DNA of 64,000 bases, from assembly GCA_902556205.1 (NCBI GenBank), contig CACDVH010000005.1, positions 9,091 to 73,090 on the forward strand. The letters are read 5' to 3'. A program made the position numbers and the translations under genes. This document shows positions 1 to 64,000 of this stretch, piece by piece (the first letter of the stretch is position 1; every line of letters starts with the position of its first letter). This stretch comes from an uncultured Gammaproteobacteria bacterium (GTDB lineage Bacteria > Pseudomonadota > Gammaproteobacteria > PS1 > Pseudothioglobaceae). The notes under the pieces are model-generated. The model worked only from the letters and a program-made list of their open reading frames with translations, did no database searches and had not been told where the DNA came from.

Positions 1-89
1 AATGCCTGCATCACAGCCGAACTTTTTCGTCCCTCAGGGTATTTAGAAACCCAGAAATCAATCTCTTTTTTTGCTTCATTTGAAATCAT
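1..89 (-). CDS. nuoE: NADH-quinone oxidoreductase subunit E, N-terminal fragment (gene continues past the window start)
   Basis: Minus-strand ATG at 89-87 overlaps the nuoD stop (ATGA). Translation [29 protein letters not shown]... resembles NuoE N-termini. Expected position after nuoD. Confidence 0.7.
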
Positions 90-1339
90 CTATCAACCTC
101 ACCAAAAACAATATCTTGAGAACCAATGATGGTTACTACATCAGATAACATATGCCCCTTTGCCATTTCGTCCATTGCCGCAAGATGGGCAAAGCCTGGT
201 GCCCTAATTTTTACTCTATACGGCTTATTTGCCCCATCGGAAACTAGATACACTCCAAACTCACCCTTTGGAGCCTCGACTGCTGTATAACTCTCCCCCT
301 CAGGCAAACAGTAGCCTTCAGTAAATAATTTAAAGTGATGAATGAGTGATTCCATATCACCCTTCATATCTTCACGATCTGGAGGGGTCACTTTATGATC
401 ATCTGACATGACAGGGCCAGGATTTTCTTTAAGCCAGGCCACACATTGATTAATTATGTGGGTTGATTGACGCATCTCCTCCATGCGAACTAAGTAACGA
501 TCATAGCAATCCCCAGTCACTCCGACAGGAATCTCAAAATCAAGCTTATCATAGACTGAATAGGGCTCATTTTTGCGAATATCCCATTCGATTCCAGACC
601 CTCTTAACATAGCGCCAGTAAATCCAAGCTGCATGGCTCTCTCTGGAGAGACAATTGCAATATTGACAAGTCTTTGTTTCCAGATTCTGTTGTCAGTTAA
701 AAGATCAGAATACTGTTGGATACTTTTTGGAAAATTTTTTGCGAAATCATCAATAAAGTCAAGAAGTGAACCTTGTCGATTTTCATTAATTTCTTCGAGT
801 TTTTCTTTCGATCTTAATTTAGACTCCAGATACTGAGGCATCTTATCTGGCAAGTCTCTGTATACTCCTCCTGGTCTATAATAAGTCGCATGCATTCTTG
901 AACCACTTACCGCCTCATAGCAATCGATTAGGCTTTCTCGTTCACGGAAAGCATACAGAAATACACTCATCGCACCGACATCTAAACCATGCGTACCGAC
1001 CCACATCAAATGATTCATGATTCTAGTGATTTCATCAAACATAACTCTGATGTATTCTGCGCGCTCAGGAACTTTAATACCTAACATTTTTTCAATGCCC
1101 ATAACATAGGCATGCTCATTACACATCATTGATACATAATCAAGACGGTCCATGTATCCTATCGATTGATTGTAGGGCTTTGATTCTGCTAATTTTTCTG
1201 TACCCCTGTGCAGTAATCCAATATGGGGGTCGGCTCTTTCAACTACTTCTCCATCTAGCTCAAGAATAAGTCTGAGAACGCCGTGTGCAGCAGGATGTTG
1301 TGGCCCAAAGTTAAGAGTGTAGTTTTTCATTTCAGACAT
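86..1339 (-). CDS. nuoD: NADH-quinone oxidoreductase subunit D (49-kDa subunit)
   Basis: 417-aa ORF with hallmark N-terminus [15 protein letters not shown] and C-terminus [11 protein letters not shown]. Sits in nuoA-B-C-D order. Confidence 0.97.
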
Positions 1340-1341
1340 AT

Positions 1342-1956
1342 TTACTTCCTTATCACTCTTGGAACGTTCACGTTAGGTTCGATACTAACTGGCTCATAAA
1401 CCACTCTTCCTAACTCCTCGTCATAGCGCATTTCAACTTCACCAATCATTGGGAAATCTTTTCTTAGGGGGTGACCAACAAAACCATAATCTGTCAATAT
1501 CCTTCTTAGGTCATTGTGGTTTTCAAATAATATTCCGAAAAGGTCAAATGCCTCTCTTTCAAACCAGTCAGCACAGTTCCAAATCTTAGTGACCGATTGA
1601 ATCATCAAGTTCTCAGACGAGAGAAGAGCCTTTACTCGTAATCTCTGGTTATTTGAAACCGAAAGTATGTGGTAGACAACGCCAAAACGCTGATCTTTTT
1701 GGCTAGTCGATTTTTGTGCTTGTCGGGCTCTGCCAAATCCAGACGAGCTGGCATTACCATTCCAGTCAGACTCACCATAGGTTAAATAATCAATCCCGCA
1801 CAGATCCATCAATATTTCGAATTGAAACTCATCTTTCAACTTCTGGCAAACCTCAATAACATCTTCACTATTAATAGTAAGTGTGAGCTCGTTCAATGAT
1901 TCACTCACATTTTTTTTGCCGAAGGCTTTGGATAATTTTTGCTTTAGTTCTTTCAT
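1342..1956 (-). CDS. nuoC: NADH-quinone oxidoreductase subunit C (30-kDa subunit), not fused to NuoD
   Basis: 204 aa. Contains [14 protein letters not shown] and GHPLRKDFP motifs typical of NuoC. Lies between nuoB and nuoD with 2-3 nt gaps. Confidence 0.95.
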
Positions 1957-1959
1957 GTT

Positions 1960-2439
1960 TTAGGTTCGAGCAATTGTATTAGTTCTTCGAATTTTGTCCT
2001 GTAACTGAAGAATTCCATAAAGAAGTGCTTCAGCTGTTGGCGGACAGCCTGGGACATAAACATCAACTGGAACAATTCGATCACAACCTCTGACCACTGC
2101 ATAAGAGTAGTGGTAATAACCCCCTCCATTTGCACAAGAGCCCATAGACAAAACATACTTTGGCTCTGGCATCTGGTCATAAACCTTTCTAAGAGCAGGA
2201 GCCATTTTGTTTGTTAAGGTGCCGGCAACAATCATCAAGTCGGATTGGCGAGGTGTGGGTCTAAAAACTATACCAAAACGATCGAGGTCGTACCTAGATG
2301 ATCCAGCCTCCATCATCTCAACAGCACAGCAAGCAAGTCCAAAAGTCATCGGCCAGAGAGATCCTGTTCTTGCCCAGTTAATCACCTTGTCTAAAGAGGT
2401 TGTGACAAAGCCTTCTTTCATTAAGCCTTCAATAGCCAT
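1960..2439 (-). CDS. nuoB: NADH-quinone oxidoreductase subunit B (N2 Fe-S subunit)
   Basis: 159 aa. Contains [24 protein letters not shown] and VPGCPP cluster-ligand motifs. Confidence 0.97.
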
Positions 2440-2451
2440 ACTGACTCCTTA

Positions 2452-2808
2452 TTATTCCCACTCTAAAGCCCCTTTTTTCCACTCAAAAATAAATCCAACT
2501 ACCAGAAGTAGTAAAAATATAGACATTGAAATAAAACCAAACCATCCTAGCTCAGCCTGAACGACTGCCCAAGGAATAAAAAAAGCGACTTCAAGATCAA
2601 AAAGGACAAACAAAATCGCAACAAGGTAATAGCGAATGTTAAAGTGCATACGTGAATCATCAAAAGCTGGAAATCCACACTCGAATTGTGAGTTTTTTTC
2701 ATCACTCGGGTCGCTAGGACCGAGGAGATAGCCAACGACTGTAAGGCCCACTCCAAAGGCAATTCCTAGGAAAATAAATACGATAATTGGTAAATAATTT
2801 TCGAGCAT
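2452..2808 (-). CDS. nuoA: NADH-quinone oxidoreductase subunit A
   Basis: 118-aa protein with three TM segments. Contains YECGF-like motif (FECGFPAF) and FDLEVAF. First gene of the nuo array. Confidence 0.93.
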   Translation of the reverse strand: MLENYLPIIVFIFLGIAFGVGLTVVGYLLGPSDPSDEKNSQFECGFPAFDDSRMHFNIRYYLVAILFVLFDLEVAFFIPWAVVQAELGWFGFISMSIFLLLLVVGFIFEWKKGALEWE

Positions 2809-2901
2809 TGTTTATCCTCACTTAAACAGCGCAATATTATAACAAGATTATCGGAAAACAGCCAGTTAAAAAGTACTTAATTTAAGGCAAAAGGTAGTAA
2901 A

Positions 2902-4320
2902 TTAGAGCTGGGTTCCGCCTACAGTCAAGGTGTCAACTTTGAGGCTTGGTTGCCCAACACCAACAGGCACACTTTGGCCATCTTTACCGCAAACACCGAT
3001 ACCAGGGTCTAGTTTAAGATCATCGCCCACCATTGAAATCTGATGTAGCACCTCATCGCCAGATCCAATAAGAGTGGCGCCCTTGATTGGGGTTGTAATT
3101 TTTCCATTTTTGACCAGATACGCTTCATTTGCTGAAAATACAAACTTTCCAGAAGTAATATCAACTTGGCCACCATCAAAATTTTTGGCATAAATTCCAT
3201 CCTCAACAGATGAAATCATATCCTCAAATTTATCTTCTCCATTGAGCATATAGGTATTAGTCATTCGAGGCATAGGAATATGTGCATAGGATTCACGCCT
3301 ACCATTTCCAGTACTCGGTTTATTCATAAGCCGACCATTCATTTTGTCCATCATGTAGCCCTTGAGTAATCCATTTTCGATTAGGGTTGTCTCCTGAGTT
3401 GGAGTGCCTTCATCATCAATGGTTAAACTACCTCGGCGATTTTCTATAGTCCCGTTATCAACTATGGTGCACTTTTCGCTCGCAACTTTTTCACCAATTC
3501 TTCCACTAAAAACAGAGCTTCCTTTTCGATTAAAATCCCCCTCAAGTCCATGTCCAATTGCTTCGTGTAAGAGCACACCAGGCCATCCAGAGCCAAGTAT
3601 GACTGGCATTTTCCCAGCAGGTGCATCTTTAGATTCGAGCGCCACCAAAGCTAATCGAATAGCTTCTTTAGTGTAAGTTTCAGCCAGTGAGTTTTTTGCA
3701 AAATAACTGTAGTCATATCTTCCTCCACCTCCAGTTGAGGCCTGCTCGATCCTTCCATTATGTTCGACTACAACTGAAACATTGACTCTAACCATGGGTC
3801 TACAATCAACTTGATAAATGCCATCGGTAGAAGCTATCAATACTTCTGTATATGCGCCCGAGAGAGAAGCGTTGACTTGAACAACTTTTGGCTCCTTTCT
3901 TGCTAAAGAATCAATCTGCCTCAACAAATCAACTTTTTGTTTAGACTTTAAACTGTCAAGAGGGCTAATGGGAGCATATTTAGCTGAGTAATTAGTGCTT
4001 TTCAATATTTTTGGCGTCGTAATTGATTTATTATTTGAAATACCTTTTGCAAAATCAACAGCCGCTTTAATCGCCTTAAGATTAAGATCATCAGAGTAAG
4101 AAAAACCTGTTTGATCACCAGACACACATCTTGCTCCTACGCCATGAGTAATATTATATGAGCCATCTTTAACAATCCCTTCGTCAAGAACCCATGACTC
4201 AGCAATTGAGTGTTGGAAAAATAAATCAGAATAATCTGAGCCATTTTCTGACATGGAGCTCAGCAACTTAAAAACTTCAGTTTCATTAATTTTGTGATCA
4301 TTGAGTAATTGATTAATCAT
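2902..4320 (-). CDS. tldD: Metalloprotease TldD
   Basis: 472 aa. Contains HEAIGHGLEGDFNRKG (HExxxH) and the C-terminal PmbA/TldD fold sequence GQPSLKVDTLTVGG. ATGA overlap with the upstream yhdP-like gene, the same adjacency as E. coli yhdP-tldD. Confidence 0.93.
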   Translation of the reverse strand: MINQLLNDHKINETEVFKLLSSMSENGSDYSDLFFQHSIAESWVLDEGIVKDGSYNITHGVGARCVSGDQTGFSYSDDLNLKAIKAAVDFAKGISNNKSITTPKILKSTNYSAKYAPISPLDSLKSKQKVDLLRQIDSLARKEPKVVQVNASLSGAYTEVLIASTDGIYQVDCRPMVRVNVSVVVEHNGRIEQASTGGGGRYDYSYFAKNSLAETYTKEAIRLALVALESKDAPAGKMPVILGSGWPGVLLHEAIGHGLEGDFNRKGSSVFSGRIGEKVASEKCTIVDNGTIENRRGSLTIDDEGTPTQETTLIENGLLKGYMMDKMNGRLMNKPSTGNGRRESYAHIPMPRMTNTYMLNGEDKFEDMISSVEDGIYAKNFDGGQVDITSGKFVFSANEAYLVKNGKITTPIKGATLIGSGDEVLHQISMVGDDLKLDPGIGVCGKDGQSVPVGVGQPSLKVDTLTVGGTQL

Positions 4321-6833
4321 AAAACTTTAACTCCGTCTAATTGTTCAATAATTGGCTCAGACCATGGTCCAGAAATAATAAAGGTAACTTCAATCGCATT
4401 ATCTAGAAGTCCACTAATCACTTCACCACCAAAAAGCATCTTATCTGCGGCCCAAACACCCAGTCCAGCAAGACCGCCTCCAGCTAAATATGTGGCCAAA
4501 GGAATTGTGTCAGCTAGAGCAGGCTGAACGTTTGCTGCTAAATTATAATCTCTTTTTAATACGTCAACACTCCCAGTCAACTCAATATCACTCTCCTCAC
4601 TTTCAACTAAAAAATACTCCACCTTTGCAACTCCTTTATTAAAAAGTAATTTAGCGTTGATATGGTCATAGACGTAACCTTGCTCTCTGAGTTCATTTCT
4701 AGAAAGTCTCAGTCTATTGGCAATTGATTCTAGATTAATATATGAGAGTAGTTTGAAAAGGTTAGGGTCTTGATTGGTAAATACCCCTTCTGCGACATCT
4801 GCCTGCATATATCCTGTTATTTTTTCTAAAGAGACTTCCCATGGCTGGCAATCACAGTAGAGCCTCAAGTCAACATTAAAACCTCCTCCAATGACAGGCT
4901 CATCAACACCAAATTTATCTAAGAAGCTTGACAAGTTATCATTTGATGCTTTGGCCCTTAGTGCCGTTTTCCCATTCAGCCAGCTCCCATTAAACACCAG
5001 ATCCTCATCACTAAGTCCGATATTTTCAAATACTAGATTTTTAATTTCCATAACATAATCTAGGTTTATCAGATCAGCTTCAAAATTAGGGATGTCTTGG
5101 TCATTTACCTTTAGGTTTCTTGCTGTTAAATGAAAACTTGGAAAGATTTTTGGAGATAGCTCCCATTTATCAATGCTATCCAGGCTCGTTAAATTCAGGT
5201 CATCAATTGTAACTGTGTATTTCCCATCATCATCTGTCAAAATACCGACTTTAGCATTCAGATTTTCTGAACTAATTACACCACTCCATTGATCATTTAA
5301 ATTTTTACTAATGTAGGCATCAGTTGCAGTTTCTAAATGACTTAATTTGACTCTTAGCCCTGACTTTTCATTAATCCAATCCTTTGGGTTTAGTGAAATT
5401 TGAAACAGCTCTTCACCAATAATGCCTCTACCTTTTGTTCTAACTAGTCCTCCACTGTATGAGATCTGGGAATTAAACTCATCTACCTTAAGTTTTCCAC
5501 CTAAAACACTTAATGAATTATCCGATGCGAACATGTCAAAACTCAAATTAAGCTTTTGATTATTATCTCTTTGGATAGGAACTACCATGTTGACATTGCC
5601 CCAAAGCTTACCCTTCAATTCAAACTCCTCAAGATAGGCCTTAATTTTTTCAGAAACAGAGGATTTCTTGATAAAGTCTTCGATTATTAAGCTCTCGGAG
5701 TTAAATCTTGCGTTCAGCGACAAAGTCGAATCTGGCTGATTAAAGTCTCTTGTGGTAATGCTTAAATAACTTAAATCAATACCTTCAACGCTAGCTTGAT
5801 TTCCAACAATCTTAAGGTAATCATTCGAAAAATTAACTTTAGCATTGATGTTTTCAATAGAGGGCCATTTTGGGTCAGCAGTGATTGTGGCGCCATTTAG
5901 ATTTGCAGAAAACTTAGTATTTGGTGACTCTATCTCTCCCGACATATTAAAGCGAGTTGTGAGCATGATATCTGTAAGTGAGCCCTCTGTTAGGACGCCC
6001 TCTATCCATTGGACAGCCCTCGAATCTCCCAACGATTCAGGAATATTTTGACTAATCTTTGTGACCTCAATTTGGTCAATATAACTCTCAAAATCAAGAA
6101 AAACCTGGTCCTGTTGATTGAAGATTTTGACCTGTGCTGAAAGATTAAAATCCTCATTATTGATTGAAAAAGGTATAACAGCTACCCGCTCTTCTCTTGC
6201 TTTAGCAACATCAATGCTCGTATTAATTCTTACCGAACTGCCAAGTTTAGGGACTTGAGAGCTACTAAAGATTGACTCGTCCCTCATAGATAAACTAATT
6301 TTTTGCTCATTTCTTTTAAGCTCCAATGGAGCTAGATCTAAGGATTGCTCTCCAATTAGCTTTGTTCGATTAATTGAGAGAGACTTTAAAGCAAGTAATC
6401 CTGAAATGCCAATGTTGGATAACACTCCATCAGTATTAATAATTCCTACATAGTCATCGACATAGGATGTATCAATTAATAACTCATTGATATCCAGATG
6501 ACCCGGTATTTCAATGCCCTCATAAAGAGCTTTCAGATCCACATTCCACCTTAATACATCTATTTTTGCAATTGGTTTGAGTCCATCAGCACTAATTTGA
6601 AGGTCCTTGACAGCTAATAAAAGTTCATTCTCTTGAAACTCGAGTGATATTTTTTCGATACTTATGTCTAGTCCACTGAGCTGAGAGAGTCGATTTTCAA
6701 TTTGTCCTTTTATGGTTTGAGGAAACAAAATAAAAAAAGCAACTACCGCCAATAGAACTAGCGCTATCAATGCAGTAACCCAAGTACTAATCTTTAAAAT
6801 ATTGAGACTTTTGAGGAGGGTTTTTTTTAACAT
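4317..6833 (-). CDS. YhdP-like AsmA-family envelope protein (short form, 838 aa)
   Basis: N-terminal signal-anchor TM (STWVTALIALVLLAVVAFFILF), then a long beta-rich, repeat-like body and a hydrophobic AsmA_2-like C-terminus (LAGGGLAGLGVWAADKMLFGGEV). Conserved position upstream of tldD. Confidence 0.7.
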   Translation of the reverse strand: MLKKTLLKSLNILKISTWVTALIALVLLAVVAFFILFPQTIKGQIENRLSQLSGLDISIEKISLEFQENELLLAVKDLQISADGLKPIAKIDVLRWNVDLKALYEGIEIPGHLDINELLIDTSYVDDYVGIINTDGVLSNIGISGLLALKSLSINRTKLIGEQSLDLAPLELKRNEQKISLSMRDESIFSSSQVPKLGSSVRINTSIDVAKAREERVAVIPFSINNEDFNLSAQVKIFNQQDQVFLDFESYIDQIEVTKISQNIPESLGDSRAVQWIEGVLTEGSLTDIMLTTRFNMSGEIESPNTKFSANLNGATITADPKWPSIENINAKVNFSNDYLKIVGNQASVEGIDLSYLSITTRDFNQPDSTLSLNARFNSESLIIEDFIKKSSVSEKIKAYLEEFELKGKLWGNVNMVVPIQRDNNQKLNLSFDMFASDNSLSVLGGKLKVDEFNSQISYSGGLVRTKGRGIIGEELFQISLNPKDWINEKSGLRVKLSHLETATDAYISKNLNDQWSGVISSENLNAKVGILTDDDGKYTVTIDDLNLTSLDSIDKWELSPKIFPSFHLTARNLKVNDQDIPNFEADLINLDYVMEIKNLVFENIGLSDEDLVFNGSWLNGKTALRAKASNDNLSSFLDKFGVDEPVIGGGFNVDLRLYCDCQPWEVSLEKITGYMQADVAEGVFTNQDPNLFKLLSYINLESIANRLRLSRNELREQGYVYDHINAKLLFNKGVAKVEYFLVESEESDIELTGSVDVLKRDYNLAANVQPALADTIPLATYLAGGGLAGLGVWAADKMLFGGEVISGLLDNAIEVTFIISGPWSEPIIEQLDGVKVL

Positions 6834-6871
6834 ATTTTTGTTGCAATCAACTGCAAGTCATTATAACCAAA

Positions 6872-6879
6872 TGTATAAT
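6872..6879 (+). promoter_or_regulatory. Putative extended -10 element (TGTATAAT) for the cytochrome c5 gene
   Basis: TGTATAAT lies 36 nt upstream of the ATG at 6915, in the 81-bp divergent intergenic region. Only a weak -35 (CTGCAA, 17-nt spacer). AAGGGAAG RBS at 6902-6909. Confidence 0.3.
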
Positions 6880-6914
6880 ATTGCGGAATTTAATCTAATC
6901 TAAGGGAAGATGTA

Positions 6915-7376
6915 ATGAGTCAAGGCACAACAACTTCAACAAAATTAATGCTAATCGTTTGGGCGCTTGCCATGATTTTTATCGGCTATAAGTCACTAAG
7001 CTCTTATAGTGATGATTCATCTCATAGTGAGATGATGGTTGATAAGGGTGTTCTTGAGAGGATTAAACCTATTGGAGAAGTGCGAATTGACTCAAGCACT
7101 ATGGTTGCATCTGCTGATAACACCGAAACCGCTGAGCGATCAGGAGAAGAGATTTATAATGGTAAATGTGCTGGCTGCCACACTTCTGGAATCATGGGTG
7201 CACCGAAATATGCATCCTTAGCAGACTGGACATCAAGAATTGACCTTGGCCTGGATAAACTAACTGCCTCAGCAATTGCAGGTAAGGGAGGTATGCCAGC
7301 TAGAGGAACTTGCATGGATTGTTCTGATAATGATATCAAGGTGACTGTTCAATATATGTTGGACAGCCTAGAATAA
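6915..7376 (+). CDS. Membrane-anchored monoheme cytochrome c5-type protein
   Basis: 153 aa. N-terminal TM (LMLIVWALAMIFIGY). Heme site CAGCH followed by GIMGAPK, and a C-terminal GGMPARG...C..C pattern typical of c5. Confidence 0.85.
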   Translation: MSQGTTTSTKLMLIVWALAMIFIGYKSLSSYSDDSSHSEMMVDKGVLERIKPIGEVRIDSSTMVASADNTETAERSGEEIYNGKCAGCHTSGIMGAPKYASLADWTSRIDLGLDKLTASAIAGKGGMPARGTCMDCSDNDIKVTVQYMLDSLE

Positions 7377-7385
7377 AATAGCTTA

Positions 7386-7874
7386 TTAACCTAAAGGCTG
7401 GAAGACGCCCAAGTCTCTATTTTTTTCTACATCAACCCACGGTAAAACCCTTCCATTCATTGCTATATAGACTCCTGGGTCTAATAGCTGAAGCGACCCA
7501 AGGGCGCACCCAAAATTAAATAATGCATCCGAATTATTCACTGCATAAGGGACCATGGAGCCAAACAAAACAATTGTTTTGTTGATTTCACATTCTCCTA
7601 AAATTTTAGCTGTGTCACACATGGTGTCAGTTCCGTGAGTTATTAATATCAACTCCTCATCACATTTTTCACAGCTATCTAAAATTAACTGGCGATCTGA
7701 GTCAACCATATCTAAACTATCAATAAGAAGTAGCTCTTGTGTAATGAGGTCAACTTCGATTCTAGCTCTCTTAATCATCTCTGGAAAATGCGTCTTATCA
7801 AATTCTAGTTCACCATTCGATTGGTTATAAAACTTATCAATGGTTCCGCCCGTAATCATTAGTCTTACTTTCAT
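7386..7874 (-). CDS. Stand-alone asparaginase N-terminal-domain protein
   Basis: 162 aa. Contains the L-asparaginase catalytic motifs ITGGTIDK (TGGTI) and ITHGTDTM (HGTDT). There is no C-terminal asparaginase domain. Confidence 0.7.
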   Translation of the reverse strand: MKVRLMITGGTIDKFYNQSNGELEFDKTHFPEMIKRARIEVDLITQELLLIDSLDMVDSDRQLILDSCEKCDEELILITHGTDTMCDTAKILGECEINKTIVLFGSMVPYAVNNSDALFNFGCALGSLQLLDPGVYIAMNGRVLPWVDVEKNRDLGVFQPLG

Positions 7875-7904
7875 ATATTAATCCTACCCAACTGACTTGA
7901 AATA

Positions 7905-8535
7905 CTAATTATAACTTCTCTGTCCAAAAATGTCCGTTCCCACTCTCACAAGGTTTGCACCGTGCTCAATTGCAACCTCAAGGTCCGAGGACATGCCCAT
8001 TGATAGTGAGTCAAAATTAGGATATTTGGAGATTAAATGTTTCATTTCAGCAAAACTATTTTTTGAGTTTTCTGGTCTTGGTATCGTCATAAACCCTCTC
8101 AAACAAATATTAGGAAGGCTCTCTATTTCCATGACAATCTCTTCAACATTTTGAATTTCAACTCCTGACTTGCTCTCCTCTCTATCCACATTGACCTGAA
8201 TCAAAATATTTAAGGCCCCTAAAGCGGGATTTCGTTGATCACTAAGGCGCCTTGCAACTTTAATTCTATCAACACTATGCACCCAATCAAAGTTATCCGC
8301 TATTGAGCTCGTTTTATTCGATTGGATGGGGCCTATGAAATGCCAAATCAATCCACTTCCTTTGAAAAAATTAATTTTTTCAATTGACTCTTGGAGATAG
8401 TTTTCCCCAAAATGAACTTGACCAGCATCGACAGCTTCTTGAATTTCTGCCGTTGATCTAGTTTTACTTACAGCAATTAGCTCTACCTTCTGGCTAAATT
8501 GAACTGAATCAATTCTAGATTTGACCTGTTTTAAG

Positions 8536-8549
<14 letters not shown>
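7905..8549 (-). CDS. yggS: YggS-family pyridoxal-phosphate homeostasis protein
   Basis: Contains LIAVSKTR (PLP lysine), HFGENYLQE, HFIGPIQSNK and MGMS.D motifs. Start placed at MISDNLKQVK (ATG 8549-8547) by analogy with E. coli YggS; the ORF is open to 8588. Confidence 0.9.
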
Positions 8550-10279
<1,730 letters not shown>

Positions 10280-10321
10280 CTAAGTTTACAAAACTTGCGA
10301 GTATTTTAACAGCCACCAGGC

Positions 10322-10748
10322 CTAATGACAGGCTTTACCTAATTTTTTTAATCGCCAATAGTTATAGGGCCAAGGTGTTATAAAGCCAAAAAACAATGAA
10401 ATGGGAAGTACCCAAAGAACAAATTTAGCTCCTCCAGTAAGCCAGTAATCGACCAGATTCATTGCCAGCTCCATTGAAATCATAGAAATCAAACTCATGC
10501 CCAAAGCCGTCTTAATAGCAACATTAAGTTCAATCGATTGACGCATAAGAATGAAAGTCTCTAGAATAATGCTCGTGATGATTCCATTCACCATAGCTAA
10601 TGCAAAAAATATTCAGTGTTGGCCAGCCGCTATCTTGAAGCAGGGCGATTGTTCCAAAATCACCAATAGCAGAGCCTATCAAACACCACTTGGTGTTATT
10701 GGCACTTTTTTTCCAAGTATGCTTGCATGTCCATGAAATATTATTCAT
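10322..10748 (-). pseudogene. DUF4396-family membrane protein, interrupted by a +1 frameshift in a homopolymer
   Basis: Two overlapping ORFs in different frames (10530-10748 and 10322-10594). Removing one base from the A6 run at 10604-10609 joins ...CLIGSAIGDFGTIALLQDSGWPTLNIF to ALAMVNGIITSIILETF...MELAMNLVDYW...NYWRLKKLGKACH, giving one DUF4396-like protein. Confidence 0.7.
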
Positions 10749-10813
10749 TAATGATTAAATATAGGTCTTTAGATGTGGGTATTTTATAGTTATTTCATTG
10801 AGTTAAAGATTAT

Positions 10814-11947
10814 TTATAAGAATATTGCCTGTAGATCATTCAGAAAACTGTAACCTTTTTGAGTGGGTTTTATTTTATGAGTTTTTATATCTAATAAATC
10901 TAGGTTTTCAGCTTCTCTCAATTGCTGACTTAGCAATTCAATGGGTTGGCCTGTTCTAGATTCATAAAGCTCGGGATCAAAGCCATCGAATAGCCTAAGA
11001 CTGTTCAGCATGAATTCAAATGACAAGTTTTCTACAGCTTTGATACTGGATGTTTGTTTATTTTTTCTAACTGACAATAAATAGTCTTTGGGTGACTTCG
11101 TTTTCAAAGTCCTCATGATTTCATTTGAAGCGACATCTGTAATCTTTCCATGAGCTCCAGCACCAATTCCAATGTAATCACCAAACTCCCAATAATTCAT
11201 ATTATGCTTTGATGGCAGTGCGCTATATGCTGAAACTTCATACTGATGAAAACCCTTTTTATTCAATAGTTCTGAGCCTCTTTTGCCGACCTTCCAAATG
11301 TAATCATCTGAAGGAAGACTGGGTGGGAACTTAGAGAATAACGTATTAGGCTCAAGGGTCAACTGATAAAAGGAGATATGACTTGGATTTAGAGTGATTG
11401 CAGAAGTGATATCATTCATGCATTCATCAATACTTTGTCCCTTTAAGCCATACATTAAATCAATATTTAGATTTTCAAATCCTACATTTTGAGCCTCTAC
11501 AATTGCGTTTAGTGCCTCACTGGCGCTATGAATTCTGCCAAGGAATTTTAGCTGCTTGTCATTGAAAGATTGAACTCCAATTGATAGCCTGTTAATTCCA
11601 GAATTTCTATATTCAGCAAACCTATCAACTTCAAATGTTCCTGGATTTGCCTCAAGAGTAATCTCTATATTTGATGCAAAATCTAGCCTATCATTTAAAC
11701 CAATAAACAGATCATTAACCTCCTTAACATTCATCAAACTTGGCGTTCCCCCACCAATAAAAATAGAGCTAATTTCTCTTTGCTGAACATACTTCAAATC
11801 TTCATCTAAATCTTTCAAAAGGGCTTTGATATAGCCATCTTGAACTTCACTATCATGAGAATTGAAATCACAGTATGGACATTTTTTTAAACACCATGGG
11901 TAGTGAATATAGAGCGAAAGTGGAGGTAACTGAAGTAGATTATTCAA
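10814..11947 (-). CDS. hemW: Radical SAM heme chaperone HemW (oxygen-independent coproporphyrinogen oxidase-like)
   Basis: 377 aa. Contains LYIHYPWCLKKCPYCDF (CxxxCxxC) and the HemN_C-like tail. Next to rdgB, as in E. coli yggW-rdgB. Confidence 0.9.
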   Translation of the reverse strand: MNNLLQLPPLSLYIHYPWCLKKCPYCDFNSHDSEVQDGYIKALLKDLDEDLKYVQQREISSIFIGGGTPSLMNVKEVNDLFIGLNDRLDFASNIEITLEANPGTFEVDRFAEYRNSGINRLSIGVQSFNDKQLKFLGRIHSASEALNAIVEAQNVGFENLNIDLMYGLKGQSIDECMNDITSAITLNPSHISFYQLTLEPNTLFSKFPPSLPSDDYIWKVGKRGSELLNKKGFHQYEVSAYSALPSKHNMNYWEFGDYIGIGAGAHGKITDVASNEIMRTLKTKSPKDYLLSVRKNKQTSSIKAVENLSFEFMLNSLRLFDGFDPELYESRTGQPIELLSQQLREAENLDLLDIKTHKIKPTQKGYSFLNDLQAIFL

Positions 11948-12527
11948 TGAGTAATATTTCTGTTAATAGGTCACTCAGCGCGAGACCTCGGTGTGATATT
12001 TTATTTTTGGTTTTTGGATCAAGCTGTGCAGAGCTGCAATCATATTCCTTTAAGTAAAAAATAGGATCATAGCCAAAGCCATTAGAACCAATGGGTTTTC
12101 TTAAAATCTCACCATGCCACCGCCTTTCAATAATAATTGGGTTTGGATCTTCATAGCTCCTTATAAAAACCATTGCACAACAAAAATTGGCCTTACGATT
12201 ATTATGCTTCTCCATATCTTTAAGAAGCTTGCTTAAATTCTCTTCATCAGATGCATTGTCTCCTGCATATCTTGCAGAGTAAATCCCAGGCTCACCATTG
12301 AGCGCGTCAACTTCTAAACCTGAGTCATCTGCTAAAGCAGGTAATTGAGTCTGATAGGCAGCATTTCTTGCCTTGATTAAAGCATTTTCGACAAAAGAAC
12401 TGCCAGTTTCAGGCACCTCTTTAACCTGTAAATCTTTTTGGGAAACAACGCTGCAATGACCCACTAGCATTGCATTTAGCTCTCTAACTTTTGCTGGATT
12501 TCCAGTTGCAAGGATTATTTTTTTCAT
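11940..12527 (-). CDS. rdgB: dITP/XTP pyrophosphatase (Ham1/RdgB family)
   Basis: Contains [48 protein letters not shown] and GFGYDPIF motifs. Start set at ATG 12527-12525; the ORF is open to 12608 but that stretch is non-homologous. Confidence 0.92.
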
Positions 12528-12529
12528 CG

Positions 12530-12537
12530 TGTATAAT
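12530..12537 (+). promoter_or_regulatory. Putative extended -10 (TGTATAAT) for rpiA
   Basis: TGTATAAT lies in the 34-bp rdgB/rpiA divergent gap. GGAGAG RBS at 12553-12558 and ATG at 12562. Confidence 0.35.
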
Positions 12538-12561
12538 TTTGCACTAAAAGATGGAGAGTAT

Positions 12562-13227
12562 ATGACCCAAGATGAATTAAAAAATGAGGTAGCTAAAGTA
12601 GCTCTCAAATATGTTACTCCTGGGACTATTATAGGTGTTGGGACAGGCTCTACCGCAAATTTTTTTATCGATCATTTAGCCAGCATTAAAGACTCTATCA
12701 AAGGTGCAGTTGCAAGCTCTATTGATACTGCAAATAGACTAAAAAGAAATGGCATTAGAGTTGTCAACCTCAATGATGTTGATGAAATTTCTGTCTATAT
12801 TGATGGCGCTGATGAGTCTGACCATAATCTCAATCTGATTAAGGGCGGAGGGGGTGCATTAACTCGGGAAAAAATTGTTGCGGCAGTCTCTCATCAATTC
12901 GTCTGTATAGCAGATGAGACAAAGCTTGTTGATTCTCTAGGCAAATTTCCTTTGCCAGTTGAAGTTATCCCAATGTCAGCCAACTATGTAAAACGTCAGA
13001 TTATTGAGTCTATTGGTGGAAACCCAGTTTTAAGGGAGGAGTTAACTACAGACAATGGAAACCTAATACTCGATATTTATGAACTTGATATTGTTGATCC
13101 ACAAGATCTTGAGAATAATCTTAATAACATTGTGGGAGTAGTTACTAATGGATTATTTGCAAATCGTGGCGCTGATGTTCTTTTGATAGGCTCTCAAAAT
13201 GGTGTTAACATATTGCAATCAAAATAA
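12562..13227 (+). CDS. rpiA: Ribose-5-phosphate isomerase A
   Basis: Begins MTQDELK as in E. coli RpiA. Contains [26 protein letters not shown] and FPLPVEVIP motifs. ATG at 12562 is preceded by GGAG; the ORF track's upstream GTG (12529) is unlikely. Confidence 0.95.
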
Positions 13228-13338
13228 TTTTTTTAGTTTATTATAAACATAGGTCGGTCACTAGCCCTATTTAAAAAAGGCCATTAAGAAACAAGTCTTT
13301 ATTAAATGGATTTTCTTAATTGACTAGATTTATTGTTC

Positions 13339-13755
13339 ATGAAAAAAATTATAAAAAAAATCGCTAAAGCTTTAATTGCATTTCTTGGAATATGGTGCGT
13401 TTGTGCTTCGATTGCAGCAGTTTATGGTGTTTCTCTCTATTTTCCGTTCTATATATCTGATGAAGTGGAGATCCCATATCATCGAATGCTGGCTTTAAGA
13501 GTGACAATCTTACTTACCTTTGCCTATTACTCAATTAAATATTTGTTTTCTGAATCGAAGCAGCTTTACCCTATTCAGTTTTTAGATACTATCTTAAAGA
13601 TTTACTTTTGTTCTGCTTTGATTATTGGCATAAGGCTAAATGTTGCGACCAGTGAATTTATTGTGTTGATTTTATTTTTGCTCATGGCTATTGTTACCCA
13701 TGTTGTCTCAAGACCTAAATTAAGAAGGTTTTATTACTCCAAGTTCTCTGATTAA
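13339..13755 (+). CDS. Hypothetical small membrane protein (about 4 TM)
   Basis: ORF only, with four hydrophobic stretches and no motif I recognise. ATG at 13339 is preferred over the TTG at 13333. Confidence 0.45.
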   Translation: MKKIIKKIAKALIAFLGIWCVCASIAAVYGVSLYFPFYISDEVEIPYHRMLALRVTILLTFAYYSIKYLFSESKQLYPIQFLDTILKIYFCSALIIGIRLNVATSEFIVLILFLLMAIVTHVVSRPKLRRFYYSKFSD

Positions 13756-13785
13756 CAACAACTCTACAAAACTTCGAATTCTGTT

Positions 13786-13814
13786 ATTATTAAATATTGA
13801 AAACATTTAATAAT
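13786..13814. promoter_or_regulatory. AT-only inverted repeat (10-bp arms, 9-nt spacer) abutting the yeeE-like start codon
   Basis: ATTATTAAAT (13786-13795) and ATTTAATAAT (13805-13814) are perfect reverse complements. The repeat ends 5 nt before the ATG at 13820. It could be an operator, or chance in AT-rich DNA. Confidence 0.2.
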
Positions 13815-13819
13815 TAAGA

Positions 13820-14251
13820 ATGCATAACTTTACACCCGTCAGCGCACTTATTGGAGGAGTCATCATTGGACTCTCTGTCGTATTGTATTTCTATTCAACG
13901 GGAAGATTGGCTGGGATTAGTGGAATATTTGAGAATGCTATTACCAGCACTTCTCAAAAAGCTTCAAACCTCTTATTTTTAATTGGATTGGTCGTTGGTC
14001 CAGTCATCATCTACTATTTAATAATGCCAAATAAACCAATAGCGTTTGAAATAACAAACTCTTACCTTCTCATTATTCCTGGCGGCTTTTTAGTTGGCTT
14101 TGGAACCAGGCTTGGTGGTGGCTGCACCTCTGGTCACGGTATATGCGGCATTGGCAGACTATCAGTAAACTCAATGATTGCAACTTCAATTTTTGTCGCT
14201 ACAGGAGTGATCACTGTTTTCATTCTTCAACAACTAGGGATATACTTATGA
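13820..14251 (+). CDS. YeeE/YedE-family sulfur-compound transporter, first half-protein
   Basis: 143 aa, 4 TM. Contains the signature GFGTRLGGGCTSGHGICG. Confidence 0.85.
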   Translation: MHNFTPVSALIGGVIIGLSVVLYFYSTGRLAGISGIFENAITSTSQKASNLLFLIGLVVGPVIIYYLIMPNKPIAFEITNSYLLIIPGGFLVGFGTRLGGGCTSGHGICGIGRLSVNSMIATSIFVATGVITVFILQQLGIYL

Positions 14252-14658
14252 ATGATAAATTTATCTCCCTGATCTCTGGTGTAATTTTTGGTATTGGATT
14301 AGTAATCTCTGGAATGACTAATCCTGAGAAAGTCATTGGCTTTCTGAGTATTGCCCATAACTGGGACGCCTCATTGATTTTTGTCATGGGTGGTGGAATA
14401 CTAACCGCTGGCCCATTCTTTTTTCTATTAAAAAATAAAGAGACTTCAGCCTTAGGAAACCAAATAAATTTACCAAAAAAACAAAAACTTGATAGCAAGA
14501 CAATAATAGGTGTCTCACTTTTTGGGGTCGGCTGGGGACTTGTTGGGCTATGCCCAGGACCTGCCATAGCAGCTATTGCAACCCTTGATCCAATTGCTTT
14601 CGTTTTCTTAATTTCAATGGCTGCTGGAGTCTTAGCCAAAAAAAATATTGTTAAATAA
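14248..14658 (+). CDS. YeeE/YedE-family (DUF6691-like) transporter, second half-protein
   Basis: ATGA overlap with the first half. MNDKFISLISGVIFGIGLVISGMTNPEKV and GVGWGLVGLCPGPA are typical of the partner half. The ORF track's upstream extension (14143) overlaps the first gene and is rejected. Confidence 0.82.
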   Translation: MNDKFISLISGVIFGIGLVISGMTNPEKVIGFLSIAHNWDASLIFVMGGGILTAGPFFFLLKNKETSALGNQINLPKKQKLDSKTIIGVSLFGVGWGLVGLCPGPAIAAIATLDPIAFVFLISMAAGVLAKKNIVK

Positions 14659-14703
14659 AGCCTTTCCTACTAAAATATTGCAACTTGAATATAAGGTAAG
14701 CTT

Positions 14704-14928
14704 ATGACAAATCAAACTCTAGATATGTGCGGTTATGCATGCCCAATGCCGATTTTAAAAACCAAGCAAGCACTTGCATCAATGGCATCAAAAGAGGTAA
14801 TTGAAGTCATTTGTACCGACCAAGGATCAAAAAAAGATTTTGTTGCTTTCTGCAATCAACTCGGTCACAAGCTCATATCCCAAAGAGATGAAGGAAACAA
14901 AATAATCTTCAATATCGAAAAAAACTAG
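14704..14928 (+). CDS. tusA: TusA/SirA-family sulfur carrier protein
   Basis: 74 aa. Contains the DMCGYACPMPILKTK motif (D..G..CPxP active-site Cys). Confidence 0.88.
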   Translation: MTNQTLDMCGYACPMPILKTKQALASMASKEVIEVICTDQGSKKDFVAFCNQLGHKLISQRDEGNKIIFNIEKN

Positions 14929-14936
14929 TCTTTATT

Positions 14937-15452
14937 ATGTCTGATCTAAATGAAATGACGCTTATTGCGTCAAAAGGAACCCTTGACTGGGCTTATCCAC
15001 CCTTTATCTTGGCTTCAAGTGGTGTTGCAATGGGTAAAGAAGTGACTGTTTTTTGTACCTTCTATGGCTTAAACCTTTTGCTTAAAGACTTATCTCACTT
15101 GAGAATTTCGCCGCAAGGAAATCCTGATATGCCGATGAAGATGCCTTTTGGACCAAAATGGTTTCAAGCAATTGATTTTGGACCCAAAATTCCTAACTTG
15201 TTATGGAATATTCCTGGTTTAGAATTTTTTGCTACCCAAATGATGAAGAGGACCTTTAAAAATAATGGCATGGCGACCATTGAAGAGCTCAGAGAAATTT
15301 GTATTGATATGGGAGTAAAGTTTATCGCCTGCGAAATGACTATGGGAATGTTTGGCTTCTCTCGAGGAGACTTTATTGAAGGTATTGAGTTCGCTGGCGC
15401 TGCTACCTATCTAGATGTTGCTCACAATTCCAATCAAGATTTATTTATTTAG
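14937..15452 (+). CDS. DsrE/DsrF/DrsH-like family protein (DsrE2/E3-like sulfur relay)
   Basis: 171 aa. Contains KGTLDWAYPPFILAS....G.EV.VF.TFYGL and FIACEMTMGMFG (conserved Cys) as in PF13686-type proteins. Immediately follows tusA. Confidence 0.72.
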   Translation: MSDLNEMTLIASKGTLDWAYPPFILASSGVAMGKEVTVFCTFYGLNLLLKDLSHLRISPQGNPDMPMKMPFGPKWFQAIDFGPKIPNLLWNIPGLEFFATQMMKRTFKNNGMATIEELREICIDMGVKFIACEMTMGMFGFSRGDFIEGIEFAGAATYLDVAHNSNQDLFI

Positions 15453-15453
15453 T

Positions 15454-16110
15454 TTAGCGCCAATTAAAAACTTGCCAGCCTTTCTCTTCAGCAACTGAAG
15501 TTAGAATCTTGTCACTATTAACAGCTATAGGAGTATCAACCAACTCTAAAAGGGGAAGGTCATTGTGAGAGTCTGAATAAAAATAAGACCCATTCAAGCT
15601 TTCATTATGGTTTTCAAGCCAGGGCATTAAGTTGTCAATCTTTCCAGATTGAAAACACGGAATTCCTGAAACTTTGCCAGTAAACCGTCCTGATTTAAAT
15701 TCCGGCTCAGTTGCCAGCAAATGTTCAATACCATACATTTCAACAACAGGCTTTGTAATAAAAGTATTTGATGCAGTAATGACTAATACTGTATCTCCAT
15801 TCTTTTTATGAGTATCGATACAATTTTGAGCTTTTTCAAGAAATATTGGCCTTATTTTTGTATCAATGAATTCTTGGCGAAGCTTATTAAGTTCATTTAA
15901 AGAATAATCTGTTAGGACTTTAAAACTAAACTCAGCCCAAGCATAGATATCAAGCTTACCTATTTCGTACTGATGATAAAAATAATCATTCATCTTTTGA
16001 AACGAATCTTTATCAGAAATAATACCTTGATCACACAGGAACTCTCCCCATAGGTAATCACTATCTCCACCAATGAGGGTATTGTCTAAATCAAAAATTG
16101 CTAAAGGCAT
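15454..16110 (-). CDS. HAD-IB family hydrolase (SerB-like)
   Basis: 218 aa. Contains [10 protein letters not shown] (DxDxT), VITASN and SDSHNDLPLL motifs. Confidence 0.85.
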   Translation of the reverse strand: MPLAIFDLDNTLIGGDSDYLWGEFLCDQGIISDKDSFQKMNDYFYHQYEIGKLDIYAWAEFSFKVLTDYSLNELNKLRQEFIDTKIRPIFLEKAQNCIDTHKKNGDTVLVITASNTFITKPVVEMYGIEHLLATEPEFKSGRFTGKVSGIPCFQSGKIDNLMPWLENHNESLNGSYFYSDSHNDLPLLELVDTPIAVNSDKILTSVAEEKGWQVFNWR

Positions 16111-16703
16111 ACTTCTGTCTCCACAATGCTCATAATTTCCTCAACAGAATCAACAACTCTGATTAACTCAAAATGCTCCTGATTGACATAAGATTTATCA
16201 ACTGTCTGCTCTATCCAAGATAGAAGCGATCTCCAAAATTTTGAATCATATAAAACTATCGGCATTTTCTTCATTTTCCTAGTTTGCATTAACGTTAAAA
16301 CCTCCATCAACTCATCAGCAGTTCCATAACCGCCCGGAAAATAAATACATGCACTAGAGTACTTAACGAGCATCACTTTTCTTGAAAAAAAATAGTTGAA
16401 GGTAATGTTTTCATCCAAATAAGGATTGCTAGACTGCTCCTGAGGTAACAAGATATTGAGGCCAATACTTTTGGACTTGCCCTCATAGGCTCCCTTATTA
16501 GCCGCACTCATAATGCCCGGTCCGCCCCCAGTAAAAACATTGTACCCAGCATTAGATAATTCTTTACCCAATTCATACGCCTTGAAATACAAAGGGTCTG
16601 AAGACTCTATTCTTGCAGAACCAAAAACAGTGACATTATTTTCAAAACTCTGAAGTTTTTCTTTTGCTGACAATAACTCAGCACCGACAGTAACTAAGCT
16701 CAT
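16101..16703 (-). CDS. LOG-family (TIGR00730) nucleotide 5'-monophosphate nucleosidase
   Basis: 200 aa. Contains TGGGPGIM and [10 protein letters not shown] motifs. Confidence 0.88.
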
Positions 16704-17983
16704 AGTGACGAAAAAACAGCAGAAGCTGTTTCGATTGTTCTATTGATATCTTCTTCAGTATGAGCTATTGATAGGAATCCAGCCTCATAAGCAGAGGGTG
16801 CAAGATAGATGCCTTTATTAAGCATAGCTGTATAGAACTTTTTAAAAAGATCAATATCGCAACTAGATGCCTGCTTAAAATTGGTAACTTTATCTTCGGC
16901 ACTAAAAAATAAACCAAACATCCCTCCAACATAGTTACTTGTCATTGGAATACCGTTAGATTTTGCTTCAGAGACCACCCCATCAACCAGCTGAGAAGCT
17001 CGCTCACCAAGTTTATGATAAAAGGACTTGTCAGATTCTAGAGTATTCAGCATAGCTATTCCAGAGGCCATTGATAGAGGGTTTCCTGATAGCGTCCCTG
17101 CCTGATAAACCGGTCCAAGAGGAGCAATTTGATTCATAATTTCTCTCTTCCCACCAAATGCAGCGACGGGCAATCCGCCGCCTATCACTTTACCTAGGGC
17201 AGTCAGATCAGGAACAACGCCATAGACCTCTTGCGCACCCCCTAAGGCAACTCTAAAACCTGTCATTACTTCATCAAAAATAAGAACGACACCATATTGA
17301 TCACAAACTTTTCTTAGGCCTTGAAGGAAGCCCTCTTTGGGCGGAATGCAATTCATGTTACCGGCAATTGGTTCAACAATAATGCAACCAATATCCTCTC
17401 CCATTTTAGAAAACAAATCCTCTACAAGCTCTAAATTATTAAACTCCAGTGTCAAAGTATGTTTTGCAAGATCCTCTGGAACTCCTGGAGAAGTAGGAAC
17501 ACCTAAAGTAAGGGCGCCAGATCCCGCTTTCACTAGCAAGGAGTCCGAGTGCCCATGATAACAACCCTCAAATTTTAAAATTTTGTCACGATTAGTGAAC
17601 CCCCTTGCCAATCTAATCGCACTCATAGTTGCCTCAGTTCCTGAGCTGACCATTCTCACAAGCTCAATGGAGGGCATTATTTGACAGACTTTTTTCGCGA
17701 GAGAGGTCTCTATTTCAGTTGGTGCACCAAAACCCAAGCCCTTATCCAATACAGACTTTACAGCATCAACAATGACTGGGTTTGAATGGCCTAAGATCAT
17801 TGGCCCCCAGGAGCCGACATAATCAATATAAGAGTTTCCATCTACGTCAAATAGATAAGGACCCTCGCCCCTATCAAAAAATACTGGATCACCACCAACA
17901 CCATTAAAGGCCCTGACAGGAGAGTTGACACCACCAGGAATATACTCCTTAGCCTCTCTAAATAAAATTGAAGATTGTTTCAT
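16700..17983 (-). CDS. hemL: Glutamate-1-semialdehyde 2,1-aminomutase
   Basis: 427 aa. Contains [11 protein letters not shown], the class-III aminotransferase core and the GKVIGGGLP lysine motif. Confidence 0.96.
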
Positions 17984-19023
17984 TAATGCTCCTGAAAATT
18001 TGTTATAGCTGGATATTTTTTTAAGTTAGTAATGTGTGACCATACCACCAGGACATTATCCAATAATAATTTCATATTTACAGTTGTTTGTGAAAGAGAA
18101 ATTGCCTGATTGGTATCATCTAAAAGCTTGAATAAATGATTGAAAGAAGATTTTTCAATGACCTTGTTTAGCTCCAGATTAGCGCCGTCATGATTTAAGA
18201 TTTTAATTTTTATTCCTTCACTAATAAGGTGCTGTAAACATTTCAATACCTCCAATTCATTATCGGAAAAAATTTCTGTATCTTTAATTTTAGTTGGGCT
18301 AAGTGCTATTTTTAGCAGCAGGTTTTGCCAGCTCTGATATTGAAAATAAAAATCCCCTTTTAAATCATCGATTGCCCTATGTGGAACTCCATGAGCGCTA
18401 TCTAATAACTGCATAGGATCATAATCTGAACGAGTATCTATATCAATTTGCTCAGCAACCCACTCTGCAGTCTCCTCATCATAGGATGGGTTGATATGAA
18501 TGGCTTGGCATCTGGATAAAATGGTCATCGGAAGTCTATCGGCATTATGAGCAAGTAAAATAATGAGCGTGTTTTGTCTTGGCTCCTCTAGAGTTTTTAG
18601 AAGACTATTGGCCGCATTATTGTTCATTTGATCAGCGTAAAAAACCACTCCAATCTGAAGACTTTCGGCAGTTTTACCTAGTGATTCACAAAAGGCTCGA
18701 ATTTGATCGACTCTTATATCCTTTGACATCGAGCCGGAGTCATTTAGCTCCGTTCTGCAATAAATTAAATTTGGATAATGTGATCTTCGAATCAATACAC
18801 TGTGATCCAATTCAGACATGGGGTCATCATTATTTAGTGCATTACAAAGTTCACAACGATCACAAGATGCTTTAGGACAGAGAAGCTTTTTTATTAAGCT
18901 TTGAGTGAAATCAAATTTACCAATTTTTTCAACTCCAGTAATCAGAAGGGCATGAGGCATATGATTTTGCTCGATCATCTTATCAAGTTTATCACTTGCT
19001 TTTTTATGCCAAGGAAACATCAT
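17983..19023 (-). CDS. holB: DNA polymerase III subunit delta'
   Basis: 346 aa. Contains HALLITG..G.GK, a Cys-rich insert (C..C..C) and TLEEP...T..IL...A..L..TI.SRCQ. Sits downstream of tmk as in E. coli. Confidence 0.88.
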
Positions 19024-19637
19024 AGCGAGTCTATTAAAGCCCTAATTTTAGATTGAATATCATCAACTGATCCAGTTGCATCAATTAGTTTTATGCGTTC
19101 AGGAAAAGTCTCTGATCTGCTTATAAAAACAGACCTAACTCGTTCAAAAAAAGCTCTCTCTTCTAGTTCAATTCTATCTTTCGCTGAACGAGCTTCTATT
19201 CTCTGCATACCAACTTCAACGCTTACATCTAATAAAAGAGTTAAGTCTGGCTTAAAGTCACCTAGAACCCAATCTGCCAATTCAGAAATACGATTCAAAT
19301 CGAGCATCCTTCCACCACCTTGATAGGCAAATGAAGCATCGGTAAAGCGATCACTGACAACCCAATGCCCCTTATTCAAAGCGGGAATGATTTTATTTTG
19401 AATCAATTCATTTCTAGAGCTAAACATTAACATGAGCTCTGTATCACTATGCATTTCTTGATTGTCTACATCGAGAAGAACGGAACGAATTTTCTCTCCA
19501 ACTGGAGTTCCCCCAGGTTCACGCGTTCTAACAACTTCAATACCTTTTTCATGCAAATAGCTGCAAATAAGGTCAATTTGAGTGCTTTTACCAGCACCTT
19601 CAACCCCATCAATGGTAATAAATTTTCCGTTTCTCAT
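19020..19637 (-). CDS. tmk: Thymidylate kinase
   Basis: 205 aa. Contains FITIDGVEGAGKSTQ, TREPGGT and DRF..AS.AYQG motifs. Confidence 0.96.
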   Translation of the reverse strand: MRNGKFITIDGVEGAGKSTQIDLICSYLHEKGIEVVRTREPGGTPVGEKIRSVLLDVDNQEMHSDTELMLMFSSRNELIQNKIIPALNKGHWVVSDRFTDASFAYQGGGRMLDLNRISELADWVLGDFKPDLTLLLDVSVEVGMQRIEARSAKDRIELEERAFFERVRSVFISRSETFPERIKLIDATGSVDDIQSKIRALIDSL

Positions 19638-19653
19638 GCCTCATAATTTTAAA

Positions 19654-20643
19654 CTAGTTAACCTTTAAGTACTTCTTGATATTTTCTTTATGTTCATCAT
19701 AAGTCTTAGCAAATGCATGACTTCCATCTTTCTTTGAGACAAAGTATAGATCATTTCCCTTGGCTGGATTAAGAGCTGCGAAAAGAGACTGATAGCCAAC
19801 TGAAGAGATAGCCCCTGGTGGGAGACCCTTATTTCGATAGGTGTTATAGGGGTGGTCAAACTGTAAATCGCTTCGAGTTAATGGAGGTGAATATTGATCC
19901 CCTAGAGCATAGATAACAGTTGGGTCCGTTTGAAGACGCATATTTGAATTCAACCTGCCAATAAATACACTAGAAATCATTGGCTTTTCTTTATCAAGAG
20001 CTGTTTCATTCTCAATCAACGAAGCCAAAATAATGGCTTGATAAGGAGAATCAAGTGGGATACTTGTATCCCTATTTTTCCACAACTCTGCCAGTTTCAA
20101 CTTCATGGTTTCATGAGATTTTTTTAGAACATTCTCAATGCTTTCTCCATAATTAAAAATATAGGTTTCAGGGAAGAACCAACCATCATAAGGCTCCTGG
20201 ATACCAATTGAAGCCATAACATTATCAAAAGATTCATTGGGGGTTATGGAGGGATCTTTATTTAATTGTTGGAAGTAGTATTGAATTGTTTTTCCTTCAA
20301 TCAAAGTCACTTTAGTTTTCAGAACTTCCCCACTTGAAATTTGACCAATGAAATCAAAAATACTGGTATCTGGCTTTAATTCATAATAACCAGACTTTAA
20401 ATTCTTGTTTGCATTCAGCAATCTGCTTACCGTTGCAAAAAACTTCTTTGATTTGATTATTTGCCTGTCACTGAGCTCTTGTGCTACTTCGCCCATTGAA
20501 GAGCCAGATTTAACCTGAAAAATTTGAGGCTGGTTTACCAATATATCCTTCGATGTGAGAACCCATGCAATAAGTAATAGTAAAAGAACTGTAGCGATGA
20601 CTCTTGAAACAAATTTATGATGGTTTTTTAAATACATGTCCAA
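19654..20643 (-). CDS. mltG: Endolytic murein transglycosylase MltG (YceG)
   Basis: 329 aa. N-terminal TM, then ASLIE.E and YNTY...GLPPG.I motifs. pabC-mltG-tmk-holB order. Confidence 0.92.
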   Translation of the reverse strand: MDMYLKNHHKFVSRVIATVLLLLLIAWVLTSKDILVNQPQIFQVKSGSSMGEVAQELSDRQIIKSKKFFATVSRLLNANKNLKSGYYELKPDTSIFDFIGQISSGEVLKTKVTLIEGKTIQYYFQQLNKDPSITPNESFDNVMASIGIQEPYDGWFFPETYIFNYGESIENVLKKSHETMKLKLAELWKNRDTSIPLDSPYQAIILASLIENETALDKEKPMISSVFIGRLNSNMRLQTDPTVIYALGDQYSPPLTRSDLQFDHPYNTYRNKGLPPGAISSVGYQSLFAALNPAKGNDLYFVSKKDGSHAFAKTYDEHKENIKKYLKVN

Positions 20644-21461
20644 GATTTGATATCTTGAGTCACCGATTCAAATGCATTGTTAATTTGTTCAGTTATTGAG
20701 CTTTTTGGGAATTGACAATCCTCAATTGAACTGACTGACTGAATACCAATGATGCTATTTGAAATAAAGACTTCATCAGCTTTTTTTGCCTCATTTATTG
20801 AGATATTAACCTGTTCAACATTCATCTCTAACGATTCTGCTAGATCTAAAATAAGGGATCGCCGACTGCCTATCACTCCACATCTATCCAACTTGGGTGT
20901 CACTAGCCTTTGGCCAAAGATGAAATAGATATTCCCTTGAGTGACAGAAATGATATTTTGATTTTCGTCTAACATGATTGCCTCATCCCTTTTCAACGAT
21001 GCCCGGGCCAAAATCTGTTCAATTCTATTGCAATGTTTAATACCTGCTAGAATTGGATTTGAGTGATAACCACTTTCTGCATACTCAAGGGAAAATGATT
21101 TTTTTGACTGAACATTTCTCAACTCTGAAACAATGACAGTCCTAACTGGCGAAATATCATCAGGGTAGCTATACCCTCTTTGAGAATTACCCCTTGAAAG
21201 TATTAATTTAACAACACAGTTTTTTGTTGAAGTTAAGCTAAGTGCTTTTTTAACATCCTTTAGCCAGATGGATTCATCTGAATTTTTTATTTTGAGCCTT
21301 TCACACCCTTCATTAAGTCTAAACAGATGTTTGTCCCATAATAAAATTCGATTGTCTTTAACAACACAAGTTTCAAATAACCCATCTCCATATTGAAAAT
21401 TACGGTTATAAATACTTATATTTGACTGCTCTTGTCCATTGATGATAGCAATTGAATCCAT
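20628..21461 (-). CDS. pabC: Aminodeoxychorismate lyase (class IV aminotransferase fold)
   Basis: 277 aa. Contains YGDGLFET, and GIKH.N (the lysine-bearing loop). Conserved position upstream of mltG. Confidence 0.8.
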   Translation of the reverse strand: MDSIAIINGQEQSNISIYNRNFQYGDGLFETCVVKDNRILLWDKHLFRLNEGCERLKIKNSDESIWLKDVKKALSLTSTKNCVVKLILSRGNSQRGYSYPDDISPVRTVIVSELRNVQSKKSFSLEYAESGYHSNPILAGIKHCNRIEQILARASLKRDEAIMLDENQNIISVTQGNIYFIFGQRLVTPKLDRCGVIGSRRSLILDLAESLEMNVEQVNISINEAKKADEVFISNSIIGIQSVSSIEDCQFPKSSITEQINNAFESVTQDIKSWTCI

Positions 21462-21492
21462 TCTTATGAGAGCATATTATTGAGCAATAAAG

Positions 21493-21804
21493 TTAGGAAT
21501 ATGAGCAGCAATAATCAACAACTGACATGACTTTTAACTTAAAAATGCTGTGGGCAGGAACTTCAAATGATTCGCCGCCTTGAATAGTTTGCCAATTTTC
21601 GCTCCCTGGAAGCAAAACACTCAGCTCCCCTGATAATATCTCCATGAGCTCATGCTGTTCTGTGGAGAACTCGAATTCCCCTGGCATCATAATTCCAAGC
21701 GTCTTAGAACTTCCATCATTAAATTTAATAACTCTGCTAGTGACATTGCCATCAAAGTAAATATTGGCAGCTTTGATGATCTCTACATCTTTAAATGTTG
21801 ACAT
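21493..21804 (-). CDS. ppnP: Pyrimidine/purine nucleoside phosphorylase PpnP (DUF1255 cupin)
   Basis: 103 aa. ANIYFDG.VTSR...F.DGS.KTLG.M.PGEFEF.T...E.ME.L.G is typical of YaiE/PpnP. Confidence 0.85.
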   Translation of the reverse strand: MSTFKDVEIIKAANIYFDGNVTSRVIKFNDGSSKTLGIMMPGEFEFSTEQHELMEILSGELSVLLPGSENWQTIQGGESFEVPAHSIFKLKVMSVVDYCCSYS

Positions 21805-21814
21805 AAGTTACTCC

Positions 21815-23254
21815 CTAAACTTGATCCATAATATATTGAGTCAGCAGGGGAACAGGTCTTCCAGTTGCACCTTTCTTTGAGCCTCCAAGCCATGCAGTAC
21901 CTGCAATATCAATATGCGCCCAAGAATATTTTTTTGTGTAACGGGCCAGGAAGCAGGCCGCCGTTACTGTTCCAGCCTCTCTTCCACCAATATTTGCCAT
22001 GTCAGCAAAATTTGATTTAAGTAAGTCATCATATTCATCATCAAGTGGCAGTTGCCAAACAGTATCTTGAGCAGCCTCACCTGAAATTTTTAAGGCATCT
22101 GCAAGGCTTTGATCATTTGACATGACCCCAGAATGATGTTTGCCTAAAGCAATAATTACTGCTCCAGTAAGTGTTGCAATGTCGATGACTGTTTTTGGCT
22201 TATATTTTTCACAATAAGTTAAAGCATCACACAAAATAAGTCGGCCCTCAGCATCTGTATTCAAGATTTCAATTGTTTGTCCAGACATACTTTTGACTAC
22301 ATCACCCGGTCTTGAAGCATTATGAGCAGGCATATTTTCTACTGCAGGAACTACCACTATTAAATTCACTTTTAGATTCATTTCCGCAATTGCGCTCATA
22401 GTTCCCAGAACTGAAGCTGCTCCGCACATATCGTATTTCATTTCATCCATTCCTGAGCCAGGCTTCAAAGAAATTCCACCACTATCAAAAGTTACTCCCT
22501 TTCCTACCAAAACAATCGGCGCCGCATTGCCGTTATTTGAATAACTCAAACTGATTAGCTTTCCAGGCTGAGAAGAACCTTTAGAGACTGATAGTAGAGA
22601 ATTCATTCCTAATGACTCCATCTCAGACTCTTCTAAAATCTCACATTCTAAGTTATAAGTTTTTGCAAGTGATTTAGCGGCATCGGCAAGGTAAGTTGGT
22701 GTACAGATGTTTGGCGGCAAGTCTCCTAGCTTTCTAGTTAGTGCCATTCCATTTGCAACAGCCACTCCTTTTTGAATTTCCGAAGCGCCATTATTTTTTG
22801 AATAAAGATTGACTGCTTCAAGGGCAATATCGCTTGGCTCTTCTTGAACACCGACTTTGTTAACCTTGTAACTTTCATTCTTAAGTACTCTGGCAGTTGA
22901 AGTTTGAATCCAGGCTTCATCAGCATCCTCAACCTCTATGAAAGGAATAACAACATTTTTAACTTTTGCGTTGCCCATTGCTGATGAGAGTGACTTTAGC
23001 ACCTTAATGAAATCTTTCCTAGTTAAGGGTGACTCTCCTAGACCAACAACAAGTACTCTTTTTGATTTGTAACCTTCAACTTTTCCAAGCATCAAAGTGC
23101 TGGCTAATTTTGGCTCAAATCGATGAAGATCCAAATAAGTCTGAATTATTCTATTATCATTTGATTTATCCTTTGATGCAAAGGCTACTGAGCAGTCTCC
23201 ACTGTAGTGGTCAACGGCTTGATGGGTGACGAAAAACTCCATATCTTCTTCCAA
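21815..23254 (-). CDS. pepA: Leucyl aminopeptidase (M17)
   Basis: 479 aa. Contains VGKGVTFDSGGISLKP, NTDAEGRL and the DIATLTGA signature. The start may be the second ATG (MEFFV, 23242). Confidence 0.95.
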   Translation of the reverse strand: MEEDMEFFVTHQAVDHYSGDCSVAFASKDKSNDNRIIQTYLDLHRFEPKLASTLMLGKVEGYKSKRVLVVGLGESPLTRKDFIKVLKSLSSAMGNAKVKNVVIPFIEVEDADEAWIQTSTARVLKNESYKVNKVGVQEEPSDIALEAVNLYSKNNGASEIQKGVAVANGMALTRKLGDLPPNICTPTYLADAAKSLAKTYNLECEILEESEMESLGMNSLLSVSKGSSQPGKLISLSYSNNGNAAPIVLVGKGVTFDSGGISLKPGSGMDEMKYDMCGAASVLGTMSAIAEMNLKVNLIVVVPAVENMPAHNASRPGDVVKSMSGQTIEILNTDAEGRLILCDALTYCEKYKPKTVIDIATLTGAVIIALGKHHSGVMSNDQSLADALKISGEAAQDTVWQLPLDDEYDDLLKSNFADMANIGGREAGTVTAACFLARYTKKYSWAHIDIAGTAWLGGSKKGATGRPVPLLTQYIMDQV

Positions 23255-23320
23255 AAATTATAATCTCGGTATTCTACCAAAAAACTGTAAAATTTACTCC
23301 TTTAATCATGAGTTTCTAAT

Positions 23321-24040
23321 ATGAAAAAGTTTCTGGCAATCACTTTAATATTGTTAACCAACTATGCATTGGCAGATGTTAGTGTCGTTGTAAATAAGCT
23401 AAAACCTTTTTTTCCTGAAATTAAAGCTGAAAATATCAGTCCTTCTCAATTAGATGGTTATTACGAGGTCATTCTTACTGATCCATTCATAGATGTAATG
23501 TATATATCAACTAATGGTAAGTACGTAATCCAGGGAGCAGTTACCGACCTAGAGCTCATGACAAACATATCTACAAATCGAATTAATTCAATAAAACTTA
23601 ATATTCTAGAAAGTATAAGTGATAGTGATAAGATTGTTTTTAAAGCCAAAGAAGAGAAATATGTCATTAATGTTTTTACTGATGTTGATTGTCCTTATTG
23701 TGCCAAATTACATGCCAATATGCGTCAAATGAATGATCTTGGAATCACTGTCAAATATTTAGCCTCGCCTCTTGAGCAGCTTCATCCAAATGCTCAAAGC
23801 GCTATGGAAAAAATTTGGTGTGCTGAGGATAGGGAGCTTGCTATGCATAATTACAAGTCCAAAAGATACCTTCCTGATAGTCCAGATTGTATAAACCCAG
23901 TTTCAGATCAACTCGCAATTTCAAAGCAATTAGGTGTTAACGGAACACCGTCAATATTTTTTGAAAATGGTACGAATTTACCTGGCTACCTTCCGCCAAA
24001 CGATATATTAAATAGAATTTTGCAGACAGTTGCTCAATAA
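23321..24040 (+). CDS. dsbC: Periplasmic thiol:disulfide interchange protein DsbC
   Basis: 239 aa. Signal peptide, N-terminal dimerisation domain, thioredoxin fold with FTDVDCPYCAKLH, and GV.GTP. Confidence 0.85.
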   Translation: MKKFLAITLILLTNYALADVSVVVNKLKPFFPEIKAENISPSQLDGYYEVILTDPFIDVMYISTNGKYVIQGAVTDLELMTNISTNRINSIKLNILESISDSDKIVFKAKEEKYVINVFTDVDCPYCAKLHANMRQMNDLGITVKYLASPLEQLHPNAQSAMEKIWCAEDRELAMHNYKSKRYLPDSPDCINPVSDQLAISKQLGVNGTPSIFFENGTNLPGYLPPNDILNRILQTVAQ

Positions 24041-25295
24041 AGATAGCGCCAGATTTATTGCACTTAAAGCTATTTGTTTAGTAGCTTTAGAAAAACGCTC
24101 TTTGTCTGAATCACTTTTCCCAATTCATGGTGATGACTTATCATTTGCCAAATCATTAGCATTTGGCTCGATTAGGTTTTATCATCACCTAAATGACATC
24201 ATAACCCCCCGACTTAAAAAACCACTTGAAAAGAAAAATCTTGATCTTCATTGTTTGCTAGTGCTCGGCGCATACCAAATAATCTACACTGATATTTCTA
24301 AACATGCAGCAATAAATGAAACAGTTGAGGTGGCAAAGATTATTGATAAACCCTGGGCAACAGGATTTATTAACGCAGTCCTTAGGGGCATTGATAGAGA
24401 TCAAAAAGTAATTATTGAATCAAAGCATTTTTCTCACCCAAGCTGGCTTATAAAAAAAATCAAAAAAGACTATCCCGAAGATTATGAAAATATATTATCG
24501 GAAAACAACAGAAAAGCCCCTATGTCGATCAGAGTTCATCCATCAATTAATAGAGATGAGTTCCAAAAAGAACTTGAAGAGCTAAATATACATAGTCAAG
24601 CATCTGATATCTCTTCACAAGGATTAATTATTAAAGATGCAGTTAATGTTCATAAATTACCCAACTTTCAAAATGGTTCTTGTTATGTTCAGGATATCTC
24701 TGCTCAATTAGCTGGTTATCTGATTGCTCCTAAAAAAGGGGATTACATTCTTGATGCTTGCTCTGCTCCAGGAGGAAAAACAACACACATTGCTGAGCTT
24801 TGTGAAGAGACAGAAGTGGTTGCATTAGATAATGATAAGATAAGAGTTCAAAAAGTTTTTGAAAATATTAATCGACTGAAAGTGAATAATGTCACAGTTG
24901 TTCAGGGCGATGCCACCAATAAGGATTGGTGGAGTAAAAGACTCTTCGATAAAATTTTAATTGACGCTCCCTGCTCAGGAACAGGGGTGATAAGAAGACA
25001 TCCAGATATCAAGCTATTGAGAAAAGTAAAAGATGTGAGTCAAGCAACTAAAATTCAAGCACAAATTCTAGAAAACTTATGGGGCCTACTTAAGCCTGGC
25101 GGTGAATTAGTGTATGCAACTTGTTCAATTCTAAAAGTTGAAAATGAGTATCAAATAAAATCCTTTTTAGGCAAATTTCAAGATGCTAAAAATGTGGATA
25201 TTGAAATTCAATGGGGTGAAGGGAAAATTGGAAAACAAAAGCTTACAGAGCATAACTATGACGGATTTTATTACGCAAAACTTCTGAAAAATTAA
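24030..25295 (+). CDS. rsmB: 16S rRNA (cytosine967-C5)-methyltransferase
   Basis: 421 aa. NusB-like N-domain, then SAM fold (LDACSAPGGKTTH), DAPCSGTGVIRRHPD and ATCS motifs. Confidence 0.9.
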   Translation: MLNKDSARFIALKAICLVALEKRSLSESLFPIHGDDLSFAKSLAFGSIRFYHHLNDIITPRLKKPLEKKNLDLHCLLVLGAYQIIYTDISKHAAINETVEVAKIIDKPWATGFINAVLRGIDRDQKVIIESKHFSHPSWLIKKIKKDYPEDYENILSENNRKAPMSIRVHPSINRDEFQKELEELNIHSQASDISSQGLIIKDAVNVHKLPNFQNGSCYVQDISAQLAGYLIAPKKGDYILDACSAPGGKTTHIAELCEETEVVALDNDKIRVQKVFENINRLKVNNVTVVQGDATNKDWWSKRLFDKILIDAPCSGTGVIRRHPDIKLLRKVKDVSQATKIQAQILENLWGLLKPGGELVYATCSILKVENEYQIKSFLGKFQDAKNVDIEIQWGEGKIGKQKLTEHNYDGFYYAKLLKN

Positions 25296-25309
25296 GTTAT
25301 CTTGTCAAT

Positions 25310-27655
25310 TTAACTTTTTTCTTTTTCAAGAGCAATGTCTAAGACCTGATCAATCCATTTAACTTTAATAATCTCAAGCTTACTTTTAATTTTTTCAGGA
25401 ACTTCAGATAATTCTCGCTCGTTATCCTCAGGAATAATCACAGTTTTGATACCGCCCCTCATAGCTGCAAGAAGTTTTTCTTTGAGTCCACCAATTGGTG
25501 TAATTTCACCTCGAAGTGTAATCTCGCCTGTCATTGCTACAGCGGCTTTTACTTTTCGCCCAGTTAGAACTGAAACTAATGCAGTGCACATTGCAGCACC
25601 TGCACTTGGCCCATCTTTTGGAGTAGATCCATCAGGAACATGAATATGAATATCAAGCTTTTCGTGGAAATCATCTGAGATGCCCAGAGAATCTGCACGC
25701 AATCTAGTGACGGACATTGCGGCCTGAATTGACTCCTTCATGACATCACCAAGCTGTCCAGTGTAATTTAGTTTTCCTTTTCCTTTATAAGAAGATGCCT
25801 CAATTGTTAATAAGTCTCCACCAACTGATGTCCATGCTAAACCTGTTACCTCGCCGATCTGGTTATGCTCCTCAGCAAGTCCAAATCTAAATTTCTTCAT
25901 GCCTAAAAACTTTGGAAGACTTTTTGAGTTAATTATTGCTTTTGTTTTGCGTTTTTTTAGAGTGACATCTTTAATCACCTTTCTGCAAATACTTCCAATC
26001 TCTCGATCGAGATTTCTTACACCTGCTTCACGGGTGTAATAGCGAATAATATCCATGATTGCAGAATCTTTAAAGACTATTTCTGAGGCCTTAATGCCGT
26101 TATTTTTCATTTGCTTAGCAATTAAGTGTCTTTTTGCAATCTCAAGCTTCTCATCCTCAGTGTAACCAGACAGCTGAATTATTTCCATTCTATCGATCAA
26201 TGCTTCAGGAAGATTTAAAGAGTTCGCTGTTGCAACAAACATTACCTGAGATAAATCATAGTCAACCTCTAAGTAGTGATCGTTAAATGTATGGTTTTGC
26301 TCTGGATCGAGCACCTCTAACATGGCTGAACTTGGATCACCTCTAAAATCTGAAGCCATTTTGTCTATCTCATCAAGCAAGAATAATGGATTTTTAACAT
26401 TAACCTTTTGCATTTTTTGAACAATAGAGCCAGGCATCGCACCAATGTAGGTCCTCCTATGGCCACGAATTTCCGCCTCATCTCTAACTCCGCCAAGAGC
26501 CATTCTGACATACTTTCGATTCACCGATTTTGCTATTGACTCTCCTAGGGAAGTTTTTCCAACTCCTGGAGGTCCAACCAAACATAATATGTTTGCCTTA
26601 TTATGAGTCACACGACTCTGAACAGCAAGATGCTCCATAATCCTTTCTTTGACCTTATCTAGGCCATAATGATCAGCATCAAGGATCTTTTGAGCCTTCA
26701 CTAAGTCTTTATTTGTTTTTGTTTTCTTGCTCCATGGGACAGAACATAAATTTTCGATGTAAGTTCTGATAATTGATGCGTCGGATGACTGAGACGACAT
26801 TCTTTGAAGTTTATTCAATTCACTTTGGGCTTTGTTCTTTGCCTCTTTAGGCATCTTAGCCTTATTGATATTATTTTGTAGTTCCTCAATTTCATTTTCG
26901 TCATCAAGCGTTCCGAGTTCTTTTTGAATAGACTTCATTTGTTCATTCAAATAATAATCTCTCTGGTTCGACTCCATTTGCTTACGAACTCTATTTTGAA
27001 TCTTCTGCTCAGCGCCCAATACATCCAATTCACCCTCAAGTATAGAAAGGATAGCTTCAAGCCTATCTTTCGCCAGTCCGCTCTCAAGAAGACTTTGCTT
27101 TTCTTCAACCTTAAGATTTAAATTTGCAATAATTACATCACTAAATCTCTCTATATCAGTAATTTCTTTAAGAACCTTATAAACTTCTTCAGGAATTTTT
27201 TTACTCAGCTTAATATATTTTTCAAAATTTTCGAGAGCAAGGCGCATCATAGCCTTAATCTCAGTATCATCATCAAAACTAAGAGTACAGTCAGTGAGGA
27301 CAACCTCTGTGTAATCTCCTAAGTCAACAAACTCCTCAATTTTCCCTCGTTTAACGCCTTCAACAAGAACTTTGATGGTTCCATCAGGCAGTTTCAATAG
27401 CTGGAGAATTGTTGCAAGTGTGCCAACTTTGTGAAGTTCATCATTCGTTGGCTCTTCAATAGTTTCATCTTTTTGCGTTGCCAAGAATACATTTTTATCT
27501 GCTTCCATAGCTTGAGTAATTGCCTTTACAGACGACTTTCGGCCTATGAATAGAGGTATGACAGTGTGAGGGAAAACCACTACATCTCTAAGTGGTAAAA
27601 GAGGTATTGACTGCTTAACTATGCCGTTTGACTCTGCTGGGGATTCTGCTTCCAT
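25310..27655 (-). CDS. lon: ATP-dependent Lon protease
   Basis: 781 aa. Contains IPLLPLRDVVVFPH, Walker A GPPGVGKTS and the protease site PKDGPSAG. The start overlaps the hflX 3' end by 37 nt. Confidence 0.98.
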   Translation of the reverse strand: MEAESPAESNGIVKQSIPLLPLRDVVVFPHTVIPLFIGRKSSVKAITQAMEADKNVFLATQKDETIEEPTNDELHKVGTLATILQLLKLPDGTIKVLVEGVKRGKIEEFVDLGDYTEVVLTDCTLSFDDDTEIKAMMRLALENFEKYIKLSKKIPEEVYKVLKEITDIERFSDVIIANLNLKVEEKQSLLESGLAKDRLEAILSILEGELDVLGAEQKIQNRVRKQMESNQRDYYLNEQMKSIQKELGTLDDENEIEELQNNINKAKMPKEAKNKAQSELNKLQRMSSQSSDASIIRTYIENLCSVPWSKKTKTNKDLVKAQKILDADHYGLDKVKERIMEHLAVQSRVTHNKANILCLVGPPGVGKTSLGESIAKSVNRKYVRMALGGVRDEAEIRGHRRTYIGAMPGSIVQKMQKVNVKNPLFLLDEIDKMASDFRGDPSSAMLEVLDPEQNHTFNDHYLEVDYDLSQVMFVATANSLNLPEALIDRMEIIQLSGYTEDEKLEIAKRHLIAKQMKNNGIKASEIVFKDSAIMDIIRYYTREAGVRNLDREIGSICRKVIKDVTLKKRKTKAIINSKSLPKFLGMKKFRFGLAEEHNQIGEVTGLAWTSVGGDLLTIEASSYKGKGKLNYTGQLGDVMKESIQAAMSVTRLRADSLGISDDFHEKLDIHIHVPDGSTPKDGPSAGAAMCTALVSVLTGRKVKAAVAMTGEITLRGEITPIGGLKEKLLAAMRGGIKTVIIPEDNERELSEVPEKIKSKLEIIKVKWIDQVLDIALEKEKS

Positions 27656-28950
27656 AATAATGAAACACCTTGCTTATCTAATAATCTTTCTAGATAGTGA
27701 CTCGTAACGTTAATTTCAAGTAGCCATTGGCCAAATTCATTCATTATTTCTTTTTTTATAAATCCCACTTTATGGATTTCACTTCTGATATATGCTGACT
27801 GGACATCTAATTTAATACTGGCAAAAGTCATCATTCCACTAAGGCCTTGAGAGAGAGCTTCATAAAGAAGATCCACACCTTCACCAGTGTGAGCTGAAAG
27901 CCATACACGATAAATATTGCCTTCATTGTCCTTATCTATTCTTGGTTTAAAATCATTGATACCATCAATTTTATTCATAACAATGATTCTTGGAATTTCT
28001 GCAGCATCAATTTGCTCAATAATTTCTTCAACTTGCTCAATCTTGTCCCTACTGTTAGGGTCAGAAGCATCCACAACATGAAGAAGTACATCAGCCTGGC
28101 GGGTTTCCTCTAAAGTTGATTTGAAAGCCTCTATGAGCTCATGGGGGAGGTCTTGAATAAAGCCTACTGTATCTGCAATGACTGCTTCTCCAGATGCTGG
28201 CAGCATGACTCTTCTAATGGTAGAGTCTAAGGTTGCAAACAACTTATCATCTGCATAAACTTGAGCTTTAGTTAAAAGATTAAAAAGAGTCGACTTTCCA
28301 GCATTTGTATAACCTGCAAGTGAAATCATAGGAAGCTGATTTTTTACCCTGGATTTTCGTCCTAGGTCATGCTGTTTATGTACTTTTGAAAGGCGCTTAT
28401 TGATATTTTTAATTCTCAACGAGATTAGTCGTTTATCAGTTTCTAACTGCGTTTCACCAGGTCCTCGAAGCCCAATACCTCCCTTTTGCCTCTCTAGGTG
28501 AGTCCAACCTCTTACGAGTCTTGTTGATAGATGCTTTAATTGGGCCAATTCAACTTGAAGCTTTCCCTCAAATGAGCTCGCTCTTAATGCAAAGATATCA
28601 AGTATTAGGCCAGTTCTATCCATCACTTGGCACTTTAATGCTTTTTCTAAGTTACGTTCTTGAGAAGGGGACAACTGCATTGAAAAGATAACAAGCTCAA
28701 TTTCATTTTCTCTGACAAGCAATTCAAGCTCATCTACCTTACCTGTCCCAATAAAAAACTGTGCCTTTGTGAAGCTTCTTTTAATTGCTAACGTTTCAAC
28801 AATATTTAAACCAGATGATTCCGCTAGTTGTTGAAACTCTTCTAAACTTCCATTTGAATGGTTACCTGAGGTGAGCTCAACATGGACAAGGATTGTTCGC
28901 TCACCTTGACCAACTGCATCCTTCTGGCGATCAAATAGATCCGAAGACAT
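27619..28950 (-). CDS. hflX: GTPase HflX
   Basis: 443 aa. HflX N-domain (LQVELAQLKH...GPGETQLE.D.R), then G-domain GYTNAGKST, DTVGF and NKID. Confidence 0.93.
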   Translation of the reverse strand: MSSDLFDRQKDAVGQGERTILVHVELTSGNHSNGSLEEFQQLAESSGLNIVETLAIKRSFTKAQFFIGTGKVDELELLVRENEIELVIFSMQLSPSQERNLEKALKCQVMDRTGLILDIFALRASSFEGKLQVELAQLKHLSTRLVRGWTHLERQKGGIGLRGPGETQLETDKRLISLRIKNINKRLSKVHKQHDLGRKSRVKNQLPMISLAGYTNAGKSTLFNLLTKAQVYADDKLFATLDSTIRRVMLPASGEAVIADTVGFIQDLPHELIEAFKSTLEETRQADVLLHVVDASDPNSRDKIEQVEEIIEQIDAAEIPRIIVMNKIDGINDFKPRIDKDNEGNIYRVWLSAHTGEGVDLLYEALSQGLSGMMTFASIKLDVQSAYIRSEIHKVGFIKKEIMNEFGQWLLEINVTSHYLERLLDKQGVSLLWKQNPQQSQTA

Positions 28951-28984
28951 AGTTAAATTTCAAACATAAATGAGCTTAAAACTA

Positions 28985-30250
28985 TCAACTTGCTTTTCGA
29001 ATGTTAGTTTTCTTATTATTCGACTCATGAAGAATAACAGGCTGCTTTACGCCTTCTACAACAGCTTTATCTATAACAACCTCCTTTGCAGTCGGGGCAG
29101 AAGGTATTTCATACATTGTTTCTAGAAGAAGATCTTCCATGATTGCTCTAAGACCTCTTGCGCCAGTTTTTCTTTTGAGTGCTAATCTGGCAATTGCAAC
29201 TAGGGCATTTTTTCTAATTCTCAGCTTGACTCCCTCAATTGCAAAAAATTGTTGAAACTGCTTAACTACTGAATTTTTTGGTTTCATAAGAATCTCTATC
29301 AAAGCCTCTTCATCGAGCTCATCAAGTGAAGTATGAACTGCTAAACGACCTACTAATTCAGGGATAAGTCCAAACTTTATTAAATCATCAGGCTCTAAGA
29401 ATTTGTAAAGTTCAGTCAAAGTCTTTTTGTCTCCCTCATCTTTTACATTTGCAGAAAAGCCTATTCCAGTAGCCTTTTCAACTCGCCTATCAATTACCTT
29501 GCCAAGACCATCAAATGCGCCACCGCAAATAAATAAAATTTTAGAGGTATCTACATCGATGGTTTCCTGATTAGGATGTTTTCTTCCACCCTGAGGTGGA
29601 ACAGATGCGATAGTGCCCTCAATCAATTTAAGCATCGCTTGCTGAACCCCTTCTCCAGAGACATCTCTTGTAATTGATGGAGAATCTGAACGACGTGAGA
29701 TTTTATCAATTTCATCAATGAATATAATCCCTTGCTCAGCCCTTTCTGGATCAAAATCACACTTAGATAGTAGACTCTTTATTACATTTTCTACATCATC
29801 TCCTACATAACCAGCCTCGGTTAAGGTTGTAGCATCAGCAACTGCAAAAGGAACATCCAAAAATCTAGCTAAAGATTGTGCTAATAGAGTTTTTCCACTT
29901 CCAGTTGGGCCTATCAGTAATATATTAGATTTATCAAGCTCGACATCATTTGATACGTAATTGGATTTAAGCCTTTTGTAGTGATTATAGACTGCGACGG
30001 AAAGTACTTTTTTGGCATGAGATTGTCCGATGACATACTCGTTGAGTGAATTAAATAAATCTTTAGGAGTGTAATCCCAATCCTGATGTTGATCTTTTTT
30101 GTCCTTGATAGATTGTTCTTGAATTAGGTTGTAGCAAGAATCAATGCATTCATCACATATGTAAACGCCAGGGCCTGCTATAAGACGAGAAACCTCATCC
30201 TTGTTTTTAGAGCAAAATGAACAGCTTAGTTCTTCAGTATTTTGATCCAT
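28985..30250 (-). CDS. clpX: ATP-dependent Clp protease ATP-binding subunit ClpX
   Basis: 421 aa. Zn-finger CSFC....C..C, Walker A GPTGSGKT, and GYVGDDVE. Confidence 0.98.
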
Positions 30251-30262
30251 TAGTATGCTTTA

Positions 30263-30859
30263 TTAGCGTTTGTTAATCACTTTATCAATGAGTCCATATT
30301 TAGCAGATTCACTGGCCGACATAAAATTATCACGATCAGTATCTTTCTGGATATTCTTTAAACTCTGACCCGTATGATCTTTAAGAATTGAATTCAGATT
30401 ATCTCTTACCTTAAGAATTTCTTGAGCATGAATATCAATATCACTCGCCTGTCCAGAAAACCCGCCTAAAGGTTGGTGAATCATACATCTGGCATGAGGA
30501 AGTGCAAACCTTTTACCCTTAGTACCAGCAGTAAGTAACAAAGCACCCATGCTTGCGGCCTGTCCAATACATAAAGTTGAAATATCAGGCTTGATAAATT
30601 GCATTGTATCGTAGATAGCCAGCCCAGCAGTTACAGAACCTCCTGGAGAATTAATATATAAATGAATATCTTTATCTGGATTCTCAGATTCCAAGAAAAG
30701 TAGCTGTGCAACAACAACATTTGCGGCATAGTCTTCGACTGGACCGACCATGAAAACCACTCTTTCTTTTAAAAGTCTTGAATAGATATCGTAAGCTCTC
30801 TCACCTCTACCTGAGCTCTCGATAACCATAGGGATTTGATTTAAATTTTGAATTGTCAT
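30263..30859 (-). CDS. clpP: ATP-dependent Clp protease proteolytic subunit
   Basis: 198 aa. Contains GQAASMG (Ser) and MIHQP (His) catalytic motifs. Confidence 0.98.
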
Positions 30860-30860
30860 A

Positions 30861-32159
30861 TTAATTTTGAGTATTCATTATTTCTAAAAAGTTTTTTTCA
30901 GTTGAGGTAACTTTTGCCTCATCTGCGATGTGCTTAGCTACTAGATCTTCAACAACAATTGATTCAATATTAGCCAGACGTGAAGGGTCAGTATTGTACC
31001 AATCAATCATCTGTTGGGCACTTTCACCATATTGGAGTGACATTTCATTTAGTTTAGCATCAACTAAGTCTTTCTCAGCCGTTATTTCTGAATCAGTAGC
31101 AATTTTATTGATCAGTAAGCCAAGCTTAACTCTTCTAGCAGCCTCCTCATTAAACATTTCAGCTGGAAGCTTACCCTTTGAAGGCATTCCTTGTTGCTCC
31201 ATACGTGACTCCATATCTTGCTGAAGTCTCAAAGCCTCTGAAGAAACACTTCCCTCAGGAACCTCAAAATCATTTGCCTCTAATAGAGCTGAAAAAGCAG
31301 TATCTTTATTTTGTTGAACAAGGCGTGAATCTAGCTCCATTTTCATTTGACTTGTCATTCTTGTTTTCATTGTTTCGAAGTCTGATTCACCAAATTTCTT
31401 GGCAAACTCATCATCTCTTTTCAGCTCAATAGGAGAACCAACCTCGTTAACTTTAACTTTAAAAATAGCCTCTCTTCCAGCTAAATTCTCAACATGATAA
31501 TCTTCTGGGAATGTAGCATTCACCTCAACATTTTTACCTGGAGCAATATCAATAAGGCCCTTCTCAAAGCCATCAATCATTGTTCCTCTGCCCAGTATGA
31601 TTTCGAATGCTTCAGCAGCGCCGCCCTCAAAAGATTCACCGTCCATTAGGCCTTCAAAGTCAATTATTAAGCGGTCACCTTCTTTTGACTTACGCTTAAC
31701 GCTTTTGTATTCAGTTGATCTATCTTGAAGATCTTGTAATGCACGCTCTTCATCCTCTTCAGTGACTTTTGAGGTGACTTGGTCAATTTTTAGACTAGAC
31801 AAAGCATTTAATTTGATTTCAGGATAGACTTCAAATTCTATTGTATAAATTAAACTCTCAGAATTTTCAGTATCAACATTAGTGAGTGATGGCTGCGCAG
31901 CAGGAACTACATCCGCATCCTTTAAAGCATCTTCTAAGGTCTCACTGACCATTTCAGTGGCAGCGTCTGACTTAGCACTTGCACCAAATCTTTGACGCAA
32001 TATATTTGCAGGGATTTTGCCTTTTCTAAAGCCATCAATACGAACCTTAGTTGCGAGACTCTTGATGATTTTTTCTGTTTTTTGATTGAACGTGTCTACT
32101 GGCAATTCAACTGTAAGAGATCTCTTAAGTCCCTCGAGTGTGGTGAGTGATGTCTTCAT
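30861..32159 (-). CDS. tig: Trigger factor
   Basis: 432 aa. Contains GFRKGK.P and the central FKBP-type domain. Directly upstream of clpP. Confidence 0.95.
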
Positions 32160-32262
32160 CTATTTCTAAATCCGTAACATATTAAAAAAAGGCAAATTAT
32201 ACAGTATTTTGGGTCTTAAAAAAAAGTGCACTTAAGACGTAAAAATAAGTTTGTGTGCGATA

Positions 32263-33372
32263 CTAGAAGCGAGAACCAGCAAAGCTGATTTGATGATGAG
32301 TGCATGAAAGCCAATCTCTATTAATTTCAATTCCCCAGCCAGGCTGATGAGTCATTTCTAAGTTTCCTTTAACAATCTTAAAATCTGGGGTAAAAATGTT
32401 GTCTTGCCAAGGGTAATAATCAAGGCCCTCAATAGAAAATTCGAGATACTTTCCTGGATTATTTATAGAGCCCATAATGTGTGCAGAAAAAAGCGTTACT
32501 AATGAAAGATTAGCAGCATGCAGAGTCACTGGAATACTCTTTTTTTCAGCCATTTTAGCAACTTCTAATGTTCGAGTAATGCCTCCTAGGTAACAAATAT
32601 CAGGCTGGATAATATCAACTACTTTAGTGTCAATCATATGCCTCCAAACCCTCATGTCATTATCCTGCTCACCACCACTGACATCAATCTCAAGGGCATC
32701 AGAGACTTCTCGAGTCCAGTCTGGTTTCCAATAAGGACATGGCTCTTCAAAATGACTCACGCTATAATCCTGGAGCATATGTCCTACTTCTATTGCTTTT
32801 TTTGGACTGTAAGCACTATTAGCATCAACAAGCAAAGTCACTTTATCACCTAACTGCTTCCTCACCTCTTTGACAATTGATTCAGTTCGACCAGGCCATT
32901 GATCTATGTCATGGCCGCACTCTTTACCAATTCTAAACTTAAAGGCATAGTAGCCATACTTTTCCTTTAACTCCAGAAGTCTCTGGGCTTCAGCTTCAGG
33001 AGAAATTTCGCGCTGCATACTAGATGCATACACTGGAATAGATTTAGGGTTCCCTCCAATAAGCTGACATACACTTTGATTGGCTCTTTTCGCCTTAATA
33101 TCCCAAAGTGCGGTATCTACGCCGCATAGTGCCCTATAAAGATAAGTGCCAGGAAATTTATGTTCTCTTTCCAAAACCTCTCGGTTGACTTCCGGTATGT
33201 TAAGTCCACTCATCCCCAAAACATGGGGGGCAACTTGAAGATGGACTATTTGAGAGGTTATTTCACTGTTATAGGTTGCAGTCTGCCCCCATCCTTCATC
33301 ACCCTCATCAGTTCTCAAACGAACCAATCCAACATATTCATTAGTAAATGTTTCAATGCTAATTATCTTCAT
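32263..33372 (-). CDS. Enolase-superfamily enzyme (mandelate racemase / muconate lactonizing enzyme family)
   Basis: 369 aa. Metal-ligand pattern LLVDANSAY / HFEEPC / SGGEQD, then IIQPDI and TLHAAN (Asp/His-type base). 14-nt overlap with the upstream GMC gene. Confidence 0.8.
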   Translation of the reverse strand: MKIISIETFTNEYVGLVRLRTDEGDEGWGQTATYNSEITSQIVHLQVAPHVLGMSGLNIPEVNREVLEREHKFPGTYLYRALCGVDTALWDIKAKRANQSVCQLIGGNPKSIPVYASSMQREISPEAEAQRLLELKEKYGYYAFKFRIGKECGHDIDQWPGRTESIVKEVRKQLGDKVTLLVDANSAYSPKKAIEVGHMLQDYSVSHFEEPCPYWKPDWTREVSDALEIDVSGGEQDNDMRVWRHMIDTKVVDIIQPDICYLGGITRTLEVAKMAEKKSIPVTLHAANLSLVTLFSAHIMGSINNPGKYLEFSIEGLDYYPWQDNIFTPDFKIVKGNLEMTHQPGWGIEINRDWLSCTHHQISFAGSRF

Positions 33373-34993
33373 GCTTTGTTCTTTGATCCTTCAAAATGAG
33401 ATCGGATGCTTTTTCGCCAACCATAATAGTTGCGGCGTTAATATTACCACAGACTAAGCTCGGAAATATTGACGCATCAACAACTCTCAGACCTTCAATC
33501 CCATAAACTTTAAGGTCACTATCTACAACATTGCTTTTTGGATCAGACCCCATTCTACAGGTACTGGATGGATGAAATACTGTCCATACGGTATCTTTAA
33601 TGTGTTGAATCATTTGCTCATCTGTCTGGCACTGAGGGCCTGGTCGAAACTCCTCTCCAATAACTGGTCTAAAACTATCAGTTTTTGCTAGCTTCCTCAA
33701 AATCTTTACGCCCGCTAATAAGTCTTTGACATCATCCTCATTAGAAAGGTAATTAGGCCTAATGATGGGTGTTTTCAATGGGTCACTGCTTCTCAGATGC
33801 ACGCTGCCTCTTGATCTCGGACTACAATTTGAAATACCCAGAAGCATTGCTGAAAATGGATCTGGACTCATCATTGCACGTCTATCTGGAGACTCCAATG
33901 AGTAGCTGACTGGCGAAAAATAAAGCTGGATATTTGGCTTTTCAAGATCATCTCGAGTTCGAATGAAGCCGCCTGACTGATTGACACTTAAACTGAGCGG
34001 CCCTCTCCTTAAAAAAATATATCGAAGCCCGTGATAAACTTTACCTAGAACTGGTCTTAACTGGTCATTCAAAGTAGGTACTTTACTTTTATAAAAATAA
34101 CTCACACCGAGATGGTCTTGAAGGTTTTCTCCAACTGCAGGGCTATCATGAACTATTGGAACTGAAGCTTGCTCTAAGATATTTTTTGGCCCCACTCCGG
34201 AGAGTTGAAGGAGTTGTGGTGAGTTTATTGACCCTGCACTCAATATAACTTCACGCAATGCAGTAGCCTTGGAAGTCTTGCCTGACTTTAAGTATTCGAC
34301 TCCATACGCCCTTTTATTTTTTATGAGGACTTTTGTTACCCTAGCATTCTTGACAATTGTAAGATTGGATCGGCCCTTTGTTGGCCATATATACGCTCTC
34401 GAAGCAGACATTCGCTGACCCTTGTGGGTAGTAATCTGGTAATTACCCACTCCCTCTTGTTTCTCACCATTCATATCAGGATTTAACTGAATGCCAATCT
34501 CTTGAGCAGCAGATAAAAAATTCTCGCAAAGGAGGTGCAACTGGTTTGTCACTTCAGAGACATTTAAAGGCCCATCACCACCCCTGAAATTATCACTACC
34601 TTTTTGCCAAGATTCCATTTTCTTAAAGTAGGGCAGAACCTCTTTGTATGACCAGCCAGGATTTCCAGCTTCTGACCATTCATCAAAATCCTTTGGATTT
34701 CCTCTGACATAGACCATGGCATTGATTGAACTAGAACCTCCCATTACCTTTCCTCGCGGCCAATAACTGGGCTTATTGTCAGCATCTGGACTTGGCTCTG
34801 TCAAATACATCCAATTGACCTTTTTTTGGTGATAAGTAACTCCATAACCAATAGGCATCTGAATGAAAAAGCGTCGATCTGATCCGCCAGCCTCTATGAG
34901 TAAAACTTTATTCGCAGGGTCTTCACTTAGCCTATTCGCCAAAACACAACCTGCGGAACCTGCACCAACGATAATATAATCGTAATCTTTCAT
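33359..34993 (-). CDS. GMC-family FAD oxidoreductase (choline/alcohol dehydrogenase-like)
   Basis: 544 aa. Contains YDYIIVGAGSAGCVLANRLSED, GGSSSINAM.Y.RG and a C-terminal active-site region HPSSTCRMG....VVD..L.V.G...LRV.DAS.FP. Confidence 0.9.
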   Translation of the reverse strand: MKDYDYIIVGAGSAGCVLANRLSEDPANKVLLIEAGGSDRRFFIQMPIGYGVTYHQKKVNWMYLTEPSPDADNKPSYWPRGKVMGGSSSINAMVYVRGNPKDFDEWSEAGNPGWSYKEVLPYFKKMESWQKGSDNFRGGDGPLNVSEVTNQLHLLCENFLSAAQEIGIQLNPDMNGEKQEGVGNYQITTHKGQRMSASRAYIWPTKGRSNLTIVKNARVTKVLIKNKRAYGVEYLKSGKTSKATALREVILSAGSINSPQLLQLSGVGPKNILEQASVPIVHDSPAVGENLQDHLGVSYFYKSKVPTLNDQLRPVLGKVYHGLRYIFLRRGPLSLSVNQSGGFIRTRDDLEKPNIQLYFSPVSYSLESPDRRAMMSPDPFSAMLLGISNCSPRSRGSVHLRSSDPLKTPIIRPNYLSNEDDVKDLLAGVKILRKLAKTDSFRPVIGEEFRPGPQCQTDEQMIQHIKDTVWTVFHPSSTCRMGSDPKSNVVDSDLKVYGIEGLRVVDASIFPSLVCGNINAATIMVGEKASDLILKDQRTKHEDN

Positions 34994-35097
34994 AAGATAG
35001 ACATTAGAACCCTAGATGAATAATTTATAGAAATCAAAAAAAATAATACCAAAATAATCTATAAACTTGGAGCCATCCAATAAACTAATTTAATGCC

Positions 35098-35832
35098 TTG
35101 ACTTCAGACCCAGTAATTTTTCAATCAATATTAATTTTTGGTGCATTCATAGCAGGTATTGTCCAGGGTGCGACAGGCTTTGGAAGTGGAATTGTATTAA
35201 ATGCTTTTTGGCTTCATATTCTTGAGCCATCCGCTGCAATTTCATTAAACATTGTCTCCTGTTTATTTGTCTCTGCACTTCCCATATTCAAGCTTCGTAA
35301 AACTTTAAACTTCTCAAAACTTAAATCATTTGTAACTTTTGGTGTCATTGGAATACCGACTGGATTGCTCATATTAACTTTAACTGAACCAACAATTTTT
35401 AAGACAACAGTTGGGTTTATATTGGTTCTCTTTTCAATCTGGAAATTTAAAAGTAAAAACATTTTAATAAACTTTAAAAGCAGTCCCTCACTTGATAAAT
35501 TGATTGGCTTTATTAGCGGCATATTGGGAGGATTTGCTGCGCTTGGTGGAATACTCCCAACAATCTGGGTTAATCTTCAAAGACTTCCAAAAAATACTCA
35601 GCGTGGGACCTACGAACCATTCATTTTTATTACGAGTATTGCAGCAGTTGTTAGCTTTTATTTTGCTGGGTTTTTGAATTTAGATATTTTTTATTATTTT
35701 CTTAAGGTTTTTCCAGCCTTGATTATTGGGTCTCTTATTGGTGTCAAGATTTATTCATTTATTGATGAAGACCTTTTTCAAAAGGTTATTTTGGGGCTTA
35801 TTTTTTTTGCAGGGTTAGTATTATTATTTTGA
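35098..35832 (+). CDS. TauE/SafE-family (DUF81) anion exporter
   Basis: 244 aa, about 8 TM. G-rich TM motifs (GATGFGSGI; GGFAALGG). TTG start as given by the ORF track. Confidence 0.7.
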   Translation: MTSDPVIFQSILIFGAFIAGIVQGATGFGSGIVLNAFWLHILEPSAAISLNIVSCLFVSALPIFKLRKTLNFSKLKSFVTFGVIGIPTGLLILTLTEPTIFKTTVGFILVLFSIWKFKSKNILINFKSSPSLDKLIGFISGILGGFAALGGILPTIWVNLQRLPKNTQRGTYEPFIFITSIAAVVSFYFAGFLNLDIFYYFLKVFPALIIGSLIGVKIYSFIDEDLFQKVILGLIFFAGLVLLF

Positions 35833-35923
35833 TCAATCAAATAACTTTATAAATTATATAAAAAGATAGTAACTTTCTCAAAATAGTATTTCACTCTCAC
35901 ATGAATTAAGTTAAACTAGATTT

Positions 35924-35953
35924 AATCCACTTTTTTTCAGTGGATTTATTTTT
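35924..35953 (+). terminator. Rho-independent-type hairpin between the TauE gene and the SBP gene
   Basis: AATCCACT (35924-31) pairs with AGTGGATT (35939-46), with a 7-nt loop, followed by TATTTTT. It ends 17 nt before the AGGAGAG RBS of the SBP gene. Confidence 0.45.
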
Positions 35954-35970
35954 AAAATTAAGGAGAGAAA

Positions 35971-36987
35971 ATGAAACTAATAAATAAATTATTAGCTGTA
36001 ACAGCTATTTCGGTTGCTCTAGTGCCAGGAGTTGTGAGCGCTGACTGCGGAAAAGCAAGACTAGCTGATTTTGACTGGAGTAGTGCTAACATTCACACGG
36101 CAATTGCTGGCTTTATCTTAGAGCACGGCTATGGTTGCGATGTTTCTGTAACAAAAGGAAGCACAACACCAATTATGGCTGCACACTATGATGGACAGCT
36201 TGATGTTGTGACTGAGCTTTGGTATGACAACATTAAAGATACTTATGATAGTCATGAAGCAGCAGGAACAGTAAGAAACCTAGGAATTAATACGCCTGAC
36301 TCTCAGCAAGCATTCTACGTTGATAGAGCGACTGCTGATAAGTACAATCTTAGAAATGTGCTAGATATGAACAGCCCAGAAATTGCTGCGTTATTCAGTG
36401 ATCCAGAAAACCCTTCAATGGGAAGAATGACAAGTTGTATTGGTGGCTGGACTTGCTACACAATTAACCTTGTTAAACAAAAAGCTTACGGATTAGATAA
36501 ATACTACACTAACTTTGATCCAGGTTCAGGTGGAGCACTTGATGCGGCTATTGCTGGTGCGTTTGCTAAAAAGCAGCCAATCTTTACTTACTATTGGGCG
36601 CCAACAGGTTTGATGGGCAAAGTTGATTTAGTAAGACTAGCTGAGCCACCATTTAACGCCGAGTGCTGGGCATCAATGCAAGTTGTTGTTGAAGATATCA
36701 AGGCTAATGGAACAGATGCATGGAAGCCAACTTGTGGAGTTGAGTATAGAGACATGTCATTAGACAAGTCAGTTCTTGCCTCATGGGCTGATTCTCATCC
36801 TGATGAGACTGCATTCATCGAAGCATATAGCATACCAACTGCACAAGTCAATAGACTGCTTGCATTCTATGAAGATGAGTCAGATGGTGATATGGAGCTA
36901 ACTGCAATGGAATACTTATCCAATGATGACACATGGAAAGCTTGGGTGCCAGCAGACGTAGCTGCTAAGGTATCTGCAGCTCTATAA
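35971..36987 (+). CDS. Quaternary-amine (glycine betaine/proline betaine/carnitine-type) ABC transporter substrate-binding protein, ProX-like
   Basis: 338 aa. Signal peptide, then an aromatic-rich OpuAC/ProX-type fold (DWSSANIHT, ELWYDN, GGWTCY, YYWAPT). Followed by ProW/ProV-type genes. Strong RBS AGGAGAG. Confidence 0.8.
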   Translation: MKLINKLLAVTAISVALVPGVVSADCGKARLADFDWSSANIHTAIAGFILEHGYGCDVSVTKGSTTPIMAAHYDGQLDVVTELWYDNIKDTYDSHEAAGTVRNLGINTPDSQQAFYVDRATADKYNLRNVLDMNSPEIAALFSDPENPSMGRMTSCIGGWTCYTINLVKQKAYGLDKYYTNFDPGSGGALDAAIAGAFAKKQPIFTYYWAPTGLMGKVDLVRLAEPPFNAECWASMQVVVEDIKANGTDAWKPTCGVEYRDMSLDKSVLASWADSHPDETAFIEAYSIPTAQVNRLLAFYEDESDGDMELTAMEYLSNDDTWKAWVPADVAAKVSAAL

Positions 36988-37001
36988 GTTAGATTACATA
37001 T

Positions 37002-37032
37002 AAAAAAGAGCCCACTTGTGGGCTCTTTTTTT
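37002..37032 (+). terminator. Intra-operon rho-independent terminator/attenuator after the SBP gene
   Basis: GAGCCCA (37008-14) pairs with TGGGCTC (37019-25), with a 4-nt loop. Flanked by A6 and T7 tracts. Lies between the SBP stop (36987) and the permease start (37049). Confidence 0.75.
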
Positions 37033-37048
37033 AAATAGAATAAGCATC

Positions 37049-38050
37049 ATGATAAGAAAATTACTCACCTACTTTACTTTTCCCATAATCTTTGTTTGGC
37101 TTTTAGTTGTAAGCTATAACTCATCTAAAAGAAAGCCCGACAGCGCTATGGAACTTTTAACTGATCCCAGTTGGCTTTATGATTGGCCAAAATGGTTAGA
37201 TATTCCATTAATGAAGTGGATCAATGATGGCTTCAAGGTCTTCAATGAAAAGTATGGAATTTACTTTGAAGTAATCAATGACTTTCTTCTTGGTGCAATC
37301 CTGTCACTCAAAAAATTCTTAATTGTTTTGCCATGGCCAGTGGTCATCGCACTTGTTGTTGCAATTGTTTTCTTCTCGAGTGGAAGAAAACTTGGAACAA
37401 CCGTTTTTGTAGGAATCTGTACATTTTTTATTGGCTTCCTTCATCCCAAGTTTTGGGATAAAGCCATAGAAACCACCTCAATCATGATTATTGGAATTCT
37501 CATATGTATCATTATTGGTATTCCTCTAGGTATTGCAATGGCAAGAAATAACAAACTTCGAAATGCAATACTCCCTGTGCTCGATTTAATGCAAACAATC
37601 CCAAGCTTTTGCTATCTCATTCCAGGAATTATGCTCTTTGGACTTGGAGCAGTTCCAGCGATTATTGCAACCGTTATTTATGCAGTACCCCCACTAGTTC
37701 GTCTAACTGACCTAGGAATCACCTTAGTTGATACAGAAGTCATCGAAGCGGCTGAAGCCTTTGGGGCTAGCAAAAGACAGAAACTATTGGGCGTTCAGCT
37801 ACCACTCGCACTTCCAAATATTATGCAGGGAATTAACCAGTGCACGATGATGGCACTAGCCATGGTTGTTATTGCATCTATGATTGGAACGAGAGGCCTG
37901 GGCGATGAAGTTCTACTTGGACTCCAACAGTTGAACGTTGGAAAAGCTACCGAAGCTGGACTTGCAATTGTTCTTCTGGCAATCGTTTTAGATCGAATTA
38001 CCCAGGCTTATGGTAAAAAAATTCAAGATAGAAACCAACCACCAAAATAG
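37049..38050 (+). CDS. proW: Glycine betaine/proline-type ABC transporter permease
   Basis: The EAA-loop IEAAEAFGASKRQKLLGVQLPLALP and 6+ TM segments. Start moved to ATG 37049, because the ORF-track TTG at 37016 lies inside the terminator loop. Confidence 0.88.
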   Translation: MIRKLLTYFTFPIIFVWLLVVSYNSSKRKPDSAMELLTDPSWLYDWPKWLDIPLMKWINDGFKVFNEKYGIYFEVINDFLLGAILSLKKFLIVLPWPVVIALVVAIVFFSSGRKLGTTVFVGICTFFIGFLHPKFWDKAIETTSIMIIGILICIIIGIPLGIAMARNNKLRNAILPVLDLMQTIPSFCYLIPGIMLFGLGAVPAIIATVIYAVPPLVRLTDLGITLVDTEVIEAAEAFGASKRQKLLGVQLPLALPNIMQGINQCTMMALAMVVIASMIGTRGLGDEVLLGLQQLNVGKATEAGLAIVLLAIVLDRITQAYGKKIQDRNQPPK

Positions 38051-38059
38051 ATTCCTATT

Positions 38060-39094
38060 ATGTCGAAAATTGAAATAAACAATATTTATAAAATATTTGG
38101 TCCTAACCCTCAGCAAATAATGCCAATGGTAAAAGATGGAGCATCTAAAGAACAAGTGATGGAGGAAACAGGTCACACCGTTGGTCTTGATAACGTCTCA
38201 TTATCTATTGAAGAAGGGGAAATCTTTGTCTGTATGGGGCTTTCTGGCTCAGGAAAGTCAACACTAATTAGGCACATTAATAGGCTAATTGATCCTACTG
38301 CAGGAGAGGTTCTTGTTAACAATGTTGATGTTTGTAGTTTAGACGAAAAAGAAATATTAGAGTTCAGAAAAAAAACCATGAGTATGGTATTCCAGCGATT
38401 TGGACTATTTCCTCATAAGACGATTATTGAAAATGTTGCCTATGGTCTAGAGATTCAAGAGGTTCCTGAAGATCAAAGACATGAGATTGCACAGGGCCAA
38501 ATCAAGGCTGTTGGTCTTGAGGGCTTTGAACACCAGTATCCAGCCCAACTCTCTGGTGGAATGCAGCAAAGGGTTGGTCTAGCAAGAGCACTTGCAACTA
38601 ACCCCGAAATTCTTTTAATGGATGAAGCATTCAGTGCATTAGACCCGCTTATAAGAAGTGAAATGCAGAATCAATTGGTCGAACTTCAAGCCAAACTCAA
38701 AAAAACTATTGTCTTCATAACACATGATCTTGATGAATCTCTTAAACTAGGTGATCACATTGGTATTCTCAATGGTGGAAGACTGGTTCAGGTTGGAAAG
38801 CCGGAAGATATTATCTTAAATCCTGCTGATGATTACGTTAAAGCTTTTGTAAAAGATGTCAACCGCTCTAAAGTTCTTCGAGCAAGAACCATTATGACTA
38901 AACTGGATAAGTTTGATAAGTCATCAGTTAATCCATCATCAACATATAAGTATGATGAGGATACCTATATTGAAGATATTGTTCCTAAGGTATTAAAGGA
39001 CAGGTCAACAATTGAGGTTATTGATAAAGAAGGTATGACTACTGGATTTATCACATCTGATGAACTCTCAGTTGCACTAACTAAAACGAAATAA
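38060..39094 (+). CDS. proV: Glycine betaine/proline-type ABC transporter ATPase
   Basis: 344 aa. Walker A GLSGSGKST, signature LSGGMQQRVGLARAL, Walker B ILLMDEAFSALD, and a short CBS-like tail. Confidence 0.92.
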   Translation: MSKIEINNIYKIFGPNPQQIMPMVKDGASKEQVMEETGHTVGLDNVSLSIEEGEIFVCMGLSGSGKSTLIRHINRLIDPTAGEVLVNNVDVCSLDEKEILEFRKKTMSMVFQRFGLFPHKTIIENVAYGLEIQEVPEDQRHEIAQGQIKAVGLEGFEHQYPAQLSGGMQQRVGLARALATNPEILLMDEAFSALDPLIRSEMQNQLVELQAKLKKTIVFITHDLDESLKLGDHIGILNGGRLVQVGKPEDIILNPADDYVKAFVKDVNRSKVLRARTIMTKLDKFDKSSVNPSSTYKYDEDTYIEDIVPKVLKDRSTIEVIDKEGMTTGFITSDELSVALTKTK

Positions 39095-39101
39095 ACCCTC
39101 A

Positions 39102-39875
39102 TTGAAATCTGCGAGCAAAAATATAATTATTTCAGCAGCGGCAGATGGAATTGGCTGGTGCATTGCCAAGTCCTTGTTAGACCGGGGATACACAGTTTAT
39201 GCTTCTGATATAAATCAAAAAAAAATTAATGAACTAAATCATCATCCTCTAATCAATACAAGATTATTTGTTGACAACGTAGATGCTGCAAATGCAGATT
39301 CAGTAAATAATTATTTTGAATCTTTAAAATTATCAAGCATTGATGGCTTGATTAATAATGTTGGTATTGCAGGACCCACTGGAACAATGGAGGAAATATC
39401 AATAGATGACTGGAATCAAACTATAGAAACGAACTTAAATAGTCATTTTTATTTTACTAAGCAGGCTATACTACTTTTAAAGAAAAATAAAGGTGGGTCA
39501 ATTGTCAACCTATCTTCAACAGCTGGAATCTTTGGGTTTCCTTTGAGAACGCCCTATGCAGCATCTAAATGGGCAATTATTGGAGTCACTAAATCCTTGG
39601 CTATGGAGCTAGGAAAATTCAATATACGAGTCAATGCAATCTGTCCAGGTTCGGTGTCAGGAGATCGAATTAATAGGGTGATTGAGGCAAAGGCAAAATC
39701 ACTTAAAACTCCTGTTAGTGAAGTCAAAGAAGATTTTGAGGGTATGGTTTCACTGAAATCTTTCGTTGACAAAGAAGATATTGCTAATATGGCAACATTT
39801 CTTTTATCTGACCAAGCGAAGAAAATATCCGGTCAAGTCATGACCGTAGATGGCAATACTGAAAGGATGGACTAA
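39102..39875 (+). CDS. Short-chain dehydrogenase/reductase (SDR)
   Basis: 257 aa. Contains NNVGIAG and the catalytic SS...YAASK. TTG start. Last gene of the plus-strand transporter unit. Confidence 0.85.
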   Translation: MKSASKNIIISAAADGIGWCIAKSLLDRGYTVYASDINQKKINELNHHPLINTRLFVDNVDAANADSVNNYFESLKLSSIDGLINNVGIAGPTGTMEEISIDDWNQTIETNLNSHFYFTKQAILLLKKNKGGSIVNLSSTAGIFGFPLRTPYAASKWAIIGVTKSLAMELGKFNIRVNAICPGSVSGDRINRVIEAKAKSLKTPVSEVKEDFEGMVSLKSFVDKEDIANMATFLLSDQAKKISGQVMTVDGNTERMD

Positions 39876-39900
39876 ATAGAATTGATTCAATAATACCTAT

Positions 39901-40545
39901 TTAATGAAGCCCTGCAATATACTGAGATAGAGCATCTATTTCTTCATTAGTCAGACCCATAGCAACATTATTCATCATCTCATTGACTCGCTCTACACCA
40001 TCAGAGCCTGTCTGTTTATTGATGGAATACTGACGGAAAGCCTTTAGCTGTGATGCAGTGTACTCAGCGTGCTGCGCTGCAACTGCTGGGAATCCTGCAG
40101 TTGGTATCCCCTCGCCTTTGGCACCATGACATGCAATACAAGCAGTCGTTTGAGTTTCCATTTTACCGCCTACATAAATTTTTCTACCAAGTTCAATTTG
40201 TTCAGCTGAACCCTTAGCGGAGTTTTCACTAATTGTTTGGATTGAGTAGTAAGCAGCAATATCTTCCATATCTTGGTCAGAGAGTAATGAGGCGACACCA
40301 GCCATCATTGCATTGTTTCTCTCACCAGATTTAAAATGCTGAAGTTGCTTGACAAGATAAGCCTCTCCTTGACCAGCAAGCTTTGGAAAGTTTGGGATCG
40401 TACTATTTCCGGCTAGACCATGGCAGCCCATACATGTAGCAGATTTAACTTGGCCTGCTTCTGCATCTCCTGCAGCCATTGAAGGACTAACTAGCGTGGT
40501 CATTAGTATGGAAGCTAAAATAATAAGCGTTTTTTTCATTCTCAA
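39901..40545 (-). CDS. cc4: Diheme cytochrome c4
   Basis: 214 aa. Signal peptide, two heme sites (CMGCH, CIACH), and two Met-containing distal-ligand segments (ERNNAMM; VNEMMNNVA). Confidence 0.9.
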   Translation of the reverse strand: MRMKKTLIILASILMTTLVSPSMAAGDAEAGQVKSATCMGCHGLAGNSTIPNFPKLAGQGEAYLVKQLQHFKSGERNNAMMAGVASLLSDQDMEDIAAYYSIQTISENSAKGSAEQIELGRKIYVGGKMETQTTACIACHGAKGEGIPTAGFPAVAAQHAEYTASQLKAFRQYSINKQTGSDGVERVNEMMNNVAMGLTNEEIDALSQYIAGLH

Positions 40546-40628
40546 TCTCCAAAAAATTCAGTGAAATTATACGTGATAAATCTGGGTTAAGAAACCCTCT
40601 AATTACTTAAAATTTAAAAAGAAAAATT

Positions 40629-40952
40629 CTATCTTTGCGGATCTTGAATAGAGAGATATTCTGCTATCGATCTCTCAAAACCTTCAGCCATTGGAGCCAT
40701 TGCATTCATATATGAATTTTGACGCTGACCCGACTGAAAATATTCAAGTTGCTGGATGATCCATTCGACATCTTTGCCTGCAAGAGAGGGAATTGCTTCG
40801 TCATTAGAGCGTCCATTTTCACCGTGGCAACTTGCACATCCTAGTGCACCATACATTGCCTCACCCTCACTATTGGCATGAATACTAATAGAAAAAGTGG
40901 CTAAAACAAACACGATAATCGTATGAATAAATTTTGTCATAGTTCTAAGCAC
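40629..40952 (-). CDS. Monoheme class I cytochrome c
   Basis: 107 aa. Signal peptide, CASCH heme site, and a downstream NSYMNAMAPM Met ligand region. Confidence 0.85.
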   Translation of the reverse strand: MLRTMTKFIHTIIVFVLATFSISIHANSEGEAMYGALGCASCHGENGRSNDEAIPSLAGKDVEWIIQQLEYFQSGQRQNSYMNAMAPMAEGFERSIAEYLSIQDPQR

Positions 40953-41010
40953 TTATGATCTCTAATTCATTATACCCATTAATGTTTTACTAGACTCTAG
41001 TTGATGCAAG

Positions 41011-41796
41011 TTATTGACCTTTCCATTCAGGTGATCGTTTTTCTGAAAAGGCAATTGGCCCCTCCTTAGCATCCTCAGAATTTAGCATTTTATGATAGGC
41101 TTCAATTTTTCCAGATCGCATCAATTCATAAGCCTCCTCTAAGCCCATCATTTCAGTTGATCTCATAACAGACTTTATGGCTGCCAAAGAGAGTGGAGCT
41201 GAATTTGAAATCTGATGAGCCCACTCAAGAGCATCATTAATTAAATCATCTTGATCACAACTTCTATTAACCAGACCATAATGTTTTGCCTCTTCAACAC
41301 CCATCCTTCGGCCAGTCATAAGCATATCCATTGCGACTGGCTTTGGTAAGCGGCGTGGAAGTCTCAAAACACCACCACTGTCTGGGATAAGACCTAAAGT
41401 AGCCTCAGGTACAAAAAATTCTGCACTAGTTGAAGCAATTATCAGATCTGCAGCGAGTGCCAACTCAAACCCACCACCAACTGCTAATCCGTTCACTGCA
41501 GCAATTACAGGTTTATTTAGATCCCATAACTCTGTCAGACCCGCAAAACCACCGGGGCCAAAATCAGCATCAATCGCTTCCCCTTCAGAAGCGGCCTTTA
41601 AATCCCATCCTCCACAAAAAAAACGATCTCCAGCGCCAGTAATAACCGCAGCTCTAAGGTTATAATCATCCCTGAACCGAATAAAGGCTTCTCCAAGTTC
41701 ATAGCTCGTTTTTACATCGATAGCATTAGCTTTTGGACGATCCAAAGTGATTAAAACAACCTCGCCATGGATCTCATAATTTACTGAATCATTCAT
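41011..41796 (-). CDS. caiD: Carnitinyl-CoA dehydratase-like crotonase (CaiD family)
   Basis: 261 aa. Tracks E. coli CaiD, as I recall it, over the full length: [48 protein letters not shown]...[31 protein letters not shown] and SEDA.EGP.AF.EKR.P.WKG. Confidence 0.8.
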
Positions 41797-41811
41797 ATTT
41801 ACCTCAATCTA

Positions 41812-43869
41812 TTATTCTGAGTATAGCTTGATAAGTGTATCAGCTGCAACAACACCGTCTGAGCCTTTTAACACCAATAATGGATTAATGTCCAACTCTT
41901 CAACTGCGTTTGTACGGATTAATTCAATTACTGACATTACAGAATCTATTACAGCTTCAATATCTCCCTTCATACCGCCTCTGTAGCCCTCAAGTAGCTT
42001 GAAGACTTTTAAATTTGATAAAGCCTGACGGATATCTTCTCTACTAACAGGCAACATGAGAACAGAACTATCTTGCAAAAGTTCAACATATATACCGCCA
42101 CCGCCAACAATGATATGCTTCCCAAAGGTAGGATCATAGTCCATACCAATGATGAGTTCGCAAATAGGACTTTCAATCATTTTTTCAATTAAAAGCTCTG
42201 GGCTAATTTTGAATAAGTCATCACAAGCTTCTTTCAGAGTTTTCACATTTTGAATATTCAACCTAACACCATTCAATTCAGTCTTATGTGCTAATTTTGC
42301 ACCCGACACCTTAAGCGTTACTGGAAAGGAAATCTCCTCAGCAGCCTTTATCGCTTCAGTCACATTCTCAACAAGACATCCCATAGGTATTGTTACCCCA
42401 TATTTCTTTAGTAACTGTTTGCCTTGATACTCTGTTAATTGCTGCTTAGATTTATGTTCTGAACTATTTCTCAAAACCTCTAAATCAGGACTTGAATTAC
42501 TTGAAAAAGCCCTCCCAATTTTATAGGAGTGATTGAGCGCTTTTAAACATACATCTAACCCGACCATAGGAGCAATACCCAAACTTAGACACTCCTCTAT
42601 GATTCTTTTTGGCATACAGTCTGCCATAGATGCCAGTACGATTGCTTTTTCACTCGTGCCAGAAAGAGCATCTGAAAGAGCAAATAAAGTTGCGTCCCAG
42701 TCCTTTTGTTCCGATTCCTTAGACTTAGGCCAGTCCAAAAGCAGCATTGTTGCAGCAAATTGGCCACTCATCATGGCACTAAAGCATTCTGACGTTCTCT
42801 TTCTATCGCCCCAAATAAACGTATGGTAATCAAGCGGGTTATCTACCTCAACATAATCGTTTAGCGTCTGCTTAACTTTGGCCTTGTGTGATGAGCTGAG
42901 TGATGGAAAATTAATCTCTAAGCCATCAATTAAATCAGCCATCATTCCTGCCTCTCCCCCTGAGCAACTCATTGATGCGACGCCGCCATGTTCAATGACA
43001 CCCAATACATTGATAAGTTTAAGTGTTTCTAGAAACTCTGGAACAGTCTCTACTCTGGCTATACCAAGTCGCTCAAAAAGGGCATTATATAATTCATCTG
43101 AACCTGTTAATGAGCTTGTGTGGCTAAGAGCAATCTTTGCAGAGGCTTTTGTTTTTCCTGATTTAATAGTAATGATTGGAATTTTCATCATAAGAGCCCT
43201 TTTAGCTGCAATATCAAACGACTTAATGTCAGAAATACCTTCAATGTGGAGGCCAATCGCATTGACTCTTGAGTCATCCAACATCGCATGAATAATGTCT
43301 GCAATATTAGTATTTGTTTGATTTCCAAGAGTAAACATATAGGCAATTGGAAGACCGGAGGACTGCATAGTCATGTTCAGACCTATATTTCCGCTTTGTG
43401 TTATTATTGCAACACCTTCAGATACCGGTTCACAGCCATGAACATCTGGCCAAAGAGCAATCCCATCAAGACTATTTATAAAGCCATAACAATTTGGACC
43501 TATTAGCGGCATTCCAGAAGCAGCTTTCACTAATTGTTGATTGCGCATCAAACCCTCAGCGCCGACCTCTCCAAATCCAGAGGCATACAAAACAGCACCG
43601 CCACCGCCCATAGACTTCAGGTCAGATACAACCTCAATGGCAGACTCTGCATTAACTGCAATAAAAGTAGCGTCTGGAACTTCTGGCAAATCTTTAATGT
43701 CTTTAAAACATTTGATACCTTCAAGTGACTCTAGGTAAGGGTGAACTGCCCATATTTGATGACTATATCCTAATTTAAGAGATTCTCTAATCGCAAAATT
43801 TGCACCTCGATTGCCAACCACAGCGATTGACTTCGGAGAGATTAATCGATGCAAATTGCTTTTGCTCAT
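41812..43869 (-). CDS. NDP-forming acyl-CoA synthetase superfamily protein (CoA-binding + succinyl-CoA-synthetase-like + ATP-grasp); substrate unknown
   Basis: 685 aa. N-terminal CoA-binding Rossmann (SIAVVGN), a phosphohistidine-loop-like ALSHTSSLTGS, NPLDY, and a C-terminal ATP-grasp half (KQLLKKYGV..P, FPV.LK, ...HK...GGV.L). This is the architecture of acetate--CoA ligase (ADP-forming) and DddX. Confidence 0.8.
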   Translation of the reverse strand: MSKSNLHRLISPKSIAVVGNRGANFAIRESLKLGYSHQIWAVHPYLESLEGIKCFKDIKDLPEVPDATFIAVNAESAIEVVSDLKSMGGGGAVLYASGFGEVGAEGLMRNQQLVKAASGMPLIGPNCYGFINSLDGIALWPDVHGCEPVSEGVAIITQSGNIGLNMTMQSSGLPIAYMFTLGNQTNTNIADIIHAMLDDSRVNAIGLHIEGISDIKSFDIAAKRALMMKIPIITIKSGKTKASAKIALSHTSSLTGSDELYNALFERLGIARVETVPEFLETLKLINVLGVIEHGGVASMSCSGGEAGMMADLIDGLEINFPSLSSSHKAKVKQTLNDYVEVDNPLDYHTFIWGDRKRTSECFSAMMSGQFAATMLLLDWPKSKESEQKDWDATLFALSDALSGTSEKAIVLASMADCMPKRIIEECLSLGIAPMVGLDVCLKALNHSYKIGRAFSSNSSPDLEVLRNSSEHKSKQQLTEYQGKQLLKKYGVTIPMGCLVENVTEAIKAAEEISFPVTLKVSGAKLAHKTELNGVRLNIQNVKTLKEACDDLFKISPELLIEKMIESPICELIIGMDYDPTFGKHIIVGGGGIYVELLQDSSVLMLPVSREDIRQALSNLKVFKLLEGYRGGMKGDIEAVIDSVMSVIELIRTNAVEELDINPLLVLKGSDGVVAADTLIKLYSE

Positions 43870-43874
43870 TTTAA

Positions 43875-45032
43875 CTACTCAAAGGGTCTAAGCAAAGATC
43901 TAGAGATAATGTGCCTTTGTATCTCGCTCGTTCCATCCCATATTCTTTCTACTCGATGATCTCTCCATATTCTCTCAAGGGGAAGCTCATCCATCAGTCC
44001 CATGCCACCTAAAATTTGAATAGCCTCATCAGAAATCATTGCCAGAACCTCAGTTGCTTTAAGTTTTGCCATGGCGGCATCACTATTGGTCATCTGACCT
44101 TGAGAATCCTTCCATGCAGCTTTCAAAGTCAGTAATTCTGCTGCATTGAGCTCCATTGACATATCAGCAAGTTTAAATGAAACCCCTTGGAATTTGCCTA
44201 TCGTTTGACCAAATTGTTCTCGTGTTGCAGCCCATTCTGTTGCAATCTGCAAAGCCCTTTCCGCTCTACCAAGACACATCGCAGCAACGGACAATCGAGT
44301 CGCACCCAACCATTCATTAGCCACATCAAAACCATGGTCAACCTCACCGAGAACTTGTGATTCATGCACTCTACAGTTATCAAAATTAAGTATAAAGTTA
44401 TGGTAACCCCTATGAGAAACACTGTTGTAGCCGGGCTCAACTGAGAAGCCTGGCGTACCCATATCGACTAAAAAGCTTGTAATCTTTTTTTTCTCACCCC
44501 TTGGAGTTTGCTCAACACCCGAAGCAGCAAATAATATGACATAGTCAGCCATGTCCGCATGACTAATAAAATGCTTAGAGCCATTAATGACAAAAAATTC
44601 ACCATCTCTCTCCGCTTTACATTTCATTGAGCGAACATCAGAGCCAGCATTTGGCTCCGTCATCGCAAGACAGTCAACCTTTTCTCCCCGAATTGTTGGT
44701 AGCAAATATTCATCGATCTGTGATCCTTTACATGCCAATAAAATATTACTTGGACGAGCTACAATATACTGAAGTCCAAAATTTGCTTTTCCCAATTCTT
44801 TTTCTAATAGGCATAATGTAAGAGAATCTAACCCACCACCACCATGAGTTTCAGGCATATTGCATGCATAAAGTCCACTTTCTATTGATTTTTGCTTTAT
44901 CTGCTCTACAACTGAATCTTCTATTTTATTGTTCTTTTCAACCTCCTCTTCAAAAGGGTAAAGCTCTTTTTCAACAAAACTTTTGACAGAGTCAATAATC
45001 ATTTCTTGTTCGCTTGTAAGTCCAAAATTCAT
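43875..45032 (-). CDS. Acyl-CoA dehydrogenase
   Basis: 385 aa. Contains MTEPNAGSD, FISHA, QFG..IG.FQ and the C-terminal R...I.DGTSEIQR catalytic-Glu region. Confidence 0.92.
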   Translation of the reverse strand: MNFGLTSEQEMIIDSVKSFVEKELYPFEEEVEKNNKIEDSVVEQIKQKSIESGLYACNMPETHGGGGLDSLTLCLLEKELGKANFGLQYIVARPSNILLACKGSQIDEYLLPTIRGEKVDCLAMTEPNAGSDVRSMKCKAERDGEFFVINGSKHFISHADMADYVILFAASGVEQTPRGEKKKITSFLVDMGTPGFSVEPGYNSVSHRGYHNFILNFDNCRVHESQVLGEVDHGFDVANEWLGATRLSVAAMCLGRAERALQIATEWAATREQFGQTIGKFQGVSFKLADMSMELNAAELLTLKAAWKDSQGQMTNSDAAMAKLKATEVLAMISDEAIQILGGMGLMDELPLERIWRDHRVERIWDGTSEIQRHIISRSLLRPFE

Positions 45033-45058
45033 GTCTTTCGCCTCTTATTCAATTAACC

Positions 45059-45583
45059 TTATTTGATCTCCATTACTCGCCCTTTTTGCTTTGGTGAGGC
45101 TAGCTTTTTATGCTCACTCCAAATCTTTTGCAGTATTGTAAATACTGATTGATCTATCTCGCTTGCTTTTGCTTTATTCATATCTACATGAACGAGCATC
45201 TGTTCGGTTGTTGCCAATAATTCTCCACTTTCTCCATGAAACATTTGATGAAAAATGTGAAGTCTCTTTGAGTCAAGACCTAATATTTGAGTAGAAAACT
45301 GTAATGGCTCATTCTCTGATACCTCTAAATAATAATTAATATGCGTCTCTACCGTATAGAAAGACTGTCCCGCAAGCCTATAATCATTATCAATCCCTAT
45401 ATATTGAAAAAGTGCATCTGAGGCATCACCAAAAGCATAAAGATAGAATGACTCGCTCATATGTCCATTGTAGTCAATCCAATCTGTGTGAACTTTGGCA
45501 CTATAAAGGACAAGAGGCTTATCTAATTTATCACTCTCTGAATAATACTGATACTCTCTTGTTAGATATATTTCATTGTCCAT
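45059..45583 (-). CDS. Hotdog-fold (4HBT-type) acyl-CoA thioesterase, betainyl/carnitinyl-CoA-thioesterase-like
   Basis: 174 aa. WIDYNGHMSESFYLYAFGDASDALFQYIGID..YR......YTVETHINYY resembles thioesterases found with carnitine dehydrogenase (CdhB-type). Family assignment is from memory only. Confidence 0.6.
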   Translation of the reverse strand: MDNEIYLTREYQYYSESDKLDKPLVLYSAKVHTDWIDYNGHMSESFYLYAFGDASDALFQYIGIDNDYRLAGQSFYTVETHINYYLEVSENEPLQFSTQILGLDSKRLHIFHQMFHGESGELLATTEQMLVHVDMNKAKASEIDQSVFTILQKIWSEHKKLASPKQKGRVMEIK

Positions 45584-45677
45584 ATTAAATTAAAAAGCAA
45601 ATGCAGAAATTGAATGTTATGAGAACTGAATTAATTATGATTATATAATGGAATGAAAGGCCCTCATCTCTTGAATT

Positions 45678-46283
45678 ATGCACAATTTTTATCGTCAAGC
45701 TAAATTTCTTTTATCTTGTCCATCTATAAAAGGGTGCCCAGATGATAGTGGATACGAAGTGGTATTTGCAGGTCGATCAAATGCTGGTAAATCAAGTGCT
45801 ATTAACACGCTCACAGAACAAAAAAAATTAGCTAAAGTTAGCAGAACTCCAGGAAGGACACAGCACCTTGTTTTTTTTGATCTTGGGAATGACAGAAGGT
45901 TGGTGGATCTTCCGGGCTATGGTTATGCAAAAGTACCTGACTCAGTCAAACAAAATTGGCATCAAAATATGAGTGAATACTTTGATAATCGACAATGTAT
46001 TAAAGCTGCAATACTTGTTATGGATTGCCGTCACCCTTTCAAGCCTTTTGATCAAATGATGCTTGATTGGTGTGTGAATAGTCAAGTCCCTATTAATATT
46101 TTGCTAACTAAGTCTGATAAATTAAAAAGGGGAGCTGCAAGTGCAGCTAAACTTTCCGCATTAAAAGCTGTGAGTAATTTACCTTCAGTTAATGTTCAAC
46201 TTTTTTCTTCTTTAAAAAAAGAGGGAGTTCTAGATCTTAGTAGTTATCTAAACCAAGTATTTGAAATGAGTGATGAGAATTAA
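45678..46283 (+). CDS. engB: Ribosome-biogenesis GTPase EngB/YihA
   Basis: 201 aa. Contains [19 protein letters not shown] and TKSDKL G-motifs. Confidence 0.93.
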
Positions 46284-48777
46284 TTTAGATCTTAGCTCAA
46301 TCAAATCAAACGATACTATAATTGTTGCTAACAATCGTCAAGCTCTTGCACTTAAGAAGTCCCTAACACATTCAAATCAAGCTTCTAAAATATCCAAAGT
46401 TTACTCATATCAATCTTTTCTTGAAAAGTTTTGGAAGAGTAGTCCTATAGATCAGGAAAAACGTCTTTTAACTCAGCTTGAATTTCGACTTTTATTAATG
46501 AAGTTCTGTGGTGATGCGTCAATAAAGAATCCTGAAACTTTTATTGAGGAGCTTATTAAATGTTATAGATTATGCAAAAGCCATGAAATTGAAATCCATC
46601 AGCTTTCAAAATTACCTTCAATTCCTACCAAACTATTTGTTCGATTAGTTAGAGAATATGAAGTATTTAAAGTTCATAATAATTGCATTGATCAGACCGA
46701 TATTTTGGATTTAACTATAGATCATTTAAGTCAAGTCAGCGTTGGCACTGGAAATTACTATAGGTACGGATTTAATGAGCCCACACCAGAACAAAATAAG
46801 CTTTTTGAGACATTAGATTGTAAACCACTATTTACAAAGCAGCTAGAGAGCTCTTCTAGAAACTTCACATTTATTGATCAAGAGTCAGAATTAACAGCTA
46901 TTGCAAAATGGGCAAAAAAAACTAGCGCCAAGTATCCAGAACAACAAATTGGTATTGTTGTGCCTAACTTAAATGAATTACAGCATCAGGTTATGTCTAC
47001 TTTTGACCAAGAATTCAACTCTCATCTTTTTGAGATTCATAAAAAGCCCTTCAATATTTCTTTAGGAATTTCTCTAAGTGACTACCCATTAATTAAGCAT
47101 CTTATCTCAATCTTGAGGTTATCAAATCAGTATCAAAATGGTTATCTCGAATCTGAGATATTCATTAAGGTTGTGACGTCTCCTTATATAAAGGGCGCGA
47201 TGAGTGAACAAAATAATCGTGCCGTCTTAACTAGCAAAATACTGCAGTTATCTGCAACCCAGATTAAAACGAATGAAGTTATAAGTTTAATTAGAGATTG
47301 CCCTATTCTTAAAGATATTTTTATCAAGCTGGATAATGCTAGGTTCTCACAAAAAATTACTTTGGAACGATCATTGGATTCAATGAATGCATTTTTGCTA
47401 ATCTGGGGCTTCACTTCAGATAGAAATCTATCGAGTAGCGAATTTCAAGTGTATGAAAAGTATCAGGTTGAAAGTTTGGTACTAAATAAATTATCAAATT
47501 TTCATAAGTTAAACACTCTAGAAGAAGCCCTTAAAATTTTAATAGCACATATGAATGCCGTTATTTTTCAGCCACAAAGTGGTCCTGCGAATATTCATAT
47601 TCTGGGGTCTCTAGAGGCTGAGGGATTATTTTTTGATTTTGCATGGGTCACTAGCATGACGAATAGCTTCCTTCCGGGGAAAATCAAAATGCCTTTATTT
47701 ATTCCACCCAAAATCTCCATAGAATATTCTTTACCAGGCACGAGTTTTGAGCTCATTACCAAAGAAAGTGAAACCACACTTATCAACTTAAAAAATTTAA
47801 GCAATAATCTGACTTTTAGCTATTCAGCCTCTTCGGATAGTCGTGAGCAGCTATCCACTCCCTATCTATTATTTGAGGATTTTCAACCAGTGGAAGAGCA
47901 TCAAGTAGTTCATAGAGAGATGGAGCTAATTGAAGATTTTTCTGGGCCAAAAATTGATAATTTAAACATTAAAAAAGGTGTTAAAACACTTCAAGATCAG
48001 ATGGGTTGTGAATTTAAAGGCTTTGCCAATAGACTGAATTTTCAAGAAATTAATGATCCATCAATAGGCATTAGTAAACTTGAACAGGGAAATATCATTC
48101 ACCATATATTAGAGAGATTTTTCAACGAAGTCCCCTCAAGTTCAGATTTAAAGCAGTTATCAGAAATTAAACTCGACGAATTAATAGAAGCTCACTCTGA
48201 AAATGCCCTTAGAGATGTGCCTCAATCAAATTTTAAATATAATGAAAAGGAAAGAGTTAAAAGGGTGATAAAAAAATACATAGATCTTGAAAAAGATAGA
48301 GAATTTTTTGAAGTTATTGAGACTGAATCTGAAACTCAAGTTGATATTGATGGCTTAAAATTCTCGACCCGGATTGATCGAATGGATCGATTGAAAGATG
48401 GCTCAAAGCTCATTATTGATTACAAGACAGGGAAGAATATTGGATTATCAAAGCTCACTAACAAGCCCTTAGAGCAAGCACAACTTCCAATTTATGCAAT
48501 TTCAAATGAGGTTGATGGAATTGCATTTGCAACAATCAACACTCAAAACTGTGAATTTAAAGCGATTACAAAAAATAAATATGATTTACCAATCAGTAGT
48601 CAATCAATTAATAGAATGCCTGAATGGAAAAAACAAGTATCTGACTGGAAAAGTGAACTGGTCAATGCAAGTCAGCAATTCCAAAATGGAAATGCTCAAG
48701 TTCTACCTTCATCTCATGCTTGCGACTACTGTGATTATGATTTACTATGCAGGGTTGATAAATCGGGAAATGACTGA
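46270..48777 (+). CDS. AddB-like PD-(D/E)XK nuclease with iron-staple Cys cluster (inactivated-helicase N-terminal region)
   Basis: 835 aa. C-terminal RecB-family nuclease motifs ([30 protein letters not shown]) and Cys set C...[10 protein letters not shown] (C-x2-C-x5-C). No Walker A in the N-terminal part. Confidence 0.7.
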
Positions 48778-49821
48778 TAGCCTCTCTTCAGCTAGCTCCT
48801 GAGCAATATTAATATTCTTTAAATCTGATATCTTGATTGAGTTCAGCTGATTTTTTAATTGAACTATTGGAGAGGTATCAATATTTATATATTTAAAGGA
48901 ATCCAAAATTAGCTCAAACCTTTTTTGCCTTCTAAGACCATCAGTTTTTAGATAGAAATTTAGAATCTCTTCAGGCTTATGAGATAAAAAATCAGAAACA
49001 AAATTATGCCAAATTGAAACCAGTTCAGCAATTTGTTGAATATCTTTTGGGCATTTAAGATGTTCACAAAGGAGTCCAATATTGCTCGGATTCTGATCAT
49101 AAAGCCACAAAGCCAAACGAACCTCACTAGTTAAATTTTCATGGTCTAAAAGCTTAAGGTTTGCAGCTTGAGTCATATCAAGCATTGGAAACAATCTTTG
49201 ATAGGCGCCTGATTCAATTAAAACTTCAAAAAAGATAGATGGTGACTCTGAATTCATTGATAGATTAATTTCTTTAAAGACTCTTTCTGGAGTCAACGCA
49301 TCAACCTCACCCGAACTGACCATCATTTTCATTAAATCGAGTGTCTTAGAATCTATCTTGAAACCGAGGTGATTAAAACGGGATGCAAACCTTGCTGTCC
49401 TGAGAATTCTTACTGGATCCTCAGTGAATGCCTCTGACACATGCTTTAGCTTTCTTGCCTTAATGTCATCTAAGCCACCAAAAGGATCAATGTATTCACC
49501 AGAGCCATCCTTATTTTGGGCAATTGCATTGATTGTCAGATCTCTTCTGGAAAGATCTTGTTCTAATGTAACCGATTTTGACGTATTAAATTCAAATCCT
49601 TTATATCCCTTACCGACCTTTCGCTCCAATCGAGCTAGAGCATATTCTTCTTTAGATTGAGGATGTAGAAAAACTGGAAACTCTTTTCCCACTTGGCGAA
49701 AGCCCAATGACTTCATTTCTTCAGGAGATGAATCTACAACGACATAGTCTTTTTCTGTAGATTCAGTGGCAATTCCTAAAATCTTATCTCGGATTGCACC
49801 ACCGACCAAAAATTCTTGCAT
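48745..49821 (-). CDS. cca: tRNA CCA-adding nucleotidyltransferase (class II), no HD motif seen
   Basis: Contains MQEFLVGGAIRD, DYVVV, FPVFLHP...EYALAR.ERK, RRDLTINA and DPVRILR.ARF motifs. Start set at ATG 49821; the ORF is open to 49872. Confidence 0.9.
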   Translation of the reverse strand: MQEFLVGGAIRDKILGIATESTEKDYVVVDSSPEEMKSLGFRQVGKEFPVFLHPQSKEEYALARLERKVGKGYKGFEFNTSKSVTLEQDLSRRDLTINAIAQNKDGSGEYIDPFGGLDDIKARKLKHVSEAFTEDPVRILRTARFASRFNHLGFKIDSKTLDLMKMMVSSGEVDALTPERVFKEINLSMNSESPSIFFEVLIESGAYQRLFPMLDMTQAANLKLLDHENLTSEVRLALWLYDQNPSNIGLLCEHLKCPKDIQQIAELVSIWHNFVSDFLSHKPEEILNFYLKTDGLRRQKRFELILDSFKYINIDTSPIVQLKNQLNSIKISDLKNINIAQELAEERLSVISRFINPA

Positions 49822-49874
49822 ATTTCTTACTCTAGAAATTAAAGTTAAGTATAAATTTCTCTTATAATACACGA

Positions 49875-50249
49875 ATGAATAACAAGAAGAATTTATCCCC
49901 AGAAGCCTATCGTATTACTCAGGAGTGCGGAACAGAACCGCCTTTCACTGGTGAATATTATAACCACAACGAAACTGGAAACTATCATTGCATCTGTTGT
50001 GATGCTGTATTATTTGAATCGTCTACAAAATATGACTCTGGTAGCGGCTGGCCAAGTTTTTATGACCTTGCAAATGGTGGCTGTATTAGGCAGCTAGAAG
50101 ATGATTCCTTGGGGTATATGAGAATAGAAGTAAGATGTTCATCTTGCGATGCACATTTAGGTCATGTCTTTCCTGATGGGCCTCAACCAACTGGAAAGCG
50201 CTACTGCATAAACTCAGTTGCTCTCAACTTTTCCGGTGATGATTCTTAA
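49875..50249 (+). CDS. msrB: Peptide-methionine (R)-S-oxide reductase
   Basis: 124 aa. Contains [49 protein letters not shown]. Confidence 0.96.
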
Positions 50250-50266
50250 GTGGTAATTTTAGTTTT

Positions 50267-51052
50267 CTAAAATATAAGCACCATAGCTGCTAAAAAACCT
50301 AAGAAAACTGAAAATCCTTTTTTGAGTTTTTTACTGTCCATTTTATGAGTCACTTTTGCTCCAAGTGGTGCAAAAAAAATGCTGGCAGCAACTATTGCAA
50401 AAAGAGCCTCAAAGTTCACAAAGCCAATCCCTCCTGTTGGAAGAGATTGTGAGGATCCTGCAATCATAAACCCAATACTTCCAGCAATCGCAATTGGCAT
50501 ACCTACCGCTGCAGATGTGGCAATGGCATTTTTAATTTTTACATTGTTATAAACTAAAAATGGAGTGGTCATTGTACCGCCACCAATCCCAACCATAGCT
50601 GAAACTAGTCCTATCACATAGCCTACAACAGACCAAATCCATCTAGATAAATTATCGGCATGGCTTGAAGCACTGACGCCAAACCACATAATCAATGCAA
50701 CGGTTATTTCAAATAAAGCAAAGAAAACACGTAAAAAATCAAAGCTTAAATATTTAGCAAGAATAGCACCACTGTATGAACCTAATAAAATCGTTGGCGT
50801 TAGTTTTACAAAGTTTCTCCACAGTATAGCTCCATGACGATGATGGGCATATAGACTAGAAATAGAGGTAAAGACTATTGCGGCCAATGCCGTACCTATT
50901 GCAGTATGCATTAAAATGGATTGGTCAATGGATGGTGCCAACAGGTATAGCAGTACTGGAACAATTATTAGGCCTCCCCCAACACCTAGAAGCCCTGCAA
51001 CAAAACCCGAAAAGGCACCAAGAAGAATAAATAGGATTAACGCTTCACTCAT
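50267..51052 (-). CDS. TauE/SafE-family (DUF81) anion exporter, second copy
   Basis: 261 aa, about 8 TM. Repeated GxGGG motifs (GLLGVGGGLIIVP; VGIGGGTMTTP). Confidence 0.75.
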   Translation of the reverse strand: MSEALILFILLGAFSGFVAGLLGVGGGLIIVPVLLYLLAPSIDQSILMHTAIGTALAAIVFTSISSLYAHHRHGAILWRNFVKLTPTILLGSYSGAILAKYLSFDFLRVFFALFEITVALIMWFGVSASSHADNLSRWIWSVVGYVIGLVSAMVGIGGGTMTTPFLVYNNVKIKNAIATSAAVGMPIAIAGSIGFMIAGSSQSLPTGGIGFVNFEALFAIVAASIFFAPLGAKVTHKMDSKKLKKGFSVFLGFLAAMVLIF

Positions 51053-51075
51053 AACTCATCATTTGATTTATAAGC

Positions 51076-51657
51076 TCAAGTCTTCCAAATATGTTCAGAG
51101 AAATGCTTTCTGCACATAGATTGATAGCGATCATTGCCTCCAATAACCACCTGGTCGCCATCTTCAATGACATTTCCATGCTCGTCAATTCGAACCACCA
51201 TAGTTGCCTTACTTCCACAGTGACAAATAGTTTTTAGCTCAATTAGATTATCTGCCCATGCCAGTAGATGCTTACTTCCAGGGAAAAGCTCACCCCTAAA
51301 ATCAGTTCTAATTCCATAGCAAAGGACTGGAAAATTTAATTGGTCAACAGCTTGGGCAAGTTGTTGAACCTGCTCTCTACTTAGAAATTGACTTTCATCA
51401 ATCAATACACAGTCTATTGAATTTTTATCGTTTTGATGTTTTAAGATTGTAAATAAGTCGTCATCTTTATGAAAAAGATGGGCCTCCGCCTCAAGTCCAA
51501 TTCTGGAAGTCACTTTTCCAACACTATAGCGGTTATCAATTGCAGCCGAGAGTATAAAAGGAGTCATTCCTCTCTCTTTGTAGTTGTATGCTGACTGAAG
51601 AAGAGAGGTTGATTTACCTGCATTCATCGCAGAATAATAAAAGTAAAGCTTAGCCAC
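51076..51657 (-). CDS. tdk: Thymidine kinase
   Basis: 193 aa. [17 protein letters not shown] (GTG start), LIDE.QFL, and C.CG....C Zn motif, collinear with E. coli Tdk. Confidence 0.95.
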
Positions 51658-51791
51658 AAAATAAACCTAAAATTATTAATAAAGTTATATTATAACCCTT
51701 GGGACTAATTAGAAATTTACATCATTCTAGCTCTTAGAGAATATGCTATTGTGACCATCCAACATCGCTCTATGTTCCATTGGTGAATTAG

Positions 51792-53033
51792 TTATTGATT
51801 AATAATCCACTCTTTTAAGAGAGAAGTGCCCTTGACTATTCTTGGACAGATTCTATTTAAGTTATCAATAGATGACACCTCTTCCGAAATCAATCTGAGT
51901 GCCTCCTCACCATTAAAATCTACAAACGCAATGCGAGATAGTAATTTACCCTTGTCTAAGCCAAAGTCAGAACCTGGCAGCATTGCAAAACCAACTTCAT
52001 TCAGAATTGTTTGACAAAGTATTTTGTCATCATAAATTTTTCTAAAAATATTTGGAATTTTTGAAAAATCACAGATCATATAAAACCCACCCTGAGGTAG
52101 CTCACAACTAACCCCAACAGTAGACAATTCTTGATAAACAAAGTCTGCAATTGTCTTTAATATAAGTCTCGAATGATTTAAAAATACTGAGTGGTCTTCA
52201 GAGTATGCTTTTATTGCTGCAAACTGAATAGGCGCACTAACTGCAGTATAAGTTTCACTTGCAATTGCTCTGATACTATCCTTAATATAGCTCAATTCTT
52301 TTGGAAATGTCAAGGTCCCTATTCTCCAACCTCCAGCACCACACCACTTGCTAAGTCCACTACTGATAATTGTGTTTTCGGGATAAAAATGAGTCAGTGA
52401 CTTGTATACACCAGAGAAATCTAGTTCTGCATAAATCTCATCAGCAATAATAGTAACTTTGTGTTTTTTTGCAACTTCAGCAAATTCTTTAAGATCATCA
52501 TGAGTTGTTCCAGAGGGATTATTTGGAGAGTTCAAAATCAAAAGTTTGTTGACTGACTTTAGTTTTTCACATGCTATGTCCAGACTCTCGGGACTAAGGT
52601 GCCAATTACTTTCGGCATTTGATTCAATCCAATGAACTTTTTTATTTATCATTTGAGCTTGCGGCTCATAAGATACCCAGCTTGGACTAGGAAGCAATAA
52701 ATCACAATCCAATGCCATTTGAATTTGAAAAATCAACTCCTTAGAACCTGGTCCAATAATGACATTTTGTGAATCATAAGAGTATTGATTCTTACTTGAA
52801 TGATATTTAGCTACCTCTTCTCTAAGAGCTAATAGGCCTGATACATTAAGATAGTCTTTTTCGTGAGCGTGATCTTTTAACTCATTAACAATTACTTTTG
52901 GGACTGGAAACGGCGACTGTCCAAGCCCAAACTTATAAACTTCCTTTCCTTCGCTAATCAATTGCTGAGAAAGCTCATTGATAGCTAGAGTAGCTGAAGT
53001 TTTTAAATTTTGAATATTTTTTTGTATTTTCAT
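51792..53033 (-). CDS. PLP-dependent aminotransferase, class I/II
   Basis: 413 aa. Contains NSPNNPSGT, IADEIYAEL and the SGLSKW.GAGGWRIG lysine motif. Confidence 0.85.
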   Translation of the reverse strand: MKIQKNIQNLKTSATLAINELSQQLISEGKEVYKFGLGQSPFPVPKVIVNELKDHAHEKDYLNVSGLLALREEVAKYHSSKNQYSYDSQNVIIGPGSKELIFQIQMALDCDLLLPSPSWVSYEPQAQMINKKVHWIESNAESNWHLSPESLDIACEKLKSVNKLLILNSPNNPSGTTHDDLKEFAEVAKKHKVTIIADEIYAELDFSGVYKSLTHFYPENTIISSGLSKWCGAGGWRIGTLTFPKELSYIKDSIRAIASETYTAVSAPIQFAAIKAYSEDHSVFLNHSRLILKTIADFVYQELSTVGVSCELPQGGFYMICDFSKIPNIFRKIYDDKILCQTILNEVGFAMLPGSDFGLDKGKLLSRIAFVDFNGEEALRLISEEVSSIDNLNRICPRIVKGTSLLKEWIINQ

Positions 53034-53121
53034 ACTAGTTTTACAAACTACATCCTTGTATTATCAGAATACCAGAAATATATGTTTCTTTTTTTTAAAA
53101 AAATTAAAACTTTTGTATCTT

Positions 53122-55680
53122 TTATTGTTGAATTTGAACAACTTTCCTCTTTCTTCTTAATTGCACAAAACCAACCATCCCTATTAATAATATTGCTGGA
53201 ATATAAACAATTTGTTTAGGCATAGTCTCCCTTTCTTGAAGAACTGAAGTAATAATCCAGCCACTATCTACACCTGCAACTTTTATGGATTCAACCTGTT
53301 TATTTATGGCTCGACTATTTGAAATTCCTGGGAGCACCATTGCAACTTCCATATCTCCAAATAAGTCATCTATTTGAAGTCCAGTATTATTTACCCTTTC
53401 TCTACCTGTCGCCCCATCAGCTAATGGTAATAAAAATGTGTAACTTCTCTCAACACCTTCAATTGTCTCGCCCTCAACAACAAAACGGATTGATTCACCT
53501 TCACTCATACTCTCAGCAACTGTAAACAACTCCTGACCTGAAATATTTTCATAAGGAGGGTCGACTTTATCCAAAAAATATCCTGGCCTGAAAAACATGA
53601 ATGCTACAAACAACATCAATACAGTCTCCCACAGTCGATTTTTAACAAGCCAATAACCCTGAGTAGCTGCAGCAAAAAGTAGAATTGCAATAACTGATGA
53701 GGTTACAACTGAAATAAAACTTATTACACTGTCAATACCAATCATAAGTAGCTGGGTATTGAAAATAAAAATAAATGGAAGTACGGCTGTCCTCATGTCA
53801 TAGATGAAACCCTGAATACCAGTTCTTATCGGATCCCCCTTGGAAATCGCTGCTGCTGCATAGGCAGCAAGACCCACTGGTGGCGTGTCATCAGCTAAAA
53901 TACCAAAATAAAAAACAAACATATGCGCTGCAATCAAAGGAATAGCGACATTATTAGCTGCACCTAAACTCATGATTACAGGGGCCATTAGACTTGAGAC
54001 GACAATATAATTAGCTGTTGTTGGTAAGCCCATTCCTAGAATAAGACTTATCATTGCAGTAAAAAGTAATATTAAAAATAAGTTTCCTGCAGCAATGAAT
54101 TCAACCCAGCCAATTATTAATTGTCCCACTCCAGTTAGTGTTACCGTGCCAACAATGATTCCTGCTGCAGTAGTAGCAACTCCGACACCAATCATATTTC
54201 TAGCTCCATTTACAAAACCAAGCTTTAGATCTATCAAACTTGAAACTAGATGAGCTGCAAAATTAGATTGGCGTCGAAATAAAGCTAAGATAAATTTCTG
54301 CGTTAGCACAATAAACATCATGAACATAGTTGCCCAGTAAACTGAAGTTTCGGGCGAAAACCGCTCAACAGTTAGTAACCAAATTAACAAAATGACTGGC
54401 AGTAAAAAATGAAGTCCTGCCTTAACTGTCTTGCCAATTTCAGGAATTTCAATTATATCTCCTGAGGGCAAATCTGGCATTCTTGAAACAGAATACAAGA
54501 GTCCAACATAACTAAAAAACATAATTAATGCTACAATTAATGTAGTTGCTTCGCCAGCGATCATCTTAATAAATTCGAAGAGAGGCGGGAGCACCCAAAC
54601 AAGAGTACCCAGAACAATCAAAACACTTGAAATACCGATTAACCTATCAACTTTATTAAGCTTGTTGGTTCTAGTAAGTCCTTCCATTCCAGACTTTAAA
54701 GCCTCCAAGTGAACGATATAGATCAGTGCAATGTAAGAAATGACAGCAGGCAAGAAAGCATGCTTAATTACTTCAATGTAAGAGACGCCGACATACTCAA
54801 CCATTAGAAATGCTGCAGTACCCATAATTGGCGGAGTTAGTTGGCCATTGGTAGAGGATGCAACCTCAATTGCTCCAGCTTTCTCGGATGGGAAGCCGAC
54901 TCGTTTCATTAATGGAATTGTAAATGTGCCTGTCGTTACAACATTGGCAATGGAGGATCCAGAAATCATACCAGTCATGGCAGAAGAGACGACTGCAGCC
55001 TTTGCAGGTCCCCCTCGATAATGTCCAGTAAGTGCATAAGCAACCCGTATGAAATAATTACCAGCACCAGCTCTTTCCAGTAGAGCGCCAAAAAGAACAA
55101 ATAAGAAAACCATACTTGCCGAGACTCCAACAGCGATTCCAAATGCTCCTTCAGTAGTAATCCACATGTGTGAGACAATTTTATTTAATGAAGCTCCCCC
55201 ATAACCGCCAGCCCCAAGAAATGCATAGGTCAACGCAATAATTGCTACTACCATTAGCGGTGGCCCAAGAGATCTTCTTGTAGCCTCTAAAAGAAGTAGA
55301 ATTCCAATAATGCTCAAAAATAAATCCGTTGAGTTTGGAACACCTAGCCGCATTTCAAAAGCCCTTGAATCCCAAACCTGGTTATAAACCAAATACAGAC
55401 AAGAAACGACTATAAGAATTCCCATAATCCAATCAGCCCATGGAATGACGACTCTCGATGATCTTTTAAGAGCTGGATAACTTAGAAAAGCTAAAAAGCC
55501 TGCAAAAGAGACATGAACTCTCTTCACTACATCTGCATTCATCCAAGGTGTTACTTCAAGAACTAAAGGGGAAGAAACGTAAAGCTGGAAGACTGACCAG
55601 GCCATAGCAACATAGATTAATATGTTCCTAATTAGTAGATTTCCTGGGTTTCTGTTTCCCGTTTCTAGATCGACTTCCAT
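53122..55680 (-). CDS. TAXI-type TRAP transporter fused permease (4TM/12TM fusion with C-terminal DUF3394-like extension)
   Basis: 852 aa and very hydrophobic. Sits downstream of a TAXI receptor. The C-terminal ~150-aa soluble segment plus final TM resembles the extension common in this family. Confidence 0.85.
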   Translation of the reverse strand: MEVDLETGNRNPGNLLIRNILIYVAMAWSVFQLYVSSPLVLEVTPWMNADVVKRVHVSFAGFLAFLSYPALKRSSRVVIPWADWIMGILIVVSCLYLVYNQVWDSRAFEMRLGVPNSTDLFLSIIGILLLLEATRRSLGPPLMVVAIIALTYAFLGAGGYGGASLNKIVSHMWITTEGAFGIAVGVSASMVFLFVLFGALLERAGAGNYFIRVAYALTGHYRGGPAKAAVVSSAMTGMISGSSIANVVTTGTFTIPLMKRVGFPSEKAGAIEVASSTNGQLTPPIMGTAAFLMVEYVGVSYIEVIKHAFLPAVISYIALIYIVHLEALKSGMEGLTRTNKLNKVDRLIGISSVLIVLGTLVWVLPPLFEFIKMIAGEATTLIVALIMFFSYVGLLYSVSRMPDLPSGDIIEIPEIGKTVKAGLHFLLPVILLIWLLTVERFSPETSVYWATMFMMFIVLTQKFILALFRRQSNFAAHLVSSLIDLKLGFVNGARNMIGVGVATTAAGIIVGTVTLTGVGQLIIGWVEFIAAGNLFLILLFTAMISLILGMGLPTTANYIVVSSLMAPVIMSLGAANNVAIPLIAAHMFVFYFGILADDTPPVGLAAYAAAAISKGDPIRTGIQGFIYDMRTAVLPFIFIFNTQLLMIGIDSVISFISVVTSSVIAILLFAAATQGYWLVKNRLWETVLMLFVAFMFFRPGYFLDKVDPPYENISGQELFTVAESMSEGESIRFVVEGETIEGVERSYTFLLPLADGATGRERVNNTGLQIDDLFGDMEVAMVLPGISNSRAINKQVESIKVAGVDSGWIITSVLQERETMPKQIVYIPAILLIGMVGFVQLRRKRKVVQIQQ

Positions 55681-55693
55681 TGGAATATTGTAT

Positions 55694-55726
55694 AAAAAAA
55701 AAGGATGGCAAAGCCATCCTTTTTTT
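55694..55726 (-). terminator. Intra-operon rho-independent terminator/attenuator after the TAXI receptor gene
   Basis: GGATGGC (55703-09) pairs with GCCATCC (55713-19), with a 3-nt loop. Flanked by A9 and T7 tracts, so it looks bidirectional. Lies between the SBP stop (55740) and the permease start (55680). Confidence 0.75.
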
Positions 55727-55739
55727 CATAACTTAAATA

Positions 55740-56717
55740 TTACATTAAGCCTGCTTCTTTATAGTATTTTGCTGCACCGTTGTGAAGCGGAGCAGATAAA
55801 CCATCCGAAATCATTTCTGCTTTCTTCAAGTTAGCAAACGCAGGGTGAAGCTTCTTAAAACTATCAAAGTTTTCAAAAACTCCCTTAACGATACTGTGAA
55901 TTACATGGTCAGAAGTCGCCGTTGAAGATACAACTGTTGCGCCCACACCAAATGTTACTGTATCATCAGGATTTCCATTGTACATTCCGCCTGGAATAGT
56001 GGCAGTTCGATAGAAATCATTGTTAGCTACTAATCCATCAACTGCAGCGCCAGTCACATTTACTAAGACACTATCACATGAAGTTGTTGCTTCTTTGATT
56101 GACCCTGAAGGGTGGCCAACAGTAAAGACCATTGCATCAATCTTGTTGTCGCATAGTGCTTTTGACTGCTCTGAAGACTTAAGTTCAGAGGCAAGTGCAA
56201 AGGTTGATTTATCCCAACCGAGAGCGTCCATTAATACCTCCATAGTTCCTCTCTGACCAGAGCCAGGGTTTCCTATGTTGACTCTCTTCCCTTTAAGGTC
56301 TTCAAGATTACGAATACCTGAATCTGCTCGTGCTACAACTGTAAAAGGCTCAGGGTGAACAGAAAATACAGCTCTTAAACCTGTAAATGCACCAGCATCA
56401 GCAAACTTGCTTGTTCCGTTATAAGCATGGTACTGCCAGTCTGACTGAGCAACACCCAAATCTAGCTCTCCAGCACGAATAGTATTGATGTTATAAACTG
56501 AGCCACCTGTTGACTCAACTGTACAACGAACACCATGACTCGCTCTATCTTTATTTACTAGTCTACAAATTGAACCACCAGTTGGGTAGTAGACCCCTGT
56601 TACTCCTCCGGTTCCAATTGTAACAAAAGTATCTGCAGCAATTACTGGCGCTGACACCGTCATGCTGCTTAATACAGCCGCGGCAAGTGCGCCACTTAAA
56701 AAGTTAATTTTTTTCAT
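55740..56717 (-). CDS. TAXI-family TRAP transporter solute receptor
   Basis: 325 aa. Signal peptide, [15 protein letters not shown] motif (TIGR02122-like) and C-terminal [10 protein letters not shown]. Confidence 0.88.
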
Positions 56718-56805
56718 TTCATCTCCTTTGTTTTATTAGACAAAAAATTTAAGTCCAAAATAGTTATACCATATTTAATACAATTGTTTCAATATTTATA
56801 TGTAT

Positions 56806-56821
56806 AAAACACAAGTGTTTT
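56806..56821. promoter_or_regulatory. Candidate operator: AAAACAC-AA-GTGTTTT inverted repeat in the TRAP/RpiR divergent region
   Basis: Perfect 7-bp arms with a 2-nt spacer, 48 nt upstream of the regulator ATG (56870) and 88 nt upstream of the SBP start (56717). Confidence 0.35.
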
Positions 56822-56869
56822 CATTTTGTTCGAGTTTATTTAGCTAGATTTATAGTAGAATATTCAGCT

Positions 56870-57751
56870 ATGGATTCAAATAACTTTTCGACTACTGAAA
56901 TCAATCAAAAACTGTCTAATGGATACGTTGGTTTTTCTAAAGAAGTTAAAAAAGCAGCCAAGTATGTAATGGATAATCCTGCAGAGATTCCCTTGCACTC
57001 AATACGAACTATTGCTTCAAATGCCGCAGTTAATCCCTCGACAATGGTTCGTCTTATAACCATACTAGGATTCAAACGTTATGATGAATTTAAGACGATT
57101 TACAAAAAGGCTGCATCCCAGATGCCTGTCTCCAACTTTACATCTCACGCAAAAGATCTCCTGAATGAAAAACATAAGAACCCTTTTTCTGATGTAGAAG
57201 CAAATGTATATAAGTCTCTTTCTGGAGCCTTCAATGATAAAACCTATAAAGCCATTGACTCATCTGTTGATAAATTAATGAAAGCTGAGACTGTTTACAT
57301 TCTAGGAATGAGAAGTAGCTTCTCAATGGCATTTTATTTGCACTATCTTCTGCATTTCATTCTGCCAAAAACAAAATTGATACGTGGCCAAGAAGGAATG
57401 TTACTAAGTGAAATTTCTCAAATAAATGCAAATGATGTGGTGATTGTATTTGGAGCATCTCCTTTGTCACTTGAAACAACAAAAGCACTAGACAAAATCA
57501 AGAAAAGAAAGGCTTTCATTATTGTCGCAACCGATATGTATACCTCTCAAGCAGCATCAAATGCAGATATCATTGTCGCACTTGGCAATGAGACTCTTAA
57601 TTTCCTACCAAGTATCTTGCCATATGCAGCATTCTCAGAAATTCTCGTTTCACAGATTATGACGAAGGGAGGTAAAAAAATGTTAGCTCGAATCAAAAAA
57701 TTTGAAGATGAGCTTTCTGAGATGGGCGCATATATAAGTCCCAGTCAATAA
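56870..57751 (+). CDS. MurR/RpiR-family transcriptional regulator (HTH + SIS domain)
   Basis: 293 aa. N-terminal HTH_6-like region (IRTIASNAAVNPSTMVRL) and a C-terminal SIS fold (VYILGMRSS...VVIVFG). Confidence 0.85.
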   Translation: MDSNNFSTTEINQKLSNGYVGFSKEVKKAAKYVMDNPAEIPLHSIRTIASNAAVNPSTMVRLITILGFKRYDEFKTIYKKAASQMPVSNFTSHAKDLLNEKHKNPFSDVEANVYKSLSGAFNDKTYKAIDSSVDKLMKAETVYILGMRSSFSMAFYLHYLLHFILPKTKLIRGQEGMLLSEISQINANDVVIVFGASPLSLETTKALDKIKKRKAFIIVATDMYTSQAASNADIIVALGNETLNFLPSILPYAAFSEILVSQIMTKGGKKMLARIKKFEDELSEMGAYISPSQ

Positions 57752-57773
57752 TTACAGCTTATGGATCGTACCA

Positions 57774-58463
57774 TTATTTAGAGAGGCTATTTTCGATTTC
57801 TTCCCAGTCCTCAAAATGAAGAACTTGACATGGCGAATTGATATTTTCAAGCCAGGCAAATATAGATATAAAAGGTTGCTCGTAAACTCGAGCAGCATGT
57901 CGCTCTCCAGGTTCATTCCAAACTAATGAACCGGCTGGATAGTCTTTCCATTCTCCCAATTCAAATCGCCAACCTGATTTATCTGAAAGGTTTAGATATA
58001 ACTCTGGCGCATCATGCTTGTGATCACGATAGAGCGTACGTGGTCCAAGCATGAACACGCCTAGGAGAAAGTCATCGCTTTGATATCCACAAGAATTAGG
58101 GCCAATTAGCAGAGTATGCAGGTTGCAATTTTTGTAACCTGGCCCAAGATTTGCTCCAGGTTGATAATATTGAGAATTATCTTCCAACCAAACAAGATCA
58201 TTCTTAGCTGAATAAAGGCAATTTGCAATCTCATTAAGCTGCTGTGCTTTTATTTCATAAATTGCTTGATTTAAAACCTTTTCATGTCTCGTTCCTTTAG
58301 GCTTAACATCAACAAGTTTATCATCGGAAAGATCAATTTTTTCTAACTTTCTCAATGTCATTTCAACTCCTGACATTTCTACTCTATGCTTTTCAAGATA
58401 ACTAATAATGGATCTAACTAGTGCCTTGACTCTAATCTTTCTATCCGTCATCACTTTTTTCAT
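57774..58463 (-). CDS. dddL: Cupin-type DMSP lyase-like protein (DddL-like)
   Basis: 229 aa. Cupin metal/catalytic signature H-K-H-D-A-P-E-L-Y (HxHxxxExY), and a further His 41 residues after the first His (PGERHAARV). This spacing matches cupin DMSP lyases (DddK/L/Q/W), and the length and long N-terminal extension fit DddL. No alignment was run. Confidence 0.55.
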   Translation of the reverse strand: MKKVMTDRKIRVKALVRSIISYLEKHRVEMSGVEMTLRKLEKIDLSDDKLVDVKPKGTRHEKVLNQAIYEIKAQQLNEIANCLYSAKNDLVWLEDNSQYYQPGANLGPGYKNCNLHTLLIGPNSCGYQSDDFLLGVFMLGPRTLYRDHKHDAPELYLNLSDKSGWRFELGEWKDYPAGSLVWNEPGERHAARVYEQPFISIFAWLENINSPCQVLHFEDWEEIENSLSK

Positions 58464-60027
58464 TTAGATTTAAAACATTTTTGCGCATTACTTTTTTGTC
58501 AAGCTTGCCAACGCTTGTTTTAGGAAGTTGCTCAACATAAAAAATGTTGTCGGGAATCGCCCATTTAGATATTTCTCCTAATTCAACATGTTCTCGAAAT
58601 TTTCTTAGTAAATCTTGTCTAATAAGATCTGGCACTGCATTATTCAAAAGTTTTACAACTAATACTACTCTTTCACCCCACTTTTCATTTGGAATGCCAA
58701 TAGCAGCCACTTCTTCAACGCCTGAACATGAGGATGCAATATTTTCGAGTGTAAGCGATGAGATCCATTCGCCACCAGTCTTGATAACATCTTTGAGACG
58801 ATCAGTAACTTGCAATGATCCATTCTCACGAATAAATCCAACATCTCCAGTATGCAGATAGCCATTGCTCCAGAGATCATTAGAGCCCTTAAGGTTACCC
58901 ATATAGCCTTTTGTCAACCAGGGAGCTCGTACAACAATTTCACCAGTTGTTATTCCATCATTAGGAACATCATGCATATCAGGGGTTACAACACGCAGAT
59001 CAACTAGTGGTGCTGAAAACCCAGTTTGGGATTGAGTATCTGGATCAGTACTTGATAAATCTGCAACTGTTAAAAATGGGCAGGTTTCTGACATACCATA
59101 AGCAGCATGCAATCTTATACCAAACTCAGAAGCGCGCCTCTGCAAACTCTTTGATAGAGCAGACCCTCCAATAATTACTTTCCATCTACTCAAATTTACT
59201 TTTTTACTATGGGGATGATCCAATAACATTGATAAAACAGTAGGAACACAATGTGAAAAGGTCACTGCCTCGGAATCGATTAATCGCAATATTGTCTCAG
59301 GGTCGTAACGATTGGGATAAACTTGACGAAGTCCCAACATTGTCGCAGCATAAGGGAAGCCCCACCCATGAACATGGAATAGTGGTGTTAGCGGCATATA
59401 AACATCGTCGCGATGTAATCCAGAATTTCCTGAAAATACACCAAACCCTGCTAATAAACCCAATGTGTGAAGAACCAACTGCCGATGTGAATAGCTGACT
59501 CCTTTTGGATCACCTGTTGTCCCAGTTGTATAAAACAGTGTTGCAGTTCTATTTTCATCAAATTCTGGAAAATTAAAACTAGTTGATGAACGACTTATCC
59601 ATTCTTCATACTTTTCACCATATCCAATAGGGATGATTAGAGTTTCGCACTCAAAGTCTGATTTGATTTCTTCAATTAAGGGCATGAAGTCCTGATGAAC
59701 AATTATTAGATCAGGCTTGGCATGATTAATTGTATAAAGAACTTGCTTTGGAGACAAACGCACATTGATTGTATGCAGAGCTGCCCCCATCATGGGTACA
59801 GCAAAAAAATACTCAAGATAGCGGTGAGTGTCCCAATCCATAACGCCGACGCGCATTTTTTCAGAAATACCCTTAGCAGTTAGAGAATTGGCCAGTCTTC
59901 CAAGGCGTCCAGTAAACTCATGATAATTTAGCCTTACATTTGGGTTACTAACAATTTCTTGCGAAAAAGACATAACGCTAGATTTTGTAAGAATTTGCTT
60001 AATTAAAAGGGGATACTCAGAATCCAT
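58441..60027 (-). CDS. AMP-forming medium-chain acyl-CoA ligase, DmdB (3-methylmercaptopropionyl-CoA ligase)-like
   Basis: 528 aa. AMP-binding motif YTTGTTGDPKGV. N-terminal region (PLLI..IL...........EIVS, W.THRYLE, GAALHTINVRLSP.Q..YTINHA) resembles DmdB as I recall it. 23-nt overlap with the dddL-like gene. Confidence 0.6.
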   Translation of the reverse strand: MDSEYPLLIKQILTKSSVMSFSQEIVSNPNVRLNYHEFTGRLGRLANSLTAKGISEKMRVGVMDWDTHRYLEYFFAVPMMGAALHTINVRLSPKQVLYTINHAKPDLIIVHQDFMPLIEEIKSDFECETLIIPIGYGEKYEEWISRSSTSFNFPEFDENRTATLFYTTGTTGDPKGVSYSHRQLVLHTLGLLAGFGVFSGNSGLHRDDVYMPLTPLFHVHGWGFPYAATMLGLRQVYPNRYDPETILRLIDSEAVTFSHCVPTVLSMLLDHPHSKKVNLSRWKVIIGGSALSKSLQRRASEFGIRLHAAYGMSETCPFLTVADLSSTDPDTQSQTGFSAPLVDLRVVTPDMHDVPNDGITTGEIVVRAPWLTKGYMGNLKGSNDLWSNGYLHTGDVGFIRENGSLQVTDRLKDVIKTGGEWISSLTLENIASSCSGVEEVAAIGIPNEKWGERVVLVVKLLNNAVPDLIRQDLLRKFREHVELGEISKWAIPDNIFYVEQLPKTSVGKLDKKVMRKNVLNLNEKSDDG

Positions 60028-60071
60028 ATTCTTAGTAGATACTCAAACTGTAAGTCAGAAAACCAAGTCTA

Positions 60072-61718
60072 TTAGTTTTCTTTTAGCTCTCTTCTTAAGA
60101 CTTTTCCAACATTAGTTTTTGGAATCTCTTTGATAAATTCTATATGCTTTGGAACTTTATAAGCGGTTAACTTTTCCCTACAGAAACTGATAATTTCTTC
60201 CTCAGTTGCAGTTTGCTCATCATGAAGAACAATAAATACTTTTACAAGCTCTTGAGAACCTTCACCCTCTATTCCAACACAGCCACATTCAAGAACAGCA
60301 GGGTGCTCATTAACAACCGCTTCAACCTCATTTGGAAAGACATTAAAGCCTGAGACAATAATCATGTCCTTCTTTCGATCCACAATAAAAATATTACCAG
60401 TTTCATCAATTCGAGCAATGTCACCGGTCATAAACCAATTATTCTTATCAAGACCAGAGACTTCCGACTTCCAATAACCACTCATAACCTGTGGGCCTCT
60501 GACACAAAGCTCTCCAACAGCATTCGTTTCGGAAAGGGCATTTCCATCTTCATCCCTAATTTCAATTTCAGTGTAAGATGCTGGCAGGCCTACTGAGCCT
60601 GTAAATTCAGTCTGCTTGTAGTCGTTAACACTAACCAATGGAGAGGTCTCAGTGAGTCCATAAGCCTGCCAAATCACTGATTTAGTAACCTCTGCCCATC
60701 TTTTTGCCGTTGTGTCAAGGGCTGCCATACCCCCGCTTAATGACATGAGCAAGTTACTGAAATCTAACTCTTTAAATCCGTCATAATTCAATAGCGCCTC
60801 ATAAAGCGTGTTCACACCTGAGATCATGTGAAACTTATGTTTCTTCATTATTGAAACGAATGCCTTAAGATCTCTAGGATTGGTAATCAAAACGCTCCTT
60901 CCACCAATATGGAACAGCATGAAGTTATGAACAGTTAGAGCAAAAATATGATACAAAGGTAATGGGCAAATAGCGATCCTTTGTTCTTTTCTTGAGTCAT
61001 CGTACATTTTAGGATCGATTGTAAAGAAGGCCTGGATGATGTTAGCAAGAATATTTCGGTGAGTCAGAATAGCGCCTTTAGAAACACCAGTAGTTCCCCC
61101 AGTGTACTGAAGGAACGCAGTGTTCTCAATAGGAATATCTATGGGTGCTGACTTTGATCCTTCATTCTCCTTCAAAACCTCAAGAAACATTTTTGCACCA
61201 TCAATTTGATACTTCGGCACTAACTTTTTGACTTTTCTAGTAACCAAATTAATGATCTTTCCCTTAAATCCAAGAAGATCTCCAACAGTTGTTACCAGAA
61301 CTTTCTCCACGCTTGCAAGGTCTGATTTAGCAGCAACGTTAGCAACGCCCTCCCAAACCAATAATAATTTTGCTTCGCTGTCTCTCAAGACATGCTCAAG
61401 CTCTCTTTGAGTGTAGAGAGGGTTAATGTTCACCACAACGATACCTGCTTTCAAGGCACCATAGACTATGACAGGGTAAACCAGCATGTTAGGCATCATG
61501 ACAGCAACTCTGTCACCCACCTCAAAGTTGCTAGTCAGCCAAGAGGCAAAGGAGTGAACCTGGGCCGATAAATCATTGTAGGACATCTCAACCCCAAAAC
61601 TTTCAAACGCTATCTTTTCTTGATGCTCATTACAACAGTTATCAAAAAACTCTACTAAGTTTCCATGCTCCTTAAAAAAATCTGTCTCTTCAAGTTTGTT
61701 TGGTATGTTGACTGTCAT
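60072..61718 (-). CDS. fadD: Long-chain-fatty-acid--CoA ligase
   Basis: 548 aa. Contains LQYTGGTTGVSKGAILTHRNI, GYGLTE-like (AYGLTETSP), TGDIA and the C-terminal GK lysine. Closely FadD-like. Confidence 0.85.
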   Translation of the reverse strand: MTVNIPNKLEETDFFKEHGNLVEFFDNCCNEHQEKIAFESFGVEMSYNDLSAQVHSFASWLTSNFEVGDRVAVMMPNMLVYPVIVYGALKAGIVVVNINPLYTQRELEHVLRDSEAKLLLVWEGVANVAAKSDLASVEKVLVTTVGDLLGFKGKIINLVTRKVKKLVPKYQIDGAKMFLEVLKENEGSKSAPIDIPIENTAFLQYTGGTTGVSKGAILTHRNILANIIQAFFTIDPKMYDDSRKEQRIAICPLPLYHIFALTVHNFMLFHIGGRSVLITNPRDLKAFVSIMKKHKFHMISGVNTLYEALLNYDGFKELDFSNLLMSLSGGMAALDTTAKRWAEVTKSVIWQAYGLTETSPLVSVNDYKQTEFTGSVGLPASYTEIEIRDEDGNALSETNAVGELCVRGPQVMSGYWKSEVSGLDKNNWFMTGDIARIDETGNIFIVDRKKDMIIVSGFNVFPNEVEAVVNEHPAVLECGCVGIEGEGSQELVKVFIVLHDEQTATEEEIISFCREKLTAYKVPKHIEFIKEIPKTNVGKVLRRELKEN

Positions 61719-61733
61719 TAGATTACCTCATTG

Positions 61734-62303
61734 TTAGTTATTTTTTACTTTGCCTATTAAGATTTCCTTATATTCATTATAAACCTCTCCATCCTTTTTG
61801 AAAGCAAAACATGAGTTTGCAAACTTCTTTTCTATTGACTTGGCCTCTTCAAGAGTTATGGCTTCTGACTCACCACCTGTTTTTTCTTTCCACAGGGTTT
61901 GATAAGCAATAGTTCCAGCATAGGCCAGGAGGTCAGTAATGTGTCTGCAACCCTTTTCGCCCCCTAGAGCCTTTATGACCTTTCTATTAAAGCCAGCAAC
62001 GACATACTCGCCCTTTAGTTTTTGGCAGTTTTTAACCGCTTGAGGGCAAATGTTATAGGGAGAGGCGTTTATCGATGCCTCTATATCGATAATTTGTCTG
62101 TTATCATCGAGAGTCAGTCTGAGCGCCATGTCATGAAGAGGCTCACCGGCGCTAATATATCCTCGATGCATATTGTTAAAGGAGTAGGTTTTACTATCAA
62201 CAAGAAAAACTTCAATGTCCCACATTCCATCTTCTCTTTTATAGCCTTTGCCTTCAATCGTTCTATTATGTTTTAAATCTCTTCTGGCCGGCTTAGATAG
62301 CAT
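61734..62303 (-). CDS. DUF2889-domain protein
   Basis: 189 aa. The pattern HNRTIEGKGYKREDGMWDIEVFLVD.K, AGEPLHDM.LRL, P...CP and CRH.TDLL is typical of DUF2889. Confidence 0.65.
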   Translation of the reverse strand: MLSKPARRDLKHNRTIEGKGYKREDGMWDIEVFLVDSKTYSFNNMHRGYISAGEPLHDMALRLTLDDNRQIIDIEASINASPYNICPQAVKNCQKLKGEYVVAGFNRKVIKALGGEKGCRHITDLLAYAGTIAYQTLWKEKTGGESEAITLEEAKSIEKKFANSCFAFKKDGEVYNEYKEILIGKVKNN

Positions 62304-62313
62304 AGTGTGATCC

Positions 62314-63294
62314 TTATGAAATTCGATTTTTAGATTCTTTATATTGCTGCTCTAATTCTAACATCAAATCCTCAACACTCGGCACATTGGAAATTGAGCC
62401 AACACCTTGACCAGCAGAAAAAATATCCTTCCATCTCTTTGCTGAAGCCTTACTGACATCAAAATCTACCTTAAGTTTTTGCTTGATGAGTGGCATTATC
62501 ATTTTCTTAAAATTAGAGATTGTTGATTGAATACCTCCAGCATTTGGATTAATACCAGCGTTATTAAGGGATTGCTCAAGCCAGTTCCCATTCACTCCGG
62601 TAATCTTGTTAGACTTAATAATATCACCTGCCGATGCATTTAAGATCATCTGCTTATAGTCTTCAGTCGCGTCACTCTCTTCGGTGGCAATAAATCGAGT
62701 GCCCATATAAGCCATATCTGCCCCCAAAGCTTGAATCGCTAGAACTGAATCGCCAGAACTAATACTTCCACCAACTATAATTGTTCCATCAAATATGCTT
62801 CTCACTTCAGATATAAAGGCGAATGGGGAAAGGTCTCCAGTATGACCCCCCGCACCATTACAAACAAGAATAAGTCCGTCTACTCCAGCGCTAATTGCTT
62901 TTTTTGAGTGATACAAATTAATGACATCTGAATAGACTAGGCCGCCATATTCATGAACTTTATTTACAACCTCTTTAGGGTTCCCAAGAGAGGTAATAAC
63001 TATGGGCGGCTTATGCTTAAGAATTAACTCTATATCATCATTACTCCTGGCATACATTTTACTTACGATGATGTTTACCGCCCAAGGCAGAGCATCTTTA
63101 CCTGATCCTAATGCTTGTGTTATTTCTGTGAATTCTTGATCTAAAGCCTCTAAAGTTCGACAGTTAGCAGTCGGAAAGGACCCAACAATTCCTGCCTTAG
63201 AAGATGCTATCACAAGCCTAGCATTCGAGACAATAAACATAGGTGACTGAATAATTGGCAGTCTGAGCTGGTCGATGTAGTTTTGATTAGTCAT
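62314..63294 (-). CDS. Nitronate monooxygenase / FabK-like FMN-dependent enoyl reductase family protein
   Basis: Contains LPIIQSPM, GAGGHTG and MGTRF motifs. Start set at ATG 63294 (MTNQNY); the ORF-track extension to 63345 would overlap the thiolase. Confidence 0.85.
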   Translation of the reverse strand: MTNQNYIDQLRLPIIQSPMFIVSNARLVIASSKAGIVGSFPTANCRTLEALDQEFTEITQALGSGKDALPWAVNIIVSKMYARSNDDIELILKHKPPIVITSLGNPKEVVNKVHEYGGLVYSDVINLYHSKKAISAGVDGLILVCNGAGGHTGDLSPFAFISEVRSIFDGTIIVGGSISSGDSVLAIQALGADMAYMGTRFIATEESDATEDYKQMILNASAGDIIKSNKITGVNGNWLEQSLNNAGINPNAGGIQSTISNFKKMIMPLIKQKLKVDFDVSKASAKRWKDIFSAGQGVGSISNVPSVEDLMLELEQQYKESKNRIS

Positions 63295-63301
63295 AAATGA
63301 T

Positions 63302-64000
63302 TTAGCATCTTTTAATGATCCCTGCAGCCCCCATCCCAGTTCCAATACACATGGTTACCATTCCATAATCAATCTTTTCTCTTTGCATTGCAGAAACAAG
63401 TGTTGCAATTCTAATGGCTCCAGTAGCACCCAGAGGATGTCCAAGGGCTATAGCACCTCCAAGTGGGTTGACCTTTTCTGGATCAAGTTTTAACTCCTGA
63501 GTAACAGCCAGAGATTGCGCAGCAAATGCCTCATTAAGCTCAATCCATCCAATATCATCAAGAGAAAGGTCTAAGGAGTCAAGAACTTTAGGCACCGCCT
63601 TGACTGGACCAATACCCATTATTTCTGCAGGAACTCCGGCAACCGAAAAGCCCAGAAACTCTGCCTTAGGCGTTAAATTATATTTCTCAACTGCCTCTTC
63701 ACTAGCAACAAGAACAGCGGCGGCGGCATCTGACATTTGAGAGCTGTTTCCTGCTGTCACTGAACCATCTTGAGCAAAAACAGTTCTTAGTTTTGCTAAA
63801 ACTTCCAAACTTGTATCTTCTCTAGGTCCTTCATCTTTAGAAACAAGATTAGTGTTTTTTATATATTCATTTGATTCAACTGAGTAACTATCCTCAACAG
63901 TTGAAATGGGTACAATTTCATTTTCAAATAAACCGCTATTGTTTGCTTTTATTGCTTTTTGGTGGCTGTCGTAAGCGAACTGATCTTGTGCCTCTCGGGA
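63302..64000 (-). CDS. Acetyl-CoA C-acyltransferase (thiolase), C-terminal part; gene continues past the window end
   Basis: The reading frame is open from the window edge: SREAQDQFAYDSHQKA...VSKDEGPR...LAKLRTVF...GSVTAGNSS.MSD.AAAV, NEAFAAQ, GGAIALGHPLGATG and CIGTGMG. The ORF track's TTG at 63808 is internal. Confidence 0.92.
   Translation of the reverse strand, partial: SREAQDQFAYDSHQKAIKANNSGLFENEIVPISTVEDSYSVESNEYIKNTNLVSKDEGPREDTSLEVLAKLRTVFAQDGSVTAGNSSQMSDAAAAVLVASEEAVEKYNLTPKAEFLGFSVAGVPAEIMGIGPVKAVPKVLDSLDLSLDDIGWIELNEAFAAQSLAVTQELKLDPEKVNPLGGAIALGHPLGATGAIRIATLVSAMQREKIDYGMVTMCIGTGMGAAGIIKRC

Follow-up and report, generated by a model that had tools for sequence, protein, structure and literature searches.

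A probable bco-type gene module in the SUP05 group

We consider it likely that four tightly packed minus-strand genes of the window, the 64-kb stretch of DNA analysed here, form a bco-type module with which a heterotrophic gammaproteobacterium of the SUP05 clade (Candidatus Pseudothioglobus) converts gamma-butyrobetaine, and probably also crotonobetaine, aerobically to L-carnitine by way of CoA esters. The locus is the marine SUP05-group (Pseudothioglobus) version of the bco module and not, as the initial annotation had it, a Cai-like operon with a swapped ligase; among the four proteins, only the hydratase is close to a Cai protein. The bco route from gamma-butyrobetaine to L-carnitine via CoA esters is already characterised, and an ATP-grasp CoA ligase appears to be its normal enzyme rather than new chemistry. 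The four genes are:

41011-41796, minus strand: crotonase gene, 261 aa (Pfam ECH_1)
41812-43869, minus strand: fused NDP-forming acyl-CoA synthetase gene, 685 aa (CoA_binding_2 + Succ_CoA_lig + ATP-grasp_5)
43875-45032, minus strand: acyl-CoA dehydrogenase (ACAD) gene, 385 aa (Pfam Acyl-CoA_dh_N/M/1)
45059-45583, minus strand: hotdog thioesterase gene, 174 aa (Pfam 4HBT_2)

These open reading frames, separated by 15, 5 and 26 nt in the order listed, lie exactly as first described, and the identities given to them then are borne out by the Pfam families and by the identity to CaiD. The family assignments are strong matches for which chance is excluded (ATP-grasp_5, 6.7e-49; ECH_1, 1e-69; 4HBT_2, 5e-28; all three ACAD domains in the 385-aa protein), and the scores of all four remain under the NCBIfam equivalog cut-offs. 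The earlier pathway logic of activation, dehydrogenation, hydration and thioester hydrolysis fits, and the sequences make gamma-butyrobetaine, crotonobetaine and L-carnitine, the substrate set suggested with it, likely.

Conservation and the Rhizobiaceae cluster

We surveyed 80 species-level genomes, with counts given per assessable loci. The dehydrogenase-ligase-hydratase order recurs in about 70 of the 80, in five phyla or classes: the ACAD lies upstream of the ligase in 71 of 73 loci, and the hydratase is on the same strand and less than 4 kb from the ligase in 68 of 71 (directly downstream in 66). Co-conservation of the genes, which the initial annotation had proposed as a check, is therefore found. 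Most of these trios lie directly 3′ of genes for a carnitine 3-dehydrogenase with a fused thioesterase (found in 47 of 58 loci) and a dehydrocarnitine cleavage enzyme (49 of 58); both are missing within 10 kb in 9 of 58 loci, and neither is found in the 64-kb window. Related gammaproteobacterial loci adjoin other quaternary-amine genes, encoding a GlxA-type regulator, an MttB-family methyltransferase, a betaine-homocysteine-type methyltransferase and a formate-THF ligase.

In work that cites Bazire et al. (2019 J Bacteriol 201:e00772-18), gamma-butyrobetainyl-CoA is reported to be made from gamma-butyrobetaine with ATP, CoA, Mg2+ and the product of Sinorhizobium meliloti bcoAB. In the same species, SM2011_c01638 is a bifunctional carnitine dehydrogenase/betainyl-CoA thioesterase, and the Lonza L-carnitine process with the Agrobacterium/Rhizobium-like strain HK4 is based on CoA-thioesterification, dehydrogenation and hydration of gamma-butyrobetaine. 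Collinear orthologues of the window genes occur in Rhizobium etli p42c, ‘Sinorhizobium’ sp. B11 and the 3.5-Mb replicon of Sinorhizobium K101, in the order cleavage enzyme (BKACE), carnitine 3-dehydrogenase with C-terminal thioesterase, ACAD, ligase and carnitinyl-CoA dehydratase; identities between the window and R. etli are 45% (thioesterase), 61% (ACAD), 43% (ligase) and 48% (hydratase). We take BcoA/B of S. meliloti to belong to the ATP-grasp ligase family of the window protein on three indirect grounds: a single gene encodes it, ATP and CoA are its cosubstrates, and the Rhizobiaceae cluster contains no other ligase-type gene. Given the bcoAB product, the HK4 route and the collinear cluster, the earlier view that CoA ligation of this kind had not been described for carnitine-type substrates is not supported.

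The ligase

The 685-aa ligase shares 43-44% identity, along its entire length, with the ligases of the Rhizobium/Sinorhizobium clusters and is 38-39% identical to Roseobacter bco-context ligases. It contains the motif ALSHTSSLTGS, confirming the earlier reading, and H250 of its SHT loop aligns with the phosphohistidine His292 of the DMSP lyase DddX. In an 85-sequence tree it falls inside the bco clade, with nearest neighbours that include the ligase of Curvivirga L008, a locus that retains the carnitine dehydrogenase-thioesterase fusion. The clade signature NPLDYHTxxW...(D/E)W is present in the window ligase and absent from DddX and two Roseobacter paralogues. We infer that the protein is a BcoA/B-type enzyme that would convert gamma-butyrobetaine (possibly crotonobetaine), ATP and CoA to the CoA ester, ADP and Pi. 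Of the quartet it shows the lowest conservation (43-46% identity to alphaproteobacterial members), and it may therefore have undergone some shift in specificity.

The dehydrogenase, hydratase and thioesterase

The dehydrogenase shares 61% identity with the ACAD of the R. etli cluster, 62% with that of Sinorhizobium K101 and 59-97% with the ACADs directly 5′ of the ligase in 71 of the 73 assessable loci, but only 30% with E. coli CaiA. D366, in the motif WDGT, occupies the catalytic-base position, which is D in 39 and E in 32 family members. Its best NCBIfam match is the acryloyl-CoA reductase AcrC at 272 bits, far under the cut-off of 640. We predict that it is a BcoC-type enzyme, converting gamma-butyrobetainyl-CoA to crotonobetainyl-CoA.

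The crotonase groups with CaiD, as the initial annotation had anticipated: it is 61.3% identical to CaiD of E. coli K-12 across all 261 residues and keeps both catalytic glutamates, E111 and E131. Its top NCBIfam model is CaiD NF002936 (395 bits; the next family scores 241, and the curated cut-off is 500). These features suggest a BcoD/CaiD-type crotonobetainyl-CoA hydratase (carnitinyl-CoA dehydratase).

The thioesterase has a single match among 18,950 NCBIfam models, the carnitine 3-dehydrogenase model NF005716, and matches only its C-terminal thioesterase domain (residues 336-491, 1.5e-48); it is likewise 45% identical to residues 343-490 of the R. etli carnitine 3-dehydrogenase. Its best solved relative is 2hlj. 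Orthologues (47-89% identity) lie directly 5′ of the dehydrogenase gene in Pseudothioglobus, Oceanospirillaceae, Betaproteobacteria, Actinomycetota and Roseiflexaceae loci. Within the bco module, the stand-alone protein probably hydrolyses L-carnitinyl-CoA and/or betainyl-CoA.

Neighbouring genes

35971-39094, plus strand: betaine/choline-family ABC importer (OpuAC/ProW/ProV-type; Pfam, NCBIfam), made up of the next three genes
35971-36987, plus strand: OpuAC-type binding protein gene
37016-38050, plus strand: ABC permease gene
38060-39094, plus strand: ABC ATPase gene
39102-39875, plus strand: short-chain dehydrogenase/reductase (SDR) gene (Pfam adh_short_C2)
39901-40952, minus strand: two c-type cytochrome genes, 107-aa mono-haem and 214-aa di-haem (Pfam Cytochrom_C)

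The distance from the end of the ABC ATPase gene to the quartet is 1.9 kb, in agreement with the betaine-type importer placed 2 kb away initially. This importer is probably an uptake system, with gamma-butyrobetaine/carnitine on the one hand and DMSP or another onium compound on the other as candidate substrates. The best solved relative of its binding protein is DMSP-binding RnDmpX (7YLE, 116 bits); 6 of the 8 RnDmpX pocket residues are kept, with E113 replaced by Q and A153 by T. The SDR gene starts 8 nt past the ATPase gene and adjoins the quartet in all five Pseudothioglobus-lineage genomes, including one (L004) without the binding protein and permease. In about 20 other bco loci, SDR homologues (38-47% identity) that make up the sister clade in an SDR tree are encoded between the ACAD and the carnitine dehydrogenase/cleavage genes. 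The SDR is probably an accessory enzyme of the pathway, putatively a carnitine or carnitinyl-CoA 3-dehydrogenase. The cytochrome c pair, directly 3′ of the hydratase gene on the same strand, also lies between hydratase and SDR in L004 and L009, and none was found in bco loci of other lineages.

The CaiB and CaiC families had been described as absent. No homologue of CaiB, or of CaiT, is present across the whole window; CaiC is matched, at 23% identity, only by a pair of generic AMP-forming ligases of the FadD type, which lie 13-16 kb off at 58441-61718. A thiolase gene fragment lies at 63302-63808.

Proposed pathway and alternatives

We propose that the neighbouring importer probably brings in the substrate. 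ATP in the ATP-grasp half of the BcoA/B-type ligase would phosphorylate H250 of the swinging loop, and the phosphoryl group would pass to the carboxylate and be displaced by CoA, yielding gamma-butyrobetainyl-CoA, ADP and Pi. The BcoC-type flavoprotein dehydrogenase, with D366 as its probable base, would form crotonobetainyl-CoA; the CaiD-type hydratase (E111/E131) would add water to give L-carnitinyl-CoA; and the stand-alone hotdog thioesterase would free L-carnitine and recycle CoA. Because the window holds no carnitine dehydrogenase or cleavage enzyme, several fates can be envisaged for carnitine, which may be oxidised by the SDR, handled by a dehydrogenase and cleavage enzyme encoded elsewhere, or kept as an osmolyte/cryoprotectant.

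The lack of these two enzymes, in the window and within 10 kb in 9 of 58 loci, would also suit a complete CoA-level beta-oxidation of gamma-butyrobetaine to glycine betaine and acetyl-CoA, bypassing free carnitine and both enzymes, which we regard as unlikely. Its first three steps would be those of the bco route; the SDR would then oxidise L-carnitinyl-CoA to 3-dehydrocarnitinyl-CoA, a housekeeping thiolase would produce acetyl-CoA and betainyl-CoA, and the thioesterase would act on the latter. The thioesterase is homologous to a domain for which betainyl-CoA hydrolysis has been reported, the SDR stays beside the quartet even when the importer is broken, L067 and L069 consist of SDR-ACAD-ligase-hydratase, a beta-oxidation set short of thiolase only, and the window contains the thiolase fragment. 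However, most loci with the SDR also encode carnitine dehydrogenase as well as the cleavage enzyme, for which it is thus no substitute there, and L022, with SDR and cleavage enzyme but no carnitine dehydrogenase, is better fitted by an SDR acting on free carnitine. Moreover, thiolase is found in none of the clusters, the SDR is cotranscribed with the importer and convergent to the quartet, and its similarity of 38-47% is uninformative on substrate.

A DMSP-handling module, in which a ligase like DddX would turn DMSP, ATP and CoA into DMSP-CoA and then DMS and acryloyl-CoA, the crotonase would hydrate acryloyl-CoA to 3-hydroxypropionyl-CoA, and the thioesterase or dehydrogenase would handle C3 CoA esters, seems quite improbable. 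Among solved structures, DddX comes closest to the ligase (7cm9, 250 bits, full length), but their identity of 28.7% is under that family's 30% criterion, DddX Trp391 and Glu432 have no aligned equivalents, and the neighbours dddT, dddB and dddC are absent. The Roseobacter DddX-like enzyme (Neptunicoccus cionae H-12 WP_188673365.1; Wang et al. 2026 Eng Microbiol) is reported to cleave DMSP in vitro and to contribute to DMS production in vivo; its His251, Thr351, Trp354 and Trp392, which matter by mutagenesis, correspond, when compared by reported residues, in identity and spacing to H250, T350, W353 and W391 of the window ligase and likewise in every bco-context ligase examined. Its Km of 1.43 mM and kcat of 0.42 s-1 on DMSP are nevertheless compatible with a side activity of a betaine ligase; gamma-butyrobetaine was not among the substrates tried (Wang et al. 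2026). The binding protein resembles DMSP-specific DmpX, which is reported in Candidatus Thioglobus, and the top NCBIfam match of the ACAD is AcrC. Against this, the hydratase is 61% identical to CaiD, and the dehydrogenase, most conserved in a cluster that elsewhere adjoins carnitine-specific enzymes, would have no role on DMSP-CoA. Because the Roseobacter enzyme carries the signature residues of the ligase family, DMSP may conceivably be a side substrate.

It is very improbable that the enzymes act on another onium or short-chain acid (delta-valerobetaine, beta-alanine betaine, acetate, succinate or aryl-acetates) and that their carnitine likeness is family resemblance only. Databases name the ligase throughout as ‘acetate--CoA ligase family protein’, it has diverged from its alphaproteobacterial relatives, and equivalog cut-offs are reached by none of the four proteins; yet the models for archaeal acetate, 3-hydroxypropionate and 4-hydroxybutyrate ligases give it 259-306 bits against cut-offs of 1200-1300. 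The synteny with carnitine dehydrogenase and cleavage enzyme across phyla, the hydratase-CaiD identity and the exclusive match of the thioesterase to the carnitine-dehydrogenase domain also argue against such substrates and for the bco assignment.

Comparison with known systems

Pseudomonas/SAR11-type carnitine catabolism (carnitine dehydrogenase, BKACE, betainyl-CoA thioesterase; gamma-butyrobetaine dioxygenase) shares with the window module a homologous thioesterase and a place in quaternary-amine catabolism of marine bacteria. In those systems, however, an oxygenase makes carnitine from gamma-butyrobetaine, or carnitine is the starting point, and the CoA-ligase/ACAD/hydratase trio is lacking. 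E. coli caiTABCDE (anaerobic carnitine to gamma-butyrobetaine) has in common with the window the hydratase and, as proposed, the gamma-butyrobetainyl-, crotonobetainyl- and carnitinyl-CoA intermediates. The window lacks the CaiB transferase, the AMP-forming ligase CaiC, the antiporter CaiT and CaiE, its dehydrogenase has an acidic residue where CaiA has Gly, and its flow is expected to be oxidative (gamma-butyrobetaine to carnitine) where that of caiTABCDE is reductive.

DddX (ATP-dependent DMSP lyase, Psychrobacter sp. D2, PDB 7CM9; Li et al. 2021 eLife) has the superfamily, fused domain order and phosphohistidine of the window ligase and acts on an onium carboxylate, as we propose for the latter; its Trp391 is a cation-pi residue and its Glu432 catalytic, and dddT/dddC/dddB stand where the window has ACAD, hydratase and thioesterase. 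It had been named as the sole member of the NDP-forming superfamily known to use an onium carboxylate, a position superseded by the Roseobacter DddX-like enzyme published in 2026 and probably by the bcoAB product.

The bco-cdh cluster of Sinorhizobium meliloti/Rhizobium has a GlxA-type regulator and a peptide/nickel-type binding-protein transport system in place of the OpuAC/ProU-type ABC importer, and its thioesterase is the C-terminal domain of carnitine dehydrogenase rather than a separate 174-aa gene. The window, unlike this cluster, is without such a regulator nearby and without carnitine dehydrogenase or cleavage enzyme, and has the SDR and two cytochrome c genes attached. Common to both are the order thioesterase (domain), ACAD, ligase and hydratase, the protein families, the signature residues of the ligases and the logic of the pathway.

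A four-gene acyl-CoA operon

ORF mapping places four genes on the minus strand of the window, in the order thioesterase-dehydrogenase-ligase-hydratase and with gaps of only 26, 5 and 15 nt between them. The positions, spacing and Pfam families agree with the initial annotation, which had described a Cai-like operon built around an ADP-forming ligase.

Genes of the quartet
45059-45583, minus strand, hotdog thioesterase (4HBT_2)
43875-45032, minus strand, acyl-CoA dehydrogenase (ACAD; all three acyl-CoA dehydrogenase domains)
41812-43869, minus strand, NDP-forming-type ligase (CoA_binding_2, PF13380; Succ_CoA_lig, PF13607; ATP-grasp_5, PF13549)
41011-41796, minus strand, crotonase/hydratase (ECH_1)

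The G+C content is 35-41%, and synteny with the complete genome of Pseudothioglobus sp. nBUS_23 (L009 in our survey of ligase loci) extends across the whole locus. In a protein-database search, the ligase was 99-100% identical to at least 120 ocean-metagenome proteins, and those that carry names come from Candidatus Pseudothioglobus/Thioglobus metagenome-assembled genomes (MAGs). A promoter and terminator scan of 35-46.5 kb gave counts no higher than chance, and an Rfam search of the window returned no matches.

The ligase is a single polypeptide that joins CoA-binding, succinyl-CoA-ligase-like and ATP-grasp domains, and it contains the phosphohistidine-like loop ALSHTSSLTGS that had been read from the sequence; within this loop, H250 (SHT motif) is invariant across a 27-sequence alignment and pairs with the phosphohistidine His292 of DddX, the ATP-dependent DMSP lyase of Psychrobacter sp. 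D2. The hydratase, already recognized as CaiD-like, shares 61.3% identity with E. coli K-12 CaiD across 261/261 residues and keeps both catalytic glutamates (E111 and E131). Against the NCBIfam CaiD model NF002936 it scores 395 bits, under the 500-bit equivalog cut-off but 154 bits ahead of any other family. At the position of the catalytic base the dehydrogenase carries an acidic residue, D366 (motif WDGT), which aligns with a Gly in E. coli CaiA. Among 76 ACADs from the surveyed loci (L001-L089), bco-type dehydrogenases are dimorphic at this position, with WDGT (Asp) in 39 and WEGT (Glu) in 32. Lastly, the thioesterase matches one NCBIfam model only, that of carnitine 3-dehydrogenase (NF005716), and there just the C-terminal domain, profile positions 336-491 (166 bits versus a cut-off of 592). 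Searching the window by tblastn with E. coli CaiB, CaiT and CaiE gave no match, and E. coli CaiC matched just two FadD-like ligase genes, at 23% identity and 13-16 kb away, which bears out the earlier statement that CaiB and CaiC are missing here.

Similarity to the Rhizobium/Sinorhizobium bco cluster

Among annotated proteins, those closest to the ligase come from Rhizobium and Sinorhizobium, are labeled ‘acetate--CoA ligase family’ and share 43-44% identity with it over the full length. In R. etli p42c and ‘Sinorhizobium’ sp. B11, the gene order around these ligases is a GlxA-type regulator, a 3-keto-5-aminohexanoate-cleavage-type enzyme (BKACE, which cleaves dehydrocarnitine), a carnitine 3-dehydrogenase (497 aa), ACAD, the ligase, a carnitinyl-CoA dehydratase and an ABC transporter; the identical gene set is found on the 3.5-Mb replicon of Sinorhizobium K101, the comparator that stands in for the S. 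meliloti chromosome. The window genes correspond to those of R. etli one-to-one and in the same order (ACAD 61%, ligase 43%, hydratase 48% identity), and residues 343-490 of the R. etli carnitine dehydrogenase share 45% identity with the window thioesterase.

These clusters probably encode the bco pathway, in which gamma-butyrobetaine is converted to L-carnitine as CoA esters; the names bcoA/B, bcoC, bcoD and bcoE date from Lonza patents of the 1990s. Bazire et al. reportedly reconstituted the route from gamma-butyrobetaine to glycine betaine with five enzymes and seven steps, and are said to have found that the thioesterase domain hydrolyzed L-carnitinyl-CoA as well. The Rhizobium and Sinorhizobium clusters contain one ligase-type gene only, that of the ATP-grasp ligase. 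The S. meliloti bcoAB gene product, supplied by the authors of Bazire et al. 2019, forms gamma-butyrobetainyl-CoA from gamma-butyrobetaine in the presence of ATP, CoA and Mg2+ (Rajakovich et al.), and a 2025 paper, citing Bazire et al., describes SM2011_c01638 as a bifunctional carnitine dehydrogenase/betainyl-CoA thioesterase. That BcoA/B is a single gene, that its product depends on ATP and CoA, and that the ATP-grasp enzyme is the sole ligase-type gene of the cluster suggest, indirectly, that the two are the same. The initial annotation had proposed that CoA ligation of this kind was undescribed for carnitine-type substrates. This claim appears to fail: a ligase of the ADP-forming type is most likely what carnitine pathways of the bco design already use, and novelty of the ligation chemistry was a tempting over-interpretation. 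The annotation’s choice of substrate class, a carnitine-type onium carboxylate, we judge to be right.

To place the quartet among its relatives, we carried out the neighborhood survey that had been proposed, as a profile-guided scan with one genome per species (80 loci) in which neighbors were mapped by tblastn. The ACAD-ligase-hydratase set is co-conserved: in 71 of 73 assessable loci the gene immediately upstream of the ligase is the dehydrogenase, and a hydratase is found on the same strand within 4 kb in 68/71, in 66 of them directly downstream. BKACE occurs in 49/58 loci and carnitine dehydrogenase in 47/58. Among the taxa represented are Alpha-, Beta- and Gammaproteobacteria, Streptomyces, and one MAG each from Actinomycetota and Roseiflexaceae. 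In a neighbor-joining tree of 85 ligases, rooted on DddX and without bootstrap values, the window ligase is nested in the bco clade beside L006, L007, L038 and L008. The last of these, from Curvivirga, has kept a carnitine dehydrogenase-thioesterase fusion. Past the quartet of L006 (12899-17458), a Pseudomonadales MAG, come genes for a GlxA/DJ-1-AraC regulator, another hotdog thioesterase, a homocysteine S-methyltransferase and an MttB-family methyltransferase, and a formate-THF ligase gene lies upstream; these surroundings look like a quaternary-amine demethylation neighborhood.

Gene identities, catalytic residues, orthology and synteny are what the analysis shows directly. We consider it likely that the quartet belongs to the bco pathway, as a previously uncharacterized member with a stripped-down architecture in an abundant marine lineage. 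Such a module points to the use of gamma-butyrobetaine or carnitine by these bacteria as a source of carbon or nitrogen or as an osmolyte. A reading of the quartet as generic fatty-acid beta-oxidation was considered and rejected.

DMSP and the relation to DddX

DddX is the ligase’s best match among solved structures (250 bits, E 5e-73). Identity to Psychrobacter DddX is 28.7% over 686 aligned positions, below the 30% of the published membership criterion (>30% identity, >70% coverage; Li et al. 2021). DddX His292 is kept as H250; Trp391, which makes a cation-pi contact and may also be Tyr, lies opposite H349/T350, and the catalytic base Glu432, which may also be Asp, lies opposite Q388 with E387 adjacent. 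Because of the low identity and the lack of equivalents of Trp391 and Glu432, a strict DddX assignment was rejected.

[quoted passage not shown] 2026). The same study implicates His251, Thr351, Trp354 and Trp392 by mutagenesis and defines the family by >60% identity and >90% coverage to the N. cionae protein. In the window ligase these four residues are H250, T350, W353 and W391, with the spacing of 100/3/38 found in both. A motif, NPLDYHTxxW...(D/E)W, is common to every bco-context ligase examined, including those of the Roseobacters R. pomeroyi DSS-3, R. conchae and Sulfitobacter W027, the last of which has a complete BKACE-carnitine dehydrogenase-ACAD-ligase-hydratase set; the motif is absent from DddX and from two Roseobacter paralogues.

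bco-context ligases with the DddX-like signature
Window, 41812-43869
L083, 7001-9016
L088 (Sulfitobacter W027), 5998-8016
L089 (R. pomeroyi DSS-3), 6001-8013

[quoted passage not shown] Its cleavage of DMSP may be a side reaction, since thioesters with a beta-sulfonium group eliminate readily. The coincidence has a practical consequence. Profile searches for dddX and dddX-like genes have used E <= 1e-30 (Wang et al. 2026). The window ligase reaches 250 bits (E 5e-73) with DddX and carries the residues implicated in the DddX-like enzyme, so bco ligases will be counted as DMSP lyases in ocean surveys run at this threshold.

DMSP may be a secondary substrate of the window ligase. The ligase carries the DddX-like functional residues at identical spacing, and a betaine-type importer had been noted near the quartet:

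35971-39094, plus strand, OpuAC/ProW/ProV-type ABC importer, with the OpuAC-type binding protein at 35971-36987

The nearest solved relative of the binding protein is the DMSP-specific RnDmpX (7YLE; 116 bits), and DmpX has been reported in Candidatus Thioglobus. Six of eight RnDmpX pocket residues are kept (W35, T64, W84, W152, Y200 and W202), with E113 replaced by Q and A153 by T, in an aromatic cage that is general to betaine-binding proteins; candidate ligands are DMSP, gamma-butyrobetaine and other onium compounds. The 61% identity of the hydratase to CaiD and the strong conservation of the dehydrogenase argue for gamma-butyrobetaine or crotonobetaine as the main substrate. If the ligase does take DMSP, these abundant bacteria would be a minor source of DMS.

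Neighboring gene groups

Another gene group lies upstream of the importer (32263-34993 and 35098-35832). It includes a GMC oxidoreductase that reaches 630 bits in the NCBIfam choline-dehydrogenase subfamily, above the cut-off of 605, and whose gene shares 14 nt with an enolase-superfamily (MR/MLE) gene. The product of the latter matches four structural-genomics structures of unknown function (3t8q, 3u4f, 3tcs and 3t9p) at 436-481 bits. A TauE/SafE-type membrane protein adjoins this pair, and the group may represent another osmolyte or organosulfur pathway. On the far side of the quartet, 53122-63808 is an acyl-CoA module separate from it: it opens with a TAXI-type TRAP transporter (a binding protein and a fused permease of 852 aa), after which come two AMP-forming acyl-CoA ligases, a FabK/NMO-like oxidoreductase and, near the window end, a thiolase ORF (63302-63808) whose similarity to thiolase models is confined to their C-terminal part. 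With the 3-(methylthio)propionyl-CoA ligase model, one of the two ligases reaches 383 bits, under the cut-off.

The Roseobacter loci show variations of their own. In R. pomeroyi DSS-3, a DJ-1/PfpI gene lies between ligase and hydratase (L089 8017-8622). In Sulfitobacter W027, a TauD/TfdA dioxygenase and a class II aldolase lie just past the cluster of bco and carnitine dehydrogenase genes (L088 9885-11740), an arrangement that resembles the Arctic SAR11 carnitine island (PMC12421898).

Proposed pathway and features specific to the locus

We propose that H250 would be autophosphorylated from ATP in the ATP-grasp half of the ligase, after which an acyl phosphate and then the CoA thioester would form with release of ADP and Pi. 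Such a phosphohistidine route is established for NDP-forming acyl-CoA synthetases and has been proposed for DddX (Li et al. 2021). D366 would then sit at the base position in the dehydrogenase step, the two crotonase glutamates would serve the hydratase step, and the thioesterase would close the loop. Which substrates are used, that ADP is released, which way the pathway runs and what becomes of its product are all inferred in this scheme.

The usual downstream genes are not adjacent to the quartet. Neither BKACE nor carnitine dehydrogenase, including its N-terminal domain, was found within the window, and no bco regulator adjoins the quartet. Nine of 58 surveyed loci likewise have neither enzyme within 10 kb, among them Pseudothioglobus-lineage L003, L004 and L009 and an Oceanospirillaceae/Pseudomonadales group (L006 and L038). 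Other genes also accompany the quartet:

39102-39875, short-chain dehydrogenase/reductase (SDR), starting 8 nt past the ABC ATPase gene
39901-40545, minus strand, di-haem c-type cytochrome, downstream of the hydratase
40629-40952, minus strand, mono-haem c-type cytochrome, directly downstream of the hydratase

The cytochrome pair is kept at the same position in L004 and L009 and is absent from bco loci elsewhere. The SDR adjoins the quartet in 5/5 Pseudothioglobus-lineage genomes, L004 included although the importer’s binding protein and permease are absent there. Homologues with 38-47% identity, forming a sister clade of the window SDR, lie between carnitine dehydrogenase/BKACE and ACAD in ~20 other bco loci (for example L012, L016, L021-L023, L067 and L069). 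We found no description in the literature of a role for this SDR in carnitine metabolism; a free-carnitine or a carnitinyl-CoA 3-dehydrogenase are two sensible guesses. As for L004 (14019-16978), which derives from a single amplified genome (SAG), the ABC ATPase and SDR stay beside the quartet with holB/tmk/yceG directly after; the missing genes reflect either a true deletion or an assembly artefact. L005 has no binding-protein match either.

If the SDR acts on the CoA ester, the quartet and SDR may carry out an undescribed full beta-oxidation of gamma-butyrobetaine at the CoA level to glycine betaine and acetyl-CoA, with a ligase that possibly also takes DMSP. Under this scheme, which may apply to Pseudothioglobus and a few other lineages lacking adjacent carnitine dehydrogenase and BKACE, the SDR may be an L-carnitinyl-CoA 3-dehydrogenase, a housekeeping thiolase may cleave its product, the stand-alone thioesterase may act on betainyl-CoA, and free carnitine may never be formed. 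We regard this as improbable.

The bco assignment is the reading we prefer. Seven betaproteobacterial or actinobacterial loci (L014, L019, L026, L032, L033, L040 and L071) have two thioesterases each, ~1-4 kb upstream of the ligase. The copy fused to, or following, carnitine dehydrogenase is 33-37% identical to the window thioesterase, and the free copy directly upstream of ACAD is 47-52% identical, which suggests that these loci have separate carnitinyl-CoA and betainyl-CoA thioesterases. In the Rhizobium-type bco cluster the thioesterase is a domain of carnitine dehydrogenase, whereas that of the window is free-standing and, being closer to the free copies than to the fused ones, is predicted to be dedicated to the bco half of the pathway.

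Follow-up and report, generated by a model that had tools for sequence, protein, structure and literature searches.

A predicted gamma-butyrobetaine--CoA ligase of the BcoAB and 'DddX-like' family in a carnitine-type operon of a marine gammaproteobacterium

Introduction

The stretch of DNA analysed here (64,000 nucleotides, hereafter the window) comes from an uncultured marine gammaproteobacterium of the Pseudothioglobaceae, Candidatus Pseudothioglobus (SUP05 group). At 41812..43869, on the minus strand, it encodes a 685-residue acyl-CoA ligase. Public records name the protein 'acetate--CoA ligase family protein'. The question raised by this locus is which acid the enzyme activates. A sequence-only reading of the window had proposed that it is of the type of DddX, the ATP-dependent DMSP lyase of Psychrobacter sp. 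D2 (PDB 7CM9; Li et al. 2021, PMC8163506), and that the enzymes encoded around it could handle the acryloyl-CoA so produced. We examined this proposal using domain searches, alignments, a phylogeny and the genomic context of the gene and of its homologues.

Results

Domains and active-site loops of the ligase

The gene is an open reading frame running from ATG to stop, and its product belongs to a family that includes BcoAB and the 'DddX-like' enzymes. Three Pfam domains were identified, all encoded on the minus strand and all scoring far above the gathering scores: CoA_binding_2 (PF13380, residues 13-132, 43474..43833, 46 bits against a cutoff of 22.8), the flavodoxin-like Succ_CoA_lig domain (PF13607, residues 152-285, 43015..43416, 115.6 bits) and ATP-grasp_5 (PF13549, residues 473-682, 41824..42453, 166.7 bits). 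This is the architecture of a fused alpha/beta NDP-forming acyl-CoA synthetase, and it bears out the earlier observation that the ligase and DddX have a CoA-binding and ATP-grasp arrangement in common. Many marine contigs named Candidatus Pseudothioglobus or Thioglobus encode near-identical proteins, and the gene is therefore real and conserved.

Active-site columns were read from L-INS-i alignments, and conservation was counted over 150 representatives of the family. The phospho-histidine, His250, lies on the swinging loop inside the Succ_CoA_lig domain (motif SH250TSS, codon 43120-43122, minus strand). It occupies the column of DddX His292 and is invariant (150/150), but it is a feature of the ACD superfamily in general and has no discriminating value. 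Two further loops carry conserved aromatic residues. The family signature loop NPLDYHTFIW (residues 344-353, 42811..42840, minus strand) includes Thr350 and Trp353, conserved in 132 and 145 of the 150 representatives, respectively; Trp353 aligns with the cation-pi residue Trp391 of DddX. The second loop (residues 380-391, WPKSKESEQKDW, 42697..42732, minus strand) has aromatic positions at Trp380 and Trp391. The latter falls in the column of DddX Phe435, and the position is aromatic in 133/150 representatives. Both cation-pi positions are equally conserved in carnitine-operon ligases and thus do not discriminate between DMSP and trimethylammonium substrates. Their conservation across the family is consistent with a predicted onium-binding cage.

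The ligase lies outside the DddX clade

DddX is the best match of the ligase among solved structures (250 bits), with archaeal hydroxy-acid CoA ligases close behind (220-232 bits). Yet more than 150 cluster representatives (clusters at 50% identity) match the ligase at 392-813 bits, which means that DddX is no near relative. The two proteins are 28.7% identical over 686 residues (248 bits, coverage of ~98%), which is under the identity threshold published for DddX homologues (identity >30%, coverage >70% and E < 1e-75 in a RefSeq search; PMC8163506); the pairwise E-value was 8e-77, and a database search would give a weaker value. In a neighbour-joining tree of 38 sequences and 670 columns, the DddX clade is made up of the Psychrobacter enzyme and three Sporosarcina sequences (100/100 bootstrap), and the ligase is placed outside it, in a sister family with equal support (100/100).

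The residues tell a similar story. Glu432 is the proposed catalytic base of DddX, and the E432A variant is inactive (PMC8163506). Its column holds Gln388 in the ligase and is variable across the ligase family (Q/P/A/V/D/E/I/L/F). The columns of DddX Tyr181 and Asp208 contain Trp or Asp and Leu or Met in the ligase, depending on the alignment. All three DddX residues are invariant in the four sequences of the DddX clade (4/4). A comparison of catalytic residues therefore gives a split answer: the phospho-histidine and both cation-pi aromatics are kept, and the base is replaced. The DddX cluster of Psychrobacter includes dddT (a BCCT transporter), dddC and dddB (PMC8163506), none of which is adjacent to the ligase gene, whose neighbours encode a thioesterase, an acyl-CoA dehydrogenase (ACAD), a CaiD-like crotonase and cytochromes c. 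Given the low identity, the separate clade and the absence of Glu432, Tyr181 and Asp208, we rejected the ligase as an orthologue of DddX, and the assignment to the DddX type is not supported.

The ligase groups with carnitine-operon ligases

The sister family, supported at 100% bootstrap, gathers the window ligase with the carnitine-operon ligases of Rhizobium etli p42c, S. numidicum and Pseudooceanicola algae and with diverse representatives. The window ligase is 43.6% identical to the R. etli protein (WP_011427754.1, 585 bits), 44.1% to the ligase in the bcoAB position of Sinorhizobium meliloti and 53.7% to that of Aestuariispira. Within the family, the ligases of Thioglobaceae, Njordibacter and Aestuariispira form their own subclade, in which position 380 is Trp in place of Phe.

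BcoAB (BcoA/B), the gamma-butyrobetaine:CoA ligase of S. meliloti, was reportedly described by Bazire et al. 2019 (J Bacteriol 201:e00772-18). On the basis of gene order and the cofactor needs of the enzyme, we equate bcoAB with the ACD-type gene found in this species' carnitine operon, and we infer that the S. meliloti ligase recovered here, in a copy frameshifted in that strain, is its product. Formation of a CoA thioester from gamma-butyrobetaine is reported for BcoAB, which has served as a 'gamma-bb:CoA ligase' in reactions containing ATP, CoA and Mg (PMC8364193).

In R. etli p42c, S. meliloti and P. algae, the ligase gene lies between those of an ACAD and a CaiD-like hydratase, beside carnitine 3-dehydrogenase. 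The same order beside the same dehydrogenase is found in Aestuariispira, a Roseovarius and one MAG (L084), and all six operons except that of the MAG also encode a BKACE cleavage enzyme and a GlxA/GbdR-type regulator. The S. meliloti operon contains carnitine dehydrogenase, and the S. meliloti enzyme is named SM2011_c01638 (PMC12482172). Across the family, the ACAD-ligase-hydratase core is present in about 130 of 141 loci, with the ACAD directly upstream in 132/141 and the hydratase directly downstream in 123/141.

The window operon follows the same plan. The genes for the thioesterase, ACAD, ligase and crotonase are all on the minus strand, separated by 26, 5 and 15 bp, and are collinear with their counterparts in the S. 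meliloti carnitine operon. Pfam confirms the three flanking enzymes that the sequence-only reading had named. The ACAD (43875..45032, 385 residues) has the Pfam ACAD N, M and C domains and shares 62.5% full-length identity with its S. meliloti carnitine-operon counterpart; among Thioglobaceae, Oceanospirillaceae and Aestuariispira, it is 80-82% identical. Its top NCBIfam match is acryloyl-CoA reductase AcrC, at 272 bits against a cutoff of 640. The crotonase (41011..41796, 261 residues) matches best the NCBIfam model of crotonobetainyl-CoA hydratase (395 bits, cutoff of 500), the next family scoring 241, and shares 48% identity with the gene annotated as caiD in S. meliloti. The thioesterase (4HBT_2, PF13279; 45059..45583, 174 residues) has a sole NCBIfam match, to the C-terminal part of carnitine 3-dehydrogenase (positions 336-491), and aligns at 44% identity with residues 334-490 of the S. 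meliloti protein in which carnitine dehydrogenase and thioesterase are fused. Hydrolysis of betainyl-CoA by this fusion protein has been reported (PMC12482172). The four window proteins are thus orthologous to rhizobial carnitine-operon proteins. The ACAD is predicted to be a gamma-butyrobetainyl-CoA dehydrogenase, the crotonase a CaiD-like crotonobetainyl-CoA hydratase and the thioesterase one acting on L-carnitinyl-CoA (a betaine-acyl-CoA). Their orthology points to carnitine-pathway enzymes and not, as had been suggested, to generic enzymes that process acryloyl-CoA and release its product. When the S. meliloti BKACE and carnitine dehydrogenase were searched by tblastn over the whole window, the thioesterase was the only match, and no carnitine dehydrogenase, BKACE or GlxA-type regulator was found within the examined flanks of the Thioglobaceae loci.

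This context bears on the reading suggested by the public name. A generic ADP-forming acetate or short-chain acyl-CoA synthetase, working in either direction in energy conservation, would agree with that annotation and with the matches of the ligase to the NCBIfam models of acetate--CoA ligases and hydroxy-acid CoA ligases. These matches (259-306 bits) are far under the curated cutoffs (1200-1300 bits), and the aromatic cage and the strict linkage to a CaiD-like hydratase, an ACAD and a thioesterase of the carnitine-dehydrogenase type are foreign to acetate-forming ACDs. We consider this role highly improbable.

Other window genes and the substrates they suggest

A betaine-type ABC importer, also noted in the sequence-only reading, is encoded on the plus strand at 35971..39094. 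It comprises an OpuAC substrate-binding protein (Pfam, 143.8 bits), a ProW/ChoW permease and a ProV/ChoV ATPase, the last two matching NCBIfam choline and glycine betaine models. In many Thioglobaceae loci the importer keeps synteny with the operon, and an ABC transporter also follows the rhizobial carnitine operons. It is probably the uptake system for a quaternary-amine substrate, the association with the operon being tentative. A choline-dehydrogenase-like GMC oxidoreductase encoded nearby shares 44-45% identity with the GMC enzymes found next to this operon in R. pomeroyi and P. algae.

The window also encodes a cupin DMSP lyase at 57774-58463 (PF16867, 76 bits against a cutoff of 27), as the sequence-only reading had recognised, which indicates that the organism meets DMSP. 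The adjoining ligase (58441-60027) had been called DmdB-like. It is an AMP-forming acyl-CoA ligase, but the likeness to DmdB is loose: the MMPA-CoA ligase model scores 383 bits against a cutoff of 822.

A predicted route from gamma-butyrobetaine to L-carnitine

Considered together, the sequence comparisons suggest that the ligase is probably an ADP-forming gamma-butyrobetaine (GBB):CoA ligase, orthologous to BcoAB, and would catalyse the committing step in the conversion of imported GBB to L-carnitine by the products of a four-gene operon. GBB:CoA ligation by this protein is a prediction made at an identity to the characterised rhizobial enzyme of only about 44%. In the proposed mechanism, ATP would phosphorylate His250 on its swinging loop, the phosphoryl group would pass to the carboxylate of GBB, and CoA would attack the resulting acyl-phosphate to give GBB-CoA, ADP and Pi. 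An aromatic cage of Trp353, Trp380, Trp391 and possibly Trp140 would hold the trimethylammonium head. The adjacent ACAD would then oxidise GBB-CoA to crotonobetainyl-CoA, the CaiD-like crotonase would add water to yield L-carnitinyl-CoA, and the stand-alone thioesterase, which is homologous to the corresponding domain of carnitine dehydrogenase, would release L-carnitine and CoA, in a route resembling beta-oxidation. We infer GBB as the substrate, the role of each tryptophan and the fate of the carnitine.

The same chemistry could serve a different acid. The operon might act on another onium or zwitterionic carboxylate, such as delta-valerobetaine, beta-alanine betaine or a homologous sulfonium acid, through one beta-oxidation-like round whose product is a 3-hydroxy acid other than carnitine. 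The separate subclade of the Thioglobaceae, Njordibacter and Aestuariispira ligases, and its slightly different cage with Trp for Phe at position 380, would agree with this, as would the gammaproteobacterial loci that have a stand-alone thioesterase and lack carnitine dehydrogenase and BKACE. The Njordibacter operon, moreover, adjoins a betaine-homocysteine methyltransferase and two MttB-family methyltransferases, neighbours that point to a broader quaternary-amine metabolism. However, Aestuariispira belongs to the same subclade (54% identity) and has a complete carnitine operon, the hydratase is specifically CaiD-like, and the identity of the ACAD to those of Aestuariispira (80%) and S. meliloti (62.5%) argues for the same acyl-CoA substrate. 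A different onium substrate thus seems quite unlikely.

Relation to the 'DddX-like' DMSP-cleaving enzymes

A second group of DMSP-cleaving enzymes has been described as 'DddX-like' in the marine Roseobacter group, including those of N. cionae (WP_188673365.1) and Sulfitobacter brevis (WP_093923351.1), among others (Wang et al. 2026, PMC13543886). The S. brevis enzyme converts DMSP to DMS in vitro; that of N. cionae yields acryloyl-CoA with a Km of 1.43 mM for DMSP, and its knockout lowers DMS production by about 50% (PMC13543886). Mutations of His251, Thr351, Trp354 and Trp392 lower DMSP cleavage (PMC13543886). The paper never mentions carnitine or any betaine, and apparently none was tried as a competing substrate (PMC13543886).

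These enzymes belong to the family of the window ligase. The S. brevis protein, whose sequence we confirmed by exact look-up, falls in the same 100%-bootstrap family, in a different subclade, and its gene sits in an ACAD-ligase-CaiD-like hydratase core operon. It is 60% identical over the N-terminal 442 residues to the ligase in the bcoAB position of S. meliloti, and the genes flanking it are 78-80% identical to the ACAD and hydratase of the S. meliloti operon. The window ligase is 39% identical to it (493 bits, ~99% coverage) and is thus almost certainly below the identity that defines DddX-like enzymes relative to the N. cionae H-12 enzyme (>60% identity, >90% coverage; PMC13543886). His250, Thr350, Trp353 and Trp391 of the window ligase correspond to the four mutated residues with a constant offset of 1 and a spacing of 100/3/38, and they are typical of the BcoAB family as a whole. 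Both the DddX-like enzymes and the ligase are without Glu at the position of DddX Glu432. Since the S. brevis family member converts DMSP to DMS without this base, it is possible that the window ligase works like DddX on DMSP as a side activity.

The DMSP proposal can thus be moved from DddX to the DddX-like family: the physiological role of the ligase would be to form DMSP-CoA and release DMS and acryloyl-CoA, which the crotonase would convert to 3-hydroxypropionyl-CoA and the thioesterase to 3-hydroxypropionate, the ACAD interconverting acryloyl-CoA and propionyl-CoA. [quoted passage not shown] On the other side, the operon partners are orthologous to carnitine-pathway enzymes (ACAD 62.5%, hydratase 48%, thioesterase 44%) and, in many genomes, are joined in operons with carnitine dehydrogenase and BKACE, which have no role in DMSP catabolism. 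The ACAD lacks a needed role downstream of DMSP-CoA, dddT, dddB and dddC are not adjacent as they are in the DddX cluster, and no base is conserved across the family in the column of Glu432. The Km reported for DMSP lies in the millimolar range, in a study that apparently tried no betaine as competitor, and the validated S. brevis enzyme lies in another subclade and shares only 39% identity with the ligase. We thus regard a physiological DMSP ligase/lyase as unlikely.

The GBB:CoA ligase reading can accommodate these activities. DMSP is a shorter sulfonium analogue of GBB, so the ligase may also ligate it; beta-elimination of DMS from DMSP-CoA would follow and would account for the activity reported for the S. 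brevis relative. We find it plausible that DMSP cleavage by the ligase is a side reaction. The broader proposal that the BcoAB-type ligase of Pseudothioglobus, and the whole family of bco-operon ligases, accept DMSP in the cell, with loss of DMS from DMSP-CoA, is one we advance tentatively, as less likely than not.

Discussion

The 'DddX-like' DMSP lyases (2026) and BcoAB (2019) appear to be one family with one conserved operon. The two literatures do not cite each other and are now linked. Under the tentative proposal of DMSP use in the cell, and also without such use, the published 'DddX-like DMSP lyases' would be seen as gamma-butyrobetaine-CoA ligases with a moonlighting activity on DMSP, and ocean-wide counts of 'dddX plus dddX-like' genes (HMM cutoff of 1e-30) would then largely count carnitine-pathway genes. 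If DMSP cleavage is a side reaction, estimates of the marine abundance of dddX-like genes need re-examination; if it is physiological, carnitine-type operons add to DMS flux. Should DMSP be used in the cell, SUP05/Arctic96BD-19 heterotrophs, which are very abundant, would represent an ATP-dependent DMS source that has gone unrecognised.

The analysis also predicts a route from gamma-butyrobetaine to carnitine in a cosmopolitan, genome-streamlined marine group (Pseudothioglobus, with Njordibacter). Co-occurring Arctic SAR11 deal with gamma-butyrobetaine, carnitine and glycine betaine through a separate island (PMC12421898). The predicted route is further evidence of the importance of quaternary amines as currencies among polar and mesopelagic bacterioplankton.

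Among known systems, DddX has the superfamily, the domain order and the phospho-histidine and cation-pi positions in common with the ligase. It lacks the four-residue YHTF insert that precedes the Trp in the ligase, which in turn lacks the five-residue SEVSN insert of DddX, and none of the three DddX loci of Sporosarcina has an adjacent ACAD or CaiD-like hydratase. Archaeal ACD I enzymes (4-hydroxybutyrate- and 3-hydroxypropionate-CoA ligases; PDB 8WZU, 9Y43, 4XYL) belong to the same superfamily, with the same phospho-histidine mechanism and domains; they match the ligase at 220-232 bits, are without the aromatic loops after the NPxD motif and differ in domain order or subunit arrangement.

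The cai system of Escherichia coli (CaiA crotonobetainyl-CoA reductase and CaiD hydratase) links gamma-butyrobetaine, crotonobetaine and carnitine by the same CoA-ester chemistry, and the window crotonase is closest to the E. coli CaiD model, the window ACAD also matching that of CaiA. In E. coli, activation is by the AMP-forming ligase CaiC and the CoA transferase CaiB, and the pathway is anaerobic and runs towards gamma-butyrobetaine. In the window, by contrast, an ADP-forming ligase would activate the substrate and a thioesterase would release the product, which is consistent with the aerobic direction from gamma-butyrobetaine to carnitine.

The closest system is that of BcoAB, even if the settings differ. 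The rhizobial operon encodes a dehydrogenase-thioesterase fusion where the window operon has a stand-alone thioesterase homologous to the fused one, with no BKACE, carnitine dehydrogenase or GlxA-type regulator nearby; the host is a genome-streamlined marine gammaproteobacterium and the importer is of the OpuAC/ProXWV type, both unlike the rhizobial setting. BcoAB and the ligase have the same fused three-domain ADP-forming architecture, the same clade and the same ACAD-ligase-CaiD-like hydratase order, and both carry the NPLDYxTxxW and D[WFY]P...W aromatic motifs. From these comparisons, a better name for the protein would be predicted gamma-butyrobetaine--CoA ligase, and its gene, though unannotated, is an ordinary representative of a family already characterised.

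The ligase gene and its conserved block

The minus strand of the window, which has a G+C content of about 38% throughout, encodes an ADP-forming acyl-CoA ligase at 41812-43869. The open reading frame, of 685 codons from an ATG start, and its translation were confirmed, and Pfam identified in the product CoA_binding_2 (residues 13-132), Succ_CoA_lig (residues 152-285), and ATP-grasp_5 (residues 473-682). The 685-aa ligase with CoA-binding and ATP-grasp domains described in the sequence-only reading is thus correct, and its architecture is the fused alpha/beta form of the NDP-forming acyl-CoA synthetases (ACD). The gene is part of a tight minus-strand block in which a 4HBT_2 thioesterase (45059-45583), an acyl-CoA dehydrogenase (ACAD, 43875-45032), the ligase, and a crotonase (41011-41796), all assigned with Pfam, are separated by successive gaps of 26, 5, and 15 bp. 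A scan for promoters and terminators of this operon returned sites no more numerous than in shuffled sequence. An antisense ORF of 137 codons with a TTG start (42878-43291, plus strand) lies inside the ligase gene and almost certainly just reflects the ligase reading frame on the other strand.

Homology searches revealed near-identical ligases in many marine assemblies labelled Candidatus Pseudothioglobus or Thioglobus, and loci from PS1-clade/SUP05 genomes that are 81-87% identical, which makes the source a Pseudothioglobus-like gammaproteobacterium. In 61 related loci compared with the window proteins by tblastn, the thioesterase-ACAD-ligase-crotonase block is kept throughout Thioglobaceae. 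It is also kept in Oceanospirillaceae/Njordibacter, Aestuariispira, Nisaea, and Shimia, where the ligase is only 38-55% identical. Directly after the crotonase, on the same strand and with gaps of 58 and 83 bp, are two cytochrome c genes (40629-40952 and 39901-40545, both minus strand), one dihaem-like and one monohaem. Their placement is kept among Thioglobaceae loci and not outside this family. They might be co-transcribed with the crotonase gene, or accept electrons from a nearby GMC oxidoreductase or the ACAD chain.

The ligase branches outside the DddX clade

The ligase had been proposed to be of the type of DddX, the ATP-dependent DMSP lyase of Psychrobacter sp. D2. DddX is its best match among all PDB sequences (7CM9, 250 bits), followed by two archaeal hydroxy-acid CoA ligases (232 and 220 bits), and no NCBIfam family scores above its cutoff. 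Among 1.8 billion representatives at 50% identity, at least 150 clusters score 392-813 bits against the window ligase, so hundreds of lineages are nearer to it than DddX is. The two proteins are 28.7% identical over 686 residues (BLASTP); the published criteria for DddX homologues are an identity above 30%, a coverage above 70%, and a stringent E-value (PMC8163506).

In DddX, His292 is the phosphohistidine, Trp391 and Phe435 make cation-pi contacts with the sulfonium, Glu432 is the general base (the E432A mutant is dead), and Tyr181 and Asp208 are minor contributors (PMC8163506). We took DddX residues 37-724 from the printed alignment, with PDB numbering equal to that of the paper, and aligned them with L-INS-i. 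His292 corresponds to His250 of the window ligase, Phe435 to Trp391, and Trp391 to Trp353, the last pairing because a four-residue insert, YHTF, is absent from DddX. The phosphohistidine and both aromatic columns therefore hold, but the column of Glu432 contains Gln388, and Tyr181 and Asp208 are both substituted. Across the family of the window ligase the Glu432 column contains Q, P, A, V, D, E, I, L, or F. Three Sporosarcina proteins of the DddX clade keep Tyr181, Asp208, Trp391, Glu432, and Phe435 (within 'GDHEFDF').

We built a neighbour-joining tree of 38 sequences (670 columns, 100 bootstraps), rooted with an archaeal 4-hydroxybutyrate-CoA ligase. The DddX clade gathers Psychrobacter and the three Sporosarcina sequences with 100% support. 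The window ligase branches apart, in a sister family with the same support that also includes other gammaproteobacterial ligases, the rhizobial carnitine-operon ligases, the enzyme of Sulfitobacter brevis, and diverse representatives; the expected placement with DddX was not recovered. One subclade of this family groups Thioglobaceae, Njordibacter, and Aestuariispira, and another the Roseobacter and rhizobial proteins. Gene context separates the two groups in the same way. An ACAD gene is immediately upstream of the ligase in 132 of the 141 family loci and a CaiD-like hydratase immediately downstream in 123 of the 141 (the exceptions are mostly contig ends), and neither was found beside DddX genes (0/3 loci). 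Judged by its sequence, the window ligase is a member of the family of BcoAB, the gamma-butyrobetaine:CoA ligase of Sinorhizobium meliloti, and not of DddX.

The block belongs to carnitine-type operons

The neighbours of the ligase point in the direction of carnitine metabolism. The window crotonase scores 395 bits on the NCBIfam model of crotonobetainyl-CoA hydratase (CaiD), against 241 for the next family, and the sole NCBIfam match of the thioesterase is the C-terminal part of carnitine 3-dehydrogenase. In Aestuariispira insulae, whose ligase is 54% identical to that of the window, the genes directly before the block encode a GbdR/CdhR-type regulator, a cleavage enzyme of the BKACE family, and a full carnitine 3-dehydrogenase-thioesterase fusion. 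The same arrangement recurs on annotated replicons, in Rhizobium etli CFN42 p42c (GlxA regulator, BKACE, carnitine 3-dehydrogenase, ACAD, the ligase WP_011427754.1, 'carnitinyl-CoA dehydratase', and ABC transporter), in Pseudooceanicola algae p202 (regulator, ACAD, ligase, dehydratase, BKACE, and carnitine dehydrogenase), in the Ruegeria pomeroyi DSS-3 megaplasmid (GlxA regulator, ACAD, ligase, DJ-1, and carnitinyl-CoA dehydratase), and in a chromosome-sized record of S. meliloti (GlxA regulator, BKACE, carnitine dehydrogenase, ACAD, ligase, caiD, and ABC transporter). Among the operons examined, only that of R. pomeroyi has a DJ-1/PfpI-family gene between the ligase and the carnitinyl-CoA dehydratase (positions 11011-11616 of its locus, L080).

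The S. meliloti operon provides the link to a characterised enzyme. Bazire et al. reportedly described in 2019 five enzymes that convert gamma-butyrobetaine into glycine betaine in seven steps, with the catabolic genes adjoining anabolic ones. This agrees with the S. meliloti operon, which has five enzyme genes, and we therefore take bcoAB, as a strong presumption, to be the ACD-type gene there. BcoAB is used as a gamma-butyrobetaine:CoA ligase that needs ATP, CoA, and Mg, and is treated as one gene (PMC8364193); SM2011_c01638 is reported as the carnitine dehydrogenase of S. meliloti, which also converts betainyl-CoA to glycine betaine (PMC12482172). Each of the four window proteins is homologous, collinearly and over its full length, to a product of this operon: identities are 62.5% for the ACAD, 48% for the hydratase, 44% for the ligase (over 460 intact residues), and 44% for the thioesterase when compared with residues 334-490 of the dehydrogenase fusion. 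In strain Ak57 (CP090106.1) a frameshift divides the ligase at the bcoAB position (positions 7956-10046 of the locus, L082) into 490 aa in one frame and 286 aa in another, and the gene table does not list it; although labelled 'plasmid pSymB', the 3.7-Mb record resembles a chromosome in size and content.

Searching the window with the S. meliloti proteins (tblastn) gave neither a BKACE nor a dehydrogenase domain, and the Thioglobaceae flanks examined lack carnitine dehydrogenase and BKACE. An SDR at 39102-39875 is 28% identical to the one encoded upstream of the S. meliloti operon and was rejected as its orthologue.

Other genes lie near these operons. The window encodes a choline-dehydrogenase-like GMC oxidoreductase (33359-34993, minus strand) 6 kb from the operon, overlapping a gene for an MR/MLE-family enzyme (32263-33372, minus strand). 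It is 44-45% identical to the GMC oxidoreductases that adjoin the ACAD-ligase-hydratase operon in R. pomeroyi (L080 13456-15060) and P. algae (locus L081, 1909-4743). With a further case in a metagenome-assembled genome (L084 12208-13863), the association recurs across classes, and the window GMC oxidoreductase may be functionally linked to the ligase operon. The MR/MLE proteins were rejected as orthologues, being only 23% identical. Two TauE/SafE-family membrane proteins (sulfite/organosulfonate exporter family) are encoded at 35098-35832 (plus strand) and 50267-51052 (minus strand); one of these genes separates the betaine importer from the GMC oxidoreductase. The Njordibacter block adjoins genes for a GbdR-like regulator, a betaine-homocysteine S-methyltransferase, two MttB-family methyltransferases (non-Pyl, trimethylamine methyltransferase-like), and a GcvT-like protein (aminomethyltransferase). 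Downstream of the operon of Candidatus Njordibacter sp. Uisw_039 (L027 10864-17996) there is also another small thioesterase, of the type found in carnitine dehydrogenase, and these downstream genes suggest a larger quaternary-amine demethylation island.

DddX-like DMSP lyases appear to be members of the same family

A group of DMSP-cleaving enzymes of roseobacters has been described as DddX-like. That of N. cionae has a Km of 1.43 mM and a kcat of 0.42 per second. DMS falls by about 50% when its gene is knocked out; mutation of His251, Thr351, Trp354, or Trp392 reduces the activity, and the Glu base is absent (PMC13543886). The window ligase has the same residues with identical spacing (His250, Thr350, Trp353, and Trp391). 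They are general to the family: among 150 representatives, the His is found in 150, the Thr in 132, the Trp in 145, and the last position is aromatic in 133. A family protein of Rhodobacteraceae bacterium HTCC2150 follows exactly the published H251/T351/W354/W392 numbering and has Glu at residue 389, in the DddX Glu432 column, an isolated case in an otherwise variable column.

A scan of Roseobacter alignments led to the locus of S. brevis DSM 11443, whose product was identified by exact-sequence look-up as WP_093923351.1, an enzyme experimentally shown to cleave DMSP (PMC13543886). Genes for an ACAD and a CaiD-like hydratase (328 bits against the CaiD model) flank it, 78% and 80% identical to those for the ACAD and CaiD in the S. 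meliloti operon. WP_093923351.1 shares 60.4% identity with the S. meliloti ligase (N-terminal 442 aa), 54.5% with that of R. etli, and 39% with that of the window. In a Roseovarius locus, whose ligase and the S. brevis enzyme share 63% identity, the set is complete: regulator, BKACE, carnitine dehydrogenase, ACAD, ligase, and hydratase. The paper describing the DddX-like enzymes makes no mention of carnitine or any betaine (PMC13543886).

The ACDs of Sulfitobacter/Pseudosulfitobacter plasmids were rejected as the DddX-like group: they are without the Thr, Trp, and Trp, and lie beside CaiB/BaiF transferases. The one on Sulfitobacter pontiacus plasmid pDSM110277_a (WP_240790883.1; L083 7977-10091) is of a different ACD subfamily, about 30% identical; the genes on its two sides encode CaiB/BaiF CoA-transferases, ACADs, and an IclR regulator, with a split alpha/beta ACD pair nearby.

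Proposed function of the window operon

The most economical reading of the window operon is a route from gamma-butyrobetaine to L-carnitine, the substrate being a prediction at 44% identity to the characterised enzyme. The ligase would make gamma-butyrobetainyl-CoA via phospho-His250, the ACAD would yield crotonobetainyl-CoA, the CaiD-like hydratase would yield L-carnitinyl-CoA, and the stand-alone thioesterase would free carnitine. The carnitine might then serve as an osmolyte or cryoprotectant, or be catabolised further. The substrate is probably supplied by the nearby OpuAC/ProWV-type importer. The superfamily and the idea of an onium substrate thus survive from the DddX-type reading, but the clade does not, the substrate probably does not, and neither do the roles in acryloyl-CoA metabolism that it gave to the neighbours.

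The Trp residues common to DddX and the window ligase are best read as an onium-binding cage for sulfonium and trimethylammonium substrates, which would explain how members of the family can accept DMSP. On chemical grounds, the CoA thioester of DMSP would have an acidified alpha-proton and, in DMS, a good beta leaving group, so that elimination may need no dedicated base; this fits the missing conserved Glu. The window ligase could thus cleave DMSP in vitro, but the logic of the operon speaks against this as its main role. An apparently separate module for conventional DMSP cleavage, possibly a lyase with acrylate or MMPA activation, is encoded elsewhere in the window. It comprises a 229-aa cupin DMSP lyase (57774-58463, minus strand; Pfam DMSP_lyase PF16867, 76 bits against a cutoff of 27) and an AMP-forming acyl-CoA ligase (58441-60027, minus strand), whose best model is PRK06187 and which reaches 383 bits against the DmdB model for MMPA-CoA ligase (cutoff 822). 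The start of the cupin gene overlaps the end of this ligase gene by 23 bp.

Comparison with known systems

The main interest of these results is that the evidence unites the 'DddX-like DMSP lyases' and BcoAB as a single family within one operon, which bears on the oceanic counts of dddX-like genes. [quoted passage not shown] The window ligase, which is present on very many marine contigs and scores 493 bits against a validated DddX-like enzyme, would pass this threshold and probably adds to those counts.

What the first reader, a model, noticed from the sequence alone, without database searches (positions are those of the whole stretch)
57774..58463. DddL-like cupin carrying the DMSP-lyase HxHxxxExY...H signature
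Seen: the sequence RDHKHDAPELYLNL...WNEPGERHAARV gives His, His+2, Glu+6, Tyr+8, and a further His 41 residues after the first. That is the metal and catalytic Tyr spacing of cupin DMSP lyases (for example DddK H56/H58/E62/Y64/H96, as I recall). The 229-aa size with a ~120-aa N-terminal extension fits DddL rather than the short DddK/DddW. If it is real, this streamlined low-GC gammaproteobacterium-like genome can release DMS.
Basis: partly seen in the sequence, partly recalled or inferred. Interest (0 to 1): 0.6.

Follow-up and report, generated by a model that had tools for sequence, protein, structure and literature searches.

The report
DddU-type DMSP lyase in Pseudothioglobus
The gene is an intact cupin enzyme of the recently described DddU family (not DddL) that most likely splits the algal osmolyte DMSP into the climate-active gas DMS plus acrylate; it travels with a partner CoA-ligase gene as a strain-variable two-gene module in a small marine SUP05-group bacterium, and is auto-annotated in GenBank but unstudied.

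Summary
ORF 57774-58463 (-) encodes 229 aa carrying H148-x-H150-x3-E154-x-Y156 and H189.

It is a DMSP-lyase-type cupin, but not DddL. It is 63% identical to the characterised DddU of Amylibacter (Neptunicoccus) cionae. It sits inside a well-supported DddU clade and keeps all four mutation-tested DddU residues. Its confident model (pLDDT 94.6) matches DddQ crystal structures best. Pfam's DMSP_lyase model scores DddU, DddQ and this protein alike (74-81 bits), so a hit there does not mean DddL.

The host is a Pseudothioglobus (1.65 Mb, 37.9% GC). The gene was found in 5 of 43 genomes of the genus and in none of 79 genomes from 18 sister genera.

An overlapping acyl-CoA ligase, 72% identical to the ligase upstream of dddU in Roseobacters, is co-inherited with it. 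Together they form a 2.3-kb module in a hypervariable slot after a beta-oxidation operon. Both genes are under purifying selection (dN/dS about 0.15), have host-like composition, and occur in marine metatranscriptome contigs from three studies.

Verdict: a new gammaproteobacterial member of a known family, of moderate interest. The scan's index shows no look-alike on other DNA.

The parts
57774..58463 (-). dddU-like gene, 229 aa from M1. A DddU-family cupin DMSP lyase candidate.
   Evidence: ORF. PF16867 76.4 bits. 63% identity to N. cionae DddU P0040. Lies in the DddU clade. AF2 pLDDT 94.6. Best fold matches are DddQ structures.
58449..58451 (-). Alternative start codon (Met5), homologous to the Roseobacter DddU start. 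It gives a 225-aa product with residue numbering identical to PiDddU.
   Evidence: Alignment of N-termini (MTDRK vs MTDKQ). Both 225-aa and 229-aa gene calls exist in the same 90% cluster. Start-region sequence.
57996..58022 (-). Cupin motif 1 codons: H148-K-H150-D-A-P-E154-L-Y156 (metal ligands plus the catalytic Tyr).
   Evidence: Sequence. Invariant in 57/57 family members. Equivalent residues H146/E150/Y152 of PiDddU abolish activity when mutated to Ala (PMC11497337).
57897..57899 (-). His189 codon (cupin motif 2 metal ligand; equals H185 of PiDddU).
   Evidence: Mutational data in PMC11497337.
58441..60027 (-). AMP-forming acyl-CoA (AasS/FadD-like) ligase, 528 aa. Its stop overlaps the dddU start by 23 nt (11 nt if M5 is used). 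It is the co-inherited partner gene.
   Evidence: Pfam AMP-binding and NCBIfam PRK06187 553 bits. 72% identity to the ligase directly upstream of dddU in N. cionae, Ruegeria and Leisingera, 69% in Cocleimonas. Same adjacency in 35 DddU loci. PDB: acyl-ACP synthetase 8HSY 543 bits against DmdB 6IHK 295 bits.
57757..60050 (.). The 2.3-kb ligase-dddU module as an indel unit. It lies in the variable slot between the conserved FadD-like gene and the downstream genes.
   Evidence: Congeneric genomes G006, G010 and G019 have other content at this site. One contig in run X1 joins 57756 to 60051, skipping 2294 nt (single contig, weak evidence).
60072..64000 (-). Upstream host operon (context, not part of the module): FadD-like ligase, DUF2889, NMO/FabK-like protein and thiolase. 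It continues beyond the window with an HCDH/ECH fusion and an acyl-CoA dehydrogenase.
   Evidence: Conserved at 82-98% identity in genus genomes with and without dddU.
51792..57751 (.). Neighbouring RpiR regulator (+), TAXI-TRAP transporter and aminotransferase (-). This is a separate indel block and not demonstrably linked to dddU function.
   Evidence: Pfam. G019 has TAXI-TRAP and aminotransferase without rpiR, the ligase or dddU. SAGs L002/L003 have ligase-dddU without this block. L002 keeps a ~130-bp rpiR 3' remnant.

Best explanation
The gene encodes a DddU-family, metal-dependent cupin lyase. By homology it binds a divalent metal through H150, E154, Y156 and H189 (with H148 alongside). 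It uses Tyr156 as the base that abstracts the C-alpha proton of DMSP, so that beta-elimination releases dimethyl sulfide and acrylate. Like characterised DddU, it probably also cleaves DMSOP to DMSO and acrylate. The gene is translationally coupled to an upstream acyl-CoA ligase, and the pair forms a conserved two-gene module. The inferred role of the ligase is to activate the acrylate product (or a related short acid) to its CoA ester, which could then enter the adjacent hydratase/dehydrogenase/thiolase operon. The module is an accessory trait of some Pseudothioglobus strains, shared with Roseobacters and a few other Gammaproteobacteria through old horizontal exchange. Shown here: family membership, residue conservation, fold, gene linkage, strain-variable distribution, purifying selection, and presence in metatranscriptome assemblies. 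Inferred: enzymatic activity, substrate preference, the ligase's substrate, and co-transcription with the upstream operon.
For: Homology: the protein is 63% identical over its full length to N. cionae DddU, which is characterised by knockout, complementation and in vitro assay (PMC11497337). Tree: the DddU family is separated from DddQ-like, presumed DddL-type and other cupins (SH-aLRT 99). The window protein lies in the crown clade (100) with the characterised enzyme, in a Pseudothioglobus/metagenome subclade (99). Residues: H148/H150/E154/Y156/H189 are invariant in 57/57 sequences, and 55 columns are invariant in alignment A1. Structure: AF2 model pLDDT 94.6, pTM 0.91. The top Foldseek hits are DddQ structures 4LA2, 5CU1, 4B29 and 5JSP (E ~1e-13, TMt ~0.8, ~207 columns), against generic cupins at E ~1e-8 and ~105 columns. 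The DddU paper found the same for PiDddU. Linkage: the ligase is 69-72% identical and directly upstream in the same orientation in 35 DddU loci. In A. cionae this ligase is induced by DMSP together with dddU. Selection: dN/dS is 0.146-0.160 for dddU and 0.131 for the ligase, with dS similar to the flanks. The frame is intact in all 5 genus genomes that carry it. Expression: near-identical contigs in metatranscriptome libraries from three studies cover dddU and bridge into the ligase, for example X1 57739-58876 with 7 mismatches. Physiology: 'Ca. Thioglobus' carries the DMSP importer DmpX (PMC10030565). The genome has two ProXWV-type ABC systems resembling the dddU-linked one of N. cionae.
Against: No enzyme assay exists for this protein or for any DddU below about 70% identity to the type enzyme. 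Characterised DddU is a poor DMSP lyase (Km 8 mM, kcat 0.7 per s), and deleting it only halved DMS production in A. cionae. DddU is 2-83-fold more efficient on DMSOP than on DMSP (PMC10686828). Purifying selection is 3-5 times weaker than on neighbouring core genes. The ligase is closer to fatty-acid/acyl-ACP synthetases (8HSY, 543 bits) than to DmdB (295 bits), and nothing shows that it takes acrylate. No AcuI-type acryloyl-CoA reductase reaches its cutoff in the genome (best 83 bits against 297). Logan contigs from RNA libraries do not prove transcription, since DNA carry-over is possible. A North Sea study that found DMSP-cleavage genes in a Thioglobus_A MAG saw no expression of them.
Confidence: 0.8

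Rival explanations
1. It is a canonical DddL.
For: It matches PF16867 (DMSP_lyase, the model associated with DddL) above the cutoff. Its size, about 230 aa with an N-terminal extension, is similar to that of L069 (230 aa).
Against: PF16867 also scores true DddQ (74 bits) and true DddU (81 bits) at the same level and over the same model range 31-161. The only full-length, higher-scoring match (L069, 128.6 bits, model positions 2-161) is 29% identical over just 79 residues and has a different motif spacing. The tree places the window protein with DddU at 99-100 support. Caveat: L069 is only presumed to be DddL-type, because public names say just 'family protein'.
Confidence: 0.02
2. It is a DddU-type cupin whose physiological substrate is not DMSP, with DMS release only a promiscuous side activity. 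The real substrate could be DMSOP, another sulfonium or betaine compound, or a thioester made by the coupled ligase.
For: DddU has weak kinetics on DMSP and is 2-83-fold more efficient on DMSOP. The partner is an AasS/FadD-like ligase rather than a known acrylate ligase. The module sits at the end of a fatty-acid beta-oxidation operon. The window also holds betaine-CoA pathway genes (earlier notes).
Against: In A. cionae the whole cluster is induced by DMSP, and the knockout lowers DMS production. Millimolar Km values are typical of accepted DMSP lyases (Table 1). The active-site residues are identical to those shown to be needed for DMSP cleavage.
Confidence: 0.13
3. It is a decaying or non-functional remnant of a horizontally acquired gene.
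For: The distribution is patchy (5 of 43 genus genomes). dN/dS is higher than in neighbouring genes. The partner ligase in the complete genome nBUS_23 carries a 1-bp deletion in a C-run. One contig lacks the module precisely.
Against: The frame is intact and all catalytic residues are present in every copy. A dN/dS of 0.15 still indicates clear purifying selection. Composition is fully ameliorated and dS equals that of the flanks, which indicates long vertical residence. The 90%-identity cluster has 511 members, and one sequence in it was seen on 100 contigs. The nBUS_23 frameshift lies in a homopolymer and may be an assembly error.
Confidence: 0.04

Closest known systems
DddU (Amylibacter/Neptunicoccus cionae H-12 IEX10_RS05395; Phaeobacter inhibens P66 PiDddU; Wang et al. 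2023, PMC11497337)
   Same: It is 63% identical over the full length, of the same length, and has identical key residues (H146/E150/Y152/H185 when counted from Met5). It has the same DddQ-like predicted fold. An orthologous acyl-CoA ligase (72% identity) lies directly upstream with an overlapping stop and start. A hydratase/dehydrogenase and a thiolase are in the neighbourhood.
   Different: It falls below the >70% identity filter that the paper used to list DddU in RefSeq. The host is a low-GC gammaproteobacterium, not a Roseobacter. It forms its own subclade. The local context differs: there is no LysR regulator or ABC transporter next to it, and it sits at the 3' end of a host beta-oxidation operon beside an RpiR/TAXI-TRAP block that is an independent indel. 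Its activity is untested.
DddQ (Ruegeria lacuscaerulensis 4LA2/5JSO, R. pomeroyi 5CU1, Roseovarius nubinhibens 4B29)
   Same: It is the best structural match (E ~1e-13, TMt ~0.8, ~207 aligned columns, including the N-terminal helices). It has the same H-x-H-x3-E-x-Y...H signature and the same conserved Trp after motif 2.
   Different: Sequence identity is only 14-19%, and the phmmer E-value is 7e-6 at best. It forms a separate clade on a long branch.
DddL-type proteins (Pfam PF16867 full-length matches; represented here by L069 from Sulfitobacter sediminis, presumed DddL-type)
   Same: Both are cupins of about 230 aa with an N-terminal extension, both match PF16867, and both have His/His/Glu/Tyr/His residues.
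   Different: Identity is 29% over only 79 residues. L069 has one extra residue between the second His and the Glu (H-x-H-x4-E-x-Y). It covers PF16867 positions 2-161 at 129 bits, against 31-161 at 76 bits here. It falls outside the DddU clade.
DddK (SAR11; PDB 5TG0)
   Different: DddK is a minimal cupin without the N-terminal helical domain. It ranks only 49th in the fold search, with 114 aligned columns.

Membership tests
DddU (cupin DMSP lyase) | Groups with experimentally characterised DddU to the exclusion of DddL/Q/K/W/Y-type cupins | tested here: met
   63% identity to N. cionae DddU. ML tree: family clade SH-aLRT 99, crown clade with the type enzyme 100. Outgroups included a verified DddQ and a presumed DddL-type protein.
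DddU (cupin DMSP lyase) | Key residues His146, Glu150, Tyr152 and His185 (PiDddU numbering), shown by Ala substitution to be needed for activity | tested here: met
   H150, E154, Y156 and H189 from M1 (H146, E150, Y152 and H185 from M5). Invariant in 57/57 family sequences.
DddU (cupin DMSP lyase) | More than 70% identity to H-12 DddU. This was the BLAST filter the authors used for their RefSeq survey; it is a survey threshold, not a definition. Their metagenome criterion was an HMM E-value below 1e-30 plus the key residues. | tested here: not met
   62.6-64% identity. By the paper's other criterion it would qualify: the phmmer E-values between the window protein and the Roseobacter DddU proteins are about 1e-98 to 1e-100, and the key residues are present. 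A later survey used 40% identity or more (PMC13310141).
DddU (cupin DMSP lyase) | DddQ-like fold: a beta-barrel surrounded by helices, with a superposable metal site | tested here: met
   AF2 pLDDT 94.6. Foldseek's top six hits are all DddQ, with TMt 0.72-0.81. I did not check the superposition of individual side chains.
DddU (cupin DMSP lyase) | Releases DMS and acrylate from DMSP | not testable with these tools
   This needs recombinant protein with GC/HPLC assays.
DddU (cupin DMSP lyase) | Gene linked to an acyl-CoA ligase within a ddd-acu-type cluster | tested here: met
   An orthologous ligase (69-72% identity) abuts dddU in 35 loci, including this one. The rest of the Roseobacter cluster (LysR, ABC transporter, FadB-like gene, thiolase) is not orthologously conserved here.
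DddL | Match to Pfam PF16867 DMSP_lyase | tested here: met
   76.4 bits against a cutoff of 27. The match does not discriminate: DddU scores 81 bits and true DddQ 74 bits.
DddL | Closer to DddL-type proteins than to other cupin lyases, with full-length coverage of the model | tested here: not met
   29% identity over 79 aa to L069. Model coverage is 31-161 only. It lies outside that lineage in the tree. L069's identity as DddL is presumed, not verified.
DddL | Motif spacing H-x-H-x4-E-x-Y, as seen in the presumed DddL-type protein L069 | tested here: not met
   The window protein has H-x-H-x3-E-x-Y.
Cupin superfamily | Two cupin motifs on a beta-barrel with His/Glu metal ligands | tested here: met
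   Motif 1 at residues 148-156 and motif 2 around H189. Ten beta-strands between residues 114 and 214 in the model. Many cupins appear among the fold hits.

The most novel reading that the evidence does not exclude
The conserved, translationally coupled ligase-DddU pair might be a genuine two-enzyme system rather than a lyase plus a clean-up step. In this reading the AMP-forming ligase first makes a thioester of DMSP or a related compound (as the ADP-forming DddX does for DMSP). The cupin then cleaves that thioester to DMS and acryloyl-CoA. This would explain DddU's poor kinetics on free DMSP and the near-obligate gene linkage across alpha- and gammaproteobacterial hosts. It would also make strain-variable SUP05-group heterotrophs an unrecognised DMS source in coastal and polar water.
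Probability: 0.07. Interest if true: 0.7.

Novelty: new member of a known kind. Interest (0 to 1): 0.35.

Why it matters
DMS from bacterial DMSP cleavage is the main biogenic sulfur flux to the atmosphere. Budgets therefore depend on knowing which taxa carry which lyase.

DddU was described in 2023 as essentially a Roseobacter (alphaproteobacterial) enzyme. [quoted passage not shown]

This window shows a well-conserved DddU subclade in Pseudothioglobus, the heterotrophic SUP05/ARCTIC96BD-19 group. The subclade is abundant in public marine data: its 90%-identity cluster has 511 members. Such sequences pass the 40% identity filters used in surveys, so part of the environmental 'dddU' signal may belong to these Gammaproteobacteria.

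The gene is present in only about one genome in nine within the genus. DMS-producing potential in this clade is therefore a strain-level trait, not a clade-level one. The conserved ligase-dddU module is a concrete, testable unit for working out how acrylate (or DMSP itself) is handled after or before cleavage.

Tried and rejected
- NCBIfam has no model for DddU, DddQ, DddL-type or the other cupins tested. It could not be used to name them.
- I tried to verify that L069 is DddL from public names, but the sources only say 'DMSP lyase family protein'. I therefore call it 'presumed DddL-type'. No DddL structure appeared in the PDB sequence searches.
- The promoter and terminator scan of 57500-60400 found no more sites than shuffled sequence gives: 6 promoter-like sites against 8.5 +/- 2.8 expected, and 2 terminator-like sites against 1.5 expected. 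I draw no conclusion from it about a separate promoter for the module.
- Depth values from Logan contigs cannot rank genes or prove transcription, so I use them only for presence. Two further joints in X1 (51728->60070 and 52018->57739) have short sides of 25-29 nt and I did not rely on them.
- The direction of horizontal transfer (alpha to gamma or the reverse) could not be resolved. The crown of the tree is a polytomy, and the basal grade mixes Roseobacters with Chromatiales and Granulosicoccaceae.
- I considered whether the TAXI-TRAP transporter imports DMSP. I rejected it as evidence, because that block occurs without dddU (G019) and dddU occurs without it (the SAGs).
- I did not check side-chain geometry at the metal site of the model.
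Full report
**1. The observation**

The ORF listing finds a 229-aa ATG-initiated ORF at 57774..58463 on the minus strand. Its translation holds ...LYRDHKHDAPELYLNL... and ...WNEPGERHAARV.... I checked the codons against the raw sequence.

Pfam-A returns a single family, PF16867 DMSP_lyase, at E 2.7e-21 and 76.4 bits against a cutoff of 27. The match covers residues 62-199 of the protein and positions 31-161 of the 162-position model.

**2. Which family it belongs to**

A search of 5.8 billion proteins gave 194 hits.
- The closest (79-91% identity) come only from marine metagenomes.
- Next comes a tight band at about 63% identity: 228-aa proteins from Roseobacter-group genomes named 'dimethylsulfonioproprionate lyase family protein'. 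One of them is P0040 from Neptunicoccus (= Amylibacter) cionae.

That organism is the source of DddU, described by Wang et al. 2023 (PMC11497337). In that paper:
- A. cionae H-12 has no homologue of the nine known lyases above 25% identity.
- A gene annotated 'DMSP lyase family protein' (IEX10_RS05395) lies in a DMSP-induced cluster, and deleting it halves DMS production.
- The recombinant enzyme makes acrylate from DMSP.
- In the 93%-identical Phaeobacter inhibens enzyme, H146A, E150A, Y152A and H185A almost abolish activity.

P0040 carries H146, E150, Y152 and H185 at exactly those positions, and it is the only PF16867 match in that genome. It is therefore DddU. The window protein has the same residues at the same numbers if counted from Met5.

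To test DddL against DddU, I scanned five genomes with PF16867.

| Protein | PF16867 score | Model positions |
|---|---|---|
| Authentic DddU (N. cionae) | 81 bits | 32-161 |
| Window protein | 76-77 bits | 31-161 |
| L075 (Ruegeria atlantica), a true DddQ (E 8e-86 to PDB 4LA2) | 74 bits | 19-162 |
| L069 (Sulfitobacter sediminis), presumed DddL-type | 128.6 bits | 2-161 |

A PF16867 match therefore identifies the broad group of DMSP-lyase-type cupins, not DddL.

L069 has the motif H-A-H-K-G-I-T-E-S-Y, one residue longer than the window's H-K-H-D-A-P-E-L-Y. It aligns with the window protein over only 79 residues at 29% identity.

I built a maximum-likelihood tree of 57 DddU-like proteins and 8 other cupins. 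It separates the DddU family (SH-aLRT 99). The window protein falls in a seven-member Pseudothioglobus/metagenome clade (99). That clade lies inside a crown clade (100) that also contains the characterised N. cionae enzyme.

All five signature residues are invariant in the 57 sequences. In a 36-sequence alignment, 55 columns are invariant.

**3. Structure**

AlphaFold2 on that alignment gives a confident model: pLDDT 94.6, pTM 0.91. It has an N-terminal helical part (helices 7-25, 31-41, 61-69 and 74-89) followed by a ten-strand barrel.

Foldseek against the PDB ranks six DddQ chains first (4LA2, 5CU1, 4B29, 4LA3, 5JSP). They score E 4e-13 to 2e-12 and TMt 0.72-0.81 over 207-215 aligned columns. 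Generic small cupins follow at E ~1e-8 with about 105 columns. DddY ranks 22nd and DddK 49th.

This reproduces what the DddU authors reported for PiDddU. It also shows that the N-terminal 'extension' is the DddQ/DddU-type helical domain.

**4. Host and distribution**

The window is contig C5:9091-73090 of a 1.65-Mb, 32-contig assembly that is 92% complete with 37.9% GC. The nearest loci are in Pseudothioglobus sp. nBUS_23 (a complete genome) and two single-cell genomes of an 'uncultured gamma proteobacterium'.

Across 122 genomes of the family, an orthologue (86-88% identity) occurs in 5 of 43 genomes of this genus, counting the window's own. It occurs in none of 79 genomes from 18 other genera. 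Absence from incomplete genomes is not proof, but three complete or 97-99% complete congeners lack it.

Outside the genus, DddU homologues are mainly Roseobacter-group. They also occur in MAGs assigned to Cocleimonas, Thiolinea, Granulosicoccaceae, a Chromatiales symbiont of Bugula and others. The well-supported branches of the tree force at least three alpha/gamma label changes. The direction of transfer is unresolved.

**5. The module and its site**

The upstream gene (58441-60027) is an AMP-forming acyl-CoA ligase. Its stop overlaps the dddU start by 23 nt, or by 11 nt from Met5.
- It is 72% identical to the ligase that directly precedes dddU in N. cionae (IEX10_RS05400, DMSP-induced according to the paper), Ruegeria and Leisingera, where the overlap is 4 nt.
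- It is 69% identical in Cocleimonas and 68% in Neomegalonema.
- The same adjacency holds in 35 DddU loci. It is missing from the basal clade and from some pelagic Roseobacter lineages.

The remaining neighbours are not orthologous between the lineages. In Roseobacters the pair is followed by a FadB-like hydratase/dehydrogenase and a thiolase. It is preceded by a divergently oriented gene the DddU paper annotates as a LysR regulator, and by an ABC transporter. In the window the pair follows a host beta-oxidation operon: acyl-CoA dehydrogenase, HCDH/ECH fusion, thiolase, NMO/FabK-like protein, DUF2889 and FadD. That operon is conserved at 82-98% identity in congeners with or without dddU.

The site between FadD and thymidine kinase is a variable slot:

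| Genome | Content of the slot |
|---|---|
| G006 | one unrelated 465-aa gene |
| G010 | one unrelated 650-aa gene |
| G019 | TAXI-TRAP, aminotransferase and an unrelated 653-aa gene |
| Single-cell genomes L002, L003 | ligase-dddU only |
| Window, nBUS_23 | ligase-dddU, rpiR, TAXI-TRAP, aminotransferase |

L002 keeps about 130 bp of the rpiR 3' end next to dddU, so its shorter layout is a secondary deletion. The TAXI-TRAP block is thus an independent indel and gives no evidence about dddU's substrate.

**6. Is the gene alive?**

- **Composition:** GC and GC3 are 0.375/0.278 for dddU and 0.391/0.276 for the ligase. The genome averages are 0.386 +/- 0.032 and 0.303 +/- 0.049, so the genes are fully ameliorated.
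- **Selection:** against nBUS_23 and a single-cell genome, dN/dS is 0.146-0.160 for dddU and 0.131 for the ligase, compared with 0.02-0.08 for ten neighbouring genes. dS is 0.38-0.43 for the module and 0.18-0.81 for the neighbours.

The module has therefore diverged vertically with its surroundings. It is under purifying selection, but that selection is 3-5 times weaker than on core genes.

- **Public data:** its 90%-identity cluster has 511 members. One sequence in it was seen on 100 contigs and is named 'dimethylsulfoniopropionate lyase [Candidatus Pseudothioglobus singularis]' in GenBank.
- **RNA libraries:** Logan contigs from libraries of three studies carry near-identical sequence that spans dddU and runs into the ligase. 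Examples are X1 57739-58876 with 7 differences, X7 57823-58810 with 4, and shorter pieces in X8 and X9. This is compatible with transcription in situ but does not prove it.
- **Polymorphism:** one X1 contig joins 57756 to 60051 and so lacks exactly the ligase-dddU pair. This hints at presence/absence polymorphism in one natural population, but it rests on a single contig.

**7. Mechanism**

By homology with DddU and DddQ, I propose the following. A divalent metal is held by H150, E154, Y156 and H189, with H148 nearby. DMSP's carboxylate binds at the metal, and Tyr156 abstracts the alpha-proton. Beta-elimination then gives DMS and acrylate.

Characterised DddU also cleaves DMSOP and does so more efficiently than DMSP (PMC10686828), so producing DMSO and acrylate is equally plausible.

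The fate of the acrylate is inferred, not shown.
- The coupled ligase is the genome's best match to the DmdB model, but it is far below the cutoff (382 bits against 822).
- It is closer to a crystallised acyl-ACP synthetase (8HSY, 543 bits) than to DmdB (6IHK, 295 bits).
- No AcuI-type reductase reaches its cutoff. If acryloyl-CoA is formed, hydration by the adjacent ECH/HCDH enzymes is the likeliest route.

DMSP import is plausible. 'Ca. Thioglobus' carries DmpX according to PMC10030565. The genome also has two ProXWV-type systems resembling the dddU-linked transporter of N. cionae, one of them in this window at 35971-39094.

**8. What is already known, and novelty**

DddU is a published family. 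GenBank's pipeline already labels this protein a DMSP lyase. A North Sea preprint mentions in passing a Thioglobus_A MAG with DMSP-cleavage genes and no detected expression.

No paper in the searchable library links DddU to Pseudothioglobus/SUP05 or describes the ligase-dddU module as a unit. The DddU paper surveyed only proteins above 70% identity and called the gene 'mainly from Alphaproteobacteria'.

I therefore class this as a new member (a gammaproteobacterial subclade) of a known kind.

Earlier notes of this scan on the same window had noticed the operon arrangement and the overlap. No look-alike on other DNA is recorded.

Noticed in passing
G000 contig C14:12513-13103 (L014 1423-2013), outside the window: This is a second PF16867 match in the same genome (41.8 bits, 196 aa). 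Its motif reads R-Q-H-E-A-E-E-T-F, so the first His is Arg and the catalytic Tyr is Phe. It probably is not a lyase of the DddQ/U type. It lies directly after a 392-aa ORF that by eye looks Rieske-oxygenase-like (not scanned) and near a gene that by eye looks like a proteorhodopsin (not scanned). The same variant occurs in nBUS_23 (L077), and its 90% cluster has 398 members.
   Followed up: partly
G000 contig C1:31925-36051 (L108 2926-7052), outside the window: A 379-aa GcvT-family gene has 'dimethylsulfoniopropionate demethylase' (NF009133) as its best NCBIfam match, at 360 bits, just under the 410 cutoff. It is followed by a 150-aa ORF, an enoyl-CoA hydratase (PRK08139, above cutoff) and an acyl-CoA synthetase (PRK08162, above cutoff). 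This may be a DmdA-like demethylation cluster, so the organism may both demethylate and cleave DMSP. The genome has 12 GCV_T-family matches in all.
   Followed up: partly
L009, L012 (G001, G023) and L007, L008, L010, L011 (G023, G012, G032, G001): Other Pseudothioglobus genomes that lack dddU carry two other cupin types with a complete H-x-H-x3-E-x-Y signature. One is about 199 aa with H-S-H-E-A-E-E-L-Y (DddQ-like). The other is about 215 aa with H-N-H-D-A-V-E-T-Y. The genus pangenome therefore holds several candidate cupin lyases, and one of them is annotated 'transcriptional regulator' in GenBank.
   Followed up: partly
L001 7544-7562 (Pseudothioglobus sp. nBUS_23, complete genome): The dddU-linked ligase is split into 370-aa and 153-aa ORFs by a 1-bp deletion in a run of C (five C in the window's relatives, four here). 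This is either a real frameshift or a homopolymer assembly error.
   Followed up: partly
window 51658-60071 and the same site in L002, L003, L087-L089: The interval between thymidine kinase and the FadD-like gene is a hypervariable slot with at least five different contents among congeners. The single-cell genome L002 keeps a ~130-bp remnant of the rpiR 3' end, which shows a deletion of rpiR, TAXI-TRAP and the aminotransferase.
   Followed up: yes
window 57756/60051 (run X1): One contig from a marine RNA library joins these two points with five other letters between them. It skips exactly the ligase-dddU pair. This may be a module-less variant coexisting with module carriers in the same sample.
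   Followed up: no
window 35971-39094: This is a ProXWV-type ABC transporter. Its binding protein scores 74 bits on the ProX model (cutoff 215) and is 29% identical to the binding protein of the dddU-linked ABC system of N. cionae. A second, closer system (35% identity) lies on contig C6. Either could be a betaine or DMSP importer.
   Followed up: partly
L031 (Luminiphilus MAG, 2-kb contig) and L060 (Pseudomonadales MAG): These are DddU copies 93% and 87% identical to the N. cionae enzyme, in bins labelled Gammaproteobacteria. The 2-kb contig nests among Roseobacter sequences in the tree and is probably mis-binned. L060 lies on a 487-kb contig and deserves a look as a possible recent transfer.
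   Followed up: no
window 55984-56697 (TAXI receptor gene): In two RNA libraries (X8, X9) the contigs over the TAXI substrate-binding protein gene have much higher depth than all their neighbours: up to 510 in X8 and 82 in X9, against 0-25 in the adjacent bins. This suggests the receptor is highly expressed in situ. Contig depths are only indicative.
   Followed up: no
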